Shown here: positions 1-64,000 of the stretch, in pieces
How positions within the stretch are numbered: position 1 is the first letter of the stretch
Layout: each line of letters begins with the position of its first letter
The notes under the pieces: model-generated
What the model saw: only the letters and a program-made list of their open reading frames with translations
Told to the model about the DNA's origin: nothing
The model's database searches: none
NCBI GenBank assembly: GCA_963755115.1
Contig: CAVWIK010000003.1
Coordinates: forward strand, 740,032 to 804,031
Origin: an uncultured Chloroflexia bacterium
GTDB taxonomy: Bacteria > Chloroflexota > Limnocylindria > Limnocylindrales > CSP1-4
Reading direction: 5' to 3'
DNA length: 64,000 nt
Translations under genes and position numbers: made by a program

Positions 1-43
1 TTCCTCGGACGAGGAACGGGTATCCTCCACCACGGCACCGGCC

Positions 44-1590
44 ATGACGACCGTCACTTCGTCTCGGCGCCGAACAGGAGGGCATCACTGCGCCGGGTCG
101 CCCGGCGTCTCTGAGTGGATGGACCAGACCGACGCTCCCCAGCCGTCGCGCGCTCCGCGGCGCGCGTCGCGCTCACTCGCGGCGTTCCTCTCGTTCCTCG
201 TCCCCGGCACCGGTCAATTCCTGACCGGGCGGGTCCGGGCCGGGCTCCTGTTCTTCCTCCCCATCGCGCTCGCGATCGTGGCTGCGCTCGTCGTGGCGAC
301 CGGCGACCGCGGCAAGATCCTCGGCTTCATGGTCGAGCCCAGCGTCCTGCTGGGGCTCGTCGCGCTCGACGGGGTCATCCTGATCTGGCGGGTGGCCGCG
401 ATCATCGACGCGTGGCGGGGCGCCGGCTCCGGGACGCCGCGGACCGCCGTGTCCACGATCGTCGTCGTCGCGCTCCTGGCGGTGACCGGTGCAACCCATT
501 ACGTGATCGGTGCGCAGGTCATGGCGGCCCACGACACGGTCCAGGCCGTCTTCGCGTCGTCCGATGACGGGGGCGACGACGGCTTCGGCGAGATTCCCGA
601 TCCGACGCCCGTGCCGAGCCCGACGCCGACCCCCGGCCCGGCGAGACTCCTGCGCCCACGGCCGCCCCGACCCCGACGCCCGCACCGACCCCGCGGCCCG
701 GTCCCCTGACCGACGGCCGGCTCGACATCCTCCTGGTCGGCGGCGATGCCGGCCCCGGACGGTGGAGCCTGCGGACCGACACCATGATGATCCTGAGCGT
801 GGACACGGTCACCGGCGACTCGGCGCTGTTCTCGATCCCGCGGAACATGTACAACGTGCCCCTGCCGAAGGAGAGCCGCAACGCCTTCCCGTGCCGGTGC
901 TACCCGCAGCTGCTCAACAGCCTCTACGTGTACGCCTCGGCACACCCGGGCCAGTTCCCCGGCAAGGACGACGTGCGCGGCCTGCGCGCGCTCCAGATGG
1001 CCGTCGGCACGCTCATCGATCGGAAGCTCGACGGGATGGTGGTCGTCAAGCTGCAGGGCTTCGTCAAGCTCATCAACGCCATCGGCGGCCTGACGATCGA
1101 CGTGCCGTATTCGATCCACGACGACCGCTACCCGCTCGAGAACGGCCAGGGCTACGTCACCATCGACATCCACGCCGGCAAGCAGCACATGACCGGGCGC
1201 AAGGCGCTCATGTACGCGCGCTCCCGCCACCAGGACTCCGACTACGGACGGATGGCGCGCCAGCAGATCGTCATCGATGCGATCGGCAAGAAGCTCCTCA
1301 AGGAGCCACTCCTGGTCCGGCTCCCCGATCTGCTGGACATCGCGAAGAACAACCTCTGGACGAACCTCAAGACGCGTGACCTGCCCGACCTCGCGAGCCT
1401 GGCGGAGCAGGTCGACCTCAAGGCCATGCAGAAGATCCGCTTCATCCCGCCGAAGTACGGAGAGTTCCTCGACAACGCCGAGATCAAGCGGATCCGCTCG
1501 GTCGTGAAGCACATCTTCGATCACGCGGTGCCGGCGGCGCTGCCGCCGCTGCCGTCGGCGAGACCGACGCCGACACCGGCCGGCCACTGA
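44..1590 (+). CDS. LytR-CpsA-Psr (LCP) family cell-envelope phosphotransferase, membrane anchored; frame broken once near nt 640
   Basis: TM-rich N-terminus in ORF 44..709. The LCP core (GRLDILLVGGD..RTDTMMILSVD..FSIPRN..RSRH) reads in another frame from about 640 to the stop at 1590. The switch lies inside a Pro/Thr linker. Confidence 0.75.
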
Positions 1591-1592
1591 CG

Positions 1593-1622
1593 TTGGACGG
1601 GCCGCGGGACCTTCGCTAGAAT
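1593..1622 (+). promoter_or_regulatory. Candidate sigma70-type promoter TTGGAC-18 nt-TAGAAT just after the LCP stop
   Basis: TTGGAC at 1593..1598 and TAGAAT at 1617..1622. There is no + strand CDS downstream before the hairpin at 1683..1710. Confidence 0.25.
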
Positions 1623-1682
1623 TCCGACGAGCAGGGGCGCACCGTCGGGATCGACAGCCTCTCCGAATATCGCCTTCCTCCT

Positions 1683-1717
1683 GAACCCCGGGCCCGACCA
1701 CCCGGGGTTCTTCCTCT
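1683..1717. terminator. Intrinsic-terminator-like hairpin between convergent genes
   Basis: Perfect 10-bp stem GAACCCCGGG / CCCGGGGTTC (1683..1692 and 1701..1710), 8-nt loop, followed by TTCCTCT. Confidence 0.55.
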
Positions 1718-1729
1718 GTCGGCGCTGGG

Positions 1730-4700
1730 TCAGCGCCGCGCGCGCCGATAGGCGATCGAGCCGCTGACCAAGGCCACGCTCCCGAGGATGACCAGCGTGA
1801 CCAGGACGCCGGGCCCGCCGGGCAGTGATCCGATCGCGCGGAGGATCGCCGACGCCGTGTCCGGTGGCGTCGCCGACGGTCCGGCAGCGGTGCACCGTGA
1901 TCGCCAGGACGGCGGTCGCGCAGACGTCGTCCGCGTTCGGGCTGCACACCTCGTAGGTGACGCTGTCGATGCCGGTGAAGCCCGCGTTCGGGACGTACCG
2001 GAGGATCCCCGCCGCCGAGATCGTCGCGCTGCCGTTGGCCGGTCCCGAGACGATCGTCGGGGCGGCCACGTCACCGACGTCATTCGCGGTCAGGTCGACG
2101 TCGATCGGCACCCCGGCCGTGGTCGTCGCCGCGTCGTCGACCGCACCCGGGCGGACGACGACCTCGACCGAACCGCTGCTGCACAGGCTCGGCGTGCCAT
2201 CGTCGCAGCCCTCGACCGTGAAGAGGTCGCGTCCGGTGAACGCGCCGGTCGGCGTGTACGTGAAGGCGCCGCTGTCATCGATCGTGGTGGTGCCATTGGC
2301 GGGCCCAGCGTCGACCGTCATCGTGACGGTCTGGCCGGCATCGGGATCGCTGACGGCCACCGCTCCATCGACCGCGACGCCCGCCGTCGTGGACACGCTC
2401 GTGCTCCCGACCACCGGCGGCCGGTTGGGCGCGGCCCCGACCCCGATCGTCACGGTCGCCTCCGCACAGACCGACGGCGTCACCTGGCTGCAGATCCGGT
2501 AGTCGAACGCGTCCGTCCCGACGAAGCCGGCGGTCGGCGCGTACGTCACCGACCCGTCGCCCTCGACCGTGGCCGTCCCGTTGGCCGGACCGCTGGTGAT
2601 GGTCGGTGGACCCGTGTCGCCGACATCGTTCGCCGCGACGTCGATCGTCACGGGGACCCCGTCGGTCGTGGTCGCCGCGTCGTCCACCGCCAGCGGCGCC
2701 ACGGTCACGGTCACGATGCCGCCGTTGCACAGCACCGGATCGCCGTCGTCGCAGCCGACGACCACGAAGCCGTCCAGGCCGGTGAACGTGCCGCTCGGCG
2801 TGTAGGTGAATGCGCCGCTGTCATCGATAGTCGCGGTGCCGTGACTTGGCGCGAAGGCGACCAGCACCGAGACTGTCTGACCGGGATCGGGATCGCTCAC
2901 GGTCACGGCACCCGCGACCGGGACGCCCGCGGTCGTGGTGACCGTGGCGTTCCCGATGACCGGGGGCCGGTTCGGGGCCGCCGACACCACGATGGTCACC
3001 GTCGCCTGCGCACAGACGGACGGGGTCACCTCGCTGCACACCTCGTAGGCGAACGTGTCCGTGCCGACGAAGCCCGGGGTCGGGGCATACGTGATCGACC
3101 GGTCCGCCTCGACGGTCGTCGTCCCATCCGACGGGCCGCTCACGACGGACGGCGGTCCCGTGTCGCCGATGTCATTGAGCGTCACGGCGATCGTGACCGG
3201 GACGCCGTCCGAGGTCATCGCCTCGTCGTCGCCCGGTAGCGGGTCGTAGGTCAACGTGACGGTGCCGCTGTCACACAGGACGGGACTCCCGTTGTCGCAG
3301 CCGTCGACCACGAACGAGTCGACACCCGTGAAGCCGCCAAGCGGCTCGAACAGGAAGACGCCGTCCGGGAGCATGAAGACGGTCCCGTGGGCGGGTGGCG
3401 TGCCCACGACCGCGGTGACGACCTGATCGGCGTCGGGGTCGGACATCGGGACGGCCCCACCCACCGTCGTGCCGGCGACGGCCGTGATGGACAGGTCGCC
3501 CACGACCGGCGGCGAGTTCGGTGGGACGACGCTCACGACCGTGGTGGTCACGATGGCCGATGGGGCGCTGCCGTCGTTGTCGCTCGGATCGGGATCGTCC
3601 GAGCTCGCGGTGGCCGACACGACGGCCACGAGGGTCCCCGACGCCGGCGCCGTCCCGGTGACCGTGAAGGTGACCGTCGCTCCCGGTGCCATCGGGCCGA
3701 CCGACCAGGTGACCGTCGTGCTCCCGACCACCCCGCCACCCGAGGCGCTCACCGCCGTCAGGCCGGATGGGAGCTGTTCCGTGGCGACGACGCCGGTCGC
3801 CGGTTCCGGGCCGCCGTTGGTCACCGCGATCGCGTAGGTGATGCTCCCGCCGGGGGCCACCTCTGCCGGGCCGGTCTGCACGGCGGCGATGTCCGCGACG
3901 ATGGCCGGCGGCGTCGCACAGCCGAACGGCAGATCTCCCGCGCGATCGATCACGACCGGCGCCGCCACGACATTGGCGACCGTCCCGTTCTGGACGTCGA
4001 AGATCTGGCCCGGCACGGCAGGCGTCGTGTCGTGGAACCTGATCGGTTCCGCGGCCGATGAGCCGACGAAGGTGCCCTGGGTGACCGTGGTCCCCGTGAA
4101 CGAGAACTGCCCGAAGCCCGTGACGCTGCCGCTGTTCGTCATGCTGGCCCCGGTCGTCAGGCCGTCGGGTTCCTGCAGGAACGAGCCGTTGTTCTGCCAC
4201 GTCGTCCCCGACCCGAGCGCGACCCAGCCGCTGTTCGTGACCTGGTCGTTGCTGTTGAAGGCGCCGGTGATGCGGAGCTGGCAGGCGTTGTCGATCCGCG
4301 CGCCGCCGTTGACGTTCACGCCGCCATCGAAGGTCAGGCGACCCGTGTTCGACACGCTGCCGTTGAGGTTGGTGTTGCCCGTCACGGTGAGCTGGGCCCG
4401 GTTCTCGATCACGCCGCCGCCGTTGAGGTTGAGCCCGTTCGAGAGTGTGGCCTGGCCGTCGTTCACGAGGCGGCTCGAGGTGTTGAAGCCCTGCGCCATC
4501 GTCCACGTCCCCCCGGCGTGGTTGATGAGCGATGCGGGTCCGTTCGTGTTGAAGCTGGCCGGGAAGTCGGCCTGGCCGAAGTTCTCGAACAGGAAGCCGC
4601 CGGCGACCGCGGTCGAGGGCATCACCACGTGGCCGCGGGACAGGAGCGTTCCGGCGGTGTTGTTCATCCAGGGGGGCGAGAACGTGGCCCCCGCGGCGAC

Positions 4701-4958
4701 ACAGATCGTCGCGCCGGATGGCCAGGCGTTGACCCCGCCGGTGAACGTCCCGGCGGCGATGAGGATCGTCTGACCGGCGGTCGGACTCAGGGCCGTGGAC
4801 GAGCTCGACGAGATGATGGTCGTCGGGCTCGCGCAGCCGTCGTCGTAGGAGTCGGCTGCGGTCTCCCCCACGGTCGACAGGCTGATCGACGCGGCCGCCA
4901 GCAGGGCAAACACCGCGGCCCGACGCCGGCGCTTCATGGACCGATGATAGGGACCCAT
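1730..4958 (-). CDS. Giant secreted repeat adhesin-like protein (beta-helix-like N-region, DUF11-like segment, cadherin/Ig-like tandem units, C-terminal membrane anchor); frame broken near nt 1895
   Basis: Signal peptide MKRRRRAAVFALLAAASISLS. Asn/Gly-rich repeats (NGLNLNGGGVIENRAQLTVTGNTNLNGSVSNTG). GGSITYAIAVTNGGPEPATG segment. Three units of about 182 aa. The tail continues in the frame of ORF 1730..2083 and ends SLPGGPGVLVTLVILGSVALVSGSIAYRRARR*. Confidence 0.8.
1893..3527 (-). repeat. Three tandem coding repeats of about 546 bp (about 182 aa) inside the adhesin gene
   Basis: Units at about 2982..3527, 2436..2981 and 1893..2435. Each encodes PN(R/S)PPV.G..SDPD..G.F.Y.P...G.D.F...C.D......C followed by DD.A.T..GVP..I....ND.GD...P...SGP..G...V.....I.Y.P..GF.G.D...Y..CS. 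Confidence 0.8.
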
Positions 4959-5015
4959 CGCGGCCCGGTGTGGCGCAGCCGCAGACCTGGGGTCAGCGCC
5001 GCCCGGCTCGTCCCG

Positions 5016-5660
5016 TCAGGAGCCGGCGCCCACGGCGCGGCCGGCGGAGCGTGCGGCCGCCCGCCGCGCCACGTACTTGCGCATCTTGTCCTCGGCGCCG
5101 CAGTCCTCCATCGAACACCAGCGCCGGCTTCAATTCTTGCTCTCGTCGAGGAAGTGGAACCGACACGACGGGCAGCCCTTCACGCGGTCCAGTGGGCCAT
5201 CCGTGAGCAACGTGAGCGCGGCATGGATGACCAGCCACAGCGGTCGCCCCGGGTCGTCATCGGCCCAGGCCCAAGCGAAGCCGCCATCGGCGGCGACGAG
5301 GTGCGCATGGGCGAGTGCGTCGGCCTCGTCGCGTTCGAGCCTGGCGATCGCACGAGGTGGGGGACGAGAACCCCGCGCCATGGCGCTGAACAGCTGGTAC
5401 AGGTACCGACGCGTTGCGATGGTGCGTCTGAAGACCTTGCGGGCAGCAGCGGGATGACTGCGAGAACGTCGGACCAGTCGCTCCGCGTCGACCTCGGACA
5501 GCGCCCCGACGTACTGGGCCCAGGCGACCACGTCCGCGTAGTCGTGCAGGACGTCGTCCTCGGGAGATCCGCCGGCCGGTCCGTTCTGGGTGTTGAGAAG
5601 GTCAAGGGCGAGATCGCCGCCGACGATCCGCTGCCGCTGGATATGTGCCGGTGTTTCCAT
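5016..5660 (-). CDS. CGNR zinc-finger (ABATE-type) putative regulator interrupted by an in-frame TGA at 5130..5132
   Basis: The listed ORF ends ..VKGCPSCRFHFLDESKN*. The same frame continues SRRWCSMEDCGAEDKMRKYVARRAAARSAGRAVGAGS* to 5016, completing the C-x2-C...C-x4-C CGNR finger. Confidence 0.7.
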
Positions 5661-5668
5661 CAAACAGT

Positions 5669-5707
5669 AGTTTAGCGGTTGACACCGCGGGTTGCAAGCG
5701 CTACGGT
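5669..5707. promoter_or_regulatory. Overlapping divergent promoters: + strand TTGACA(5679..5684)-17-TACGGT(5702..5707); - strand TTGCAA(5692..5697)-17-TAAACT(5669..5674)
   Basis: Hexamers and 17-nt spacers read directly from the sequence. The minus-strand -10 sits 5-8 nt from the TTG/ATG start of the CGNR gene, so that transcript looks leaderless. The region is about 50% GC. Confidence 0.5.
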
Positions 5708-5766
5708 GTTACCACTGTTACAACGATTACCGGTTACTCCGAATACCGGATCGAAGGAGACTGTTC

Positions 5767-6063
5767 ATGGACCTCGATTGGACCCTTGCCGCCGCGCTCT
5801 CTATCGCGCTGGGGAGCGTGCTGGTGCTCGCCCTCAGGGCGGTCGCCGGCTCCGACGGCGTTGACCTCGGCGACATCCTGGCGCCCCACTTCGACCTGGG
5901 CTGGCCACGTGGCGTCCAGGAGGAAGACCTCATCCCCTGGCGCATCGAGTCGCTGACGCCGCGACCTGACCGAGAGCGGGCCGAGCGCCGGACGGCGGAA
6001 CTGGCGCCTCGGCGGTCGGTGGCCACCCGAGCGGCCACCCGAACCGGTCAGACGAACATCTGA
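5767..6063 (+). CDS. Small hypothetical membrane protein (one N-terminal TM helix)
   Basis: SD GGAGA 7 nt before the ATG at 5767. TM helix LAAALSIALGSVLVLAL. No recognisable family. Confidence 0.45.
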   Translation: MDLDWTLAAALSIALGSVLVLALRAVAGSDGVDLGDILAPHFDLGWPRGVQEEDLIPWRIESLTPRPDRERAERRTAELAPRRSVATRAATRTGQTNI

Positions 6064-6096
6064 ACGAACCGGAGAAGCCAGCTCCGGAGACAAGCC

Positions 6097-6125
6097 AGCC
6101 CCCGAGGTCGTCGACCCCGGGGGCT
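6097..6125. terminator. GC-rich hairpin between convergent genes
   Basis: AGCCCCCG / CGGGGGCT stem with inner GGTC/GACC pairing. A second hairpin, CCGGAG..CTCCGG, lies at 6069..6087. Confidence 0.4.
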
Positions 6126-6147
6126 GTGCGTGCAGCGCGAGGATCCG

Positions 6148-7458
6148 TCAGGGCGCGGTGCGTTGCCAGTCGAGATCGCCGTCCGATCCCCATGGGACCG
6201 TCGTCGCCGGCGCCCCCCTCGGGTCGAGCAGGTACGCCGTGGCGGGACCGCCGTCGCCGGAGAACATCAGGATCTTCGACGAATCCGGGGCCCACACCCA
6301 ATGCGCCGTGCCGTGCAGCGTCGGCCCGGTGTCGACCACGGGCCCTGTCCCGTCGGCCCGAACGACCGAGACGCCGTGCTCCGACAGGTCGTTGCCGTTG
6401 TGCCAGTAGGCGATCCACTTGCCGTCGGGCGACGGGACGGCCTCACCGTCCCACGCCGCCCCGCGCGGCAGGAACTCGTGATCGTTCGTGCCGTCGGCGT
6501 TCATCACCCACAGCCGGCAGCAGCCGCCATCGTCCCCGTGCTGGTAGAAGATCCGGCTCCCGTCGGCGGAGTAGGACGCCCCGGCGAAGCTGAGGTCGAT
6601 CCCAACCGGCACCGTCGGCTCGGCGAGCGTCCGCGGGTTCGAGCCGTCGGGGTCCATCGCGAACAGGCCCCACTTCCCATCCACGAGCGCGCGGTACAGG
6701 ATCGTGTCGGCCTGGGGCGGCCGGTACTGGACGAAGTCCATGCCGTCGGCGCTCGTGATGTGCTGGATCGCACCGCTACCGGTCGCGTCGAAGAGATCGA
6801 GCACGTTGACATGGCAGATCGTCGTCCCGCATCCATCGCTCGACTCGACCGGATGGATCACCGCGAGTCGGCGCCCGTCCGGCGTCCAGCTGAGCCACTT
6901 CCAGTCGGGGAGTGACTCGGGCGTGATCCGCTTGAGGTCCGAACCGTCGGCGTTCACGACATAGACGTCCACGGGATCCGCCCCGGCGGCTTGCGCCGTA
7001 CGCAGGAAGGCGACGCGCGTGCCGTCCGGCGAGAACTGGGGCACGCCAACGTCCTCGGGCCCCCCAACGAGAAGCCGGGTGACCCCGGTCTCGGGGTCGC
7101 CGACATAGAGGTCGCCATTCGAGACGTACGGGATCAACCCGTTGGCCGCGGGGCCGAACGGGGCGGGCAGCCGGGTCTGGTGCGTCCCGACGTACACGAC
7201 GGCGGCACCGACGAGGAGCGCGATGAGCACGAGCGCCACGGCGAGCGTGCGCCACGGGATGCGCGGCGCGACCGTCCGGCGCGTGGTGATGTCAGCCATG
7301 GGGATCCACCTTTCGGGGAACGTCCAGCCGGGACGTTGGGATCGGGACGAGGCGCGCTCGATGGCGGCCTCGAGATAGGCGGGGGTGCGGGCGTCCGCGA
7401 GCTCATCCATGAGCCCGGCGAGGACGCGATCGGCTCGGGAGGATCGATCCAAGGTCAT
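6148..7458 (-). CDS. Single-pass membrane protein with extracytoplasmic TolB/PD40-like beta-propeller; putative partner (anti-sigma-like) of the upstream ECF sigma
   Basis: ATGA overlap with the sigma gene. N-terminal motif SQRPGWTFPERWIPM followed by a TM helix. Repeated F/WSPDG..(V/L/I)A(F/Y) propeller motifs. Confidence 0.75.
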   Translation of the reverse strand: MTLDRSSRADRVLAGLMDELADARTPAYLEAAIERASSRSQRPGWTFPERWIPMADITTRRTVAPRIPWRTLAVALVLIALLVGAAVVYVGTHQTRLPAPFGPAANGLIPYVSNGDLYVGDPETGVTRLLVGGPEDVGVPQFSPDGTRVAFLRTAQAAGADPVDVYVVNADGSDLKRITPESLPDWKWLSWTPDGRRLAVIHPVESSDGCGTTICHVNVLDLFDATGSGAIQHITSADGMDFVQYRPPQADTILYRALVDGKWGLFAMDPDGSNPRTLAEPTVPVGIDLSFAGASYSADGSRIFYQHGDDGGCCRLWVMNADGTNDHEFLPRGAAWDGEAVPSPDGKWIAYWHNGNDLSEHGVSVVRADGTGPVVDTGPTLHGTAHWVWAPDSSKILMFSGDGGPATAYLLDPRGAPATTVPWGSDGDLDWQRTAP

Positions 7459-8021
7459 GCGACCGGCCCTCCGAGCGCAGGCGCGCCTGCGGACGTGACC
7501 TCCTCGATCGACACGGCGGAGCGCATGGCTCCGAGCGATCGATGGAGGCGTGACTTCGCGGTCCCGATCGGGATGCCGAGCATCTCGGCGACCCGCGGGA
7601 GCGGCAGGTCCAGGTAGAGGTGCAGGACGACGACGGCACGCGCCTCCGGCTCGAGCCGGGCCAGCACGCGATCGAGCAGGTCGCGTTCCGCGATCTGCCC
7701 CGCGCTGTCCTGCGTGGGAAGGTCGTTGATCTCGGTCAGCTCGACCTCGATGACCCGCCTCCGGCGTTGGCGGATGAGGTCGATGCAGGCGTGCGCCACC
7801 AGGCTGTGCAGCCAGTGGTCGAACGTCGCGGGGTCGCGCAGCCCCGGCAGGCTGCGCCAGGCCCGGATCAGGGTGTCCTGGACGGCGTCCTGGGCCAGTT
7901 CCGGGTCGCGAAGGATGAGACGAGCGGTGGCGTCCAGGCGCGCACCGGACGCGCGGGCGAGTTCAGCGAAGGCTTGCCGGTCGCCTCGCCTGGCTCGGTC
8001 CACGAGTCCGTGCTGGTCCAC
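7455..8021 (-). CDS. ECF-type RNA polymerase sigma-70 factor
   Basis: Region 2 DAVQDTLIRAWRSLPGLRDPATFDHWLH. Region 4 LGIPIGTAKSRLHRSL. GTG start. Confidence 0.9.
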   Translation of the reverse strand: MDQHGLVDRARRGDRQAFAELARASGARLDATARLILRDPELAQDAVQDTLIRAWRSLPGLRDPATFDHWLHSLVAHACIDLIRQRRRRVIEVELTEINDLPTQDSAGQIAERDLLDRVLARLEPEARAVVVLHLYLDLPLPRVAEMLGIPIGTAKSRLHRSLGAMRSAVSIEEVTSAGAPALGGPVA

Positions 8022-8140
8022 GCTCGCCTCTCGGCTGTCGGCGCGGCCACGGTAGCCGCGCTCGATAGCCTACGGCGCTGGCGGCGGCCCGGAAGGTTCC
8101 CGATTCCTTCCGGACCGACGATCGCGGGGTATCGCTGGGT

Positions 8141-9428
8141 TCAGTCGAGCGCTGCCCGCTGCCAGCTCGGGCCGGACGCGATGTCGAATGGCATCGCGCG
8201 GACCTCGCCGGTAGCCACGTCGATCTCCGTCGGCTTGACCGCGCTGGCACCGAAGTGGTCAGTTTGGAGGGTCGGGATCGTAAGCAGGGTCAACCCATCC
8301 GGAGACCAGATGAAGTCGCTGTCGACGGCGGGAGTCGGACCGACCGCGACGACCGGGCCACCACCGACCGGCACGATGCCGATCGGACGGTTGAGGAACC
8401 CGGTGCTGCCCGGCGCCTGCTGCCACCGGTTGAAGGCGAGCGACTGCCCGTCGGGGGACCACTGCAGACCCTGTTCCCACCAGTCGACGCCCTCGTGCGT
8501 CAGCTGGTGCGGATCGGATCCGTCCGCGTTCATGACGCAGACGTTCGAGCCGACGTGGGTCACCGGGTCGCTGCAGATATACGCGATCCTCGTGCCGTCG
8601 GGCGACCAGCGGTACTCCGAAAGATCGGCGTAGTCGCCGTCCAGATGTGGAATCCAGGAGCAACCGCTTGTCCGACCCGTCGGCCTTCATGACCCAGAGA
8701 TCGATGACCGGGGTTTCGTCGTTCTCGAAGAGGATGGCGTCATCGGTGGCCCGGATCGTGCCATCGGTCCAGCGACCGATCGCGAGGTCCTTCGTCCCTG
8801 CGCCGCCGCCCACGTCGATCCGCTGGATCCGCCCGTGCAGCGTCGCGATGACCGCCGAGCCATCGGACGTGAGGTGGGCACGCTCATCGGTCGAGAGCGG
8901 ATCGGACGTGACCACGCGAGCGCCTGACCCGTCCGCGTTCGCCACCAGGATGTCATAGGCATTGGCGCTGCCTCGCTGGCGCGCGAACAGCACCCTGGTC
9001 CCGTCGAGCGAGAACTCCGGATCGATGTCCGTGTCCGGACCGGTGGTGATGGCCGTCGCGACACCCGTCACGGGGTCGACCGTGAAGATGTCGCCACCCT
9101 TCGCGTAGATCAGCAGGCCATTCGCAGCCAGACCGAACGGCGGCGGGAGCTTGGGCCGCGAGCCGATGAACGCCACGGTCCCGGCGATGAGCAGGGCGAT
9201 GATGAGCAGGGCCATCGCGATCGTCCGCGACGGCAGCCGTGGCGCGAACGTGGAGCGGTTGGTGATCTCAGCCATGGGAAGCCACCTTTCGGGGAACGTC
9301 CAGTAGGGCCGCTGGCGCTTGCGCGCTGTCTGGCCCAGGACGTCATCGATGTAGTCGGGGGTGGGACCCGCCGCCAGGTCGCCCAGGATCGAAGGCAGCG
9401 AGCGCTCGAGGCGCGTCGGCGTCGTCAT
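8141..9428 (-). CDS. Paralogous TM + beta-propeller partner protein; frame broken near nt 8655
   Basis: N-terminus RQRPYWTFPERWLPM plus TM helix. After ..DLWVMKADGSDKRLL the sequence continues in another frame as SWIPHLDGDYADLSEYRWSPDGTRIAY..VCVMNADGSDPHQL.. to the stop at 8141. Confidence 0.75.
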
Positions 9429-9985
9429 GCGACCTGCCCTCCCGGGACCGGCGTCGGGTGTTCGGGCTCAGTGCCGACCTCGGCCCGCATCACCCCGAGG
9501 GCGCGATGCAACCGGGTCTTGACCGTCCCGATGGGGATCTGCAGGGACGCCGCCACATCGCTGAGGGGCATCCCGAGGAAGTAGTGCAGCACGATGACCG
9601 CCCGGTCCCGTTCGTCGAGCCGGCGCATGGCCGAATCGACGAGCTCCCGATCGGCCAGCGCCCCGGCCAGGTCGGACGGGGTCGGCATGTCGATGGGCGA
9701 GAGCTCGACCTCGATCGGGCGCCGTCGACGGCGCCGGACCTGGTCGAGGCAGGCATTGACGGTCAGGCGGTGGAGCCAGGCATCGAACCGGTCGGGATCA
9801 CGCAACCCCGGCAGGTCGCGCCAGGCTCGGATGAGGGCCTCCTGGACCGCGTCGCGGGCCAGCTCCGGATCCCGGAGGATGAGGCGGGCGGCCCCGTCCA
9901 GCCGCGTGACGGCCCCGCGGGCGAGCTCGGCGAAGGCGTCATGCTCGCCCTGCCTCGCGCGTTCCACGAGTCCTCGCTGGTCCAC
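9425..9985 (-). CDS. ECF-type RNA polymerase sigma-70 factor (paralog of 7455..8021)
   Basis: VDQRGLVERARQGEHDAFAELAR.. aligns with MDQHGLVDRARRGDRQAFAELAR.. of the first sigma. GTG start at 9985. The listed 238-aa ORF has a non-protein-like N-extension. Confidence 0.85.
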   Translation of the reverse strand: MDQRGLVERARQGEHDAFAELARGAVTRLDGAARLILRDPELARDAVQEALIRAWRDLPGLRDPDRFDAWLHRLTVNACLDQVRRRRRRPIEVELSPIDMPTPSDLAGALADRELVDSAMRRLDERDRAVIVLHYFLGMPLSDVAASLQIPIGTVKTRLHRALGVMRAEVGTEPEHPTPVPGGQVA

Positions 9986-10184
9986 GGTCGCCTCGGATGT
10001 GGCGCGACCTGGTTGGCCGTGCTCGATAGCGTATGGCGTCCGCGTCCCCGAATTGGTTTTGGCGGGTGTCCGTACGCTGGAGGCGACGACCCGGCACGAA
10101 CGTTCATCCGTATCGGGCGATACCGGACGGTCGGCGGTCACCTACGATCGGTGGAGCTGTCGCGCACGATGGGAGGTCTCGGCC

Positions 10185-11409
10185 ATGGCACGCTCATCCA
10201 CGCGGGTCCGGAGCGGGCTGGTCGGCCTCCTCTTCGTCCTCGCCTGCCTCGGCATCACCGTGAGCACCGTTGCGGTCTGGGCGCACCGGACCCTGCTCGT
10301 GACCGACCGGTTCGTCGCCGTCACGAGCCGAGTCGTCGCGGAGCCCGAGGTCCAGGCCGCCGCCGCGGATCGGCTGGCGAGCCAGATCGTGACCGCGGCG
10401 GATGTCCAGGGACGGATCGCCGGGGTCCTGCCTACGAACCAGGCGTTCCTCGCGATCCCGCTGACGAATGCGGTCGAGGGGGTCATCGACAAGCAGCTCA
10501 CGACCTTCCTCGCCACCGAGCGGGCGCAGGCGGCGTTCGAGAAGGCGATCCAGTTCGCCCACGCCCACCTCATCACGCTGCTGCGGAACGATTTCGACTT
10601 CGTCACCGTGGAGGGCAACACCGCGACCATCGACCTCCTGCCGATCGCGGTCGAGGGCCTGAAGGCCCTGCAGGACGGAGGGCATCCTGCCGGCGGCGAT
10701 CGTGCTCCCGGACGTGACCGACCCCGCCGGCCGGGATGCGGCGATCGCCCAGCTCGAGTCGAGGCTCGGGCGCGACCTGCCCGACGACTTCGCGCTCATC
10801 CCGATCGCGAATGCCGACCGCCTCGCTGCGGCGCAGGGTGCGGTCCGCGCGTTCGACATCATCGTGGTCGTCCTGCTGATCCTGACGCTCGCGCTCATCG
10901 TCGGGACGATCTTCCTGTCGGGCCGCCGGCTCCGGATGGTCGTCCTGCTGGCCATCGGCACCGTGGTCGCCCTGCTGCTGGCCCGGCTGATCACCCGGGC
11001 GGCACTCACCGGCCTGGTCTCGTCGCTCGCCACGGGTGATGGCCTCGCAGCCATCCGCGTGACGGTCATCGACCTGACCGCCGACCTCGCCACGTGGAGC
11101 TGGATCCTCGTGATCCTGGGCCTCATCGTCGCGGTGACGGCCGTCGCCGTGAGCCGTCCGGCGTGGCTGACCAGCGGCGTGGCCGCCGCGACCGCACCTC
11201 AGGGACGCGGCGATCGCATCGAGGCATGGTTCCGCGATCATGCCCAGGGCATCGGCTGGGCGGTCGGCATCCTGCTCACCGTCGCCCTCCTGTGGATCGC
11301 CCTCAGTCCGGATCTGGCGATCCTGATCGGGATCGGTCTCGCCATCGTCGCCGCCTCGATCGGTCGGCGTGGCGGTGCCCCGGACGAAGCGGAGGTGGCC
11401 GTGGGCTGA
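10185..11409 (+). CDS. Hypothetical polytopic membrane protein; frame broken near nt 10680 (GGG run)
   Basis: MARSSTRVRSGLVGLLFVLACLGITV.. reads to ..LKALQDGG, then continues as GILPAAIVLPDVTDPAGRDAAIAQLE.. (ORF 10702..11409) with several TM helices. Confidence 0.6.
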
Positions 11410-11459
11410 TCGGCGCGATGGAGGTCCGCGGGATCGGCGGCCTGATGCCGCCTTGGACA

Positions 11460-11489
11460 TTGACTATCGACCGGCGATGAACCTACGCT
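11460..11489 (+). promoter_or_regulatory. Candidate promoter TTGACT-18-TACGCT
   Basis: Hexamers at 11460..11465 and 11484..11489. SD GGAGGAGGGG lies before the ATG at 11550. Confidence 0.4.
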
Positions 11490-11549
11490 CGTCCCCGACC
11501 ACGTGGACGCAAGGCGCGGGCGACGCGGTCGGTTGGAGGAGGGGTTCGC

Positions 11550-11780
11550 ATGCATCACATCATCGGCGTCGGGATCGGAGGGCTCGTCACTTACCTGCTC
11601 CTGATCATCACCGTGGGCGGGGCGTTCGCGGACAAGTACGTGATCGCCGTGGTCGTCGGCGCGATCGTCGCCTTGCTGTGGCCGTGGGTCATCGGCTTGC
11701 TCCTGGCCCGGCGCATCAAGAACAAGCGCGACGCGAGCATCCAGGCCGAGGTCGAAAAGCAGATGGCGGAGAAGAGCTAG
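11550..11780 (+). CDS. Small two-TM membrane protein, hypothetical
   Basis: Strong SD. Hydrophobic helices GIGGLVTYLLLIITVGG and VVVGAIVALLWPWVIGLLLA. High third-position GC. Confidence 0.5.
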   Translation: MHHIIGVGIGGLVTYLLLIITVGGAFADKYVIAVVVGAIVALLWPWVIGLLLARRIKNKRDASIQAEVEKQMAEKS

Positions 11781-11816
11781 GAGTCAGGCCCCCGGCCCCG
11801 GGTCTCCGAGCCGGCG

Positions 11817-12572
11817 CTACTCCCAGCGGAACCAGCGGACGGCGACGACCAGGGCACCGAACGCCCAGGCGCCGACGATCGCGAGTGAACGGTCCCGAGG
11901 TCCCCGCCGGCGCCGAGCGCCGCGCGGAGCGCCTCGGCGAGCGCGGCAGCGGGCAGGAGCCCGCTGACCGTCCCGATCGGCCCGCCCAGCTGATCGACCG
12001 GGACGACGATCCCGCCGAGCAGCAGGCACGCGATGAAGAGTGCGTTGGCGATCGTCAGGGTCGCCTCGGCGCGGAGGGTGCCCGCGAGCGCCAGGCCGAT
12101 CCCCGCGAACGCCGCGGTCCCGACGAGGATCGCGATGACGACCGCCGGCAGGGACGCGCCCGGTCCCGGTCGCCAGCCGAAGACGGCGGCCGCGATGCCC
12201 ACGAGCACGACGGCCACGATCGATCTCGATCGCCACGACCGTCACGAGCTTGGCGGTGATGAGACCCGATCGCCCGAGCGGCGTGCCGCCGAGCCGTTTG
12301 AGGACGCCATACGCGCGCTCGTAGGCGGTCGCGATCCCGAGGTTGACCAGACCGGCGGCGACGATGGCGAGCGCCAGGGTGCCCGGCAGCAGGACGTCGA
12401 TCCGGGTCTGGCCGGCCGGGACGGGGACCAGGTCGACCGATCCGAAGAAGAGGAGCACGACCACCGGGATGCCGATGAGCGCGAGCACGTTCTCGCCGCG
12501 GCGCGCGGTGAGCCGGCCCTCCATGCGCACCTGCACGAGCGTGGCGGCCGGCCAGGACGCGGGCCGGCTCAC
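11817..12572 (-). CDS. ABC-2 type exporter permease; frame broken twice (near 12225 and 11893)
   Basis: GTGA overlap with the ATPase gene. TM-rich segments lie in three frames: ..NVLALIGIPVVVLLFFGS.., IVAVVLVGIAAAVFGW..LLGGIVVPVDQL.., and ..SLAIVGAWAFGALVVAVRWFRWE*. Confidence 0.65.
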   Translation of the reverse strand: MSRPASWPAATLVQVRMEGRLTARRGENVLALIGIPVVVLLFFGSVDLVPVPAGQTRIDVLLPGTLALAIVAAGLVNLGIATAYERAYGVLKRLGGTPLGRSGLITAKLVTVVAIEIDRGRRARGHRGRRLRLATGTGRVPAGGRHRDPRRDRGVRGDRPGARGHPPRRGDPDDRQRTLHRVPAARRDRRPGRSAGRADRDGQRAPARCRARRGAPRGARRRRGPRDRSLAIVGAWAFGALVVAVRWFRWE

Positions 12573-13483
12573 GGTGTCCCCACGAGCTCGAGGTAGGCGT
12601 CCTCGAGCGACCCGCCGACGGTACGGAGCTCCACGATGAGGCGGCCCGAGTCGCGCGGCCCAGCGCGCGACGGCAGCGATCCGCTCGGGGGTCGGCGCCT
12701 GGTCGGCGACGACGTAGCGGTCGCCGTCGGCGGCGATCGCCGTGGAGCCGGCGGCCGCGCCGAGCGACGCCAGCTCGTCCGGCTGCAGCGGTCGGTCGAG
12801 CCGGATCCGCAGCCGCGGACGCAGGCCCGCGGCGAGCTCGGCGGGCGTGCCCGCGGCGACGACCCGGCCGCCGACGAGGATGTGGACCCGGTCGGCGAGC
12901 CGCTCGACGTCCGCGAGGTCGTGGCTCGTCAGCAGGATGGCCGCGCCCGCGTCGCGCAGGTCGGCGATGAGGCGGCGCGTCGCCGTCCGGCCCTCCGGGT
13001 CCATGCCCGCGGTCGGCTCGTCGAGGATCAGGACCTCGGGTCGCCCGATGAGCGCCAGCGCGAGCCCGAGCCGTTGCCGCTCGCCGCCGGACAGTCGCCG
13101 GTAGCGCGTGTCGCCACGCCGGTCAGGCCGACCAGCTCGAGCACCTCGTCGGGATCGCGCGGGTCGGCGTGGAAGCCCGCGTACTGGACGATGGTCTCGC
13201 GCGGGCGGGCGCGCATGTCGATGCCGCCGTCCTGGAGCATCAGCCCGACGCGGGCGCGCAGGTCCCGCGCGCCGGAGGCCGGATCGAGGCCGAGGACCCG
13301 GACACGGCCGCCGTCGGCGCGACGGTAACCCTCGACGGTCTCGACGGTGGTCGTCTTGCCCGCGCCGTTCGGCCCGAGCAGCGCGACGAGCTCGCCCGGC
13401 TGGACCTCGAGCGAGACGGCGTCGACCACGACCCGTTCGCCGTAGCGCTTGACGAGGCCATCGATCTCGATGGCGGCGGTCAC
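12569..13483 (-). CDS. ABC transporter ATP-binding protein (ABC-2/DrrA-like); frame broken twice (near 13112 and 12655)
   Basis: Walker A GPNGAGKTT, signature LSGGERQRL, Walker B LILDEPT. The C-terminal DSGRLIVELRTVGGSLEDAYLELVGTP* is in a third frame. Confidence 0.8.
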
Positions 13484-13935
13484 GGCGCGATCCGCTCGAA
13501 TTGCCGTTCGAAGTCCGCGTCCTGCAGCTCGCCGACCTGGATCGAGCGGATGACCCCGTTCGCATCGACGAAGTAGGTCTGCGGCCGTCCGGCGACCCGA
13601 TAGGCGTTCTTCGCGGCCTTGTCGGGATCGACGACCGTCGGCCAGGTCGCGCCGTACTCGGCGACGAAGTCCTGGGCCGGGGCGACCGGGTCGTCGGTCA
13701 GGACGCCGACGACCGCGAGCCCGTCGGCCGCGTGCTCCTTGAGCTTCGCCGCGAGGAGCGGGAACTCATCGCGGCACGGCACGCAGGACGGGCCCCAGAA
13801 GTTGATGACCACGGGCCGGCCGCGCAGGTCGGCGAGCCGGAACGGGGCGCCGTCGAGGGTCGTGCCGACGATGTCCGGCGCCGGGTCCCCGGTCGCGGCC
13901 TTCGGGCCGCCGCGGCCCGCGCCCACGAAGACCAC
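13480..13935 (-). CDS. TlpA/ResA-like thioredoxin-fold thiol:disulfide oxidoreductase
   Basis: WGPSCVPC (CxxC) motif. The frame is open upstream to 14031 and encodes a TM anchor RRPILLALAIALVTTIGVVVFVG with no ATG/GTG/TTG, so the true start is unresolved. Confidence 0.8.
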   Translation of the reverse strand: MVFVGAGRGGPKAATGDPAPDIVGTTLDGAPFRLADLRGRPVVINFWGPSCVPCRDEFPLLAAKLKEHAADGLAVVGVLTDDPVAPAQDFVAEYGATWPTVVDPDKAAKNAYRVAGRPQTYFVDANGVIRSIQVGELQDADFERQFERIAP

Positions 13936-14008
13936 GACGCCGATGGTCGTGACCAGGGCGATGGCGAGCGCGAGCAGGATCGGTCGGCGCGGCGTGGCGG
14001 TGCCTCGC

Positions 14009-15118
14009 CTACTTGATGGTCGCGGTGCCCGTCATGTTCGAATGGACCGAGCAGACGAACGTGTAGGCGCCCGCCCCGAGGGCCGGGACGTCGTAGAGGC
14101 GGGTCTCGACGCCGGGGAAGATCGCGCCCTTCCAGACGCTGACGCCGGAGCCGTCGATGATGTCGACGTTGTGGGTGATGCCCGCGTCCTCGTTGTCGAA
14201 GGCGATCGTGAACGGCTTGTCGGCCGGGGCCTCGAACGACGTCTGGAGGAAGGCGACGCCCTTGGCCGTGATGTTCACGTCACCGGTGATGGCCGATGGC
14301 GCCGGCCCGCCCGACGGCCCCGACCCGCCCGACGGGGCGGGTCCACCCGACGGCGCCGGCGACCCGGACGGCGTGGCATCGGAGCCGCTCGCCGAGCCCG
14401 GTGGCAGCAGGCCGGTCTGGAACAGGATCCCGCCGACGAACACGACCGCCAGCAGGCTGAAGAGCAGCGACGGCGTCCGCGGGGCCGGGCCGCTGGCGAG
14501 ATGGCCCGTGCGATCGGCCTCGACCGTCCGGCGGTACTCGGCGATCGAATCGACCAGCCAGCCGACGAGCGTCGCGACGAGCGCGAGGACGCCGGCCAGG
14601 AGCATCCAGCCGCCATAGACGAGCCCGAAGAAGAGGATCGCGACGCCGATCGCGCCCAGGATCGGCCGGAACGAGGGGCCCGGCATGTGGACGCCCGGCG
14701 GCGGGCCGTCGTGGATCACCGCCGGCAGGGCCGACGGGGTCGGGCCGACGTCGTGGTCGTAGATCCGGATCCCCTCGGCCAGCCAGTAGAGGAGCGTCAG
14801 CACGAGCGCGACGATGCCCAGCCACAGGATCGGGCCGCCCCAGACGAGCCCGAAGAGCAGCAGGGCCGCACCGACGGCCGCGAAGATCGGCGCGAACGAC
14901 GGCCCGGGCATGTGGATGCCGGCGGGCGTGCCGGGCTCGATCCTGGTCTTGCCCCGCCGCGCCGGCGGCTGGGCCCGGAACTTGCGCGCGATCCAGATGA
15001 TCCAGACGACGACGACCACCATGATCGCGACGGGGATGAGCGCGATGAGCGCTCCCCAGTCGGGCGTGACGAGGAGCGCCGTCAGGTCGAGGAACCAGTT
15101 CCAGATCGCGTCGAGCAT
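14009..15118 (-). CDS. Polytopic membrane protein with two CtaF-like internal repeats and a C-terminal type-1 copper cupredoxin domain
   Basis: Repeats GIHMPGPSFAPIFAAVG.. and GVHMPGPSFRPILGAIG.., each with 2 TM helices. PSG-rich linker. Cupredoxin ligands H (ITHNVDI) and C-x2-H-x2-M (FVCSVHSNM). Confidence 0.7.
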   Translation of the reverse strand: MLDAIWNWFLDLTALLVTPDWGALIALIPVAIMVVVVVWIIWIARKFRAQPPARRGKTRIEPGTPAGIHMPGPSFAPIFAAVGAALLLFGLVWGGPILWLGIVALVLTLLYWLAEGIRIYDHDVGPTPSALPAVIHDGPPPGVHMPGPSFRPILGAIGVAILFFGLVYGGWMLLAGVLALVATLVGWLVDSIAEYRRTVEADRTGHLASGPAPRTPSLLFSLLAVVFVGGILFQTGLLPPGSASGSDATPSGSPAPSGGPAPSGGSGPSGGPAPSAITGDVNITAKGVAFLQTSFEAPADKPFTIAFDNEDAGITHNVDIIDGSGVSVWKGAIFPGVETRLYDVPALGAGAYTFVCSVHSNMTGTATIK

Positions 15119-15159
15119 CGAGGGGACGGCTCAGATGGACGCGCTGCGGGGCAGAGGCG

Positions 15160-15351
15160 TCACTCGCGGGACCCGGCGACGAGCACGTAGGCCATCATCC
15201 CGGCCGCGACGCTGAGGGCGATGAGCATCGTCACCCCGGCGTAGTCGACGTGCCAGCCGCCGAGTGTCGGCACGGCCCAATACACGATGCCGACGATCAG
15301 GAAGATGACGCCGACGAGCGCCGCGTTGCGGGGATGTCGAAGCGGATGCAT
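15160..15351 (-). CDS. Small two-TM protein in the oxidase operon (subunit-IV-like)
   Basis: SD AGGAGG 5 nt upstream of the ATG. Two hydrophobic helices. Sits between ctaE and the CtaF-like gene. Confidence 0.5.
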   Translation of the reverse strand: MHPLRHPRNAALVGVIFLIVGIVYWAVPTLGGWHVDYAGVTMLIALSVAAGMMAYVLVAGSRE

Positions 15352-16028
15352 GACGTCCTCCTAGACGCCGTCTTGCCCGGCAGGAGATAGAGCAGCGAGA
15401 ACAGCAGGATCCACACGACGTCGACGAAGTGCCAGTACAGCGACGCCGCCTCGGCCGCGTCATGGTGTTTCGCCGAGAACTGGCCGGCCAGGCCGCGATA
15501 CAGCACCACCGACAGCATGATGACGCCGCCGAAGACATGGGCGCCGTGGAACCCGGTCAGGGTGAAGTACGTGGTCCCGAACGTCCCCGACGACAGGGTC
15601 ACGCCCTCGTGACCGAGCAGCCAGTAGTCGAGGCCCTGCATCACGAGGAAGATCCCGCCCAGGACGACCGTGACCGCGAAGGCCCGGACGAACCCGACGT
15701 GATCGTTTCGACGGATCGCCCAGATGCCCCACTGGCACGTGATCGAGCTGAGGATCAGCAGGATCGTCGCCGGCAGGACCAGCGGCAGCATGTCGACGTG
15801 GAACGGCACCTGCGCCGGCAGCTTCTCCGGATCGAAGGGCGGCCACTGCAGGGCGTTGGCCCGGACATTGAAGTAGGCGGCGAACAGGCCGGAGAAGAAC
15901 ATCACCTCCGAGGTGATGAACAGCAGCATCCCGAGGACGGGGTTGCTGATCCCGCCCGATGCGTCGTGGTCGAGGCCGCCGAAGTGCTGCTCTTCGGCCG
16001 GGATGAGCGCGGTGGAGTCGGTCGTCAT
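15297..16028 (-). CDS. ctaE: Cytochrome c oxidase subunit III
   Basis: ..FITSEVMFFSGLFAAYF..FHGAHVFGGVIML..LYWHFVDVVWILLF. The last 20 or so codons overlap the next gene and look non-native, so the true stop may be earlier. Confidence 0.85.
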   Translation of the reverse strand: MTTDSTALIPAEEQHFGGLDHDASGGISNPVLGMLLFITSEVMFFSGLFAAYFNVRANALQWPPFDPEKLPAQVPFHVDMLPLVLPATILLILSSITCQWGIWAIRRNDHVGFVRAFAVTVVLGGIFLVMQGLDYWLLGHEGVTLSSGTFGTTYFTLTGFHGAHVFGGVIMLSVVLYRGLAGQFSAKHHDAAEAASLYWHFVDVVWILLFSLLYLLPGKTASRRTSCIRFDIPATRRSSASSS

Positions 16029-16041
16029 CGTCGTGGCCCGC

Positions 16042-17679
16042 TCAATGGTCCGTCGTGGGGGTCATCGACGGGTGTCGGGCGTCGAACACGGGCCGTTCCG
16101 AGCGGATATCGGGCAGGTGGTCGAAGTTGTACGGCGGCGGCGGGGAGCTCGTCGCCCACTCGAGCGTGTTGCCCTCCCACGGATCGTCGCCGGCCGGCTT
16201 GCCGGCCCGCAGCGAGATGAAGATGTTCCACAGGAACGGCAGCATCGAGAGCGCGATCGTGAAGCCGCCGATCGTCGCCACGAGGTTGAGGTCGTTCCAG
16301 CCGGCCGCCGACGAGTAGTCGGCGATGCGCCGCGGCATCCCGGCGAGCCCGAGCTCGTGCATCGGGAAGAACGTCATGTTGAACCCGATGAACATCAGCA
16401 CGAACTGGGTCTTGCCCAGGGTCTCGTTGAGCATCCGGCCGGTCATCTTCGGGAACCAGTAGTAGAAGCCGGCCATGACGCCGAAGACCGAGCCGCCGAA
16501 CAGCACGTAGTGGAGGTGAGCGACGACCCAGTAGGTGTCGTGGAGGGCGAAGTCGACGGGGACCGCGGCGCTGAACGCCCCGTTGATGCCGCCGATCAGG
16601 AACATGCTGAGGAACCCGAGCGCGAACAGCAGCGGGGTCTTGAGCATGAGCTGGCCGCGCCACATGGTGAAGACCCAGTTGAACATCTTCACGCCGGTCG
16701 GGACCGCGATCAGGAACGTCATGAGGCTGAAGAACGGCAGGTAGACCGCGCCCGTCGTGAACATGTGGTGCGCCCACACGGAGAACCCGAGGGCGCCGAT
16801 CGCCGCGGTCGCGAAGATGAACGCCTTGTAGCCGAACAGCGGCTTGCGGCTGAACACCGGCAGGATCTCGCTGATCATGCCCATCGCGGGCAGGATCATC
16901 ACGTAGACCGCCGGGTGCGAGTAGAACCAGAAGACGTTCTGGTAGAGGATCGGATCACCGCCGTTACGCGGGTCGAAGAAGGCCCCGCCGTAGTTCCGGT
17001 CGATGAACAGCATGATCAGCGCGCTCGTGATGACCGGCGTGGCCAGCATCACAAGGACCGAGGTGACGAGCACGGTCCAGGCCATGATCGGCATCCGGAA
17101 GAGCGTCATCCCGGGCGCCCGCATCTTGAAGATCGTGACGAGGAAGTTGATGGCGCCGAGGATGGAGCTCGTGCCGATCAGGACGAGCGCGACGATCCAG
17201 AGGTCCTGTCCCGAACCGGTCGCCGCCAGCGGCTGGTCCTCGGACAGTGGCGCGTAGCTCGTCCAGCCGGCCGCGGCGGTCCCGCCGGTCACGAACCCGC
17301 TCAGGAGCAGGATCCCGCCCAGCGGCAGCATCCAGAACGACAGCGCGTTGATCCGCGGGAACGCCATGTCGGGGGCGCCGAGCTGGAGCGGGACGACGTA
17401 GTTGCCGAAGCCCGCCAGCATCGGGATCACGAACAGGAAGATCATGAACGTGGCGTGCATCGAGAACGACTCGTTGTAGCCGATGTCGGTCAGGAACTGG
17501 AGGCCGGGGAAGGCGAGCTCCGACCGGACCGCGAGCGCCAGCACGCCGCCGATGAAGAAGAAGACGAACGAGTTGATGACGTAGAGGATCCCGATCTTCT
17601 TGTGGTCGGTCGTCGTCACCCAGTCGTACAGGCCACTCCGGTAGGCGGAGGCGGCCGGCGTCAACGTCGTCGTTGCCAT
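16042..17679 (-). CDS. ctaD: Cytochrome c oxidase subunit I (haem-copper oxidase)
   Basis: 545 aa, intact. Motifs ..WFYSHPAVYVMILP.., ..HHMFTTG.., ..VVAHLHYVLFGG. Confidence 0.95.
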   Translation of the reverse strand: MATTTLTPAASAYRSGLYDWVTTTDHKKIGILYVINSFVFFFIGGVLALAVRSELAFPGLQFLTDIGYNESFSMHATFMIFLFVIPMLAGFGNYVVPLQLGAPDMAFPRINALSFWMLPLGGILLLSGFVTGGTAAAGWTSYAPLSEDQPLAATGSGQDLWIVALVLIGTSSILGAINFLVTIFKMRAPGMTLFRMPIMAWTVLVTSVLVMLATPVITSALIMLFIDRNYGGAFFDPRNGGDPILYQNVFWFYSHPAVYVMILPAMGMISEILPVFSRKPLFGYKAFIFATAAIGALGFSVWAHHMFTTGAVYLPFFSLMTFLIAVPTGVKMFNWVFTMWRGQLMLKTPLLFALGFLSMFLIGGINGAFSAAVPVDFALHDTYWVVAHLHYVLFGGSVFGVMAGFYYWFPKMTGRMLNETLGKTQFVLMFIGFNMTFFPMHELGLAGMPRRIADYSSAAGWNDLNLVATIGGFTIALSMLPFLWNIFISLRAGKPAGDDPWEGNTLEWATSSPPPPYNFDHLPDIRSERPVFDARHPSMTPTTDH

Positions 17680-17688
17680 CGGGGCTCC

Positions 17689-18897
17689 TTACTGGACCGT
17701 CAGCGTGCCGGTCATGTTGGGATGCACGTCGCACTTGAACGGATAGGTGCCGGCGGCGAGCGGACCGACCGTGTACGGCTTGACGGCCGGTCCGGTGAAG
17801 ATCTCGCCCTGGAAGACGGACGTCCCGTCGATCTGGTCCTTGAAGATCTGGATGTTGTGCGGCTGGCTGTCCTTGTTGTCGAACTGGATCGTGATGGGGC
17901 TGTTCGCCGGGGCGCTCAGCTCGGTCGTCGTGAACGCGACGTTCTCGGCGGTGACCGTGAGCTCCGTTCCGCCGGCGGCCGGTCCGCTGGGCTGCGGCGC
18001 CCCGCTGGGCTGCGGCGCCCCGCTGGGCTGCGGCTCGCCCGAGGCGCCGGCGGAGGCTGACGGAGCCGGCGGCGGCGCTGAGGCGACCTTGTCGGCGAGC
18101 CACTTGTCGAAGTCGGCGCCGGTCATGGCATGGACCTCGAAGAGCATCAGCCGGTGACCGGCGCCGCACAGCTCGGCGCACTGGCCGCGGAACGTCTGGC
18201 CGGCCTGGTCCTCGTCGACGTTGAAGTCGAACTTGTTGACCCGACCCGGCACGACATCGCGCTTGAAGAGGAATTGCGGCACGTAGAAGGCGTGGATGAC
18301 ATCCGGGCTCGTGAGGTACAGCTGGATGGTCCGGCCGGTCGGGACGTGGAGGCCGCCGTCCGGGCCGGTCGGCAGGAACTCCGTGTAGAGCGGCGCGGCC
18401 GGCGGCTGGACCAGCGGGTCGTAGTCGGGCGGCATGTAGTCGAATTCCCACTGGAACTGGCCGGCCACCGCCCGGATCTTCGTGTCCACCTGCGACGTGA
18501 CCGTATCGACCGCGTTCAGCGTCTGCCAGCTGATCACGAACAGGAAGGCGACGATGAGCGTCGGGACGACCGTCCAGATGATCTCGGCCGTCGAGTTGCC
18601 GTGGGTCTGGGGCGGGAGCTCGGTGTCGGTCGGCTTCCGGCGGTAGGCGATGATCGTCCAGACCAGCAGCCCCTCGACCAGGAAGAAGATCGCCGCGGCG
18701 ATCAGGAACACGATGTTGTAGAGGTCGCGGATGTGGGCGCCCTGCTCGGTCACCGCGACCGGCGGGTAGAGGCTCTCGACGACGCGCGCCCCGATGCCGG
18801 TCACGTAGAGGACGCCGACCACGACAGCCGCCGCGACGAGCGTCGCCACCCAGATCAGCCCGTGACGGGGGCGGCGCGCGCTAGGGGAGCTCGACAT
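17689..18897 (-). CDS. ctaC: Cytochrome c oxidase subunit II with a C-terminal type-1 cupredoxin fusion
   Basis: CuA site CAELCGAGHRLM. Linker GAPQPS x3. Tail ..PHNIQIF..YPFKCDVHPNMTGTLTVQ*. Start taken at MSSSPSARRPRHGLIW (SD GAGG upstream). Confidence 0.9.
   Translation of the reverse strand: MSSSPSARRPRHGLIWVATLVAAAVVVGVLYVTGIGARVVESLYPPVAVTEQGAHIRDLYNIVFLIAAAIFFLVEGLLVWTIIAYRRKPTDTELPPQTHGNSTAEIIWTVVPTLIVAFLFVISWQTLNAVDTVTSQVDTKIRAVAGQFQWEFDYMPPDYDPLVQPPAAPLYTEFLPTGPDGGLHVPTGRTIQLYLTSPDVIHAFYVPQFLFKRDVVPGRVNKFDFNVDEDQAGQTFRGQCAELCGAGHRLMLFEVHAMTGADFDKWLADKVASAPPPAPSASAGASGEPQPSGAPQPSGAPQPSGPAAGGTELTVTAENVAFTTTELSAPANSPITIQFDNKDSQPHNIQIFKDQIDGTSVFQGEIFTGPAVKPYTVGPLAAGTYPFKCDVHPNMTGTLTVQ
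17984..18037 (-). repeat. 3 x 18-bp tandem repeat encoding the GAPQPS linker of CoxB
   Basis: CCGCTGGGCTGCGGCGCC occurs at 17984, at 18002, and in diverged form at 18020. Confidence 0.85.
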
Positions 18898-19092
18898 CCA
18901 GTGTCCTCGACGGGGGCCGACGGCGCCGGGAACCGGCGCCTCGCCGAATGTGGAGTTGGTCGCGTTCGGGCCCACCGAGGGCCGCGGCCATGATACCCGC
19001 CACGTCGTCCGGTCGTTCGGCGCCGGGCAGGTCCGTTCGATGCCCGGCGCCGGTCCCGGCCGGCGCCCCCGGCGACGATCGGCCAGGGTGGC

Positions 19093-19108
19093 CTGACCGC
19101 TCGGTCAG
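19093..19108. promoter_or_regulatory. 16-bp palindrome CTGACCG-CT-CGGTCAG in the ctaC/ctaG divergent region
   Basis: Perfect 7-bp arms about 32 nt upstream of the ctaG ATG. Could be an operator or a 5' UTR hairpin. Confidence 0.3.
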
Positions 19109-19139
19109 CGGACCGCACCGGCCGCCCGTTCATGCGACG

Positions 19140-20178
19140 ATGCCGCCGATGCGCTCTCGAACGGTCCTCTCGCGGATCGTCGTGACCGGCGGGACGGTCG
19201 CCGGCTGGCTGGTCGCGGCCGGGCCGGCGGTCGGACACGGGCTGGCTCCGACCGAGCCGCCGACGCCTGCCTCGCTCCTCTTCGGCTGGAGCTTCGAGCC
19301 GCTCCCGACCCTCGGCATCGTCGTCTCGCTGCTCTGGTGGCGCTGGGCAGTCCGGCGCGTGAACGCCGCGCATCCGAACAACCCCGTCCCGGTCCGCCGG
19401 ACGGTCGCGTTCGTCGGCGCGATGGTGGCCCTCGCCGTCGCGCTGATGTCGGGGATCGAGCACTACGACACGACGCTGTTCTCGCTCCACATGGTCCAGC
19501 ACATCCTGCTGATGCTCGTCGCGGCACCGCTCCTCGCGCTCTCCGGGCCGGTGACCCTGATCCTGCGGGTGTCGTCGTCCGAGACGCGCCATCGCTGGAT
19601 CCTGCCGATCCTCCATTCACGGGTGCTGCGGGTGCTCTCGCATCCGATCGTGGCGTCGATCGTCTTCGCGGTCGTGTTGTGGAGCGCGCATTTCTCCGCC
19701 CTCTTCGACGCGGCGCTCGAGAACCCGAACATCCACGACGCGGAGCACCTCCTCTTCCTGGGGAGTGCCATGTTGTTCTGGTGGCCGGCCGTCGCCGTCG
19801 ATCCGCTCCCGTACCGGATGTCGCACCCGGCGCGGATCCTCTATCTCTTCATGCAGATGACGATGAACACGTTCATGGCGATGGTCATCCTGGCCGCCGG
19901 CGGCGTCCTCTACCCGCACTACGAGACGGTCATCCGGGCCTGGGGGCCGACCCCGCTCGACGACCAGAAGCTGGCGGCCGGGTTCATGTGGATCGCCGGA
20001 GACCTCATCTTCATCGGGGCGATGCTGGCGGTCATGGCCGGCTGGATCCGGTCCGACGAGCGCGAGTCGTCGCGGACCGACCGCGTCGCCGCGATCGGAG
20101 ATGGCCGCCATCCGGGTGCGCGAGCGGCGCCTCGCCGAGCGCCTCGCCGAGGAGCACGGGGACTCGCGGCCCACCTGA
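19140..20178 (+). CDS. ctaG: Cytochrome c oxidase assembly factor CtaG (caa3-CtaG family membrane protein); frame broken near nt 20095
   Basis: ..LFSLHMVQHILLMLVAAPLLAL..FWWPAV... The end is recovered in another frame as EMAAIRVRERRLAERLAEEHGDSRPT* (TGA at 20176..20178). Confidence 0.75.
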
Positions 20179-20225
20179 TCGCGTGCCCCGGCGGTCGGGA
20201 GCCCGGCAGCACCTGGCGGGCCGGC

Positions 20226-21239
20226 CTACCCCTCGGCGGGGATCGGGGCCGCCAGGTACTCGCGGTACCGCTCGGGGTCGACGTTCCCGCCGCTCACGAC
20301 CGCGACGACGGACCCATCGAGCCCGTCGAGACCGGCTTCGGTCCGGCGGAACGCGAGGGCCGCGACGGACAGGGCGCCGGACGGCTCGGCCACGAGCCGG
20401 CTCTGTTCGGCGGCCAGCCGGACGCCTGCCGCGATCTCCGCCTCGCTCACCGTGACGATCGCGTCGAGGTAGGCCCGCAGGTGCGCGAAGGTCCGCTGCC
20501 CGATCGCCTGCGTGCGCGTCCCGTCGGCGATGGTCCGCGACACGATCTCGGCGTCCCAGCGCACGATCTCGCCCTTCGCGAGCAAATCGCGCGCGTCGGC
20601 CCCGAGCTCCGGCTCGACCCCGACGACGCGGACGTTCGGCCGGAGCGCTTTCACGGCGGTCGCGATGCCACTGGCCAGCCCCCCACCGCCGATCGGCACG
20701 AGCACGGCCGCGAGGTCCGGCAGGTCCTCGACGAGCTCGAGGCCGATCGTCCCCTGACCGGCGATGACCCGGTCGTCGTCGAAGGGCGGGACGACGGTCA
20801 GTCCGCGCTCGGCGGCGGTCGCGCGCGCCACCCGTTCCCGCTCCTCGCTGGCGGTCCCGACGACGATGACCTCGGCGCCGTCGGCGAGCACCCGCTCGCG
20901 CTTGATCGCCGGAGCGTCCGACGGCATGACGATGACGGCCGGGATGCCGAGCAGTCGGGCGGCTCGCGCCACGCCCTGGGCGTGGTTGCCCGACGAGTAG
21001 GTGATGACGCCGCGCGCACGGTCCGCGGGATCGAGCCCGGCGATCGTGGCGTAGGCGCCACGGAGCTTGAACGCGCCGATCGGCTGGAGCGACTCGGCCT
21101 TGAGGAAGTGCCGGTCCTCGGGTGGCCCGAACGGGACGAGCGGCGTCCGGACGACGATGCCGCGCAGGACCTCGGCCGCGGCACGGATCGCATCGATCGT
21201 GACGAGCGGCGCCACCTCGGCCGGGGCATCGGACGCCAT
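20226..21239 (-). CDS. PLP-dependent threonine/serine ammonia-lyase (short, catabolic-type threonine dehydratase)
   Basis: PLP-lysine motif SLQPIGAFKLRGAY, ..SSGNHAQG.., glycine loop GGGGL. Confidence 0.85.
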   Translation of the reverse strand: MASDAPAEVAPLVTIDAIRAAAEVLRGIVVRTPLVPFGPPEDRHFLKAESLQPIGAFKLRGAYATIAGLDPADRARGVITYSSGNHAQGVARAARLLGIPAVIVMPSDAPAIKRERVLADGAEVIVVGTASEERERVARATAAERGLTVVPPFDDDRVIAGQGTIGLELVEDLPDLAAVLVPIGGGGLASGIATAVKALRPNVRVVGVEPELGADARDLLAKGEIVRWDAEIVSRTIADGTRTQAIGQRTFAHLRAYLDAIVTVSEAEIAAGVRLAAEQSRLVAEPSGALSVAALAFRRTEAGLDGLDGSVVAVVSGGNVDPERYREYLAAPIPAEG

Positions 21240-21584
21240 TCAGCGCGCCCCCCGGTCGACGTCGCGCTGACAGTCGATGCAGTAGGCGGCCCAGGGGAGC
21301 GCCTCGAGGCGAGCCGGGGCGATCGGCTTCGAACAGCGGATACAGACGCCGAACGTCCCGGCGTCGAGGCGGGCGAGAGCGGCGTCCACCAGGGCGAGCT
21401 GGGTCTCGGCCCGGTCGCGCAGCGCGAGGTCGCGCTGCTGCTCGAAGACCTGGGTTGCGGCGGCCGCCTGCGACCCGTAGGTCATCTGGCCGGGCGCGAT
21501 GATGGCCTCGCCCAGCTCCTCGAGCAGTCGGGCGCGTTCCGCCAGCAACGCGGCGCGGGCGACGTCCGGGTCGATCGGCTCCAT
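21240..21584 (-). CDS. TraR/DksA family C4 zinc-finger protein
   Basis: C-terminal CIRCSKPI..(17)..CIDCQ preceded by a coiled-coil region. Confidence 0.8.
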   Translation of the reverse strand: MEPIDPDVARAALLAERARLLEELGEAIIAPGQMTYGSQAAAATQVFEQQRDLALRDRAETQLALVDAALARLDAGTFGVCIRCSKPIAPARLEALPWAAYCIDCQRDVDRGAR

Positions 21585-21626
21585 CGGGCGATGCTACGTC
21601 GCGCGGGGTCGCGACGCGAACCCGCC

Positions 21627-21644
21627 TATACTCCCCTGGAGTAC
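21627..21644 (+). promoter_or_regulatory. -10-like TATACT overlapping the inverted repeat TACTCC-N3-GGAGTA (copA-type operator copy)
   Basis: TATACTCCCCTGGAGTAC lies 30 nt upstream of the YHS ATG. It shares ATACTCCC and GGAGTA with the copA palindrome. Confidence 0.5.
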
Positions 21645-21673
21645 CGAGTCACTGGCAAATCATCGGAGACACC

Positions 21674-21847
21674 ATGGCCATCGAGATCGATCCCGTCTGC
21701 GGGATGGAGGTCGACACGGCGACCTCGGAGCTGTCGTTCGACTACAAGGGCGCGACCTACTGGTTCTGCGGCCGTGGTTGCCTGCTCGAGTTCAAGGACG
21801 ACCCGGCCGCGTACCTCCCCGCGGACGATCCGGCGCCCACCGCCTAG
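21674..21847 (+). CDS. YHS-domain (TRASH-like) metal-binding protein, 57 aa; not in the ORF track
   Basis: MAIEIDPVCGMEVDTATSELSFDYKGATYWFCGRGCLLEFKDDPAAYLPADDPAPTA*. SD GGAG 6 nt upstream. Confidence 0.75.
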   Translation: MAIEIDPVCGMEVDTATSELSFDYKGATYWFCGRGCLLEFKDDPAAYLPADDPAPTA

Positions 21848-21909
21848 CCTCAACGCAGACGCCTGCTCAGGCGTCATGCAGGCGTCCGCGAACGGCATAC
21901 ACTCGTCGC

Positions 21910-22381
21910 ATGCCGGTCTACGCGCTGTGGTTCGGGGTGGCGCTCGCGATGCTCGTCCTCGAGCTCGTCAGCACGACGTTCTTCGCGATCTTCCTGGCGA
22001 TCGGGGCGTTCGCCGCCGGCGTGCTCGCCTTCGCATTCCCCGACACGGCGCTCTGGATCCAGGCGGTCGTCGCCATCGCGGTGGCGATGGCCGGCGTCGT
22101 CGTCGGCCGGCCGTTGCTCGCACGACGACTGCGCCGACATGGCGAAGGCCCGCTCACGCCCGGCGTCCACGGCGGGTTCGTCGGGCAACGCGTCCTCGCC
22201 CTCGATCGCGCTCGGCGACGAGCTCCATCCGGGGCACGTCCGCCTCGCGGGTGAGGTCTGGCTCGCCTTCTCCGACACGAACGAGCCGATCGCGGCGGGC
22301 GCACCCGTCATCGTGACCGCCGTCCACGGGACGACGCTCGCCGTCCGACCCGCGTCCGGGTCGCCGGTCCCGGAGGGTTAG
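21910..22381 (+). CDS. NfeD-family membrane protein; frame broken near nt 22200
   Basis: N-terminal TM helices (ORF 21499..22254 frame), then the OB-fold tail ..LGDELHPGHVRLAGEVWLAFSDTNEPIAAGAPVIVTAVHGTTLAV.. (ORF 22139..22381 frame). The stop abuts the SPFH start. Confidence 0.75.
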
Positions 22382-23332
22382 ATGGATACCGGTCTGATCG
22401 CGCTGGTCGTCGCATTCATCATCGCGATCCTGTTCATCCTCTTCGCGTTCTACCTGCTGCGGAACACCGTCAACCTGGTCCAGCAGGGGTTCGTCGGGGT
22501 CGTGACCCGGCTCGGCGAGTTCCGGGCGATCCATGAGCCCGGCCTGGTGATCATCGCGCCCTTCATCGATGCCCTGGTGACCGTCGACATGCGCGAGACG
22601 CCGCTGCCCGGCGATCGGCAGGAGGTCATCACCAAGGACAACGTCGTGGTCGCCGTCAACGCGACGATCTTCACCCAGGTCGTCGACGCGAAGCAGGCCC
22701 TGTTCAGCATCGCCCGCTTCGACGTCGCCATCGATGCGCTCGCCCGGACGGCGCTCCGCTCGGTCATCGGGACGCTCTCGCTCGACGAGGCGCTCTCGGA
22801 GCGCGAGCGGATCAACGTCGACGTCCAGGAGCAGATGGAAGCCGTCACGGACAAATGGGGGATCCGCATCAACCGGATCGAGATCGTCGAGATCACCCCG
22901 CCGCCGCAGATCCTCCAGGCGCTGGCCCTCCAGAAGCAGGCCGACCAGGAGAAGCGCGCGAAGATCCTCCAGTCCGAGGGCATCCAGCAGTCCGCGGTCA
23001 ACGTTGCCGACGGCGACCGCCAGGCCGCGATCAAGAACGCCGAGGGCGAGCGGCAGGCGGCGATCCTGCGGGCCGAGGGCGAGCGGCAGGCGCTGATCCT
23101 CGAGGCCGAAGGCCGGGCCCAGGCCATCTCGACGGTCTACAGCGCCATCACCGCGGCGAACCCGAACCCGACCCTGGTCGCGATCCTCCAGCTCGACACG
23201 CTCTCGAAGTTCGCGCTCAGCCCGAACACGAAGATCGTGATCCCCGCTGAGTCGGCTGCCCTGCTCGGCGCGGTCCAGGCGATCCAGTCGGTCCTCAGCC
23301 AGGTCCCGCCTGCGGAGGCGACGGGCGGCTGA
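22382..23332 (+). CDS. SPFH/band-7 (stomatin/slipin-like) membrane protein
   Basis: N-terminal TM helix, SPFH core, and a C-terminal coiled coil with AEGERQAAILRAEGERQA repeats. Confidence 0.9.
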   Translation: MDTGLIALVVAFIIAILFILFAFYLLRNTVNLVQQGFVGVVTRLGEFRAIHEPGLVIIAPFIDALVTVDMRETPLPGDRQEVITKDNVVVAVNATIFTQVVDAKQALFSIARFDVAIDALARTALRSVIGTLSLDEALSERERINVDVQEQMEAVTDKWGIRINRIEIVEITPPPQILQALALQKQADQEKRAKILQSEGIQQSAVNVADGDRQAAIKNAEGERQAAILRAEGERQALILEAEGRAQAISTVYSAITAANPNPTLVAILQLDTLSKFALSPNTKIVIPAESAALLGAVQAIQSVLSQVPPAEATGG

Positions 23333-23341
23333 CGGTCGCCT

Positions 23342-23357
23342 CGGGGTCGCAGCCCCG
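23342..23357 (+). terminator. Weak hairpin CGGGG-TCGCAG-CCCCG after the SPFH stop
   Basis: 5-bp GC stem with no U tract. Confidence 0.25.
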
Positions 23358-23583
23358 ATAAGCCGCAGCTAAGCGTTCATCGCGAGACTGACGGCCGGCG
23401 TCGCAATCGGACCGGGCACTCCTCGATGGGGTCGGGCGCCGCACCTCGGGCCCGAGCGGGCTCGATGGGAGGTGTGCCATGCGCCGTCGGATCGAGATCC
23501 TTGTCGCCGCCGTCGTGCCGGTCCTCGTCGTGCTGATCAGCGGCACGCGCTGGGAGCTTTGACGGCGGCGGTTGCTCGCGGCC

Positions 23584-24378
23584 CTACGTGCGGCCGCTCG
23601 CCGCGCCCGAGCTGATCCGCGTCGCGAGGTAGACCGGGATGACCGACAGCATGATCGCGACCACGCCGGCGACGTTGACGAGCGGGACCTGGTTGGCGAG
23701 CCGGAAGCTCTGGAAGATCCAGATCGGGAGCGTCTTGATGCCGCCGGCCGTGAAGATCGTCACGATGACCTCGTCGAACGAGAGCGCGAAGGCGAGCAAG
23801 GCGCCCGCGAGCAGCGCCGACCGCAGCGCCGGGAACGTCACGTACCGGAACGTCTGGAACGTGTGGGCGCCGAGGTCGGCCGAGGCCTCCTCGAAGGAGC
23901 GCGAGGTCCGCCGCAGGCGCGCGATCGCGTTGTTGTAGATGAGCACGACGCAGAACGTGGCGTGCCCGATGATCACCGTCAGGATGCCCAGCGGGACGCT
24001 GAGCGAGGCGAACGTCGTCGAGAGGGCCATGCCGGTGACGATGCCCGGCAGCGCGATCGGGAGGAGGATCACGAACGAGATGCTCTCCCGCCCGAAGAAC
24101 GAATAGCGGCTGACGCCGAGCGACACGAGCGTGCCCAGGATGAGCGCGATGAACGTCGCCCCGAGCGCGCATGCGATCGACGTGAGGAACGCCTGGCGGA
24201 GCCCGGAGTTGGCGAGCGCCTCACCGAACCAGGTCAGCGTGAACCCGGCCGGCGGCCAGGCGGAGGTGCCGCTCGCGTTGAAGGCATAGATCACGACGAT
24301 GAGCAGTGGCGCGTAGATGAACGCGAGGACGAGCCCCGTCGCGATCCGCAGGCCGATCCGGCCGAGTCCGCCGCCCAT
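23584..24378 (-). CDS. ABC polyamine-type importer permease (PotC-like)
   Basis: Start MGGGLGRIGLRI.. overlaps the upstream stop (TGATG). EAA-like loop ..EEASADLGAHTFQTFRYVTFP. Confidence 0.85.
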   Translation of the reverse strand: MGGGLGRIGLRIATGLVLAFIYAPLLIVVIYAFNASGTSAWPPAGFTLTWFGEALANSGLRQAFLTSIACALGATFIALILGTLVSLGVSRYSFFGRESISFVILLPIALPGIVTGMALSTTFASLSVPLGILTVIIGHATFCVVLIYNNAIARLRRTSRSFEEASADLGAHTFQTFRYVTFPALRSALLAGALLAFALSFDEVIVTIFTAGGIKTLPIWIFQSFRLANQVPLVNVAGVVAIMLSVIPVYLATRISSGAASGRT

Positions 24379-25286
24379 CACAGCGCATCGAAGGCGCCGA
24401 AGCGCCGGACGACGAACAGGTAGAGCAGCATGATCCCGAGCGGCACGAGCGAGTATGCGGCCGCGAGCGGGAGGTTCTGGGCGACGTTCACGAAGATGAC
24501 GTTGCCGATGAACTGCGTCGTCGACACGAGCCCGGGGACGATGTAGTCGCCGAGCGTCAGCGAGAACGTGAAGATCGAGCCCGCCGCGACCGCCGGGACC
24601 GACAGCGGCCAGATGACCCGTCGGAACGTCACCCAGCCGCGGCCGCCCAGGTCGGCCGACGCCTCCAGCAGCGAGGACGGGATGCGTTCGAGGCCGGCGA
24701 AGATCGGCAGGATCATGTACGGCAGCCACAGGTAGACGAACACGAGCCAGACGGCCACGTCGCCATAGCCCGGGCCGGTCAGGCCGAGCGGCTTGAGCGC
24801 CCAGTCGAGGACGCCTTCGTCCGCGAGGATCAGCCGCCACGAGTACGCCTTGACGAGGTAGCTCGCCCAGAGCGGCATGACCACCGCGACCACCATGATC
24901 CCGCGGACACGCGGCGACGCCACCCGGGCCATGTAGTACGCGATCGGGTAGGCGAACACCGTGCAGGTGGCGGTCACCAGCAGCGCCATGCCGACCGTCC
25001 GGATCGTGACGACCCGGTACACGTCGGTGCCGAGCAGCTCCGCGAAGTTGTCGAGCGTGAAGTCGCGCACGACGAGCGACGTGAACGGGTCGCGCGACCA
25101 GAACGCGTTGAGGAACAGGACGAACAGCGACCCGAGGTAGGCGATGACCAGCCACGCCACGGGCAGGGCCAGGATCAGGCCCAGCCGGGCACGCGGATGC
25201 CGGTGCAGCCACGTGGCCATACGGCGTCCGAGTGACGGACGCGGCGCGGGGACCGGCGTTGGCGCGGGACTGGCGGCGGCGGTCAT
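24378..25286 (-). CDS. ABC polyamine-type importer permease (PotB-like)
   Basis: ..LEASADLGGRGWVTFRRVIWP.. plus six predicted TM segments. Confidence 0.85.
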   Translation of the reverse strand: MTAAASPAPTPVPAPRPSLGRRMATWLHRHPRARLGLILALPVAWLVIAYLGSLFVLFLNAFWSRDPFTSLVVRDFTLDNFAELLGTDVYRVVTIRTVGMALLVTATCTVFAYPIAYYMARVASPRVRGIMVVAVVMPLWASYLVKAYSWRLILADEGVLDWALKPLGLTGPGYGDVAVWLVFVYLWLPYMILPIFAGLERIPSSLLEASADLGGRGWVTFRRVIWPLSVPAVAAGSIFTFSLTLGDYIVPGLVSTTQFIGNVIFVNVAQNLPLAAAYSLVPLGIMLLYLFVVRRFGAFDAL

Positions 25287-25360
25287 CGCTCTCGTCGAGG
25301 GGAAGGCCCGGGGTCCGCGGCGCGGATCCCGGGCCTCAGCTCACGATCGATCGGGCCTGG

Positions 25361-26536
25361 TCAGCCCTTGATCTCGGTCCAGGCCTTGATCCACTCGTCG
25401 AAGCCCTTGCACTTGACGTCCGTGCGGCCGTCGACGCAGTCCTCGGTCGGGGTCTGCCAGTACCAGACGTCCTTCCAGAACGCGTCGTCGTCGGCGTGGA
25501 AGATCGTGCAGTGGTTCGGATCGGTGGTCAGGGCGCAGGACTTCGAGTTGCCCGGCGCCTCGCCGAACCACTCGGCGATCTTGGCGTTGATCTCGGGCGA
25601 GGTCAGGTAGTCGATGTACGCGTACGCGCACGCGAGGTTCTTGGTCTTCGAGTTGATCATCCAGGTGTCGGACCAGCCGGTGGCCCCTTCGGGCGGCTTG
25701 ATGACCTCGACGGGGACGGCCGGGCTCTCGCCCTGCAGCAGGTTGGTGATGATCTGCCAGGTCGTCCCGACGTTGGAGTTGCCGGCCCGGAAGTCGTCCA
25801 TCTGCTTGAGGTAGTCGACCCAGTACTGGGTGATCGCCGGCTTCTGCTGCTTGAGCAGGTTCACCGCCGCCTGGAACTGCGCGTCGTCGAGGGCATACGG
25901 GTTCTTGATGCCGAGGGTCGGGTCGGTCGTCATCAGGACGACCGCCGCGTCGGCGATGTAGATGGGCGCGTCGTAGACGCTCGTCTTGTAGCCGTTCGCC
26001 GGGTCGAACATCTGGGCCCAGGTGGTCGGGGCCGGCGTGACCTGGTCGGTCCGCCACATCAGCAGGTTCGAGCCGCGACCGTGGGGGACGCCATAGGCGA
26101 CGCCGTCGACCGTGTTGTACGGCTTGTTCTTGAGCGCCTCGAAGATGTCCGGATAGTTCTTGAACAGCGACAGGTTGACCGGCTGGACGAACCCGCCGCG
26201 CACGAGTCGAAGGCTCGCGTCGCCGGACGCCGAGACGACGTCGAACTGCTCGGGGTTGGTCGAGAACAGGGTGTACGCCTCGTCCGAGGTCCCGAAGATC
26301 TGCGGGTTGACCTTGCAGCCCGTCTGGGTCTGGAAGTCGGTCACCCAGTCGACCGCCGGATCGGTCGAGCCGTTCTCGACGTAGCCCGGCCACGCCAGGA
26401 CGTTGATGCTCTGGCCTTGAGTGCTGCCGAGCTCCGTCGGCAGGCTGGGCGCCGCCGAACCCCCGCCGCCGCTGCTGCAGGCACCGACGATGATCGCCGC
26501 CACCGCGACGAGCACCGCGATTCCACGGATGCGCAT
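25361..26536 (-). CDS. Extracellular solute-binding lipoprotein (PotD/PotF-like)
   Basis: Lipobox AIIVGAC. Conserved ..VLAWPGYVE.. and Trp/Tyr-rich binding-protein core. Confidence 0.8.
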   Translation of the reverse strand: MRIRGIAVLVAVAAIIVGACSSGGGGSAAPSLPTELGSTQGQSINVLAWPGYVENGSTDPAVDWVTDFQTQTGCKVNPQIFGTSDEAYTLFSTNPEQFDVVSASGDASLRLVRGGFVQPVNLSLFKNYPDIFEALKNKPYNTVDGVAYGVPHGRGSNLLMWRTDQVTPAPTTWAQMFDPANGYKTSVYDAPIYIADAAVVLMTTDPTLGIKNPYALDDAQFQAAVNLLKQQKPAITQYWVDYLKQMDDFRAGNSNVGTTWQIITNLLQGESPAVPVEVIKPPEGATGWSDTWMINSKTKNLACAYAYIDYLTSPEINAKIAEWFGEAPGNSKSCALTTDPNHCTIFHADDDAFWKDVWYWQTPTEDCVDGRTDVKCKGFDEWIKAWTEIKG

Positions 26537-26554
26537 GTTCCGTCCTCCTCCAAA

Positions 26555-27637
<1,083 letters not shown>

Positions 27638-27755
27638 GCGGTACCTCGGGGCGCGTGGTTCGGCCGATCTCGCGGAGGGACGGGTCACGGCAGAGTGCGG
27701 TCGGGCGCCGCCGCATGTCAAGACGGTTCGGCCGTCGTTCCGGCGACCGCGCCCG

Positions 27756-27761
27756 TAGACT
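27756..27761 (+). promoter_or_regulatory. -10 hexamer TAGACT placed 6 nt before a GTG start (leaderless transcript predicted)
   Basis: TAGACT-cccgcg-GTG at 27756..27770. Confidence 0.4.
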
Positions 27762-27767
27762 CCCGCG

Positions 27768-28313
27768 GTGCAGCTCATGCCCCGCCGGATCGCCCTGCTC
27801 GCCGCGCTCGTGGCCGTGGTCGCCGTGGTCGCCGCCTGCGACTCGGGGACCGTCCCGGCGACGCCTCGGCCGGTCGCCGGGACGCCGGACGCACCGCGGG
27901 AGGTGAACCTCATCGCGAAGGACTACAGCTTCCTCCCGCCGGTCCTCGACCTCGTCCCGGGCGAGACGATCCTGCTCCACGTCATCAACGGCGGCCTTGA
28001 GGTGCACGAGGCGGTCATCGGCGCCGGGGCCGTGCAGGATGCGTGGGAGGTCGCCGAGGGCGCGACGCGCGGAGCGCCGCCCGGGCCGACGCCGGTCGTC
28101 TCGGTCCCGCCCGACGTCGCGGGGCTCCGCGTCGTGGTCCGATCCGGCGAGCGGGCCGACGTCCGCTGGACCGTGCCGCTGGACGTGCCCGCCGACGCCC
28201 CGGTGACGACGCCACCGACCGCGGCCGCCTGGATCGTGGGGTGCCACATCCCCGGCCATCTGGCGAACGGGATGTGGATCCCGATCCGATGGGTCGTCGA
28301 CCCGGCACCCTGA
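27768..28313 (+). CDS. Cupredoxin-domain lipoprotein (type-1 copper site)
   Basis: Lipobox VVAAC. Ligand pattern ..LEVHEAV.. and GCHIPGHLANGM (C-x4-H-x4-M). Confidence 0.75.
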   Translation: MQLMPRRIALLAALVAVVAVVAACDSGTVPATPRPVAGTPDAPREVNLIAKDYSFLPPVLDLVPGETILLHVINGGLEVHEAVIGAGAVQDAWEVAEGATRGAPPGPTPVVSVPPDVAGLRVVVRSGERADVRWTVPLDVPADAPVTTPPTAAAWIVGCHIPGHLANGMWIPIRWVVDPAP

Positions 28314-28387
28314 GCGTCTCCGGTGGTACGCTCGTCCCCGCACGAGCCGGGGCGCGCCGTGCACCATCCACCCGAGGAGGGACCCGC

Positions 28388-28678
28388 ATGGCCTACGTGA
28401 TCGCCGAGCCGTGCATCGACGTGCTCGACATCTCGTGCGTCTCCGTGTGCCCGGTCGACTGCATCCACTACGACGAGGGTGTGGATCGCAAGCTGTTCAT
28501 CGATCCCAACGAGTGCATCGACTGCGGCGCCTGCGAGCCGGAGTGCCCGGTGAACGCGATCTTCCCCGAGGAGTCGCTGCCGACCGAGTGGGCCAACTAC
28601 ACGGCGATGGACGCGACCTGGTACACGGACAAGGCGGCGGCCCGCGCCGCGGTCGACGAGGCGAAGCCCGCCGGCTGA
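28388..28678 (+). CDS. Ferredoxin (FdxA-like, 3Fe-4S/4Fe-4S type)
   Basis: MAYVIAEPCIDVLDISCVSVCPVDCI...CIDCGACEPECP. SD GAGGAGGG upstream. Confidence 0.9.
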   Translation: MAYVIAEPCIDVLDISCVSVCPVDCIHYDEGVDRKLFIDPNECIDCGACEPECPVNAIFPEESLPTEWANYTAMDATWYTDKAAARAAVDEAKPAG

Positions 28679-28729
28679 TGGCCCGCCCGGGGCTCGGCAG
28701 CAGACCTCGGGGAGTGAGCCTCAGATCAC

Positions 28730-29659
28730 ATGCGCATCGTCTCGCTTCTCCCGTCCGCCACCGAGATCGTCTGCGCCATCGGCCTCGGCGATGAGCTCGT
28801 CGGCATCACGCACGAGTGCGACTGGCCGCCCGAGGTCATCGGCAAGCCCGTGGTCACGCGCAGCGTCCACGACCTGAGCGAGGCGAGCTCGCGCGACATC
28901 CATCGGCTGGTCACGGACTCGATGCACGGCGGATCGTCGCTCTACGTGCTCGACGAAGAGGCCCTCGTGGCCGCCGAGCCCGACCTGATCCTGACCCAGG
29001 AGCTCTGCCGCGTCTGCGCGGTGAGCTATCGCGAGGTCAACGAGGTGGTCCGAGCCATCGACGCGGACATCACGGTGGTCTCGCTCGAGCCCACCTCGAT
29101 CGAGGGGATCTTCAACACCATCACCACTGTCGGCGCGATGGCCGAGGCCGAGGACGACGCGATCGACCTCGTCGAGTCGCTGCGCGAGCGATTGGGCGCC
29201 GTGGAGGCGACCGTCGCCACGCGACGCGCCGCGGGGCGGAACGCACCCCGGATCGTCGGCCTCGAGTGGCTGGACCCGCCGTTCGCGGCCGGGCACTGGG
29301 TGCCGGAACAGGTCCGTCGTGCCGGAGGATGGGACGTGCTCGGTTCGGATGGCGAGCGCTCCGTCGAGACGACCTGGGACGCCGTCGCCGAGGTCGACCC
29401 GGAGATCCTTGTCCTGATGCCGTGCGGCTTCCACCTGGCCGAGACGGTCAGCGAGTGGGAGCGCACCCCGCGGCCGGCGTGGTACCGCGACCTGTCGGCC
29501 GTGCGCTCCGGGCAGGTCTTCGCGGTGGACGGGTCGGCCTACTTCAGCCGGCCGGGGCCGCGGGTCATCGACGGCATCGAGCTGCTGGCCGAGATCCTCG
29601 ATCCGGACGCCTTCGAGGAGGTCGCGCCGGTCGGCTCCTGGACCCCGATCACGGGCTGA
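28730..29659 (+). CDS. BtuF/FhuD-like (type 8 periplasmic-binding-fold) cobalamin/siderophore-binding protein with no signal peptide
   Basis: MRIVSLLPSATEIVCAIGLGDELVGITHECDWP.. and ..DPEILVLMPCGF... No N-terminal hydrophobic leader. Confidence 0.7.
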   Translation: MRIVSLLPSATEIVCAIGLGDELVGITHECDWPPEVIGKPVVTRSVHDLSEASSRDIHRLVTDSMHGGSSLYVLDEEALVAAEPDLILTQELCRVCAVSYREVNEVVRAIDADITVVSLEPTSIEGIFNTITTVGAMAEAEDDAIDLVESLRERLGAVEATVATRRAAGRNAPRIVGLEWLDPPFAAGHWVPEQVRRAGGWDVLGSDGERSVETTWDAVAEVDPEILVLMPCGFHLAETVSEWERTPRPAWYRDLSAVRSGQVFAVDGSAYFSRPGPRVIDGIELLAEILDPDAFEEVAPVGSWTPITG

Positions 29660-29667
29660 GGGCGCGC

Positions 29668-30613
29668 GTGCCATTCGCGGCGACCTTCGACTGCCTGTGG
29701 TGCGGGGCGCCGCACACATGTCGCGGCCCCGACGACCTGGAGGGCTGGGCGCGTCTCTGCCCGGACTGCCTCGGCAAGGCCGGGGACAACGGGTTCCTCC
29801 GATTCCGGCTCCGCCAGGCGATCACCGAGCGCGGGCAGGCGGCCGGACAGGGGATCGTGGCCGTTGCCGACCCCGCGACCGCCGCCGGCCGCCGCCGCGC
29901 CCGCCGCCGCCGCGCCCGTGCCCGCCCCCGCGCCCGACGACCCCGAGGACGCGCTCATCCCGTACTACGCCGCGCGGGCCGCCGAGTACGACGACTGGTA
30001 CCTGCGCCGCGGCCGGTATGCACGGGGACCGGTCCACGACGCGGCGTGGGACGCGGAGCTCGATGTCGCGGGTCGCTGGCTCGACGACCTGCCGATCGTC
30101 GGCGACATCGTCGACCTGGCCGCCGGCACCGGCTGGTGGGCGACGCTACTTGCCGGCAAGGGTGAGCTCTCGCTGTATGACGCGAACGCCGCGCCCCTCG
30201 AACGGGCGCGTGACCGGCTCGTCGCCCATGGCCTGCGCGCCCACCTCCACGTCCGCGACGCCTGGGCCGAGCCGGACCGGGAGGTGGACGCCGTCTTCAC
30301 CGGGTTCTGGCTGAGCCACGTGCCCCGGGCGAGGCTGCCGCAGTTCCTCGCGCTCGTGCACCGATGGCTGAAGCCCGGCGGCCGGTTCGTCTGCATCGAC
30401 TCCCTGCCCGACCCGCAGTCGTCGGCGGCGGATCACCCGACACCGAGCGACGACCTGTCGGTCCGTCGCCTCGACGATGGCCGGGAGTTCACGATCGTCA
30501 AGGTCTACTACTCGCCGGACGAGCTCGTCGCGGCCCTGGCGGCAGCCGGGTTCGGGGCGCCGGTCGTGACGACGTCGGGTCGGTTCTTCCTCCTCGGGAC
30601 CGCCACGGCCTGA
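29668..30613 (+). CDS. Zinc-ribbon + class I SAM-dependent methyltransferase; frame broken in the Ala/Pro linker near nt 29870
   Basis: Frame 1 gives VPFAATFDCLWCGAPHTC..RLCPDCLGKAGDNGF... Frame 2 continues ..PAPAPDDPEDALIPYYAARAAEYDDWY..VDLAAGTGWW.. (SAM motif I). Confidence 0.6.
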
Positions 30614-30634
30614 CCGGACCGCGCGACGGTCCGG
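30614..30634 (+). terminator. Hairpin CCGGACCG-cgcga-CGGTCCGG directly after the methyltransferase stop
   Basis: Perfect 8-bp stem, 5-nt loop, no U tract. Confidence 0.4.
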
Positions 30635-30653
30635 GATCGCGTCGATGCGCGGC

Positions 30654-30659
30654 TATACT
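30654..30659 (+). promoter_or_regulatory. -10 hexamer TATACT 7 nt before the proC ATG (leaderless transcript predicted)
   Basis: TATACT-ccggccg-ATG. Confidence 0.4.
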
Positions 30660-30666
30660 CCGGCCG

Positions 30667-31536
30667 ATGTCACCCCTCTCGAAGGCCACGATCGCCACGA
30701 TCGGCTCCGGCGTCATGGCCGAGGCGATGATCGCCGGGCTGCTCCGCGGCAAGCTGGTCGAGCCCGGGCAGGTCGTGGCCAGCCACCCGCGGGTCGAGCG
30801 GCGCGAGCACCTCGAGCGCGAGTACGGCATCCGCACGGTCGCCGGCAACGTGGAGGCGGTCGAAGGCGCCGACGTCATCCTGCTCGGCATCAAGCCGCAG
30901 ATGCTCAGCCGGGTCGGGCACGAGATCGGTCCGCACCTGCATCGGGGGCAGCTGGTCCTGAGCGTGCTCGCCGGCGCGACCACGAAGGCCCTGACCGGGA
31001 TCCTCGGTCACGACCAGGTCGTCCGGAGCATGCCCAACACGCCGGCCCGCCTCGGCAAGGGGATGACGGTCTGGTACGCGACGCCCGAGACGACCGAGGC
31101 CCAGCGGGCCCAGGCGGCGGCGCTCCTCACGGCGCTCGGGATGCAGCTGGAGGTCGATGACGAGAAGATGGTCGCGATGGCCACCGCGGTCAGCGGGACC
31201 GGCCCGACCTACGTCTTCCTGGTGATGGAGGCGCTTATCGACGCCGCCGTCCACCTGGGCTTCCCACGGCACATCGCGCACGACCTCGTCATCGAGACGC
31301 TGGAGGGCTCGACGCTCTTCGCGAAGCAGTCCGGGATGCATCCCGCGGAGTTGCGGAACATGGTCACCTCGCCCGGCGGCACCTCGGCGGCGGCGCTCCA
31401 CGAGCTCGAATCGGGCCGCCTTCGCACGGTGCTCTCCGAGGCGGTCTGGGCGGCCTTCCGGCGGACCGTCGAGCTCGGCGAGCAGCTCGAGCGATCGGCG
31501 GCGGAGCCCGAGCCGCCACGGAACGGAGGTCGATGA
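30667..31536 (+). CDS. proC: Pyrroline-5-carboxylate reductase
   Basis: ..IATIGSGVMAEAMIAGL..MPNTPARLGKGMTVW..TSPGGTSAAALHELE. Confidence 0.92.
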   Translation: MSPLSKATIATIGSGVMAEAMIAGLLRGKLVEPGQVVASHPRVERREHLEREYGIRTVAGNVEAVEGADVILLGIKPQMLSRVGHEIGPHLHRGQLVLSVLAGATTKALTGILGHDQVVRSMPNTPARLGKGMTVWYATPETTEAQRAQAAALLTALGMQLEVDDEKMVAMATAVSGTGPTYVFLVMEALIDAAVHLGFPRHIAHDLVIETLEGSTLFAKQSGMHPAELRNMVTSPGGTSAAALHELESGRLRTVLSEAVWAAFRRTVELGEQLERSAAEPEPPRNGGR

Positions 31537-32597
31537 CCGCCGTCGACGCCCGGGCGGTGGTGGACCTTCGACGGTCGTCGCTGGCCGATCTGCGCACCGT
31601 CGACCTGCGGGCGCCCGACCGCGACCTGTGGGCCGATGAGGCCGCCATCTGGCAGCGCCTGACCGCGACCTGGGCCGGCCTCGACGACGCGGCCTGGCAC
31701 GTGGCCGGGGCGGCTCCGTCGGACGCCGGCGGACCGGACTGGTCGCTGGCCGAGCATGTCGGCCACCTCGCGGCCTGGCAGGAGCTCGCCGTCACCTACA
31801 CCGCGGCCGCGATCGAGACCGGCCGCTGGCCGACCGATGCCGACTACGACGACGGCGATTTCGACCGCTTCAACGAGCGGCTGCGCGAGCCCTGGGCGAC
31901 GATGCCGCGGAACGAGCTGCTGGCCCGCCTCGGCGCGGCACGGACCGCGATCCTGGCCGAAGCCCACCGGCTGTCGGCGGCCCAGATCCGCTCGGACAGC
32001 GCCTGGGGCTGGATCTACCAGGTCCTCCACGGCCACTACCTCGACCACCTCGTGGTCATCGAGCCGTGGACGACGGCCCTCCGCGGCCGGCAGATCGACG
32101 GCGATCCGTTCGTCGAGGACCCGCGCCCGGTCGACCACGCGGCCTTCCGTGCCCGGGACGAGGCGATCGAGGCGGACCTCGGGGCGCTCCTCGGGACCCT
32201 CGCGACCGGGGACCGGGATGGCGTCGAGATCACGCCGGGCTGGACAATCCGCGATCACGTGGCCCACCTCGCCGACTGGGCGCAGGAGGGTGCCCGCGCG
32301 ATCGCCGTCTACCACGGCCGCCGGATCTGGCTCTCCGATCCGGAGGAGGGCATCGACGCCTGGAACGAACGGATGGTGGCGGCGTCGCGTGGCGAAACGG
32401 CGGCCGCGACGCTGACGCGACACCGAGCCGCGCGGGCCGCGCTGCTCGACGCGGTCGAGACCCTCACGATCGACGAGCTCCGCTCCCCCGACGGATGGAG
32501 CTGGGCCTACGACTGCCTGCACGGGCACGTCCGCAAGCACGTCGCGATGCTCGGTCCGGTCGTGGCCATGGCCGGATGGCCGGACCCCGTCTCCTGA
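31533..32597 (+). CDS. Protein with two tandem DinB/MDMPI_N-like four-helix-bundle domains
   Basis: ATGA overlap with proC. Two repeats carry the motifs WSLAEHVGHLAAW and IRDHVAHLADW, and HGHYLDHL and HGHVRKHV. Confidence 0.65.
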   Translation: MTAVDARAVVDLRRSSLADLRTVDLRAPDRDLWADEAAIWQRLTATWAGLDDAAWHVAGAAPSDAGGPDWSLAEHVGHLAAWQELAVTYTAAAIETGRWPTDADYDDGDFDRFNERLREPWATMPRNELLARLGAARTAILAEAHRLSAAQIRSDSAWGWIYQVLHGHYLDHLVVIEPWTTALRGRQIDGDPFVEDPRPVDHAAFRARDEAIEADLGALLGTLATGDRDGVEITPGWTIRDHVAHLADWAQEGARAIAVYHGRRIWLSDPEEGIDAWNERMVAASRGETAAATLTRHRAARAALLDAVETLTIDELRSPDGWSWAYDCLHGHVRKHVAMLGPVVAMAGWPDPVS

Positions 32598-34561
32598 TGG
32601 CGGCGACGACCCCGGCCACCCCGGGCGGCCTGACCATCGAGGCCATCGTCGCGGTCGAGCCGCCGCGCGAGTTCCGGCTGCATCCGCGCGACCGCCTCGT
32701 GGCGTACACCGCCGACGCGGCGGGTGCGCGACAGGTGTTCACGCTGCCGCTGCGCGGTGGCCATCCGACCCAGCTGACCGCATCCGAGAAGGCGATCTCC
32801 GATCCCCAGTGGTCGCCCGATGGCCGCCGGCTCGTCTACGTGCGCGACGACGAGATCTGGGTCATCGAGGCCGATGGCTCGCGAACCACGCGTGTCGTTC
32901 CCAAGCCCGGCGGCGCGCGGCTCCCGCGCTGGTCCCCCGACGGGCGGCGCCTCGCGTTCGTCTCGCGCCGGCGCGGCTGGTCGCAGGTCTGGCTCATCGA
33001 TGCGCCGGTGCCGAAGCGCGGGCGACCGGCCCATGATCCGAAGCCGCCGGTCCCGCATGTCCTGACGCGCGCCGGCGTCGACATCGACACCTTCGAATGG
33101 GCGCCCGACGGGGAGCGGATCGCGCTGACCGGCCGCCTGCTCGACAACGATCCCGAGACGTATCAGATCGCGCTGGTCGACGTCGAGTCCGGCGCGATGG
33201 AGATCGTCGCTGGCGACGCGAGCCTCGATACGGGTCCGCGCTGGACAGCCGACGGATCGCTCCTCTTCGTCTCTGATGCGGACGGCTGGTTCCAGGTGGT
33301 CCGGCGCACACCCGATGGCCACGACCGGATCGTCCTCACGGCGGGGGCGCGCGAGCACGGCGAGCCCTCGGGCAGTGCCGGCTACGCGCCGCTCCCGTCG
33401 CCCGATGGCTCCCGCTTCGTCCACATCGAGGTGCACGACGGGCTCGTGGACCTCGTGGTCGCCGACCTCGCCGGCGCCGTCCCGCCCAAGCGCGGCCGCG
33501 GACGTCCACCCAAGACGCCGCGGACCGTTGCCGCGGCCTCGACCGGACAGCGGATCAACCCGTGGGACGGCGTCTGGCGATCGGTCGACTGGCAGTCGGA
33601 CGGGGCGTGGGTGGCCGCCGTCGGCGAGAGCGAGACCCAGCCGCAGGACCTGTGGCTCCTCCCGGTCCCCGGTGTCGCCCCGGATGACGCCCGGCCACGC
33701 CGGATCACGGACTCGCGGCCGGCGGTCCTCGGCGCGTCGCTCGCGCCGGGTCGCGTGCCGGCCGGGGAGCGCATCACGCTGACGGCACGCGACGGTCTCC
33801 GTCTCGAGGGCACCCTGTGGCGGCCGGTCGCGGCCACCGGCAAGCGCGGCGGTCAGCGCGTTCCGACCATCGTCTACCCGCACGGCGGTCCGACCTGGCA
33901 GGCCTATCGCGGGTTCGTGCCGTTCAAGCTGCTGCTCACCGAGGCCGGCTTCGCCGTGCTCGACATCGACTTCCGGGGATCGACCGGCTACGGGCGCGCG
34001 TTCCGCATCGCGAACCACGACGAGTGGGGCCACGCCGACCTCCACGACGTCGTCGACGCCGCGCGCTGGGCCGCGGGTCAGTCCTGGTCGGACGGGCGCC
34101 TCGCGGTCTGGGGCGGTTCGTACGGCGGCTACCTCGTCCTGTGCGCCCTCGTCGACGAGCCGGAGCTGTGGCGAGCCGGCGTCGACCTGTTCGGGGATTC
34201 GGAGATCGCCGAGAGCTACCGAAAGGGTGACCGGCCCGGCCGCCTGGACCTGCACCGGATGATGGGCTCGCCCGATGAGCCCGCGCGCGCCGACCTCTAT
34301 CGCCGCGGTTCGCCGGTCTACCGCGCCGAGCGGATCCAGGCTCCGCTCCTGATCCTGCACGGCCGCAAGGACAAGCGGGTCGTGCCGCTCATGACCGAGA
34401 AGATGGTCGAGGCGCTCGAGATCGAGGGCAAGACCTTCGAGGTCCACTGGTACGACGAAGAGGGCCACGGCTGGGAACGGCGGGAGAACCGCCGCGACGC
34501 GTTCGAGCGGATCCTCGCGTTCCTCCGGACCCACGTCCTCGACGAGCCGCCGGCCCCCTAG
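32597..34561 (+). CDS. S9-family serine peptidase (prolyl oligopeptidase / dipeptidyl aminopeptidase) with N-terminal beta-propeller
   Basis: WSPDGRRL(V/A) propeller repeats, nucleophile elbow GGSYGGY, ..LILHGRKDKRV.., ..EEGHGW... TGATG overlap with the upstream gene. Confidence 0.9.
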   Translation: MAATTPATPGGLTIEAIVAVEPPREFRLHPRDRLVAYTADAAGARQVFTLPLRGGHPTQLTASEKAISDPQWSPDGRRLVYVRDDEIWVIEADGSRTTRVVPKPGGARLPRWSPDGRRLAFVSRRRGWSQVWLIDAPVPKRGRPAHDPKPPVPHVLTRAGVDIDTFEWAPDGERIALTGRLLDNDPETYQIALVDVESGAMEIVAGDASLDTGPRWTADGSLLFVSDADGWFQVVRRTPDGHDRIVLTAGAREHGEPSGSAGYAPLPSPDGSRFVHIEVHDGLVDLVVADLAGAVPPKRGRGRPPKTPRTVAAASTGQRINPWDGVWRSVDWQSDGAWVAAVGESETQPQDLWLLPVPGVAPDDARPRRITDSRPAVLGASLAPGRVPAGERITLTARDGLRLEGTLWRPVAATGKRGGQRVPTIVYPHGGPTWQAYRGFVPFKLLLTEAGFAVLDIDFRGSTGYGRAFRIANHDEWGHADLHDVVDAARWAAGQSWSDGRLAVWGGSYGGYLVLCALVDEPELWRAGVDLFGDSEIAESYRKGDRPGRLDLHRMMGSPDEPARADLYRRGSPVYRAERIQAPLLILHGRKDKRVVPLMTEKMVEALEIEGKTFEVHWYDEEGHGWERRENRRDAFERILAFLRTHVLDEPPAP

Positions 34562-34629
34562 ATCGGACCGCCGGCCCCCTAGATCGGACCGCCGGCCCCC
34601 TAGACCGGACCGCCGGCCCCTAGATCGGA
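34547..34629. repeat. Four tandem copies of a 21-bp unit CCGCCGGCCCCCTAGATCGGA (plus a degenerate fifth)
   Basis: Copies at 34547, 34568, 34589 (one mismatch) and 34610 (20 nt). Each contains CTAG, which is a stop codon on both strands. Confidence 0.95.
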
Positions 34630-35126
34630 CCGCCCGGCCCCTCGCCCGATCCGCCGTCGCGCATCGGGATGATGCTGATCGCGCCGTCGGTCTCGAGGAC
34701 CGCCAGCCGCACCTCGTCGATCCGCTCGATGCCGTTGCGCCTCGCCGCCCGCTCGATATCGAGCAGGTCGACCTTCTCCTTGCCGATCGCCTCCTCGTCG
34801 GGCTTGCCGTCGCGGACGAGGACGCGCGGCTCGCCTTCGATGACCATCCGGAGCCACTTCCACCGCTCGATCAGCCAGCTGAGCCCCTGGTCCAGGACGA
34901 TCAGGGTCGCCACTGCGACGAGACCGCCCCACAGCGTCACGTTCTCGCCGACCATCGAGTTCTGGACGGCGTCCGACACCACGAGGACGACGATGAGCTC
35001 GAGGATCGTCAGCTGCCCGACCGCGCGCTTGCCCGAGAGACGGAGGGCGACGACGAGGAACAGGTAGACGACCGCCGTCCGGACGACGATCTCGGGCAGG
35101 CTCGAGCCGAGGTCCGGGAAGCTCAC
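34620..35126 (-). CDS. DUF421 (YetF-like) membrane protein
   Basis: ..LSGKRAVGQLTILELIVVLVVSDAVQNSM... GTG start with a GTGA overlap to the upstream gene. Confidence 0.75.
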   Translation of the reverse strand: MSFPDLGSSLPEIVVRTAVVYLFLVVALRLSGKRAVGQLTILELIVVLVVSDAVQNSMVGENVTLWGGLVAVATLIVLDQGLSWLIERWKWLRMVIEGEPRVLVRDGKPDEEAIGKEKVDLLDIERAARRNGIERIDEVRLAVLETDGAISIIPMRDGGSGEGPGGPI

Positions 35127-35677
35127 AGCGGACCCCCGGCATGTCCGGGTGCCGGCTCCCGGCCACGCCGCATCGCGAGCGCGATGGTGACGGCGACGCC
35201 GATCCCGATGATCACGTCGCCGACGCTGAACACGTTGGCCAGGGGCAGCCAGCCCGGCAGGGCGAAGATGTCGGTCAGCGGCCGGAGCGCCGGGTCGGCG
35301 ACCACGACGCTGTTCGTGATCCCGCCGAGGTCGATGCCCGCGGCGCTCAACGCCGCGGGGTCGGCCGGCATATGGCCGCCGTTGGCGAGGATCGCGGCGA
35401 AGTTGCAGCCGGCACCGGTGGCGACGATCGCGATCCCCGGGATCGCGAGGTTGCGCAGCACGGCCCCGAGGACCGCGAGGTTCGACGCGACGTAGATCGC
35501 CGGCCCGGCGCTGCCGACGGCCGACCCGACCGGGTCGGAGAAGATCAGGACCTGGACGAGGAACCCCGCGACCGCGAGCCATGCCCACCGGAACCGCAGC
35601 TCCGCGAGGCCGCCGACGCGCCCGCCGACGAGCAGGCCGGCCAGGATGCCGATCGGGATGGCGTACAGGATGAACAT
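35123..35677 (-). CDS. Polytopic membrane protein (DUF5317-like)
   Basis: Five or so hydrophobic helices and the motif NFAAILANGGHMP. Family assignment is from memory only. Confidence 0.55.
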   Translation of the reverse strand: MFILYAIPIGILAGLLVGGRVGGLAELRFRWAWLAVAGFLVQVLIFSDPVGSAVGSAGPAIYVASNLAVLGAVLRNLAIPGIAIVATGAGCNFAAILANGGHMPADPAALSAAGIDLGGITNSVVVADPALRPLTDIFALPGWLPLANVFSVGDVIIGIGVAVTIALAMRRGREPAPGHAGGPL

Positions 35678-35690
35678 CGCCCGGGACGTC

Positions 35691-36200
35691 TCAGCCGGCG
35701 GGCTCGGCGACCCCGAGGCTCGACGCCAGCTGGGCGGCGTGGTCCGCGAGGTGGCCGGTGATGAACCGCTCCACGCCGGCCGCGACGGTCACCTCGCCGA
35801 GGGTCGGGTGCAGGCCCACCCGCGCGCGGGCGGCGGGTGACCACGACGACCATCGTCCGATGACGACCTCGAGCTCCCGGGAGATCCGGTCGAACAACGT
35901 CGCGACCGGCAGGGTCCGGTTGCGCTCGATGGCGGCGAGCCTCGCGGCGTCCGTCGTCACCCGGCCGAACGGGACGGGCTCGGCATGCTCGGGGGACGCG
36001 ATCCGCGACAGCTCCGCGTCCCAGTAGCCGACCATCTCCGCGAGATGGGCGAGGACTTCCTGCGGTCCCCACGACGACTCGGGCGCGTGATCGAAGCGCT
36101 CGGCGAGCGGCCATGGCGCTCCGGCCTCGACCGCCGGGCGAAGGCGGGCGAGCCGGGCTCCGGCGGCGGCCAGGCGGTCGGCGACCTCATCGTTCGGCAT
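35691..36200 (-). CDS. DinB-family four-helix-bundle protein
   Basis: ..WGPQEVLAHLAEMVGYW.. and ..FITGHLADHAAQL... The listed 563-aa ORF upstream of MPNDEV.. is antisense to hppD. Confidence 0.7.
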   Translation of the reverse strand: MPNDEVADRLAAAGARLARLRPAVEAGAPWPLAERFDHAPESSWGPQEVLAHLAEMVGYWDAELSRIASPEHAEPVPFGRVTTDAARLAAIERNRTLPVATLFDRISRELEVVIGRWSSWSPAARARVGLHPTLGEVTVAAGVERFITGHLADHAAQLASSLGVAEPAG

Positions 36201-36296
36201 GGCGGCAGTGTGGCACGACCGGCGTAGCATGGGCGGCAACATCGATCGGGCGACCACAGCGCCGCCCGCCCGCTCGCAGCACGGGAGACGCGCGAC

Positions 36297-37466
36297 ATGA
36301 CCGAGACCCTGTCGAAGGGCGCCGCCAACCAGGCGGGCGCCCGGATCGACGCGGACGCCTATGCCAAGGCCGCCGATTTCCTGCCGCTCAACGGGATCGA
36401 CCACGTCGAGTTCTGGGTCGGCAACGCCCGGCAGGCCGCCGCCTACTACCGAGCCCTGTGGGGCTTCACGCCGGTCGCCTTCAGCGGGCTCGAGACGAAG
36501 GTCCGTGACCGGGCGAGCTACGTCATGGTCCAGAACGACATCCGGTTCGTGTTCACGGCGCCACTGACCCCCGACGGCGAGATCGCCGAGCACGTCCGGG
36601 CGCACGGCGACGGCGTCCATGACATCGCCTTCTCGGTGGACGACGTCGAGTCGGCCTGGCGCGAGACGACGTCCCGCGGCGCAGTGTCCGCGTTCGGGCC
36701 GACCGAGCTCGACGGCGGCGAGGACGGCACCCTCCGGACCGCGTCCATCCACACGTACGGCGAGGTCCTGCACTCGTTCGTGGACCGGCGCGAGTACCAC
36801 GGCGCGTTCGCGCCGGGATACCGCGCGGTCAGGAGCCCGGCTCGCGCGGCGACCGGCCTGTCGCTCCTCGAGGTCGACCACTGCGTTGGGAACGTCGGTC
36901 TCGGCGAGATGGACCGGTTCGTGGACTTCTACCGCGACGTGCTGGGGTTCGCCCAGCTCATCCACTACGACGACAAGGTCATCCACACCGACTACAGCGC
37001 GCTGATGTCGAAGGTCATGACCAACGGCAACGGCCGGATCAAGTTCCCCATCAACGAGCCCGCGACCGGCAAGAAGAAGAGCCAGATCCAGGAGTATCTC
37101 GACTGGTATCGCTCTGCCGGATGCCAGCACATCGCGCTGCGGACCGAGGACATCGTCGGGACCGTGCGGCAGCTGCGCGACAACGGCGTCGAGTTCCTGG
37201 GGCTGCCGCACGAGTACTACGCGTCGCTCGCCGACCGCGTCGGCGACGTCGGGGTCCCGATGGACACGCTCGAGGAGCTCGGCATCGAAGCCGACCGCGA
37301 CGAGGAGGGCTACCTCCTCCAGATCTTCACGCGCCCGGTCCAGGACCGCCCGACGTTCTTCTTCGAGATCATCGAGCGCCACGGCTCGCGCGGCTTCGGT
37401 GTCGGCAACTTCAAGGCGCTGTTCGAAGCCATCGAACGCGAGCAGGCGAAGCGCGGGAACCTCTAG
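36297..37466 (+). CDS. hppD: 4-hydroxyphenylpyruvate dioxygenase
   Basis: ..IDHVEFWVGNARQAAAYY..CQHIALRTEDI..LLQIFTRPVQDRPTFFFEIIERHGSRGFGVGNFKALFEAIEREQ. Confidence 0.93.
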   Translation: MTETLSKGAANQAGARIDADAYAKAADFLPLNGIDHVEFWVGNARQAAAYYRALWGFTPVAFSGLETKVRDRASYVMVQNDIRFVFTAPLTPDGEIAEHVRAHGDGVHDIAFSVDDVESAWRETTSRGAVSAFGPTELDGGEDGTLRTASIHTYGEVLHSFVDRREYHGAFAPGYRAVRSPARAATGLSLLEVDHCVGNVGLGEMDRFVDFYRDVLGFAQLIHYDDKVIHTDYSALMSKVMTNGNGRIKFPINEPATGKKKSQIQEYLDWYRSAGCQHIALRTEDIVGTVRQLRDNGVEFLGLPHEYYASLADRVGDVGVPMDTLEELGIEADRDEEGYLLQIFTRPVQDRPTFFFEIIERHGSRGFGVGNFKALFEAIEREQAKRGNL

Positions 37467-37499
37467 TCGAGGCTCCCGCGCTCCGACCGTCAGGATCGG

Positions 37500-38351
37500 C
37501 TACGGGGTGATCCGCACGGAGTCGATCGCCGCCTGCGCGGCGGCACGGTCGGCGGCCGGCGTCGCTGCGTAGTCCAGGAGCACGACGACGGCCGTGTGGC
37601 CGCCGACGTCGAGGAGCCAGACTCGCCAGCGGTTCGACGGGCCGTTCGAATAGAGGCCCTTCGGCTCCGCGAACACGTAGTGATTCCCGCAGGCGGACTG
37701 GGCCGGCAGCTGGATGTCGAGGCGCTTGCCCGAGTAGCCGGCGAGCACCGTGTCCGTCACGCCGGAGACCTCGAGGTCCGTGCGCGCGGAGATCGCCGCG
37801 ACCAGGCCGTCGACGGACGAGCCGCTTGCGTCGGGGGGCGGCGTGTGGACCGATGCGTCGCACGGGTCGCTGACCACCTGGGGATCGTGGTTGAAGGAGA
37901 TCCCGATCCCGCCCGGCGCGTCCGAGAGCTTGGGACCCCCGATGAAGAAGCCGCCGTATCCGGTCCAGCCCGCCGGGGCGGTGATGGTGAAGGCCATCGG
38001 GTCGCCGGGCAGCGCACGGGCGACGTAGTCCCGGGCGTCGAGGCGCCCGTCGGGCAGGGCAGGCGGCGTCGGGGTGGGTGACGGCGTCGGCCCAGGGCCG
38101 CCGACGCCCCCGGAGCTGCCGGGCAGCAGGTTGTAGCCGAGGATGGCGACGATGGCGACAGCCGCGATGGCGGTCGCCAACTTCAAGGTCGTGTTCATGC
38201 GGAGGTGCCTCCAGTCGAGGCGCCATGCGGGTCGCTGGGACTGGCGGCCGATCCGGTCCGCGACGACGTCCAGGACGCGGTCGGGGGCCACGGTCGGGCC
38301 GTCGCTGAACCAGTGGTCGAGAAGACGATCGATGTCGCGTTCGTGGGTCAT
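37500..38351 (-). CDS. Single-pass membrane protein, third ECF-sigma partner paralog (non-propeller ectodomain)
   Basis: ATGA overlap with the sigma gene. MTHERDIDRLLDHWF..SQRPAWRLDWRHLRM plus TM helix. The listed 398-aa ORF is over-extended. Confidence 0.65.
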   Translation of the reverse strand: MTHERDIDRLLDHWFSDGPTVAPDRVLDVVADRIGRQSQRPAWRLDWRHLRMNTTLKLATAIAAVAIVAILGYNLLPGSSGGVGGPGPTPSPTPTPPALPDGRLDARDYVARALPGDPMAFTITAPAGWTGYGGFFIGGPKLSDAPGGIGISFNHDPQVVSDPCDASVHTPPPDASGSSVDGLVAAISARTDLEVSGVTDTVLAGYSGKRLDIQLPAQSACGNHYVFAEPKGLYSNGPSNRWRVWLLDVGGHTAVVVLLDYAATPAADRAAAQAAIDSVRITP

Positions 38352-38941
38352 GCCGGTCGACCTTCCCTGACCGTGGTCCGCGCGTCCGCATCGAGTGCGG
38401 CGCGCATGGCGCGATGGGCGTGATGGAGTCGCGAGCGGGCCGTGCCGTCCGGGATGCCGAGCGTCTCGGCGATCTCGGAAGGCGCGTACCCGAGGTAGTG
38501 GTGCAAGACGAGGATGGCCCGCTGGTCGGGCAGGAGCCGGCGGAACCCGCGTTCCAGCAGGTCGCGCTCGGCGACCGAGAGCAGGTCGTCGGGCGCGGCC
38601 GGTCCGTCGATCGGCAGTACCCGAAGGTTCACGGTGCGACGCCGCTCGCGCGTCGCCTGGACGATGCAGACGTTGACGACGATGCGATGCAGCCACGCGT
38701 CGAAGCGGTCCGGATCGCGGAGGCCCTTCAGGTCACGCCAGGCGATCACCAGAGCGTCCTGGAGGGCATCCTCGGCTCGATCGACGTCGCGCAGGATCCG
38801 CTGAGCGAGGGCGAAGAGCCGGTCACTCCGAGCGCGGATCAGGTCGACGTACGCCGCCTGGTCCCCGTGCCGTGCCGCCTCGACGAGATCGCGATCCACC
38901 CTGCGTCGCCTCTTCGTGCGCCCAGCGGGGGCGCCGTCCAA
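38348..38941 (-). CDS. ECF-type RNA polymerase sigma-70 factor
   Basis: ..DALQDALVIAWRDLKGLRDPDRFDAWLH..LGIPDGTARSRLHHAHRAM... The start may lie downstream of the listed TTG. Confidence 0.85.
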   Translation of the reverse strand: MDGAPAGRTKRRRRVDRDLVEAARHGDQAAYVDLIRARSDRLFALAQRILRDVDRAEDALQDALVIAWRDLKGLRDPDRFDAWLHRIVVNVCIVQATRERRRTVNLRVLPIDGPAAPDDLLSVAERDLLERGFRRLLPDQRAILVLHHYLGYAPSEIAETLGIPDGTARSRLHHAHRAMRAALDADARTTVREGRPA

Positions 38942-39073
38942 CCAATATGGTCGAAACGGAGGCGCCGCCGTTCACTTTTCGCTCCGCTATCCTCGGACCG
39001 GCGTCCAAGGGCGTCGCCGGACGGAGGCATCGAGGATGGACTCGCGACCCGTGGTCATGAAGCCGGCGTGAGG

Positions 39074-39517
39074 ATGCGCCTCGAGGTCTGGCATCTGGCC
39101 GCCGCATGGCTCGCGGTCCTGGTGGCCGCGTGTTCGATCGGTGGCTCGTCGGCCGGGCTGGGCGGCACGGGTTGGACCGTCACGTCGATCGACACGAAGA
39201 GCGCGTCCGCCCCCCAGCCGACGATGGTGTTCGGGACGGACGGGACCATCAGCGGCACGACCGGCTGCAACGAGTACACCGGCACCTACGAGACCGGCGG
39301 CGCGACGATGACCATCCAGTTGTTGTCATCGACGGCCAGGGCCTGCGCCGACCCCGCCGGGGCCGCGCAAGAGGCCGCTCTCACGGTCGCCCTCGACGGA
39401 GCCGCGAGCTGGGCCATCCGCCCCGATGGCAACCTGGAGATCAAGGCCTCATCGGGGATCGGTGGCATCTCGGGCACAGGGGACATCGTGGCGCTCCCCG
39501 CCCTACCGGCGAACTGA
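39074..39517 (+). CDS. META-domain (HslJ-like) lipoprotein
   Basis: Lipobox LVAAC. Motif GTTGCNEYTGTY. Confidence 0.75.
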   Translation: MRLEVWHLAAAWLAVLVAACSIGGSSAGLGGTGWTVTSIDTKSASAPQPTMVFGTDGTISGTTGCNEYTGTYETGGATMTIQLLSSTARACADPAGAAQEAALTVALDGAASWAIRPDGNLEIKASSGIGGISGTGDIVALPALPAN

Positions 39518-39531
39518 CGGGCACCGGCACC

Positions 39532-40545
39532 ATGCGCATCGCCCACGTCCGCGAACGCCACGCACCGGCCGGCACGCCGTGGCGTCTGGCCGCCGCGCTC
39601 GGCGGCGGCGATGCACCGGGCCGCTGGCTTGATCTCGAGGTCGCGCGGCGTCGCGCCACCGCCGCCCGCCCGGAGCTCGCGCACGATGCGGTCCTGTTCC
39701 GCCAGCCGCTGACGACGCTCGACGACCTCCTCGCGCGCCGCCTGCGCGTCGAGTCCCTGCGCGACCTGGTCGAGGGGTTCGCAGCGCGTGACGACGACGA
39801 CCCGGCTGTCCTGCGGGCCGCGGATCTCTCGTTCGGGCCGCCGGTGCTTCGGCCGCCCTCGGTGCGCGACTTCTATGCCTTCGAAGGTCACGTCCGCACG
39901 ATGTGGGAGCGTCGCGGCGGTGAGATCCCCGAGACCTGGTACCGCCTCCCGGTCTTCTACTTCGGCAATGTCTCGGAGGTGCGCGGGCCGGACGATCCGG
40001 TCTGGTCGCCCGCCGCGTCCGTCGAGCTGGACTACGAGCTCGAGGTCGCCGCGCTCATCGACACGCCGGCCATCGACCTGAGTGCGGACCGGGCCGAGGA
40101 CGCCCTCGGCGGCTACACGATCTTCAACGACTGGTCGGCGCGTGACCTCCAGCGCGAGGAGACGGCGGTACGGCTTGGACCGGCCAAGGGCAAGGACTTC
40201 GCGAGCTCGTTCGGTCCGTACCTCGTCACGCCCGACGAGCTCGCCGGCGTCCGTGCCGGGACCGGCTACGACCTGACGATGACGGCCGAGGTCAACGGCA
40301 CCGAGACGAGCCGCGGGCGCTGGTCGGACGCCCAGTTCTCGTTCGCCGACATGCTGGCGCGGGCGAGCGCCGACGTGCACCTGCGGCCGGGCGACCTCAT
40401 CGGGAGCGGCACGGTCGGCTCAGGCTGCCTGCTCGAGGTCCGCGACCAAACGCTCGGGCGGTACCTTGCGCCCGGCGACGAGGTCGTGCTCCGCATCGAG
40501 CGGCTCGGCGCGCTGCGTAACCCGATCGTCGTCCGAGGCGTCTGA
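39532..40545 (+). CDS. fahA: Fumarylacetoacetase-type hydrolase (FAH family)
   Basis: ..VRDFYAFEGHV..PVFYFGNVSEV..LDYELEVAALI..IFNDWSARDLQREE..GPAKGKDFASSFGPYLVTPDEL. Confidence 0.8.
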   Translation: MRIAHVRERHAPAGTPWRLAAALGGGDAPGRWLDLEVARRRATAARPELAHDAVLFRQPLTTLDDLLARRLRVESLRDLVEGFAARDDDDPAVLRAADLSFGPPVLRPPSVRDFYAFEGHVRTMWERRGGEIPETWYRLPVFYFGNVSEVRGPDDPVWSPAASVELDYELEVAALIDTPAIDLSADRAEDALGGYTIFNDWSARDLQREETAVRLGPAKGKDFASSFGPYLVTPDELAGVRAGTGYDLTMTAEVNGTETSRGRWSDAQFSFADMLARASADVHLRPGDLIGSGTVGSGCLLEVRDQTLGRYLAPGDEVVLRIERLGALRNPIVVRGV

Positions 40546-40572
40546 GCCACGACCGAACGCCCGAGGGACGGG

Positions 40573-41622
40573 ATGGGACATCCACGGATCGCAACATCGA
40601 TCGCCGTGGCGGTGCTGATCGCCGGATGCGTGGCTGCGCGACCTGAGGCTTTGCCGGCCACGCCGATAGCGACCGATGCCGGCGCGAGTGCGACGACGCC
40701 TGGCGCCGCGAGCCCCGCGGCCACGCCGGACCCGAGCGCGATCGATCCCGAGACCGCCCACGCGATCGAACTCCGTCGCTCGATGGGCCTGCGCCACGAC
40801 CTGGCCTTCGTCCTCGCGGCCGCGAAGGACCCGGCGACGTCGCTCGAGTTCCTGTCGATCCCGACCTACCCCGATGAGGACGCCAAGCTCCTCGCGGATC
40901 GGGCCGACCAGGATCTCGCCGTCGGTGCCATCCAGGCCTACGCCGCCGACCACGTCGACGAGTTCGGCGGGCTCTACATCGATCGCGACCAGCATCCCGG
41001 CGTCGTGACCGCCCTCTGGACCGACCACCTCGATGCGCATCGAGCCGTACTCGGGGAGCGGCTCGATGGGCGGTTCGTGCTGCTGCGCCAGGTCAAGTAC
41101 AGCTACGACGAGCTCGACAAGCTCAAGGACGGTCTATTCGACGACGATGCCTTCTTCGCCGGCATCCCGGCGCGCCCGTACAGCTACGGCGTCGACATCA
41201 TCCAGAACGCCATCGAGCTCGAGGTCTCCAGCGCCGAGCCGACCGCCGTCGAGCAGATCGAGGCGCACTACGGGCTCGGTGACAAGCTCCGGGTGACCTC
41301 GGACGGGACCGGCGCGATGCTGCTGCCGCGCGGAACGGTCAAGGGGAAGGTCCTCGGACCGGATGGCTCGCGGGTTCGCAACGGCGAACTCGAGCTGCAG
41401 TGGACGAACCTCGATCCCGGCGACTGCGGCGGCGGTGACATCGGCTATGGCGTGGCGGCGGACGGTACCTTCGAGCTCCCATGCCAGGTCGGCAGACGAA
41501 CCATCACGGTGACCGGACCGAAGTGGATCGACGACCATTGGGAGGAGCTCGGGCGAGCCACGGTCACCGTCCGCGCCGGCAAGACCGTCACGGTGACGAT
41601 CCGCCTGACGAAGGCGCCCTGA
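40573..41622 (+). CDS. Hypothetical lipoprotein with a C-terminal carboxypeptidase-regulatory-like beta-sandwich
   Basis: Lipobox LIAGC. C-terminal GTVKGKVLGPDGSRVRNGELEL..VTVRAGKTVTVTIRL. Confidence 0.55.
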   Translation: MGHPRIATSIAVAVLIAGCVAARPEALPATPIATDAGASATTPGAASPAATPDPSAIDPETAHAIELRRSMGLRHDLAFVLAAAKDPATSLEFLSIPTYPDEDAKLLADRADQDLAVGAIQAYAADHVDEFGGLYIDRDQHPGVVTALWTDHLDAHRAVLGERLDGRFVLLRQVKYSYDELDKLKDGLFDDDAFFAGIPARPYSYGVDIIQNAIELEVSSAEPTAVEQIEAHYGLGDKLRVTSDGTGAMLLPRGTVKGKVLGPDGSRVRNGELELQWTNLDPGDCGGGDIGYGVAADGTFELPCQVGRRTITVTGPKWIDDHWEELGRATVTVRAGKTVTVTIRLTKAP

Positions 41623-41656
41623 CCGAGCGACGCACCCGGACAGAAGGCGACGCGGC

Positions 41657-42178
41657 ATGATTCGCCGCATGTTCCGCATCGATGCGATGACGCCCGACGA
41701 CTGGCCGTCCGTGCGCCAGATCTATGCCGACGGCATCTCCACTGGCGACGCCACCCTCGAACGTGACGTGCCCGACTGGGCGCAATTCGACCGGTCGCAC
41801 CGGCCCGACTGCCGGTTCGTGGCTCGTGCGACCTCGGACCCCGCCGACGGTCCGATCCTGGGCTGGGTCGCGCTCAGCCCGTATTCGGGTCGCGCGGTCT
41901 ATGCCGGGGTCGCCTGGGAGAGCGTGTACGTGGCCGAGACCGCACGCGGCATGGGGATCGGCCGGGCGCTGTTCGACGTGCTCATCCCCGCATCCGAGGC
42001 GGCTGGCGTCTGGACGCTCCTCGCCGGGATCCTCGCCGATAACGCGGCCAGCCTGGCCCTCCACGAACGGGTCGGGTTCCGTCGGGTCGGGCTCCAGGAA
42101 CGGATCGGCCAGGACGCCACCGGCCGGTGGCGCGATGTCGCGATCCTCGAGCGGCGGAGCTCCGCCACCGGCGCCTGA
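41657..42178 (+). CDS. GNAT N-acetyltransferase (phosphinothricin acetyltransferase-like)
   Basis: ..WPSVRQIYADGISTGDATLE..SVYVAETARGMGIGRALF..SLALHERVGFRRVG. Confidence 0.8.
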   Translation: MIRRMFRIDAMTPDDWPSVRQIYADGISTGDATLERDVPDWAQFDRSHRPDCRFVARATSDPADGPILGWVALSPYSGRAVYAGVAWESVYVAETARGMGIGRALFDVLIPASEAAGVWTLLAGILADNAASLALHERVGFRRVGLQERIGQDATGRWRDVAILERRSSATGA

Positions 42179-42189
42179 CGAGCGGGCCC

Positions 42190-42985
42190 TCAGGTCGTCG
42201 GGTGCAGGACCAGCACGTCGATCGTCGCCTCCCGCCCACGCAGCTCGAGCGTCCGGCGCTCCGCGCCGACCGGCACCGTACCCGCCGCCTCGGCCGCGTC
42301 CACGCTGACCAGCAGCTCGCCGGCGGCAGCGGCGGACGCGAGACGGGCCGAGGTGTTGACGGGATCGCCCAGGGCCGTGAAGTCGTCGACGAGACCCTCC
42401 GGCCCGGTCGGGCCGACGTAGGCGATCCCGGTATGGACCCCGGCGCCGATCGGGATCGACCCCATCGGGGTCGCATCGGGCCGTCCGGCACGCGCAAGGA
42501 GGTCGGTCGCAGCCGCGATCCCCGCCGCGGCATGCCGCTGGCCCGCTGACTCCGCCGAAGAACAGACCGATGACCTCGTCGCCGACCAGCTTGTCGACGA
42601 TGCCGCCGTTGTCGAGGATCGCCGCCGAGCCAAGTCGGTAGAAATGCACGAGGAAGTCGTGGAAGCCGGTCGGGCTGAGCCGCTCGCCGATGCCCGTGGA
42701 CCCGCGGATGTCGGCGAAGAGGAGCGTGATCGGGATCTCCGCCCCGGTGACCCCGAGCTTTCGGTACTGGCTGATGCAGTTCTGGCAGATGGCCGGGTTG
42801 CCCGGGAACCGGCCGAAACCGAAGTGCTTCATGACCGCGCCGCCGGCTCCCCCGAATGGGGCGTTGCACAGCTTGCAGCGCGGCGAGGACGGGATCCGCT
42901 TGAGGTTGGCTCGGAACTTCGCGAGACCCGGGTGCTCGCCGGTCAGGATCTGCCGGAAGTCCTCGTTGGTCCACGTCCCGGGCAT
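42190..42985 (-). CDS. Class III adenylate/guanylate cyclase with an N-terminal zinc ribbon; frame broken near nt 42547
   Basis: CKLCNAPF..CQNCISQY. ..ITLLFADIRGSTGIGE..VDKLVGDEVIGLFFGG.., then in another frame ..GAGVHTGIAYVG..FTALGDPVNTSARL. Confidence 0.75.
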
Positions 42986-43081
42986 GGCGCGAATCTACGC
43001 TCCGCCCAGCCCTCGCGGATGACGGCCGGACGACACGGCAACGACCTAGACTGAGGGCACGGAGAAGGAGGCCGCTCGCCG

Positions 43082-44308
43082 ATGTTCTACGTCTCGCGCG
43101 GCAACGTCCCGCACAAGCGCCACACCCAGCACCGCGCGCCCGACGGCTCGCTCTACGCCGAGGAGCTGTTCGGGGTCGAGGGGTTCACCGGGCGGGCGTC
43201 GCTGCTGTACCACCTCGTGCCGCCGACGCGGACGCATCGGATCGAGCCCGGGCCGGCGATCGCGGCGCTCGAGGAGGCCGACGACGGCTATCACCACCAC
43301 CGACTGATCGACTCGGCCGGCGTCGAGCCGCACGGTGACGCGGTCAGCGGACGTATCCCGCTCTTCTTCAACAACGACGTCGTGATGGGCGTGGTCCGCC
43401 CGGCGACGTCCATGCCGGACGGCACGTTCTACCGCAACGGCGAGGCCGACGAGCTGCTGTTCGTCCACGAAGGCGACGGCCTGCTCGACACGAACTTCGG
43501 GCCGATCCGCTACGGCCCGGGCGACTACCTCGTCCTCCCGATCGGGACGACCTGGCGCCTCGAACCCGACGACGGATCGGCCCAGCGGATGCTCTATCTC
43601 GAGTGCCCATCCGAGATCGAGGCGCCGAAGCGCTATCGCAACGACTACGGCCAGCTCCTCGAGCACTCGCCGTACTCGCAGCGGGACATCCGCCTGCCGG
43701 ACGAGGTCCCGCCCCGGACGGACACCGGCGACTTCGTCGTCCACGTGAAGATGCGTGGCCGCCTGACGGCGTACCACTACACGACCCACCCGTTCGACGT
43801 CGTCGGCTGGGACGGCTACCTGTGGCCGTACGCGTTCGCCATCGGCGACTTCGAGCCGATCACCGGCCGCGTCCACCAGCCGCCGCCGGTCCACCAGACG
43901 TTCGCGGCGCGCAACTTCGTCGTGTGCTCGTTCGTGCCCCGCAAGTTCGACTACCACCCGCTGGCGATACCGGCGCCGTACAACCACTCGAACATCAACT
44001 CGGACGAGGTCATCTACTACGTCGCGGGCAACTTCATGAGCCGCCGCGGGGTGGGCATCTCGTCGTTCACGTTGCACCCGGCCGGGATCCCGCACGGGCC
44101 GCATCCGGGCACGGCCGAGGCCTCGATCGGCAAGGAGGCCACCGAGGAGCTGGCGGTCATGGTCGACACGTTCCACCCGCTCCGGCTGACGCGGGAAGCG
44201 GCCGCCCTGGAGGACGGCCGCTATCCGTATTCGTGGCTGCCCGCCGATGACGCCCCCGGTGAGGCCCGCGAGCTTGCGGAGCGCGGACCAGAGGCGTTCC
44301 CGGACTGA
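43082..44308 (+). CDS. hmgA: Homogentisate 1,2-dioxygenase
   Basis: MFYVSRGNVPHKRHTQHRAPDGSLYAEELFG..FTLHPAGIPHGPHPG... SD GAAGGAGG. -10 TAGACT at 43047. Confidence 0.9.
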   Translation: MFYVSRGNVPHKRHTQHRAPDGSLYAEELFGVEGFTGRASLLYHLVPPTRTHRIEPGPAIAALEEADDGYHHHRLIDSAGVEPHGDAVSGRIPLFFNNDVVMGVVRPATSMPDGTFYRNGEADELLFVHEGDGLLDTNFGPIRYGPGDYLVLPIGTTWRLEPDDGSAQRMLYLECPSEIEAPKRYRNDYGQLLEHSPYSQRDIRLPDEVPPRTDTGDFVVHVKMRGRLTAYHYTTHPFDVVGWDGYLWPYAFAIGDFEPITGRVHQPPPVHQTFAARNFVVCSFVPRKFDYHPLAIPAPYNHSNINSDEVIYYVAGNFMSRRGVGISSFTLHPAGIPHGPHPGTAEASIGKEATEELAVMVDTFHPLRLTREAAALEDGRYPYSWLPADDAPGEARELAERGPEAFPD

Positions 44309-44442
44309 GCAGGACGTTCCCTGCTCGCCGATACCCATAGGTCCTGCGTCGAACGGTGCCCCACGACACCGGACCACGGAGCCGTCACGCCGGGACGACT
44401 TGGTGGGTGCAACCGCTGGACGTCCTGGCGGACCATGGGTCG

Positions 44443-45759
44443 ATGCACACCCCTCGTCGCGGTCTCCGGGCGATCGCCGTCACGCTCCTGGCGCTCTCGA
44501 TGCTCGCCATCGTCCCCGCGGCCGCGAGTGCCGCGACCGCGGACACGGACAAGGACGGTCTGCCCAATACCTTCGAGATCCACAAGTCGCACACGAACCC
44601 CAGGAAGAAGGACACCGACGGCGACGGGAAGCTCGACGGCAAGGAGGACCCCGATCGCGATGCGCTCACGAACCGGTACGAGTACCTCGCCGGCACGAAC
44701 CCGCGGAAGAAGGACACCGATGGCAACGGGGCGAGCGACGCCAGGGAAGACCCCGACAAGGACGGCCTGAGGAACGCGACCGAGCAGAAGTACGGGACCC
44801 ATCCGCGCCTGGCCGACACCGACGGCGATGGCTACAAGGACGGCACTGAGATCCGCGCCGGCACGAATCCGAAGGACGCCTCGAGTCACCCGGTCCCGCC
44901 ATCGAACCCGGGCGGGGCGCCCACGGTGGCCGGCGCCCCGGACTGCGGCATCTTCCCGACTGACAACGTCTGGAACGTGCGCATCGACGATCGGGACGTC
45001 GCCTCGAACTCGTCGACGATGATGTCCGCGATCGGTCTGACGCGCGGCCTGCACATGGACTTCGGCTCGTACGCGGGCTACGGCATCCCGATCAACGTCG
45101 TCGGCGGCACCACGCCCAGCGGGGCCGTGTCGTTCGACTACGACGACGAATCCGACCACGTCCTCTACCCGATCCCGGCGAGTCCGAAGATCGAAGGTGG
45201 ATCGGACGGGCACATCCTCATGATCGACAAGGACCTGTGCCGGCTCTACGAGCTGTACGCCGCCCGCAAGGTGAACGGCAACTGGCGCGCCGGCAGCGGC
45301 GCGACATGGGACCTGGGCTCGAACGCGCTGCGGCCGGCTGGCTGGACCAGCGCCGACGCCGCTGGCCTGCCGATCCTGCCCGGTCTCGTCCGCTACGACG
45401 AGGTGGCCGCGGGCGCGATCGATCATGCGCTCCGGTTCACGACCGACCAGACCCGGACCTCGTACATCTACCCGGCGCGCCACGAGGCCGGCGACTCGGG
45501 CTCCTCGTCGTTGCCGCCGATGGGGCTCCGCGTCCGGCTCAAGAGCACGTACGACGTCTCGGGCTTCTCGCCGCAGGCACGCGTCATCGCGGTCGCCCTC
45601 CAGCGCTACGGCATGATCCTGGCCGACAACGGGTCGCCCTGGTACATCACAGGCGCCAGCAACCCGAACTTCGACGATGACGTCATGCACGAGCTCGACG
45701 TCATCACCGGTCACGACCTCGAGGTCGTCGATACGAGCGGGCTCGTCAACGGGCCGTAG
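44443..45759 (+). CDS. Secreted protein: thrombospondin type-3-like Ca-binding repeats + uncharacterised conserved C-terminal domain
   Basis: Signal peptide ..AIVPAAASA-AT. Five or so D.D.DG repeats (DTDKDGLPN, DTDGDGKLDG, DPDRDALTN, DTDGNGASD, DPDKDGLRN, DTDGDGYKDG). Confidence 0.7.
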   Translation: MHTPRRGLRAIAVTLLALSMLAIVPAAASAATADTDKDGLPNTFEIHKSHTNPRKKDTDGDGKLDGKEDPDRDALTNRYEYLAGTNPRKKDTDGNGASDAREDPDKDGLRNATEQKYGTHPRLADTDGDGYKDGTEIRAGTNPKDASSHPVPPSNPGGAPTVAGAPDCGIFPTDNVWNVRIDDRDVASNSSTMMSAIGLTRGLHMDFGSYAGYGIPINVVGGTTPSGAVSFDYDDESDHVLYPIPASPKIEGGSDGHILMIDKDLCRLYELYAARKVNGNWRAGSGATWDLGSNALRPAGWTSADAAGLPILPGLVRYDEVAAGAIDHALRFTTDQTRTSYIYPARHEAGDSGSSSLPPMGLRVRLKSTYDVSGFSPQARVIAVALQRYGMILADNGSPWYITGASNPNFDDDVMHELDVITGHDLEVVDTSGLVNGP

Positions 45760-45819
45760 CTCGAACTCGGACGACGTGGCGACGGCCACGACCCGCCGCT
45801 GAGCCGTCATCATCGGCGC

Positions 45820-46578
45820 ATGACGACCCTGCGGGACCGCGTCCTCGGCGGCGATACGACGTTCGGCACGTGGCTGTCGACCGGCTCGCCGGTCACGGCC
45901 GAGATCGCCGGGCAGGCCGGGTTCGACTGGCTCGTCATCGACACCGAGCACGGCATGACCGCCGAGGCCGGCGTCCTCGGCCTGCTCTACGCCATCGGCA
46001 CGACCGCGGCGACCGCGCTGGTCCGCATCGAGCGCGGCGACCGGCTCCGGGCCTCGCGCGCCCTCGACATGGGGGCGGGCGGGCTCATCGTGCCGCGGGT
46101 CGAGTCGGCCGCCGACGTCGTCCAGGCCCTCAGCTGGATGCGCTTCCCGCCGGCCGGCCAGCGCGGGGTCGCGCTCGGCGGGCGAGGGCAGGGGTTCGGG
46201 CGGGTCGGCCACGCGGACATCGGCTCGCTCAACGACGTCGCGCTCGGCGTCTTCCAGATCGAGAACGCATCGGCGGTCGCCGAGGCGGATGCCATCGCGG
46301 CCCTGCCGGGCGCCGACGTGCTGTTCGTCGGTCCCGCCGACCTCTCGCACGCCCTGGGCGTGCCCGGCCGCTTCGACGATCCGGCGTACCTCGACGCGAT
46401 CGACACGGTCCTCGCCGCCTGCCGCGCCCACGGCAAGGCCGCCGGCATCCTGCTCTACGACGCGGCCGTGATCGCGCCGCACGTCGAGCGCGGGTTCCGG
46501 TTCATCGGGCTCGGGTCGGACGGCGGGTTCGTGATGAGCGGGGCGAAGGCGATGCTCGCGGCCGCCGGACGCGGCTGA
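45820..46578 (+). CDS. HpcH/HpaI-family aldolase
   Basis: ..FDWLVIDTEHG..GLIVPRVESA..FQIENASAV..VLFVGPADLS. Confidence 0.8.
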   Translation: MTTLRDRVLGGDTTFGTWLSTGSPVTAEIAGQAGFDWLVIDTEHGMTAEAGVLGLLYAIGTTAATALVRIERGDRLRASRALDMGAGGLIVPRVESAADVVQALSWMRFPPAGQRGVALGGRGQGFGRVGHADIGSLNDVALGVFQIENASAVAEADAIAALPGADVLFVGPADLSHALGVPGRFDDPAYLDAIDTVLAACRAHGKAAGILLYDAAVIAPHVERGFRFIGLGSDGGFVMSGAKAMLAAAGRG

Positions 46579-46745
46579 CGATCTCGGCGGGTCGCGTTCG
46601 GCTTGCTGCGGCTGGAACGGGTCTGTCACGCATCTGACACCCGAGCATCGGGCGACTGAGGCCTGCGACACCTGCGCCGCGCGATAGTGGCTGTTCGCGT
46701 CGGCACGGACCCCCGGGTGACCGGCGACCACAGGAGGAACGACGC

Positions 46746-47153
46746 ATGCTGAAGACCAACACCACGCTCTCGCGCAGCAAGCCGTTCTCCACGTTCGCGG
46801 TGAAGGACATCGAGTCGGCAAAGCTCTTCTACCAGGACAAGCTCGGCCTCGACGTCCGGGACGCCGCCATGTCGGGCCTGATCGAGATCCACAGCCCCGG
46901 CCAGCCGCCGGTGGTCGTGTATCCGAATCCCGATCACCAGCCCGCCGTCTTCACCGTCCTGAACTTCCCCGTCGATGACGTCGACCGGACCGTCGACGAG
47001 CTGAAGGCCGCCGGCGTCACGTTCGAGCGCTATGACACGGACTCGATGAAGACCGACGCGAAAGGCATCGTCCGTGGTCAGGGGCCGGACATCGCCTGGT
47101 TCCGCGACCCGGCGGGCAACATCCTGTCGGTCATCGGCCGCGAATCGTCCTGA
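46746..47153 (+). CDS. VOC/glyoxalase-family protein
   Basis: ..FAVKDIESAKLFYQDKLGL.. and ..AWFRDPAGNILSV... SD GGAGG upstream. Confidence 0.7.
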   Translation: MLKTNTTLSRSKPFSTFAVKDIESAKLFYQDKLGLDVRDAAMSGLIEIHSPGQPPVVVYPNPDHQPAVFTVLNFPVDDVDRTVDELKAAGVTFERYDTDSMKTDAKGIVRGQGPDIAWFRDPAGNILSVIGRESS

Positions 47154-47168
47154 CCTGACGACCGGGAT

Positions 47169-47199
47169 ACCGCCGGCTCCGTCCCGCACGGGCCGGCGG
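47169..47199. terminator. Bidirectional terminator-like hairpin between convergent genes
   Basis: CCGCCGGC / GCCGGCGG 8-bp stem extended by CCGT/ACGG. No U tract. Confidence 0.4.
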
Positions 47200-47233
47200 C
47201 CCGGACCCCCGACCTGGCCGCCCCCCACGAACC

Positions 47234-48202
47234 CTATTCGTCCGCCAACCGGACGCTCGACGTCGCGCCGCGCCCCGCCATCGGCCCGGTCTGGGCCATC
47301 AGGACGCCCACGATGATGAGCGCGCCGCCGATGAGCTGGGTGCCCGTCAAGGTGAACCCGAAGAGGAGGTAGGCGAGCACGATCGTCCAGATCGGCTCGA
47401 CGGTGCTGATGATCGACGCCTGCGCCGCGCCGATCCGTTGCGCCCCGCCATAGAACGCCTGGATGGCGATGAACGTCGACACGACGCCGACGCCGACCAG
47501 CCCGAACCAGGCCTCGGAGGGGATCTCGGCCGGCAGGACCGGCCGTCCCGTGCCGAGGCTCCAGACCCAGTAGACGCCGGTCGTCGCGGTCATCATCAGC
47601 GCGGTCGCCGCGGATGCCGCCGCGCCGCCGTTGGCCGCGTCGCCGACGGCCCCGCGACGCTCCCCGGAGAGCCGGGCCGCGAGGACGATCCACACGACGT
47701 AGATGAGCATCGAGGCGACGACGAGCACGAGCCCGGACACCGGCGGAGCGTCGTCGGGATCGATGCCGCCGAGCGTCAACGCCACGCCGACCAGCGCCAC
47801 GCCGAGGGCGGCCCAGGCTCGCCGCCCCTCGAGCCGCTGGCCGACGCGCAGGGTCACGACCGCCACGATCGCCGGGTAGGTGAAGACGATGAGCCCGGCC
47901 AGCCCTGGCGACACGGTCTCGAGCGAGGCGTAGTACGCGCCGCTGTTCCCGACGTACAGCACGCCGAGGCCGAGGGCGACCAGGAGCGCACGGCGGTCGA
48001 GCGCCCTGAGCCCGGACCGGCGACGGGGCGATGCGAGGAGCCACAGCCAGGCCAGGCTAGCCCCGAACAGGAAACGCCACGAGGACAGCACCAGCCAGTC
48101 CACGCCGGCCCCGTAGACCGGTTGGGCGAAGAGCGATCCGGACCCGAATCCCGCGGCCGAGGCGAGGATGAGGGCGATCCCGCCCAGGCGTCGGCGATCC
48201 AT
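47234..48202 (-). CDS. EamA/DMT-superfamily transporter
   Basis: Ten hydrophobic segments. Start taken at MDRRRLGGIALILASAAGFG. Confidence 0.8.
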   Translation of the reverse strand: MDRRRLGGIALILASAAGFGSGSLFAQPVYGAGVDWLVLSSWRFLFGASLAWLWLLASPRRRSGLRALDRRALLVALGLGVLYVGNSGAYYASLETVSPGLAGLIVFTYPAIVAVVTLRVGQRLEGRRAWAALGVALVGVALTLGGIDPDDAPPVSGLVLVVASMLIYVVWIVLAARLSGERRGAVGDAANGGAAASAATALMMTATTGVYWVWSLGTGRPVLPAEIPSEAWFGLVGVGVVSTFIAIQAFYGGAQRIGAAQASIISTVEPIWTIVLAYLLFGFTLTGTQLIGGALIIVGVLMAQTGPMAGRGATSSVRLADE

Positions 48203-48302
48203 CGGCCGGAGGCTAGCAGCCGCCGGCCGCCATCGCCGCTCGACCCGGATCACCCGCTCGTCGCCATCGGACCCATCGAGCGACGACCGCTACACTTCGA
48301 AC

Positions 48303-48803
48303 GTGACCGACCGTACCGAGACCGCCGTCGTCCGCCGCGTGCCGGCGATCCTGGACGAGCGCCTGCGGGTGCTCAGCCGGCGCCAGCCGGTGACCGTGGC
48401 GCCGGGCACGTCCCTCGCTGAATGCCTCCGCGCGATCCAGCGGACCGGAACAGGCGATTCAGTCTTCGTGTGCGATCCATCCGGCCGTCTCGTCGGGGTC
48501 CTCACCGAGCGAGACATCTTCGGACGGATCGTCGGTGGGCACGTCGACCTGCGCGGTCCCGTCGACTCGCTGATGACGACCGAGCCGCGGACCCTCGATC
48601 TCGACCAGACGATCCGCGACGCGATCGAGCTGATGCAGACGGGCCGCTACCGCAACGTCCCGCTCGTCGATGAGCGCGGGCACCTGGTCGGCGTGGTCCG
48701 GCAGGCCGACATCATCAAGTACCTGGCCGAGTCGTTCCCGGAGGAGCTGCTCAACCTCCCGCCCCGGCCGCACCAGCGCATGAAGGAGCCGGAAGGCGCG
48801 TGA
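48303..48803 (+). CDS. CBS-domain pair protein
   Basis: ..GRLVGVLTERDIF.. and ..GHLVGVVRQADIIKYL... GTG start. GTGA overlap with korA. Confidence 0.75.
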   Translation: MTDRTETAVVRRVPAILDERLRVLSRRQPVTVAPGTSLAECLRAIQRTGTGDSVFVCDPSGRLVGVLTERDIFGRIVGGHVDLRGPVDSLMTTEPRTLDLDQTIRDAIELMQTGRYRNVPLVDERGHLVGVVRQADIIKYLAESFPEELLNLPPRPHQRMKEPEGA

Positions 48804-50662
48804 CGACCACAAAGGAGCCCGAGCTGGAGACCTCTGAGCTCGAGCGAGTGACCATCCGGTTCGCCGGCGATTCCGGCGACGGGATGCAGTTGACGGGGAC
48901 CCAGTTCACGCGGACCGCGGCGGTGTTCGGGAACGACATCAGCACGCTGCCGGACTTCCCGGCCGAGATCCGGGCCCCCGCCGGCTCGCTGCCCGGCGTG
49001 TCCGGGTTCCAGATCAGCTTCAGCTCGAACGACATCCACACGCCCGGCGACGAGCCCGACGTGCTCGTCGCGATGAACCCGGCCGCGCTCAAGACGAACA
49101 TCGGCGACCTGCCGGCCGGCGGCGCGCTCATCGTCAACAGCGACGCGTTCACGCAGCAGAACCTCAACAAGGCCGCGTACGGGAGCAACCCGCTGACCGA
49201 TGGGTCGCTGAGCCCGTACACGGTCTTCGAGATCCCGATCTCCACGCTCAACGAGCGGTCCCTCGACGGGCTGGACATGACCAGCAAGCAGAAGGACCTC
49301 ACGAAGAACTTCTTCGCGCTCGGGATCATGTTCTGGCTCTACGAGCGGAGCATGGACCCGACGATCTCCTGGATCGACCAGAAGTTCTCCGCGCGGCCCG
49401 TGGTGGCGGAGGCGAACAAGCGCGCGCTCAAGGCCGGGTATGCCTTCGGCGAGACGACCGAGATCTTCCACACGCACTACCGGGTCAAGCCCGCCAGCCT
49501 GCCGCCCGGCACGTATCGCAACATCACCGGCAACGAGGCCGCGGCGCTCGGGTTCCTGGCCGCATCGACCCTCGCCGAGCGGCCGCTGTTCTATGGCAGC
49601 TATCCCATCACCCCCGCGAGCGACATCCTCCACCAGCTCTCGACCTACAAGACGTTCGGCGTCAAGACGTTCCAGGCCGAGGATGAGATCGCCGCGATCG
49701 GCGCCGCCATCGGCGCGAGCTACGGTGGCTCGCTCGGCATGACCGCGTCGTCCGGACCGGGCATCGCGCTCAAGACCGAGGCGATGGGCCTTGCCGTCAT
49801 GGTCGAGCTGCCGCTCGTCGTCATCGACGTGCAGCGGGCCGGACCGTCGACCGGGATGCCGACGAAGAACGAGCAGGCGGACCTGCTCCAGGTCATGTTC
49901 GGGCGGAACTCCGACTCACCGATCCCCATCGTCGCCCCGGCGACGCCCGGCGAGTGCTTCGACATGGCCATCGAGGCCTGGCGCATCGCCCTCAAGTACA
50001 TGACCCCGGTCGCCTATCTCTCGGACGCCTTCCTCGCCACCGGCTCGGAGCCGTGGATGATCCCCTCGCTCGAGGACCTCCCCCGCATCGGCGTCCCGAA
50101 TGCCGTCCGCGGCGATGGCCCGTTCCAGCCGTACCTGCGCGATCCCGAGACGCTGGCGCGCCCCTGGGCCGTGCCCGGGACCGCCGGTCTCGAGCACCGG
50201 ATCGGCGGCCTGGAGAAGGCCGACGTGACCGGCAACGTGAGCTACGACCCGGACAACCATCACCGGATGCAGACGCTCCGCGCGGCCAAGGTCGCCGGCA
50301 TCGCCAAGGACATCGCCCCGCTCGAGGTCTACGGCCCGTCGTCGGGCGAGCTGCTCATCCTCGGCTGGGGCTCGACGTACGGCGCGATCCGCTCGGCCGT
50401 CGAGCGGTTCCAGGCCGATGGCCGGTCCGTGGCGCACGCCCACCTACGCCATCTCAACCCGTTCCCGGCCAATACCGAGGAGGTCCTGCGCTCCTATCGC
50501 CGGGTCCTCATCCCGGAGGTCAACCTGGGCCAGCTGCTCATGCTCATCCGGGCGAAGTTCCTCATCGACGCGGTCGGCTACGACCGCGTGCGGGGCAAGC
50601 CGTTCCGCATCTCCGAGATCGTCACCGAGGCCGAGCGACTGCTCGGGGAGACACAGCCATGA
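48800..50662 (+). CDS. korA: 2-oxoglutarate/2-oxoacid:ferredoxin oxidoreductase, alpha subunit
   Basis: 620 aa, intact. ..RFAGDSGDGMQLTG..YPITPASDILH..GPGIALK. Confidence 0.9.
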   Translation: MTTTKEPELETSELERVTIRFAGDSGDGMQLTGTQFTRTAAVFGNDISTLPDFPAEIRAPAGSLPGVSGFQISFSSNDIHTPGDEPDVLVAMNPAALKTNIGDLPAGGALIVNSDAFTQQNLNKAAYGSNPLTDGSLSPYTVFEIPISTLNERSLDGLDMTSKQKDLTKNFFALGIMFWLYERSMDPTISWIDQKFSARPVVAEANKRALKAGYAFGETTEIFHTHYRVKPASLPPGTYRNITGNEAAALGFLAASTLAERPLFYGSYPITPASDILHQLSTYKTFGVKTFQAEDEIAAIGAAIGASYGGSLGMTASSGPGIALKTEAMGLAVMVELPLVVIDVQRAGPSTGMPTKNEQADLLQVMFGRNSDSPIPIVAPATPGECFDMAIEAWRIALKYMTPVAYLSDAFLATGSEPWMIPSLEDLPRIGVPNAVRGDGPFQPYLRDPETLARPWAVPGTAGLEHRIGGLEKADVTGNVSYDPDNHHRMQTLRAAKVAGIAKDIAPLEVYGPSSGELLILGWGSTYGAIRSAVERFQADGRSVAHAHLRHLNPFPANTEEVLRSYRRVLIPEVNLGQLLMLIRAKFLIDAVGYDRVRGKPFRISEIVTEAERLLGETQP

Positions 50663-51738
50663 CCGACACCAACGGCCACGGGACGGCCGCCGTCCCGCCG
50701 CAGCCACCGCTCAGCGCCGAGAACGCTGCCGTCATCGCGCTCACCCGGAAGGACTTCGTGTCCGACCAGGAGGTGCGCTGGTGCCCGGGCTGCGGCGACT
50801 ACTCGATCCTCGCGCAGACCCAGAAGGTCATGCCGGACTTCGGGTTCCCGCGCGAGAACATCGTCTTCATCTCGGGCATCGGCTGCTCCGGCCGGCTGCC
50901 GTACTACATGAACACCTTCGGCTTCCACACGATCCACGGCCGCGCGCCGACGCTCGCGACCGGGCTCAAGGCCTCGCGGCCGGACCTGATGGTGTGGGTC
51001 ATCACCGGCGACGGGGACGCGCTGTCGATCGGCGGCAACCACGTCATCCATTCGATGCGCCGCAACGTCGACATCAACATGATCATGTTCAACAACCGCA
51101 TCTACGGGCTGACCAAGGGCCAGGCCTCGCCGACGTCGGAGTTCGGGAAGCGCACGAAGTCGACGCCGATGGGCTCGGTCGACACGCCGATCATCCCCTT
51201 GACGATCGCGCTCGCCGCCGAGGCGAGCTTCGTGGCCCGCTCGGTCGACACGCACACCGAGCACCTCCAGCAGACCCTCGAGCGGTCCGGCCGGCACAAG
51301 GGCTCGTGCTTCGTCGAGGTCCTCCAGAACTGCAACATCTTCAACGACGGGGCCTGGCGCGACTTCACCGATCGCGAGGTCCGCGAGGACCGGATGCTGT
51401 TCCTCGAGCACGGCAAGCCGATGATCTTCGGTAAGGACCGTGACAAGGGGATCCGCCTGAACGGCCTCCACCCGGAGGTCGTCACGATCGGCCAGGACGG
51501 TGTGACCGAGGCGGACCTCCTCGTCCACGACGAGGCCGCCGCCGATCCGTATCTGGCCCTGATGCTCTCGCGGATGTCCTACCCGGAGTTCCCGGTCCCG
51601 GTCGGGGTGCTGCGCGCGGTGAGCCGGCCGACCCACGACCAGCTGATCGAGGACCAGCTGGCGTCGGCGGTCGCCCGATCCGGACCCGGCGACCTGCAGA
51701 AGGTCCTCAACGGCGGGGAGACCTGGACGGTCGAGTAG
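50659..51738 (+). CDS. korB: 2-oxoglutarate/2-oxoacid:ferredoxin oxidoreductase, beta subunit (TPP-binding)
   Basis: ATGA overlap with korA. ..RWCPGCGDYSIL..GIGCSGR..GDGDALSIGGNH. Confidence 0.9.
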   Translation: MTDTNGHGTAAVPPQPPLSAENAAVIALTRKDFVSDQEVRWCPGCGDYSILAQTQKVMPDFGFPRENIVFISGIGCSGRLPYYMNTFGFHTIHGRAPTLATGLKASRPDLMVWVITGDGDALSIGGNHVIHSMRRNVDINMIMFNNRIYGLTKGQASPTSEFGKRTKSTPMGSVDTPIIPLTIALAAEASFVARSVDTHTEHLQQTLERSGRHKGSCFVEVLQNCNIFNDGAWRDFTDREVREDRMLFLEHGKPMIFGKDRDKGIRLNGLHPEVVTIGQDGVTEADLLVHDEAAADPYLALMLSRMSYPEFPVPVGVLRAVSRPTHDQLIEDQLASAVARSGPGDLQKVLNGGETWTVE

Positions 51739-51755
51739 GAGGGGAGAGGAGCGAG

Positions 51756-52256
51756 ATGGACTGCCCGGTCTGCGGTCACTTCAACCTGACGGGTACCGAG
51801 GTCTGCGACAACTGCGGGGCGGACCTGGCCGGCGCCGATACGCCCCAGGCGACCACCTCGTTCCACGGCCGGCTACTCGGCGAGCACCTCGACGACCTCG
51901 GAGCGCCCGCGCCGCTGATGGTCAGTGCCGACACCCCGGTCGACGAGGTCATCGAGCAGATGCACGAGGCCGCCATCGACTGCGTCCTCGTGATGTCCGG
52001 CGACCGGCTGGTCGGGATCTTCACGGATCGCGATGCGGTCGTGAAGGCCGCCGGCAAACGCCTCGAGGCGTTCCACGTCCGCGACTTCATGACCCCCGAT
52101 CCGGTCGTGCTGCGCCACGACGATCCCATCGCGATCGCGATCCACAAGATGGCGGTCGGCGGGTTCCGGCACATCCCGATCGTCGAGGATGGCCGGCCGA
52201 CCGGCGTCGTCACCGCCCGCGACGTCTTCCATCACCTCGCGGAACGCTTCGGGTGA
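51756..52256 (+). CDS. Zinc-ribbon + CBS-pair protein
   Basis: MDCPVCGHFNLTGTEVCDNCGADL, then two CBS motifs (..DRLVGIFTDRD.., ..GRPTGVVTARDV..). Confidence 0.75.
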   Translation: MDCPVCGHFNLTGTEVCDNCGADLAGADTPQATTSFHGRLLGEHLDDLGAPAPLMVSADTPVDEVIEQMHEAAIDCVLVMSGDRLVGIFTDRDAVVKAAGKRLEAFHVRDFMTPDPVVLRHDDPIAIAIHKMAVGGFRHIPIVEDGRPTGVVTARDVFHHLAERFG

Positions 52257-52603
52257 CGACCCGCGTGGCGGTGCTCGCCCAGGACCTGATCTGGCAGGAT
52301 CGCCTCGCTCGCGCCGTGGAATCGGCCGGCGGCACCCCGTCACGGGCGAAGACGGCCCCCGAGCTGGACCGTGCGCTCGAATGCGCGAAGCACGCGATCG
52401 TCGACCTGACGGCGCGCAACTACGACCCGCTCGTGGCGATCCGCCGGGCACATGACGCCGGTGCACGGGTCCTCGCCGTGGGTCCCCATGACGACCACGA
52501 CGTCCGAAAACGCGCGCTCGCCGCGGGCGCCGAGCGCGTCTACGCCTACCGCAAGCTCTTCGAGGACGGTCCGGCCACGCTCGGCCGTTGGCTGGCGTCA
52601 TGA
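52253..52603 (+). CDS. Hypothetical small protein, receiver-like (CheY-fold-like) pattern
   Basis: GTGA overlap upstream and ATGA overlap downstream. Alternating beta/alpha pattern VAVLAQD..AIVDL..VLAVGPH... No family recognised. Confidence 0.45.
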   Translation: MTTRVAVLAQDLIWQDRLARAVESAGGTPSRAKTAPELDRALECAKHAIVDLTARNYDPLVAIRRAHDAGARVLAVGPHDDHDVRKRALAAGAERVYAYRKLFEDGPATLGRWLAS

Positions 52604-53769
52604 CCGAGGTCGCCGCCCGCCCGACCATCCCGGCCGCCACGTACGCGGCACGGCTGGCGCTGGCCGCCGAGGAGGCCGCGAACCAGGGGGTCGACGCCCT
52701 GCTCATCGGGGTCGGGTCGGACATGCAGTACCTGACGGGCTACGAGGCCATGCCTCTCGAGCGCCTGACTATGCTCGTGGTCATCCCCGGACAGGACGCG
52801 GTCCTCGTGGTCCCGCGCCTGGAGCGGGGTGCCGCCGAGGCGGGTCTCCGCACGGACGTCACGATCCTCGACTGGCCGGAGGGCGGCGATGCCTACGCGC
52901 TGGTCGCGAACCGGGTCCGCGGTGAGTCCGGCCCGGCCGGTCGCGGCGCTCCGAGGATCGCGGTCTCCGACACCCTCATCGCGATGCACCTGCTCCGTCT
53001 CCAGGCGGCCCTGCCGGCGGCCGGCTTCGAGTTCGCGTCCCCCGTGCTGCGCGAGCTTCGGATGATCAAGGACGCGGACGAGATCGCGTTGCTCACGCTC
53101 GCGGCCCACGCGGCGGACCGGGTCGTCGCCCGGATCGCGGCGGGCCGGCTCATCGGCCGGACCGAGGCCGACGTCGCGCGCGAGGTCCGTGAGCGGCTGC
53201 TCGACGAGGGGCACGACCTCGGCCTCTTCGCGATCGTCGGGTCCGGACCGAACTCGGCGTCGCCACACCACGAGGCATCGGAGCGGGTCATCCAGGCCGG
53301 CGAGCCGATCGTCCTCGACATCGGTGGCGTGCTGGGCGGCTATGGGTCGGACACCACGCGGACCCTGTGGGTGACCGGCGGCGATCCGGCGAACGGGCCC
53401 GACGAGCGGTTCCGCCACCTGTTCGGGGTCCTGTACGGTGCCCAGGCGTCCGCGACGCGCGCCGTCCGTCCCGGCGTGACCTGCGAATCCATCGACGAGG
53501 CCGCCCGCCGGCCGATCGAGGCCGAAGGCTACGGCGAGGCGTTCTTCCACCGGACCGGTCACGGGATCGGGCTCGAAGGCCACGAGGACCCGTACATGGT
53601 CGCGGGCAACACGCTCGCGCTGCGCGAGGGCATGGCGTTCTCGGTCGAGCCCGGCATCTACCTCGTCGGCGAGTACGGGGCCCGGATCGAGGACATCGTC
53701 GTCTGCGGTCCCGACGGTCCGATCGTGCTCAACGAATTGCCGCGGGAGTTGTACGTCGTCAACGGTTGA
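52600..53769 (+). CDS. M24-family Xaa-Pro aminopeptidase/dipeptidase
   Basis: ..VLDIGGVLGGYGSDTTRT..HRTGHGIGLEGHEDPY..FSVEPGIY..ARIEDIVV. Confidence 0.88.
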   Translation: MTEVAARPTIPAATYAARLALAAEEAANQGVDALLIGVGSDMQYLTGYEAMPLERLTMLVVIPGQDAVLVVPRLERGAAEAGLRTDVTILDWPEGGDAYALVANRVRGESGPAGRGAPRIAVSDTLIAMHLLRLQAALPAAGFEFASPVLRELRMIKDADEIALLTLAAHAADRVVARIAAGRLIGRTEADVAREVRERLLDEGHDLGLFAIVGSGPNSASPHHEASERVIQAGEPIVLDIGGVLGGYGSDTTRTLWVTGGDPANGPDERFRHLFGVLYGAQASATRAVRPGVTCESIDEAARRPIEAEGYGEAFFHRTGHGIGLEGHEDPYMVAGNTLALREGMAFSVEPGIYLVGEYGARIEDIVVCGPDGPIVLNELPRELYVVNG

Positions 53770-53845
53770 GACGGTCGAACCCCGAGCGTGCGGTATCATC
53801 GGGTGACGGGTCGCGCCCGAGCGAGCCGCCACCGTCCGAGACCTG

Positions 53846-54753
53846 ATGACCACCGTCCACCAGCGCCGCTCCGGCGGCGTCGTCAAGATCCGGGTCGCCC
53901 ACCCCGGGTCCGCCGACCGATGAGTCGGCGCCGAGGCCGGGCGCATCACCATGAGCGCGCGCGCCACGCGGGCCCGAACCCGGCACAGCCTGGGGACTCG
54001 AGGCCGGTCCAGGCCGCCGGTCCCGGCGCCAACCAGCCGGCCACGCTGACGAACCCGGGGTCCGTCCCGGCGATCGCTCCGGCGCGCCGCTCCGAGCCGC
54101 TCCCGCGTCCGCACTGTGCTGCCGCCCGTCGACCGGCCCGGCCGCGCCGCGCTCGAGCCGAGCGCCGGTCGGCCCGCCCGTCGACGCTCCGGGTCGACGC
54201 CCGCCAGGACGCACGACCGGCACGCCAAGATGACGCGCCCGCCGCGCCGCAGAACGCGGCGCCGCAGAACGGGGCGGCGCCCGCCGGACCGTCGCAGCAC
54301 GCCGCGCCGCAGAACGGGGCGCCAGTGAACGGGTCGGCCGCCGCCGGAGCCCCGCAGAACGGCGCATCGAACGATGGCGCCCCGCAACACGGTCCAGCCC
54401 AACATGGTCCGGTCCAGCACGGCGCCGGCTCGCCACAGCCGGGTCCGAGGCCGATCAACGGTCAGGATCGCGGCTCGCCGTGCACCGCCCCGCAGCTGCG
54501 CCGGTTCATCAAGAGCCGGCCGTACGTGCCGATGCACGAGCTCCGCCGCCGCTTCGCCATCGACGGCGGCGACGACGACGTGAGCCCGATCGAGCTGCAG
54601 CCCGGGCGCGTCTTCGTCGGCCTGCCCGCCCGCGAGGGGCAGCTCCTCGGCGAGCTGCTGCGGGCCGGTGAGGTCGGCTACGAACTGTCGCTGGACCCGC
54701 GGACCCCGATCGTCATCGGCGTGTACCCGATGCGCCCGGTGCCTCGGCCCTAG
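53846..54753 (+). CDS. Hypothetical protein: short N-terminal segment, long Pro/Gln/Asn/Gly/Ala low-complexity region, about 90-aa structured C-terminal domain; possible frame break near nt 53920
   Basis: Third-position GC is high for ATG 53846..~53920 (MTTVHQRRSGGVVKIRVAHPGSAD), then high in the frame of ORF 53788..54753. APQNG-like repeats. C-terminus ..LRRFIKSRPYVPMHELRRRFAIDGG..IVIGVYPMRPV. Confidence 0.35.
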
Positions 54754-54788
54754 CCGGTCGCGTCACCCTGCGCAAGCGGATCCGCGGG

Positions 54789-55385
54789 TCAGCGCTCCGC
54801 CGAGGCCTCCGACTCCCGCACCGTGACGCCTTCGCGGCGCAGCAGGGCACGCTTCCGCGCGAGCGCCGCGTCGCGTGAGCCCCAGGCGTCGCCGCCGTAC
54901 CCGCCGATCGTCCCGTCCGCGGCGATGACCCGGTGGCACGGGACGAGGAGCGTCACGGGGTTCCGCCCGAGCGCGCCCCCGACCGCACGGGCGGCCCGCG
55001 GTGCGCCGATCCGGCGCGCGATCTCCCCGTAGCTCGCGGTCCGGCCCCACGGGATCCCGGCGACGGCGGCCAGGACCGACCGATCCCACGCCGGGCGGTC
55101 CGAGAGGTCGACCGGCACGGCCTCGGACGGGGGCCGGCCGGCGACCATCTCGCCGATGGCCCGCTGCGCCCGGTCGAGCAGCGCGTGCCGGGGATCGCCG
55201 GCCGGGGCGACGGCCTCGGGGAGCACGGCGCCGTCGAGACGGCGCTCGACCATCGCCGCGAACGCGTCATCGGTCATGGCCGACTCCGCGGCCGCGATGC
55301 CGCCGTCGGTCGCGGCGAGGTGGAGCGGGCCCCACGGGCCGGGGATGGTCCGGACGATCGCGCGGGCCGCCAGGGGATCGGTCAT
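54789..55385 (-). CDS. ogt: Methylated-DNA--protein-cysteine methyltransferase
   Basis: Active site LVPCHRVI. ..[28 protein letters not shown]... Start at [11 protein letters not shown]. The longer listed ORF is over-extended. Confidence 0.88.
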
Positions 55386-55419
55386 CGCGACCAGTGTGGC
55401 GGCGTCGGGCCCGGGTGAT

Positions 55420-55436
55420 ATACTCCCAGGGAGTAT
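55420..55436 (+). promoter_or_regulatory. Perfect 17-bp palindrome ATACTCCC-A-GGGAGTAT overlapping a TATACT -10 and the copA ATG (CsoR/RcnR-style operator candidate)
   Basis: 8-bp arms read directly. The palindrome ends within the copA start codon (55435..55437). Confidence 0.55.
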
Positions 55437-57769
55437 GTCGAACGTCGCCGCCGGCACCGCCTCCGCCATCGACGCACCGGCCGCCGGCGACCGCGTCGAA
55501 GTCGTGCTGCCGGTCGAGGGCATGACGTGCGCCTCCTGCGTGAACCGCATCGAGCGGTTCCTGCGCGGCACGGCCGGCGTGGAGGGCGCCACCGTCAACC
55601 TCGCGACCGAGACCGCGACGATCGTGTACCTCCCCGACATCGCGACCCGCGCGGACCTCGAGCATGCGGTGGAGGCCGCCGGGTACGAAGTCCGGGCACC
55701 CCGACCGCGCACGACGCCCGGAGCGGCCGCGCCCTCGACGATCCTCGCCGAGCGGACCGCCGACGACGTGGCCAGGGCCGGCGAGGCCCGGAGGACCCTG
55801 CTCCAGGCGGTCGTCTCGATCGGGGTCGCGTTCGGGATCATGCTGCTGATGGCCCTCCCGGCCGAGGCGCTCGGGATGGAGGCGCGGAACCTCATCGCCT
55901 TCGTGCCCGCGACGGTCGTCCAGGTGTGGGCCGGCCGGCGGTTCTACCGATCCGCGTGGCGGACCGCCCGCCACGGGACGAGCAACATGGACACGCTCGT
56001 CGCGATCGGCACGAGCGCGGCCTGGGCCTACAGCGTGGTCGTCACGTTCGTGCCGTCGGTCATGGAGGACGCGGGGCTCGAGCCGCAGACCTACTTCGAC
56101 AGCGCCGCGATCATCATCGGGCTCGTCCTGCTCGGCCGGTATCTCGAGGCCCGGGCCAAGGGCCGGACGGTCGGCGCGATCCGACGGCTCGCCGCGATGG
56201 CCCCCACGTCGGCCCTGCGCGTCGAAGGGGACCGCGACGTGGACGTGCCGCTCGACGCGGTCGCCGTCGGCGACCTGCTGCGGGTCCGACCCGGCGACAA
56301 GGTCCCGGTCGATGGGGTCATCGTGGACGGCGGCTCGGCCGTGGACGAGGCGTTGCTGACCGGCGAGCCCATCCCGGTCGCGAAGGGTCCCGGTGACGAG
56401 GTCATCGGCGCGACGCTCAACACCACCGGCACGTTCGTCATGCGCGCCACGCACGTCGGCCTCGACACGGCCCTCGCCCGGATCGTCGAGCTCGTCGAAC
56501 GCGCGCAGGGCTCGAAGGCCCCCATCGCCCGCCTCGCCGACCGCATCGCCGAGGTGTTCGTGCCGCTCGTCCTCGCGCTCGCGGCCGCGACCTTCGTCAT
56601 CTGGATGCTCGTCGGCCCTGAGCCGCGGCTGACCCACGCCCTCGTGGCCGCGATCACCGTGCTGGTCATCGCCTGCCCCTGCGCCATGGGCCTCGCGACC
56701 CCAACGGCCATCATGGTCGGGACCGGACGCGGCGCCGAGGCCGGCATCCTCATCCGGGGCGGCGAGGCGCTCGAGACCGCCCACAAGGTGTCGGCCGTCG
56801 TCCTCGACAAGACCGGGACGCTGACCCTGGGCCGTCCGGTCGTCGCCGACGTCCTCGCCGCGCCCGACTCGTCGGTCGCGACGGTGCTGGACGTCGCGGC
56901 GTCGGCCGAGGCCGGCAGCGAGCACCCGCTCGCGGCCGCGATCGTCGCGCGAGCGAGGCTCGATGAGCTGGGGTTCCTGCCGAGCGCCGGGTTCGTCGCG
57001 GACGCCGGGGGTGGCGTCGAGGCGACGGTCACCGGCGCCGACGGCCCGCAGGTCGTGCTGGTCGGCAGCGCCCGTTGGCTGACCGACGCCGGGGTCGACC
57101 TCGGTGGGCTCGGCGCGGCAGCCGACGACGCGGCCGCGGCCGCCCGGACCGCCGCCTTCGTCGCGGTCGACGGTCGCGCGATCGGCCTCATCGCCATCAC
57201 CGATCCGATCAAGGACGGGGCGGCGAGCGCCGTCGCTGCGCTCGAGCGTGCCGGGGTCGCGACCTGGCTGGCGACCGGGGACGGGCCCGCCACCGCGTCG
57301 GCCGTGGCCGGGGCCGTCGGCGTCCGCGCCGACCGCATCCTCGCCGACGCCCGACCGGCCGAGAAGGCGGAGCTGGTCGAGCGGCTGCGGGCCGACGGTC
57401 ACACCGTCGGCGATGGTCGGCGACGGCATCAACGACGCGCCGGCCCTCGCGGCCGCGGACCTCGGGGTCGCGATCGGGACCGGCGCGGACGTCGCGATCG
57501 AGGCGTCCGATGTCACGATCGTCGGGGGTGACCCGCGCGCCATCTCGACCGCCATCGCCCTGTCCCGTGCCACGATGACGGTCATCCGCCAGAACCTGTT
57601 CTGGGCCTTCGCCTACAACGTCCTGCTGATCCCGGTCGCGATGGGCGTGCTGTACCCGGCGTTCGGCATCACGCTGAGCCCCGCGCTCGCCGCCGGGGCG
57701 ATGGCGCTGTCGTCGGTGGCGGTGGTGCTCAACTCGCTGCGGCTCCGTTCCTTCCGGCTTGCCGCGTAG
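55435..57769 (+). CDS. copA: Copper-translocating P1B-type ATPase; frame broken near nt 57408
   Basis: GMTCASCV metal-binding domain, CPC, DKTGTLT. ..RADGHTV, then in another frame [19 protein letters not shown].. to the TAG at 57767..57769. Confidence 0.9.
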
Positions 57770-57772
57770 ACT
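57767..57772 (+). promoter_or_regulatory. -10 hexamer TAGACT (overlapping the copA stop) 6 nt before a GTG start (leaderless predicted)
   Basis: TAGACT-cgcgcg-GTG at 57767..57781. Confidence 0.35.
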
Positions 57773-57778
57773 CGCGCG

Positions 57779-58285
57779 GTGACGAACGCCTCGCCGCACG
57801 ACGCCGGCCCGGACCCGCGCGACCTGACCGGCCCGTTCCGGCACGTCGTCGATGTCGCCGTCCGGTTCGCCGACACCGACGCCATGGGCCACGTCAACAA
57901 TGCCGTGTACCTGACCTACTGCGAGATCGCCCGGATCCGCTACTGGACGGACGTGACCGGGGAGCCGATCTCGCTCGGGACCGCGGGCGCGGAGAGCCTC
58001 ATCCTGGCCGAGGCGCGGATCACCTACCGGCACCCGGCGTTCCCAGGCGAGACCGTGACGGTCGAGACGCGCGCGGTCCGGATCGGTCGCTCGTCGTTCA
58101 CCCTCGAGCACCGGCTGCTGGCCGCGCTCCCCGGTGACGATCGACGCCTGGTCGCGGTGAGCGAGTCGGTCCTGGTCCGCTACGACTACGCCGCCGGCGG
58201 GGCCGTCCCGTTGTCCCCGGCGCACGTGGCCGAGATCGAGGCGTTCGAGGGTCGCGAACTGCAGAGGTCGCCCGTCAGCGGATAG
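57779..58285 (+). CDS. 4HBT/YbgC-like acyl-CoA thioesterase
   Basis: ..VRFADTDAMGHVNNAVYLTYCEIARIRYW. Confidence 0.8.
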   Translation: MTNASPHDAGPDPRDLTGPFRHVVDVAVRFADTDAMGHVNNAVYLTYCEIARIRYWTDVTGEPISLGTAGAESLILAEARITYRHPAFPGETVTVETRAVRIGRSSFTLEHRLLAALPGDDRRLVAVSESVLVRYDYAAGGAVPLSPAHVAEIEAFEGRELQRSPVSG

Positions 58286-58413
58286 GTCGTCCGCCGGATG
58301 CACCCTTGCGTCGGAGGACTACGCTGCCAGGCGATGGCGGAGCTGATCGAGCTCGTCCCAGCGTCCCCTGCATCCGAGACCCCGGACGACCTCGACCTCG
58401 TTCCGGTCCGGAT

Positions 58414-59340
58414 GTGACCTTCTCGATCGTCGCGGTCGACCGCTCGAACGGCGATATCGGCATCGCCGTCGCCTCGAAGTTCCTCGCCGTCGGCTCGGTC
58501 GTGCCGTGGGCGCGGGCGGGCGTGGGCGCGGTCGCGACGCAGGCGTGGGCGAACGTCGGGTACGGCCCCCGCGGCCTGGACCTGCTCGCCGCGGGCGTCG
58601 AGCCCGCCGACGCCCTCGACCGCCTGACCCGCGACGACCCGGGCCGCCTCGAGCGCCAGGCCGGCATCGTCGACATCCACGGCCGCGCGGCCACCTACAC
58701 CGGTGACGGCTGCATCCCGTGGGCCGGCGGGCGGATCGCCGAGGGCGTGGCCGCGCAGGGCAACCTCCTCACCGGTCCGGAGGTCGTCGACGCCATGCTC
58801 GGCGCGTTCGGGTCGACCGCGGGCTCGCTGCCCGACCGCCTCCTGGCCGCCCTCGTGGCGGGTGACGGGGCCGGCGGCGATCGTCGTGGTCGCCAGTCGT
58901 CGGCCGTGCTGGTCGTCCGCGAGGCCGGCGGGTACGGCGGCGGCAACGACCGCTGGCTGGACCTGCGCGTCGACGACCACCCCGACCCGGTCCCGGAGCT
59001 GCTCCGTCTGCGGGCGATCGGGCGCCTGCTCAACGAGCGTCCGGCCACGTCCGACCTCATCCCGATCGATGCCGCGCTCTCCGCCGAGCTCCGGTCGCGA
59101 CTGGCATCGGCGGGCTGGTCGCCGACCCGTGACGACGCGTTCGCCTCGGTCATCCGGGCCGCGACGGCCGAGGCGCATCGCGCCGGGGAGCCGCGCGAGG
59201 CGCCGCCGGATTGGACGACGGCGTGGGACGCGGAGCTCCTCGCCTGGATGGGCGTGGCCAACCTCGAGGAGCGGGCCGCGGCCCTCGGCTGGATCGACCC
59301 GGCTGTCCTCGCGGAGCTGCGAGCCGGCACGGACGCCTGA
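58414..59340 (+). CDS. DUF1028 (Ntn-hydrolase-like) protein with a C-terminal helical domain
   Basis: (V)TFSIVAVDRSNGDIGIAVASKFLAVGSVVPWARAGVGAVATQA... GTG start at 58414. Confidence 0.75.
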   Translation: MTFSIVAVDRSNGDIGIAVASKFLAVGSVVPWARAGVGAVATQAWANVGYGPRGLDLLAAGVEPADALDRLTRDDPGRLERQAGIVDIHGRAATYTGDGCIPWAGGRIAEGVAAQGNLLTGPEVVDAMLGAFGSTAGSLPDRLLAALVAGDGAGGDRRGRQSSAVLVVREAGGYGGGNDRWLDLRVDDHPDPVPELLRLRAIGRLLNERPATSDLIPIDAALSAELRSRLASAGWSPTRDDAFASVIRAATAEAHRAGEPREAPPDWTTAWDAELLAWMGVANLEERAAALGWIDPAVLAELRAGTDA

Positions 59341-59437
59341 GCGGCGGGCCCATTCGTCAGGGTTACGCAACCCGCCGACGGCGCCGATGATCTCGTCACC
59401 GGGTCCGCGCCTGCGGTCCCCCTGAGCGAGGACGTCC

Positions 59438-60253
59438 GTGACGCTGGCAGCGAGGTCGATGGCACGAGCGCGGCGGGTCGGTCCGCGCCGTCTCCTCATC
59501 CTCGCGCTCGTCGGCCTCATCCTCGCGCTCGTCGTCGCCTGGATCGCAAGCATCGTCATGGAGCCACGGCGGACGACGACCGTGTACGACCCGCCGGTGC
59601 TGGCCGGCCAGCAGCTGTGGGGCTACTGCGCGGGCGGGTTCTACGCCCGCCACGGGGACACGATCGTGCTCACGTCCACGGGTCACTGCACCACCGAGGG
59701 CACCGTGGCCAACGACCCGGACGGCATCGGCGTCCGCGGCGTCTTCGGCCCGCGCGCCCGGGACGCCACCTGCCCGTATTCCGGCCACAAGTGCGCGGCC
59801 TCGGACCTGAACTACCTGGTCGTCGCCGAGGACCGCATCCCGTGGGGGCACCTCAACGTCGTGGACCTGGGCACGGCGGGGTACCGGGTCATCCCGCCCG
59901 GCACGCGGCCGCTCGGCTGCGCCGACACCGCGATCGGCGACCCGGTCGAGATCGACGGCCGCAACATCTACCGGAGCGGCACCGTGCTCGAGAAGGGCGC
60001 CTACCTGCATGCCGAGGACGGCGACTACTTCCCGTGCATGATCGCCGCGAGCATCCAGGTGACCTCGGGCGACTCCGGCGGCGCGGTCCTGGTGCGAGGC
60101 ATCCCGGCGGGGGTCACGAGCCGCAGCTTCGGCGGACCGCTCGGCTTCACGCCGCTGGCCGAAGGCATGGCCGAGCTCGGGCTCGAGCTGTGCACCACCC
60201 CGGACTGCGATCTCGTACGGCCGGCGACCGGCGTGACGGGATCCGACGACTGA
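59438..60253 (+). CDS. Membrane-anchored S1 (chymotrypsin/streptogrisin-like) serine protease
   Basis: TM helix LLILALVGLILALVVAWIASIV. Catalytic His in TSTGHC, Ser in TSGDSGGAV. SD GAGGA 5 nt before the GTG. Confidence 0.75.
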   Translation: MTLAARSMARARRVGPRRLLILALVGLILALVVAWIASIVMEPRRTTTVYDPPVLAGQQLWGYCAGGFYARHGDTIVLTSTGHCTTEGTVANDPDGIGVRGVFGPRARDATCPYSGHKCAASDLNYLVVAEDRIPWGHLNVVDLGTAGYRVIPPGTRPLGCADTAIGDPVEIDGRNIYRSGTVLEKGAYLHAEDGDYFPCMIAASIQVTSGDSGGAVLVRGIPAGVTSRSFGGPLGFTPLAEGMAELGLELCTTPDCDLVRPATGVTGSDD

Positions 60254-60281
60254 TCGAAGACCCGCGTGTTCGCCGGGGGAC

Positions 60282-61548
60282 CTAGTCGACGAGCCGGCGG
60301 AAGATCGCGACCGCGTTCTGGCCACCGAACCCGAAGCCGTTGACCGCGACCGTGTCGATCTCGCTGCTTCCGCGCGGTGAGCGGGACGTAGTCGAGGTCG
60401 CACTCCGGGTCGGGCGTGTGCAGGTTGGCGGTCGGCGGGATGACCTGGTCGCGGATGGCCCCGACCGCCGCCAGTACGCTGGCGATCCCGGCGGCGCCGA
60501 CGAGGTGGCCGATCATCGACTTCGGCGAGCTGATCGCGACCTTGTAGGCGTGCGCCCCGTACGCGGTCTTGATGGCCCGCGTCTCGGTGACGTCGTTGAG
60601 CGACGTCGAGGTGCCGTGGGCGACGATGTAGTCGATCTCGTCGGGCGCCAGCTCCGCGCTCCGGAGCGCCTGGGTCATCGCTCGGGCCTGGCCGCGGCCG
60701 GTCGGCTCGGGGGCGCTGATGTGGAACGCGTCCGCGGTCAGGGCGCCGCCGATGACCTCGGCGATCGGGGTCGCGCCGCGCTCGCGGGCGTGCGCGAGCG
60801 ACTCGACGACGACGACCCCGCCGCCCTCGCCCAGGACGAAGCCGTCGCGCGTGGCGTCGAACGGGCGCGAGGCCGTCTCGGGCGAGTCGTTGCGCTTGGA
60901 CAGGGCGCCCATGTTCGAGAGCGCCGCGACGCCCATCGGCCAGACCGGCGCCTCGGCGCCGCCCGTGAGCACGACGTCGCACTCGCCGGAGCGGATCAGC
61001 CGCAGCGCGTCGTGGAAAGCGATCACGGACGTGGCGCACGCGGCGACCTGGGTCATGACCGGGCCCGTGAGCCCGTACTCCATCGACAGCAGCGCCGCGC
61101 CCATCGAGCCCGACAGGGCCGGGATGGCGAACGGCGACACGAAGCGCGGGCCCTTCTGGTCGTGGACGTGGGTGCCGTCGATGATCTGCTCGATCCCGCC
61201 GCCGCCGGTGTTGACCACGACGCCGACGCGGTCGCGCTGCTCCTGCGACATCGCCGCGAAGTCGATGCCCGAGTCGCGCACCGCCTCCTTGCCGGCGGCC
61301 ATCGCGAAGTGGATGAATCGGCTCATCCGGCGGGCCATCTTCGGGTCCATGGCCGTGGTCGGGTCGAAGTCGAGGACCTCGGCCGCGATCTGGACCTCGA
61401 ACGCCGACGGGTCGAAGCTCTGGATCCGGCGCGTCCCGGTCACGCCGGCGACGAGGTTCGACCAGTAGGTCGGGAAGTCGTTGCCGATCGGCATGACGGC
61501 GCCGAGGCCGGTCACGACGGCGCGGCGGGCAGGATCGAGTTCAGGCAC
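60282..61548 (-). CDS. fabF: Beta-ketoacyl-ACP synthase II; frame broken near nt 60360
   Basis: Active-site Cys in AACATS, His in AHGTST and GHLVGAAG. The end is recovered as ..EIDTVAVNGFGFGGQNAVAIFRRLVD*. GTG start with GGAGG upstream. Confidence 0.88.
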
Positions 61549-61612
61549 GGAGGTGCCTCCGGGGCTGTGGGCCGCCCGATTGTAGTCGGCGCCTAGTGGC
61601 ACCCGGACGTCA

Positions 61613-62886
61613 TCAGTCACCCTCATAGCGCTTGAAGATGACGGCGCCGTTGTGGCCGCCGAGGCCGATGTTGTTCGAGAGCGCGTAGCGGATCGGCAGC
61701 GCCTGGGTCTCGGGAAGACCCACAGGTCGCACTCCGGATCGAAGTCGCGGTAGTTGAGCGTGCCGGGGCGCACTGCTCGGCGATCGACTTGACCGTCGCG
61801 AACGCCTCGAACGCGCCGGCGGCGCCCATCATGTGGCCGGTCATCGACTTCGTCGCGCTGATCGCGAGCGAGCGTTCCTTCGCGCCGAGCGCTCGCCGAA
61901 CACGGCCCAGATCGCCTCGGCCTCGCGCTTGTCGCCGAGCGGCGTCGAGGTGCCGTGCGGGTTGATCAGGTCGACCTCGTCGGCCGGCACGCCCCGCCGT
62001 TCGAGGGCCATCTTCATCGCCCGCGACGAGCCGACGCCGGCGTCGATCGGCTGGACCATGTCCCAGCCGTCGGCCGCCGAGCCGTAGCCGACGACCTCGG
62101 CGTAGATGTGCGCGCCGCGCGCCTTGGCGAGCTCGAGGTCCTCGAGGAAGAGCGACGCCGGCACCCTCACCGAGGACGAAGCCGTCGCGGGTCAGGTCGA
62201 ACGGCCGGGAGACGGTCTGCGGCGCCTCGCCGGGCCGCGGCATGCCCATGCCGCGCATGTTCGAGAACCCCGCGTGCCCGACCTCGAGGAGCGGCGCCTC
62301 GGTCGAGCCCGAGATGACCGCGATGCAGTCGCCACGCCGGATCGCCTCGGCCGCCTCGCCCACGTTGTGGGTCCCGGTCGCGCAGGCCGACACGATGCAG
62401 ACGTTGTGGCCGATCGCCCCGGTCTCGATGGCGATCATCCCCGACGTGCTGTCGACGAGCGCGTTCGCGATGAACGTCGGGGCGACCGTCCGCGGACCAC
62501 GGTCGTGGAGCGCGACGTAGTTGTCGATCATCATCGACTGCCCGCCGGCGCCCGACCCGAAGACGACCCCGACCTCGGTCCGGTTCTCGTCCGTGATCTC
62601 GAAGCCCGAGTCGGCGAGGGCCTGCTTGGCGGCCGCGACACCGAAATGCATGCTCGACTCGCTGCGGCGGACGGCCTTGGGGTCCATCCACTCGGTCGCG
62701 TTGAAGTCGCGGACCTCGCCGGCCAGCTTGGCCTCGTACGGGGTCGTGTCGAACCTGGTGATCTGGTCGAGGCCCGAGCGGCCCTGGACCAGGTTCGACC
62801 AGGCCGTCGGCGACGTCGTTGCCGACCGGGCTGATGACACCGAGGCCGGTGACGACGACGCGGCGGTTGTAGTCGGGTCTGCGCAA
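61613..62886 (-). pseudogene. Second beta-ketoacyl-ACP synthase (KAS I/II) with about five frame breaks
   Basis: Pieces lie in three frames: LRRPDYNRRVVVTGLGVISPVGNDV / TAWSNLVQGRSG..VSACATGTHN..GFVLGEGAGV / ALFLEDLELAKARGAHIYAEVVGYG..INPHGTSTPLGD / KSMTGHMMGAAG / VRPGTLNYRDFDPECDL / ETQALPIRYALSNNIGLGGHNGAVIFKRYEGD*. Confidence 0.8.
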
Positions 62887-62914
62887 GTCGATGGCTCCTT
62901 CTTTCGGTGCGGGT

Positions 62915-63884
62915 TCAGGCGGCGGTGGCGAGTTCGAGAAGGCGATCGACCGGACGCGGCGTCGTCGGCGGCGACCGCCTCGGCCTCGGGGGCGATGCGG
63001 CGGATGAGGCCGGTCAGCACCTTGCCGGGCCCGACCTCGATGAACGTCGGTGACGCCGGCGGCGGTCATGCGCTCGACGGCGCCGACCCAGTCGACGCCG
63101 GCGGTGAGGTGCTCGACGAGCTCCGCCCGGCGCGCCTCGGCGGTCGTGATCGGGCGCGCATCGGCGTTGGCGAGGAGCGGCGCGGTCGGGATCGCGGAAC
63201 GGGACGCCGGCGAGCGCGGCACGCATCCCCTCGGCCGCCTCGCGCCATCAGCGGCGAGTGGGCCGCGACCGAGACCGGCAGGACGATGGCCCGCTTGCGC
63301 GCCGAGGGCCTTCGCGATCTCGGCGGCGGCCTCGATCGCGGCGCGTTCGCCGCGAGACGACGACCTGGCCCGGGGCGTTCCGGTTGGCGACGACGAAGAC
63401 GCCGTGGGCCGAGGCCGCCGGCGACCAGCTCCGGCAGGCGGGCGTCGTCGAGGCCGATGAGCGCGGCCATCGCCCCGTCCCGGCCCGCGCCCGACGCCTG
63501 CATCAGGCGGCCGCGTTCGCGGACGAGGCGGACGCCGTCGGCGAGGCGAGATCGCGCCGGCCGCGACGAGCGCCGAGTACTGGCCCATCGAGTGGCCGGC
63601 GGCGAACGCCGGCTGCGGCGCCCGAGGCCGGCCGCGGCCCAGCGCTCGCGCAGCGCGAGCGAGGAACGCGATCGAGGTCGCGAGCAGCGCCGGCTGCGCG
63701 TTCTCGGTCAGGTCGAGCCGTCGGCCGGGCCGTCCCAGGCGAGCGCGCTCAGATCGGCTCGCCGAGCGCGGCATCGGCCGCGGCGAAGACCGCGGCGGCA
63801 GCCGGGGATGACGGCGGCGAGGACGCGGCCCATCCCGACCGACTGCGAGCCCTGGCCGGGGAAGACGAAGGCGAACGTCGACAT
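62915..63884 (-). pseudogene. fabD: Malonyl-CoA:ACP transacylase with about 13 frame breaks
   Basis: MSTFAFVFPGQGSQSVGMG.., ..LDLTENAQPALLATSIAFLA.., ..AAGHSMGQYSALVAAGAIS.., ..MQASGAGRDGAMAALIGLDDARL.., ..VANRNAPGQVVVS.., ..KRAIVLPVSVAAHSPLMA.., ..FIEVGPGKVLTGLIRRI.. are scattered over all three frames. Confidence 0.8.
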
Positions 63885-64000
63885 CGTGCGCAGAGGCGTA
63901 GTCGCCCACGACGCCCCGACCGCGCCGATTCGCGTGCACGCGTTGCATGGAAGTCGGTCGGACGCCGTACGCTTCCGGACGTGTCCGAGACGCGTCCCAC

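Follow-up and report, generated by a model that had tools for sequence, protein, structure and literature searches.

Monoderm bacteria have no periplasm for soluble electron carriers, and several solutions are known: cytochrome c fused to the oxidase (caa3), dihaem QcrC in actinobacterial supercomplexes, and anchored auracyanin or halocyanin. The caa3 enzymes of Thermus and Rhodothermus are of the A2 type, and in the Thermus structure helices 1-2 of subunit III are reportedly supplied by a separate small subunit IV. The actinobacterial bcc-aa3 supercomplex uses no soluble carrier, and two tethered redox domains bridge to CuA; actinobacterial CtaD is said to be of the A1 type with a GHPEV motif. 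AcoP of Acidithiobacillus ferrooxidans is a single-domain cupredoxin (PMC10804444). The gene for AcoP lies in a cytochrome oxidase operon, and the protein has a membrane anchor and associates with the oxidase. In haloarchaeal ba3 oxidases (Halobacterium salinarum OE_4073R, Haloarcula), halocyanin is fused to CbaD (subunit IIa), which has been read as support for halocyanin as the oxidase donor (PMC3128077, PMC8305020). Auracyanins, from the same phylum as the bacterium described below, are membrane-tethered type-1 copper carriers and have been described as the acceptor of alternative complex III (PMC5826079).

Here, we describe an oxidase operon in a 64,000-nucleotide stretch of DNA (the window) from an uncultured, monoderm member of the Chloroflexota class Candidatus Limnocylindria (Ellin6529), in which subunit II (CoxB) and a 369-aa membrane protein both end in a cupredoxin domain. 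The two type-1 copper domains appear to be built into an A2-type oxidase, and we consider it most likely, with a probability of roughly 0.7, that they would serve as tethered one-electron carriers to CuA.

Results

The oxidase core

Unless noted otherwise, the features described below lie on the minus strand. Subunit I (CoxA, 16042..17679) matched Pfam COX1 at E=1.8e-163, and its closest solved chains were mycobacterial and corynebacterial CtaD (E=2e-197). The CoxA translation reads FWFYSHPAVY at residue 255, the YS variant of the A2 type (motif YSHPAVY), and thus contains the HPxVY signature of the helix-VI CuB His and the cross-linked Tyr. With a COX1 subunit I and a CuA subunit II, the operon is predicted to encode an A-family (A2-type) haem-copper oxygen reductase. 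CoxC (15297..16028) is a short, five-TM subunit III that matched Pfam COX3 over profile positions 78-255 of 258 only, with actinobacterial CtaE as its closest solved chains. The CoxC ORF shares 55 nt with the gene that follows it.

The overlapping gene (15160..15351), which has AGGAGG 6 nt upstream of its ATG, encodes a 63-aa protein with two hydrophobic segments that are probably transmembrane. It was found between CoxC and the 369-aa gene in 86/86 loci, and its product is probably a small oxidase subunit. No significant match to this protein was found in Pfam or PDB, and searches gave no support to its being the missing N-terminal half of the CtaF model. Neither ctaA nor ctaB was present among the annotated ORFs of the window, where annotation is partial outside the cluster.

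Subunit II carries a C-terminal cupredoxin

The product of coxB (17689..18897) begins with COX2_TM and a CuA domain, which a disordered PS-rich linker joins to a cupredoxin at the C-terminus. We took the ATG at 18897 as the start, as M1 did not vary among 45 homologues. The core (residues 1-277; 18067..18897), consisting of the N-terminal helices and the CuA cupredoxin domain, matched Pfam COX2_TM and COX2 and scored 161 bits with the NCBIfam CoxB model (cutoff 147.7). The residues of the binuclear CuA site (H202, C240, C244, H248 and M251) were invariant across 45 homologues, and the best Foldseek matches of the AF2 model were Thermus caa3 subunit II (2yev_B) and mycobacterial CtaC.

The core is followed by a Pro/Ser/Gly/Ala-rich linker (residues 278-307; 17977..18066), which includes (E/A)PQPSG three times in the translation and has pLDDT <50, and then by the cupredoxin (residues 308-402 plus the stop codon; 17689..17976). 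The translation runs in the order RGQCAELCGAGHRLM, SGEPQPSGAPQPSGAPQPSG and a tail with PHNIQIF and YPFKCDVHPNMTGTLTVQ before the stop codon. Pfam matched the tail with Cupredoxin_1 (E=2.2e-14) and Copper-bind, from which it was assigned as a cupredoxin, and its pLDDT in the AF2 model was >93; the Foldseek match list reported below is that of the 369-aa model. The predicted type-1 copper ligands H347, C389, H392 and M395 were invariant across 45 homologues. By sequence, the tail was nearest to amicyanin.

The 369-aa protein combines duplicated hairpins with a second cupredoxin

The 369-aa protein (14009..15118) has six predicted TM helices, a linker and a cupredoxin (Pfam, AF2). In Pfam searches, two stretches of it matched Cyt_c_ox_IV (E=1.5e-10), and Cupredoxin_1 was matched at E=5.6e-07. 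The Cyt_c_ox_IV model (PF12270), which covers a four-helix subunit IV, scored 41.7 bits against a cutoff of 26.9, and profile positions 81-125 of 132 only were matched, twice. The protein contains two repeats, each with an HMPGPS motif and a two-helix hairpin, that are 54% identical to each other (E=3e-21). Repeat 1 (residues 60-125; 14744..14941) is supported by the internal repeat, the repeat profile and Pfam Cyt_c_ox_IV, and repeat 2 (residues 135-200; 14519..14716) by the internal repeat, the repeat profile, Pfam and AF2. The AF2 model placed helices at residues 151-168, 171-204 and 215-235, with moderate pLDDT in the transmembrane part (about 50-80). The last TM helix (215-235) and a PSG-rich linker (238-274; pLDDT <50) occupy 14297..14476 (AF2, translation), and the cupredoxin (residues 275-369 plus the stop codon; 14009..14296), modelled with pLDDT >93, forms the C-terminus.

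A profile of the hairpin repeats, each an H-M-x-x-P-S unit with two helices, matched residues 8-64 of mouse COX3 (E=3.5e-4), bovine and Rhodobacter sphaeroides COX3 (E about 0.03) and residues 580-623 of Bacillus subtilis QoxB, the C-terminal helices of subunit I (E=0.005). The repeats also matched the C-terminal half of actinobacterial CtaF. As judged from these modest and consistent sequence matches, the HMPGPS repeats correspond to canonical subunit III helices 1-2, which are equivalent to helices 13-14 of QoxB/CyoB subunit I. The initial annotation had called the protein CtaF-like; this description can be refined to two copies of the subunit III helices 1-2 hairpin. The local CoxC lacks this hairpin; therefore, the 369-aa protein, with two copies of it, is probably a structural oxidase subunit.

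The cupredoxin ligands of the 369-aa protein (H316, C356, H359 and M362) were invariant in 50 homologues. Foldseek ranked auracyanin A and B, Roseiflexus auracyanin, amicyanin and plastocyanin highest for this domain, and the probability was 1.00 for auracyanin as well as for amicyanin and plastocyanin.

The two cupredoxins are paralogous

The cupredoxin tails of CoxB and the 369-aa protein were 46% identical (E=8e-27), and the C-x2-H-x2-M loop, which is of the amicyanin type, was present in 91/95 tails. No CxxCH motif was found in CoxB, in the 369-aa protein or in 95 aligned family members, 45 of them CoxB homologues. The cysteines are limited to residues 240, 244 and 389 in CoxB and to residue 356 in the 369-aa protein. 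The translations thus contained, at these positions, every sequence feature that the initial annotation had read in the two proteins, and its description of the tails as paralogous cupredoxins with an H-C-H-M site and no haem-c motif was confirmed by the Pfam matches, the invariant ligands and the models. On this evidence from sequence and structure prediction, both C-terminal domains are genuine type-1-copper-type cupredoxins, which would be occupied by copper.

The two tail classes were reciprocally distinct, because the nearest neighbour came from the other class in 0/95 sequences. This indicates that the tail duplication is older than the sampled diversity and that neither copy has since been lost in general. 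With mean net charges of about -4.4 and -5.8, the two tails are acidic, and a tail-to-tail relay would therefore have no obvious electrostatic complementarity.

The architecture is conserved in Candidatus Limnocylindria

The cluster and its gene order are conserved in Candidatus Limnocylindria, in which 303 species-level genomes encode the 369-aa protein. This protein, which is related to oxidase subunits, was strictly co-conserved with the cta genes (86/86 loci). In the survey for the same fusions, CoxB was complete at 63 loci and had the tail at 59 of them. Databases contained >1,558 and >2,874 homologues that share these architectures. Because the homologues number thousands and the copper ligands are invariant in the aligned ones, the architecture is far beyond chance.

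Frameshifts in a long-read metagenome-assembled genome can join neighbouring genes, and ctaG and the ABC genes of the window are indeed frameshifted; furthermore, several relatives come from long-read assemblies. However, the fused ORFs recur in thousands of independent sequences (JGI, ENA, NCBI and Logan) with in-frame linkers and an unchanged domain order, and in the 59 loci the tail sits between the CoxB core and CoxA. An assembly or gene-calling artefact is thereby effectively refuted.

The four loci without a CoxB tail were L019, L033, L036 and L037. In Dehalococcoidia, CoxB carries a homologous cupredoxin tail in a different operon that lacks the 369-aa protein. Therefore, the two domains are not obligatory partners. 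Other cox clusters contain related proteins with multiple cupredoxins, and a related five-domain cupredoxin protein adjoins a PQQ dehydrogenase.

The presence in some lineages of one domain but not the other, in either combination, would suit two parallel entry ports for different donors, for example a quinol-oxidising complex for one and periplasmic dehydrogenases for the other, comparable to amicyanin and methylamine dehydrogenase. Amicyanins are the closest sequence relatives of the tails, the five-domain relative lies beside a dehydrogenase, and the acidity of both tails argues against their docking with each other. In contrast, no operon-linked dehydrogenase gene was found in the window or in 50 full-flank loci, and 59/63 species-level loci keep both domains together. 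We consider separate ports for separate donors unlikely.

Neighbouring genes partly fit a copper-maturation role

A TlpA/ResA-like thiol-disulfide oxidoreductase (13480..13935) lies beside the 369-aa gene. It matched Pfam AhpC-TSA (E=2.6e-25) and Redoxin as well as NCBIfam ResA (E=2e-28) and DsbE, with every NCBIfam score below the equivalog cutoff, and its translation contains a CxxC motif (WGPSCVPC). The sequence for a membrane anchor precedes the first canonical start codon, and the annotated start is provisional. The gene was found at the same position in related loci reaching that far. Directly downstream are a DrrAB-like ABC ATPase and ABC-2 permease (11960..13483; Pfam ABC_tran), which are frameshifted in the window and returned as pieces by tblastn; the ATPase was directly downstream of the TlpA-like gene in 49/50 full-flank loci, and the permease was present in 49/50. 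The GTGA coupling proposed for the operon was found at this TlpA-to-ABC junction (13483..13480), but not at the other cluster junctions.

On the plus strand, a divergent ctaG (19140..20178; Pfam Caa3_CtaG, E=3.1e-71) has a frameshift near its 3' end. It was divergent and upstream in 50/50 loci, and we take it to encode the Bacillus/caa3-type assembly factor for CuB. A plus-strand gene for a 57-aa YHS-domain protein (21674..21847; Pfam YHS, E=2.9e-15), a possible metal-binding accessory, was in the neighbourhood of 50/50 full-flank loci. No Sco or PCuAC homologue was found among the annotated ORFs, which are complete for the cluster and partial for the rest of the 64 kb.

The operon had been proposed to be a self-contained copper-maturation module. 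CtaG and the TlpA/ResA-like thioredoxin fit this proposal, but the ABC-2 exporter does not: no link to copper was detectable for it, and intact orthologues matched only the generic DrrA and DrrB families. The same assembly genes, together with the YHS protein, invite the reading that the cupredoxins themselves deliver copper to CuA or CuB, as chaperones or maturation modules, since with no Sco or PCuAC among the annotated ORFs this role would otherwise be unfilled locally. PCuAC, the model for such a function, has a cupredoxin-like fold. However, its ligands are His and Met without Cys, whereas the tails described here have an invariant His/Cys/His/Met set, as is classical for redox-active type-1 sites, and a loop of the amicyanin type, and their nearest folds and sequences are electron-transfer cupredoxins. 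A chaperone function is therefore very improbable.

Discussion

A covalently tethered electron-entry carrier, as the initial annotation had proposed, is the best-supported reading of both cupredoxins, and the fused blue-copper domains probably replace the usual cytochrome c. In the proposed mechanism, both cupredoxins would lie on the outer (P) side of the membrane, one behind the CuA domain of CoxB on a disordered linker of ~30 residues and the other on a ~37-residue linker at the C-terminus of the six-helix subunit, which would be anchored in the complex by its subunit III-type hairpins. They would take electrons from some quinol-oxidising complex or dehydrogenase, and the electrons would pass via CuA and the haems to O2, with the two domains working in series or in parallel. 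Their role would be that of the fused cytochrome c in caa3 oxidases. The clade has been inferred to be monoderm by a genome survey (bioRxiv 10.1101/2021.08.23.457424), which offers a reason for tethering the carriers.

The likely coding frames of the window contained no ORF with CxxCH, and neither bc nor ACIII genes were present among its annotated ORFs. A delivery line made entirely of copper and free of cytochrome c can be imagined, in which a tethered type-1 copper relay within a supercomplex would connect a quinol-oxidising complex without a terminal haem c to CuA. It would be the copper analogue of the dihaem QcrC bridge, with the duplicated hairpin as the docking interface; we regard this version as doubtful.

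Read as tethered carriers, these domains add another solution to those known from monoderm bacteria, in that blue-copper domains are fused directly to two putative oxidase subunits, one of which would be a duplicated form of the hairpin that the short subunit III lacks. This arrangement is kept across an entire abundant, uncultured class of soil, sediment and freshwater Chloroflexota, with a related fusion in Dehalococcoidia, and it provides a concrete, testable model of copper-dependent respiration in these lineages. The fused architecture is hidden behind thousands of database entries that are named just 'cytochrome c oxidase subunit II' or 'plastocyanin'. These natural tandem proteins would also be suited to the study of intramolecular electron transfer from type-1 copper to CuA.

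The initial annotation could match the locus to no described architecture. We likewise found no published description of a CoxB-cupredoxin fusion or of a double-cupredoxin oxidase; nevertheless, a halocyanin-CbaD fusion has been published (PMC3128077, PMC8305020), and the CoxB fusion is abundant in public databases. The haloarchaeal fusion resembles the 369-aa protein in that it joins a blue-copper protein to an accessory subunit of a haem-copper oxidase, which in haloarchaea is small and membrane-spanning. However, it belongs to a B-family archaeal enzyme with an unfused subunit II, whereas the oxidase described here is of the A family. Its cupredoxin is N-terminal to the single helix of IIa, which is unrelated to the COX3/CtaF hairpin, whereas here it is C-terminal to a six-helix COX3/CtaF-type module. 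The haloarchaeal fusion is experimentally uncharacterised.

Auracyanins (2aan, 6kol and 1qhq) were the top structural matches, and amicyanin (1id2, E=2e-06) was the top sequence match. The auracyanins of Chloroflexus and Roseiflexus and amicyanin are, however, free-standing or lipid- or helix-anchored proteins rather than domains of oxidase subunits, and identity to them is only about 20%. AcoP is also a separate protein; it has an atypical 'green' copper site and acts in proteobacterial iron oxidation, where cytochromes c are present as well.

The solved chains nearest to CoxA and CoxC, and others that match CoxB closely in structure, belong to the actinobacterial aa3 oxidases (CtaC/D/E/F of Mycobacterium and Corynebacterium). 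The 369-aa protein matches the Pfam model of their CtaF in its C-terminal half only, twice, and CoxA has YSHPAV in place of the GHPEV reported for actinobacterial CtaD. In the bcc-aa3 supercomplex, QcrC of complex III forms the bridge with its two haem c domains, whereas here copper domains are carried by the oxidase. The caa3 oxidases of Thermus thermophilus (2YEV), Rhodothermus marinus and Bacillus are likewise of the A family, with the carrier fused to the C-terminus of subunit II behind CuA, and the CoxB core is structurally most similar to subunit II of 2YEV. Their carrier is a haem c with CxxCH, whereas the Limnocylindria oxidase has a type-1 copper cupredoxin and no CxxCH, which places it outside the definition of caa3. 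It further differs from caa3 in having a second carrier on a hairpin subunit, in which the hairpin itself is duplicated.

Gene cluster and type of oxidase

A compact gene cluster on the minus strand occupies 11.9 to 18.9 kb of the window, the G+C content of which is ~70%. It encodes oxidase subunit II, CoxB (17689..18897), subunit I, CoxA (16042..17679), subunit III, CoxC (15297..16028), a 63-aa protein with two hydrophobic segments (15160..15351), a 369-aa membrane protein (14009..15118), a TlpA/ResA-like thioredoxin (13480..13935), an ABC ATPase (13246-12581) and an ABC-2 permease (12572-11960); ctaG, starting at 19140, is divergent from the cluster. The first 55 nt of the 63-aa gene (15297-15351) lie within the CoxC ORF, and translation of this small gene is supported by a perfect AGGAGG located 6 nt 5' of its ATG (15352-15365). 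The initial annotation described the downstream genes as coupled by GTGA, an arrangement that was found from the TlpA-like gene to the ABC genes but not at the other junctions.

The closest solved structures to CoxA and CoxC were mycobacterial/corynebacterial CtaD and CtaE (E=2e-197 for CoxA), and the CoxB core was nearest to subunit II of Thermus caa3 and to CtaC of mycobacteria. CoxA bears the A2-type signature YSHPAVY; in the A1 type the corresponding motif, GHPEV, includes a glutamate. Neither ctaA nor ctaB turned up among the annotated ORFs of the window, so that the label aa3 is provisional here.

Several reading frames are broken. The ABC ATPase is in three fragments and the permease in two, whereas their relatives are intact, and ctaG changes frame near 20070-20100 (3' end, 20040-20180), with its conserved C-terminus, IRVRERRLAERLAEEHGDSRPT before the stop codon, in another frame. 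Indel errors in a long-read MAG are the probable cause; otherwise these genes would be pseudogenes. The hydrophobic membrane anchor of the TlpA-like protein (PILLALAIALVTTIGVV) is encoded within 13936-14008, ahead of any ATG, GTG or TTG, the first of which is at 13935, which points to either a non-canonical start or another indel. Elsewhere on the minus strand (7455-10141), translations indicated two paralogous ECF-type sigma-factor-like ORFs (7455-8021 and 9425-10141) on either side of an ORF (8259-9428) that itself looks frameshifted and overlaps 8141-8563.

Two paralogous cupredoxin domains

The proposal that CoxB and the 369-aa protein both end in paralogous cupredoxins was borne out. Pfam assigned COX2_TM, COX2, Cupredoxin_1 and Copper-bind to CoxB, and Cyt_c_ox_IV (twice) and Cupredoxin_1 to the 369-aa protein, and the two C-terminal domains (tails) were 46% identical (E=8e-27). 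All motifs reported from the sequence were located: in CoxB, CAELCGAGHRLM, three (E/A)PQPSG repeats, PHNIQIF and a terminal FKCDVHPNMTGTLTVQ; in the 369-aa protein, two G[IV]HMPGPSF.PI repeats, a PSG-rich linker, THNVDI and a terminal FVCSVHSNMTGTATIK. The haem c motif CxxCH was absent from both proteins and from all 95 aligned homologues. The copper ligands H347, C389, H392 and M395 were invariant across 45 CoxB homologues, as were the CuA residues, and H316, C356, H359 and M362 were invariant across 50 homologues of the 369-aa protein. Of the 95 tails, 91 had the amicyanin-type short loop C-x2-H-x2-M, and the nearest PDB sequences to the two cupredoxins were amicyanins.

In AlphaFold2 models, both cupredoxin domains had pLDDT values above 93, and the preceding linkers (CoxB 278-307 and 369-aa protein 238-274) had values below 50. 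The best Foldseek matches of the 369-aa model were auracyanin A and B, Roseiflexus auracyanin, amicyanin and plastocyanin. Judged by their ligands and models, both tails look like functional type-1 copper sites; that they are copper chaperones is unlikely, since the type-1 ligand set contains a Cys. The two tail classes were reciprocally distinct, with each of the 95 sequences closest to a member of its own class and with a mean identity of ~60% within a class vs 48% between classes, which argues that the duplication is old and that both copies have been maintained.

The 369-aa protein as a probable oxidase subunit

The two membrane repeats of the 369-aa protein were 54% identical (E=3e-21). 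A profile of this HMPGPS two-helix repeat matched helices 1-2, at the N-terminus, of subunit III from mitochondria and Rhodobacter (best E=3.5e-4) and the extra C-terminal helices of the Bacillus subunit I QoxB (E=0.005), and the motif H-M-x-x-P-S-x-x-P was visible in both alignments. The presence of H-M-x-x-P-S in mitochondrial COX3 also ruled out the His-Met pair as an additional copper site. CoxC covered only positions 78-255 of the 258-position Pfam COX3 model, indicating a five-helix short form without the N-terminal hairpin. This hairpin is a movable module: mitochondria and proteobacteria have it in subunit III, the bo3 and aa3-600 quinol oxidases have it as a fusion to subunit I, and in Thermus caa3 it forms the separate subunit IV. 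Since the repeat profile matches COX3 helices 1-2 and CoxC is without the hairpin, the 369-aa protein would supply this module twice, together with a cupredoxin. Its Pfam match, which covers the C-terminal half of actinobacterial CtaF, fits the same picture, and on this sequence evidence the protein is probably an oxidase subunit. The N-terminus of COX3 is cytoplasmic; combined with the six transmembrane helices predicted by AlphaFold2 and the basic loop RKFRAQPPARRGKTR, this would place the cupredoxin on the outer face of the membrane, on the same side as CuA.

The 63-aa protein was dropped as a candidate for the N-terminal half of actinobacterial CtaF, since nothing significant was obtained in a PDB profile search or in per-member Pfam scans. 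An exact-sequence look-up returned no database record for the 369-aa protein. One homologue of 488 aa (P0037) has two tandem cupredoxin domains after the membrane part.

Conservation of the two-cupredoxin oxidase

A survey for the same fusions gave more than 1,558 database matches with the 369-aa architecture, labeled "plastocyanin" or "hypothetical protein", and more than 2,874 with the CoxB fusion, labeled just "cytochrome c oxidase subunit II". The occurrence of the fusions in thousands of independent sequences excludes an assembly artefact. In one-genome-per-species GTDB contigs, the 369-aa protein was encoded at 303 loci, nearly all labeled Candidatus Limnocylindria, Limnocylindrales or generic Chloroflexota. 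A complete Limnocylindria-type cox cluster was also seen on a contig labeled Candidatus Saccharimonadales (L074, DASPHN010000207.1), which is probably mis-binned.

Co-conservation with the cox genes was complete: all 86 fetched loci had the 63-aa gene and a cupredoxin-bearing 369-aa protein. The CoxB tail was found in 59 of the 63 loci with a complete CoxB; the remaining loci (L019, L033, L036 and L037) kept the cupredoxin on their 369-aa homologue and had a loop insertion of ~10 residues in the 63-aa protein. The wider neighborhood, scored as the YHS mini-protein, DksA-like zinc finger, PALP enzyme, divergent CtaG, cox genes, TlpA-like gene, ABC ATPase and ABC-2 permease, was kept in 49-50 of 50 full-flank loci.

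A second CoxB-cupredoxin family, more distant at 36-48% identity and labeled Dehalococcoidia, has a homologous tail (E=2e-26) and lies in another operon without the 369-aa protein. Metagenome contigs also encode proteins in which three to five cupredoxin domains, akin to the CoxB tail, follow one another. One with three domains (L091, 1293-2636) lies between CtaG and a TlpA-like gene inside another cox cluster that includes COX4_pro and a CtaA-CtaB fusion, and another (L090, 3827-5737) adjoins a PQQ dehydrogenase, a single cupredoxin and cytochrome bd subunit I; such proteins may be copper "wires".

Maturation genes and possible donors

The initial annotation regarded the operon as a self-contained copper-maturation module, which the gene content bears out only in part. 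CtaG, which serves CuB insertion, and the TlpA/ResA-like reductase, which plausibly keeps CuA or type-1 copper cysteines reduced, fit this idea. The ABC-2 system was rejected as a copper or haem system of the NosFY or CcmAB kind, its intact orthologues matching generic DrrA and DrrB families only, and neither Sco nor PCuAC was found among the annotated ORFs of the window. A 57-aa YHS-domain protein (21674-21847, plus strand) may be a metal-handling accessory and may thus also fit. Its gene and those for a DksA/TraR-type zinc-finger protein (21240-21584) and a PALP-family enzyme (20226-21239), both on the minus strand, were near the cox cluster in 49-50/50 related genomes, and the three loci read with gene calls had them on its upstream side. 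About 36 kb from the operon, a plus-strand gene (55033-57531) encodes a CopA-like heavy-metal ATPase of the P1B type, which has an HMA domain and might export copper for the assembly of cuproproteins.

Likely coding ORFs of the window contained no CxxCH motif, and the 20 further window ORFs scanned included no Rieske, cytochrome b or ACIII gene. A 178-aa ORF (27777..28313, plus strand) has a lipobox (VAAC), EVHEAVI and GCHIPGHLANGM; its sole match was sub-threshold to Pfam SoxE (sulfocyanin; E=0.02), with no PDB sequence match. Located ~9 kb from the cox operon, it may encode a blue-copper protein that is free-standing and anchored by a lipid.

Electron entry and relation to known oxidases

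W150 in the QFQWEF motif of CoxB was invariant among the 45 homologues, and, by eye against the Paracoccus motif, it would be the equivalent of the usual electron-entry Trp. In the best-supported reading, the two cupredoxins would be tethered one-electron carriers handing electrons to CuA. Their redox-type ligand sets are intact and invariant, and the flexible linkers of 30-37 residues are long enough for CuA and probably also for a neighboring complex. One cupredoxin sits on what is probably a structural subunit; the other is covalently joined to subunit II, at the very position that haem c has in caa3 oxidases. The clade has been inferred to be monoderm (bioRxiv 10.1101/2021.08.23.457424), and such an envelope would not hold soluble carriers. 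As to how the tethered carriers would work together, independent or parallel action, each tail being its own entry port, is slightly favored over an obligatory relay from tail to tail and then to CuA, because each domain occurs without the other in some lineages and because both tails are acidic, so that electrostatic complementarity between them lends the relay no support.

Neither a CoxB-cupredoxin fusion nor a fusion of cupredoxin to a subunit IV/III hairpin was described in the full-text literature searched, which left subscription journals mostly outside its scope; matches were limited to AcoP cupredoxin papers and the halocyanin-CbaD fusion of haloarchaea (PMC3128077, PMC8305020), a precedent for tethered carriers. 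The initial annotation, which could not match the operon to a described oxidase architecture, needs qualifying in view of the halocyanin-CbaD fusion. Three elements were without a description in that literature, although an earlier mention of each is possible: a type-1 copper domain on an A-family subunit II, a second cupredoxin on a duplicated subunit III-hairpin/CtaF-like subunit, and conservation of the two-cupredoxin oxidase across a whole class. The enzyme is of solid interest for bioenergetics and annotation and is not categorically new; a donor tethered to the oxidase is a known principle, realized by haem c on subunit II in caa3 oxidases, at the place where CoxB carries a cupredoxin.

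Follow-up and report, generated by a model that had tools for sequence, protein, structure and literature searches.

A probable CsoR-type operator fused to the copA start in an uncultured Limnocylindrales bacterium, with matching boxes at csoR, YHS, trxB, dnaA and dnaG

CsoR of B. subtilis and CsoR/RicR of M. tuberculosis are repressors released from DNA by Cu(I), and to our knowledge their regulons comprise metal-defence genes only. The ligand set of their E. coli relative RcnR is H-C-H-H. With regard to the binding sites, the type-2 CsoR operators of streptomycetes have the consensus ATATACCCCTNAGGGGTATAT (PMC3902906), and CsoR operators from several phyla share a 5'-TAC-X9-GTA-3' dyad (PMC3902906, NAR 2013). 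In S. lividans, any base swap in the TAC/GTA dyad leaves no detectable CsoR binding, and the exchanges R57A and Q81A in the protein abolish DNA binding (PMC3902906).

Here we describe a site of this shape in a window of 64,000 nt, that is, the whole stretch of DNA analysed, from a Chloroflexota genome. The features around the site are as follows.

55435..57769, plus strand: copA, copper-exporting P1B-type ATPase (Pfam HMA, E1-E2_ATPase and Hydrolase; TIGR01511)
54789..55385, minus strand: divergent gene for an O6-methylguanine-DNA methyltransferase (ogt/MGMT-like; PF01035, 108 bits)
55420..55436, no strand: proposed type-2 CsoR operator (TAC-N9-GTA at 55421..55435; conserved, chance excluded)
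55416..55424, plus strand: extended -10-like element TG-A-TATACT, TGATATACT, of copA, deduced from conservation

A frame of 698 aa starts at the ATG at 55435 and encodes HMA, E1-E2 ATPase and HAD domains, and the product scores 425 bits against TIGR01511, the NCBIfam model of copper-translocating P-type ATPases (cut-off 397). As assembled, the frame is broken near 57410-57417, where ORF 55435..57531 passes into the frame of ORF 57104..57769, as seen by tblastn with the intact CopA of a relative. The palindrome reads ATACTCCC-A-GGGAGTAT (contiguous ATACTCCCAGGGAGTAT), with perfect 8-bp arms around a 1-nt centre, just as an earlier note on this DNA had described a 17-bp palindrome overlapping TATACT and the copA ATG. 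Positions 55421..55435 are TAC-TCCCAGGGA-GTA, the type-2 CsoR dyad, and the site as a whole, ATAC-TCCC-A-GGGA-GTAT, is a C-/G-tract pseudopalindrome between AT-rich ends. The promoter in which it stands is that of a copper-efflux gene, and the csoR promoter carries a box as well. The tracts of the copA site are 3 long and T/A-interrupted, weaker than those of ATACCCCC/GGGGGTAT; the interrupted and uninterrupted forms replace one another at orthologous sites. The broken G-tract (GGGAG) is a departure from most published operators.

A near-copy of this site stands in front of a YHS gene in the same window.

21628..21644, no strand: second operator ATACTCCCCTGGAGTAC, an imperfect palindrome upstream of YHS (TAC-N9-GTA)
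21627..21632, plus strand: TATACT -10-like hexamer over the left arm of the YHS operator, deduced from its conservation with the operator
21674..21847, plus strand: YHS-domain protein, 57 aa (PF04945, 56 bits; Shine-Dalgarno GGAGA at 21665..21669)
21910..22381, plus strand: NfeD (Pfam NfeD; frame break near 22100-22140)
22382..23332, plus strand: SPFH/Band-7 protein (Pfam Band_7)

The near-copy noticed earlier at 21627..21644 is indeed there: it reads TATACTCCCCTGGAGTAC, with arms TACTCC and GGAGTA around the centre CCT, 30 nt before the YHS ATG at 21674, and its positions 21629..21643, TAC-TCCCCTGGA-GTA, again form the type-2 dyad. Searched with up to 3 mismatches, the window gave 4 matches, from two sites each read on both strands, where shuffles average 0.03, and no third copy, in agreement with the earlier statement that the window holds no other full copy. 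The isolated ACTCCC half-site at 27759, which the earlier note also listed, is explained by chance: ACTCCC/GGGAGT has 14 occurrences in the window and 741 in the genome.

In the assembly as a whole (3.94 Mb, 71% G+C), TACTCC-N1-7-GGAGTA occurs 3 times, and the generalised pattern ATACYCCC-N-GGGRGTAT exactly 4 times, where our base-composition estimate gives about 0.002. Moreover, ATAC-N9-GTAT is found 9 times genome-wide against 0-5 among spacings N5-N13, and is the sole enriched spacing. The four strict copies per genome are all intergenic and stand at conserved orthologous positions. The TACTCC..GGAGTA match at C2:780034 was set aside as an operator; with its 7-nt spacer it reads TAC-N13-GTA instead of TAC-N9-GTA. 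It sits between two same-strand genes, just past a stop codon.

A repressor that could bind such sites was found outside the window, where the earlier note had expected a CsoR/RcnR-type gene.

C3:388014-388370, minus strand: csoR, 118 aa, PF02583, 95.5 bits (cut-off 22.8)

It is the one PF02583 gene in the assembly, which is 79.6% complete, so that a further regulator could be missing from it, and its position is on the window's own contig, about 352 kb upstream. Among PDB entries the protein matches S. lividans CsoR, 4ADZ, best (E 1e-18). Alignment to 4ADZ, 4M1P and 5FMN shows that the ligands Cys (YCVDIL), His and Cys (EDHVQGC) are kept, and that the protein has EGQ (Gln) where InrS has EGH, the extra N-terminal His. 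This x-C-H-C fingerprint without the N-terminal His of InrS/RcnR is what we take to be the Cu(I)-sensing type. The protein also keeps the RLxR motif and the Gln that contacts DNA (RRLSRMEGQ/DILQQT against KRLRRIEGQ/DILTQV). The best NCBIfam match is the RicR model (78 bits, below its cut-off), and the RcnR model gives 42 bits with a cut-off of 138. The csoR promoter carries the box ATACCCCC-A-GGGAGTAT about 50 nt before the ATG, one mismatch from the copA palindrome, which suggests autoregulation.

Relatives were found via the CsoR protein; these MAGs of uncultured Chloroflexota bear the label Candidatus Limnocylindrales or Limnocylindria. Many of them come from the long-read Microflora Danica (MFD) set, and our literature search found no experimental study of metal regulation for this soil lineage. 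One to four strict sites are carried by 22 of the 24 same-genus genomes, and the reversed pattern, used as a control, gave 0 matches in all 41 genomes searched. The 51 strict sites of the 22 relatives fall at four loci only.

Spacer between csoR and its divergent neighbour: 18 strict sites
Between ogt and copA: 10 strict sites
Before the thioredoxin-disulfide reductase gene (trxB): 11 strict sites
rpmH-dnaA spacer: 12 strict sites

The counts for single genes below come from targeted look-ups that allow a variable core and are hence above these strict counts. At copA, ATACTCC-NNN-GGAGTAT is present in 28/28 genus loci, with positions 1-7, 12 and 14-17 invariant. The csoR genes of Limnocylindria carry the motif in 79 of 80 loci. 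In many of them the layout is a TTGC-type -35, about 4 nt and the operator, whose last three bases begin a TATSAT -10; several relatives' csoR genes are probably leaderless, their ATG standing 6-7 nt past the -10.

The strict pattern missed the YHS sites because their 3' end is GTAC, not GTAT. When sought directly, TATACTCC-NNN-GGAGTAC was found before YHS in about 26/29 genus loci. YHS orthologues (70-82% identity) occur in nearly every genus genome, sharing a contig with copA at a distance of about 34-60 kb. The earlier note had proposed the YHS-NfeD-SPFH operon as a target, and the part that stands is the conserved, stand-alone YHS gene; NfeD and SPFH are not conserved partners. They follow YHS in this genome only, and in the relatives YHS stands alone with convergent genes directly after it. 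Four relatives have orthologous NfeD-SPFH genes (88-91% identity) with no YHS gene or operator upstream, and we therefore dropped the idea that the box is a general control element of NfeD-SPFH operons. The further prediction that both loci, copA and YHS, are CsoR-type sites laid over a -10 is supported by the TAC-X9-GTA fit, by conservation in the genus and by TATACT in both left arms.

The copA site is closely interlocked with the start of its gene. The TATACT hexamer (55419..55424, with TG at 55416-55417) overlaps operator positions 1-5, and the copA ATG, 55435..55437, uses the palindrome's last two bases as its A and T. Among the genus copA loci, TATACT is kept in 25/28, preceded by TGn in 17/28, and in 20 of the 28 the palindrome's right end is fused to the ATG, with differing N-terminal residues; in the sister family the same fusion is also seen at csoR itself. 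A scan with the sigma-70 consensus found no full -35/-10 pair at the copA or YHS site, so the -10 elements are assigned from conservation only. The operator has T at position 5 (ATACT, not the commoner ATACC), probably because this T also serves as the final, invariant T of the -10. At csoR and trxB, whose left arm lies off the -10, C predominates on the gene-sense strand, and at dnaA both forms occur.

The distance from the end of TATACT to the copA ATG is 10 nt, which exceeds the 6-7 nt found in relatives at those trxB and csoR promoters that are clearly leaderless. From the 10-nt distance, copA transcription probably begins 3-4 nt before the ATG or at the ATG, and its start is likely at about 55431-55435. 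RNA from 55431 onward is predicted to be less structured than shuffles (z = +1.6), and such an unstructured RNA downstream of the embedded -10 would suit a leaderless copA start. The operator assignment fixes the copA start codon, and the same compact arrangement, with its predicted -10 inside the left arm and its ATG joined to the right end, recurs in the lineage. On the other side, ogt and copA have a 34-bp spacer and the operator in common, and the divergent pair is kept in the genus and the sister family. The right arm's bottom strand, facing ogt, reads CATACT, and ogt may be co-regulated with copA.

These observations, namely the excess of the motif, its conservation at orthologous promoters, a csoR gene with the ligand residues and the box at the csoR promoter, lead us to conclude that the copA palindrome is very probably an operator at which CsoR, a repressor that senses Cu(I), covers the core promoter of copA. 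From the sequences we infer CsoR binding, its release by copper, the -10 and start assignments and the outcome of repression as follows. At low copper, apo-CsoR would grip positions 55420..55436 through the C/G tracts and the TAC...GTA dyad, perhaps as two CsoR tetramers per operator by analogy with Streptomyces lividans. Bound CsoR would cover the extended -10, the transcription start and the start codon, and would thereby block the open complex of RNA polymerase. Cu(I) at the Cys-His-Cys site would cause CsoR to leave the DNA, and the freed copA would be transcribed as an mRNA that is leaderless or has a 3-4-nt leader, resulting in copper export. The same CsoR may bind the weaker copy over the YHS TATACT at 21628..21644, as well as its own promoter for autoregulation.

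Among the other readings, the one that survives best is that the palindrome serves a different regulator, such as a CopY, ArsR/SmtB or MerR type or some other factor, and that its likeness to the csoR box reflects cross-regulation. The incompleteness of the assembly (79.6%) leaves room for such a protein, and CsoR would not usually be expected to have boxes at dnaA, dnaG and trxB. CopY boxes are TACAnnTGTA, MerR operators sit in 19-20-bp promoter spacers and ArsR operators are 12-2-12 repeats, all of them shapes that differ from the motif. Moreover, the motif accompanies 79 of 80 csoR genes, the recurrent boxes of the sister family stand only at csoR, copA and dnaA, and the motif obeys the CsoR-specific rule of TAC-X9-GTA plus a G-tract (PMC3902906). 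We consider a different regulator unlikely.

Another reading is that the palindrome acts as RNA, forming a hairpin at the 5' end of copA mRNA that sequesters the AUG and controls translation or stability. If the palindrome were fully transcribed, an 11-bp hairpin over the AUG would be predicted at -13.5 kcal/mol (z = -4.3). However, the conserved TGnTATACT within the left arm implies that only the right arm should be transcribed, and at trxB, dnaA and dnaG the motif lies upstream of the -35/-10, outside those mRNAs. The frequent sense form at csoR and trxB, ATACCCCC..GGGAGTAT, would give a C-A mismatch in the stem, and an Rfam search of the related dnaA-upstream region matched no family, with nothing near threshold. 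A hairpin of this kind is very unlikely to account for the site.

The symmetry could also arise with no bound protein, if copA used TATACT on the top strand and ogt used CATACT on the bottom strand as two -10 elements that face each other. The divergent ogt-copA pair is conserved, and the T/A variant is present in both arms of the copA site, each reading nATACT, as this arrangement would have it. It leaves the invariant C and G tracts unexplained, and the identical motif at csoR, trxB, dnaA, dnaG and YHS needs no divergent -10. Facing promoters are also compatible with CsoR binding, so they are no true alternative, and as the whole explanation we regard them as highly improbable. Finally, a chance match or the remnant of a mobile repeat, for which we found no supporting point, is refuted by the conservation and by the 4 matches in the window against a shuffle mean of 0.03, and may be dismissed.

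Returning to the CsoR operator, the predicted regulon is wider than first proposed, with boxes also at trxB, dnaA and dnaG. The earlier note took occurrence at non-metal genes or at random positions to speak against a metal-responsive repressor; trxB, dnaA and dnaG are boxed indeed, but at fixed and conserved promoter positions, so this objection does not apply. In 30/30 genus genomes the dnaA promoter region consists of a full-strength box, exactly 11 nt, TTGCGR as the -35, 18 nt and TGCTATCCT, and the core of the box varies freely while ATAC/GTAT and the tracts persist. In the sister family (1.1-Mb genomes; DnaA 56% identical), the dnaA box stands about one helical turn further from the -35, at 23 nt upstream, and only three boxes recur per genome, at csoR, ogt-copA and rpmH-dnaA. 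All 20 readable dnaG loci carry a box, about 9-11 nt upstream of the -35; it is fused to TGACAA, and TTGACA-N17-CATNAT follows. The trxB layout is the operator, 8-9 nt, TGnTACGAT, about 6-10 nt and the ATG, so arranged that the box covers the -35 region, and the boxed trxB encodes the only thioredoxin reductase homologue found in the assembly.

Their sequence conservation sets the trxB, dnaA and dnaG boxes apart from noise. Those at dnaA and dnaG are centred near -57, which would be an activator-like or UP-element-blocking position rather than an occluding one. The GC skew of contig C3 was too weak to place oriC, and only one DnaA-box consensus was found, at C3:321946, after dnaA. In total each genome has six conserved boxes, of which three stand at essential housekeeping genes (dnaA, dnaG and trxB), and boxes at these genes suggest that CsoR is not simply a copper-efflux repressor and might integrate another signal. 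It is a real but tentative possibility, on which we would not yet rely, that the CsoR of Limnocylindrales is wired to chromosome replication and thiol redox control besides copper efflux. If so, copper status, or thiol stress via the same cysteines, could tune replication initiation. A search of titles and abstracts found no link between CsoR operators and dnaA or trxB. We know of no earlier case of a CsoR-family metal sensor feeding into replication-initiation control, and CsoR, if it occupies the dnaA, dnaG and trxB boxes, would be the first.

Of the described systems, S. lividans CsoR is the closest. It likewise has the Cys-His-Cys ligands, the RLxR motif and the contact Gln, its type-2 operators (csoR, copZA1 and copZA2) likewise have ATAC/GTAT ends, TAC-N9-GTA and C/G tracts, and there too a boxed csoR, autoregulated in that species, is accompanied by a copper ATPase target. 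On the other hand, position 5 (and 13) is here often T (A), giving ATACTCCC/GGGAGTAT in place of ATACCCCC/GGGGGTAT; no copZ was noted beside copA; a near-leaderless start is joined to the operator; the host belongs to the Chloroflexota, not the Actinomycetota; and the predicted regulon extends to trxB, YHS, dnaA and dnaG. B. subtilis CsoR, with its copZA operator, and M. tuberculosis CsoR/RicR are likewise members of the CsoR/RcnR family with G/C-tract pseudopalindromes that overlap copper-defence promoters, though in the M. tuberculosis operator, which is longer than the one here, the dyad is inverted (GTA...TAC). E. coli RcnR, a sensor of Ni/Co, is of the same fold family, and its operator TACT-G6-N-AGTA has a TACT...AGTA dyad with a G-tract, a likeness already pointed out in the earlier note, whereas the protein described here is x-C-H-C and its target is a Cu-type ATPase. 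A CsoR operator in Chloroflexota with good computational support extends a known kind of operator to a new lineage. Compared with these systems, the CsoR switch at copA is of an ordinary kind, and the boxes at the replication genes and trxB are the novel part.

The ogt-copA pair holds the palindrome of the window, a predicted CsoR-type operator of the form ATAC-N9-GTAT with C/G tracts.

54789-55385, minus strand: ogt/MGMT-like DNA-repair gene, divergent from copA
55420..55436: palindrome at the copA ATG (55435)

This divergent gene pair was found in the genus and also in the sister family, a separate group of relatives with 1.1-Mb genomes. Because the right arm of the palindrome reads CATACT on the bottom strand, the sequence suggests that ogt may share the copA operator, which would then be common to both genes.

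Boxes of the same type, and at dnaG a further palindrome, lie upstream of genes elsewhere in the genome.

C3:320229-320245 (outside the window): full-strength CsoR-type box, ATACTCCCGGGGGGTAT, in the rpmH-dnaA spacer
C2:1351733-1351749: ATAC-N9-GTAT box joined to TGACAA, 5' of dnaG
C2, about 1351805-1351835: near-perfect 9-1-9 palindrome, CTTGTCAAG-A-CTTGACAGG, in the dnaG 5' region, also present in the relatives' dnaG loci (L208-L233)
C4:23042-23058: predicted CsoR box, 5' of trxB, a thioredoxin-disulfide reductase gene

The box in the rpmH-dnaA spacer is situated 235 nt upstream of the dnaA ATG in the own genome, and is followed after 11 nt by TTGCGA and, 18 nt further, by TGCTATCCT. This arrangement of box and promoter is kept in all 30 genus genomes (30/30, L248-L277) and also in the sister family, where the gap from the box to the -35 is 23 nt. 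Moreover, the alignment revealed that a block 3' of the -35, CGGTGCTATCCTCTCCGGGCCCTCGGCGCCGGAGACG (C3:320270-320330 in the own genome), is almost unchanged throughout the genus. It includes a possible stem, CTCCGG/CCGGAG, and could be a structured element of the dnaA leader. The Rfam search of the dnaA-upstream locus matched no family.

At dnaG, the box and TGACAA are followed by TTGACA-N17-CATACT. The box is kept in 20/20 readable genus loci from L208-L233, and its core varies more than the cores at the other sites. The 9-1-9 palindrome is enclosed in a block of ~35 nt that hardly varies, GGGCTTGTCAAGACTTGACAGGCCCACAG, located between the promoter and the dnaG start. Conservation of this block exceeds that of the coding sequence, and it could serve as an operator or as an element in the RNA. 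Counted along with dnaA and dnaG, ogt would lend the putative regulon a flavour of DNA metabolism.

The trxB box, kept in 11 relatives, is located 8 nt from the downstream TGATACAGT and 24 nt from the ATG. The boxed gene scored 398 bits against TIGR01292 (cut-off 343), and no other trxB homologue was detected in the assembly.

With regard to the window genes, the reading frame of copA shifts at 57405-57420 as assembled, and its final ~115 residues, to which the conserved C-terminal part belongs, are encoded in the frame of ORF 57104..57769. A long-read indel is the probable cause, because the assembly comprises 4 contigs yet reaches just 79.6% completeness; alternatively, the break may be genuine and copA a real pseudogene. 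Similarly, NfeD shifts at 22090-22140: the membrane portion at its N-terminus, which begins at 21910, and the NfeD domain at its C-terminus, which extends to 22381, lie in different frames. Its orthologues are intact in 4/4 relatives.

Finally, the arrangement at copA is matched by that of csoR in the sister family (L237-L247), where the left arm of GATACTCTCAGGGGGT-ATG holds a -10-like GATACT and the right end is the csoR ATG.
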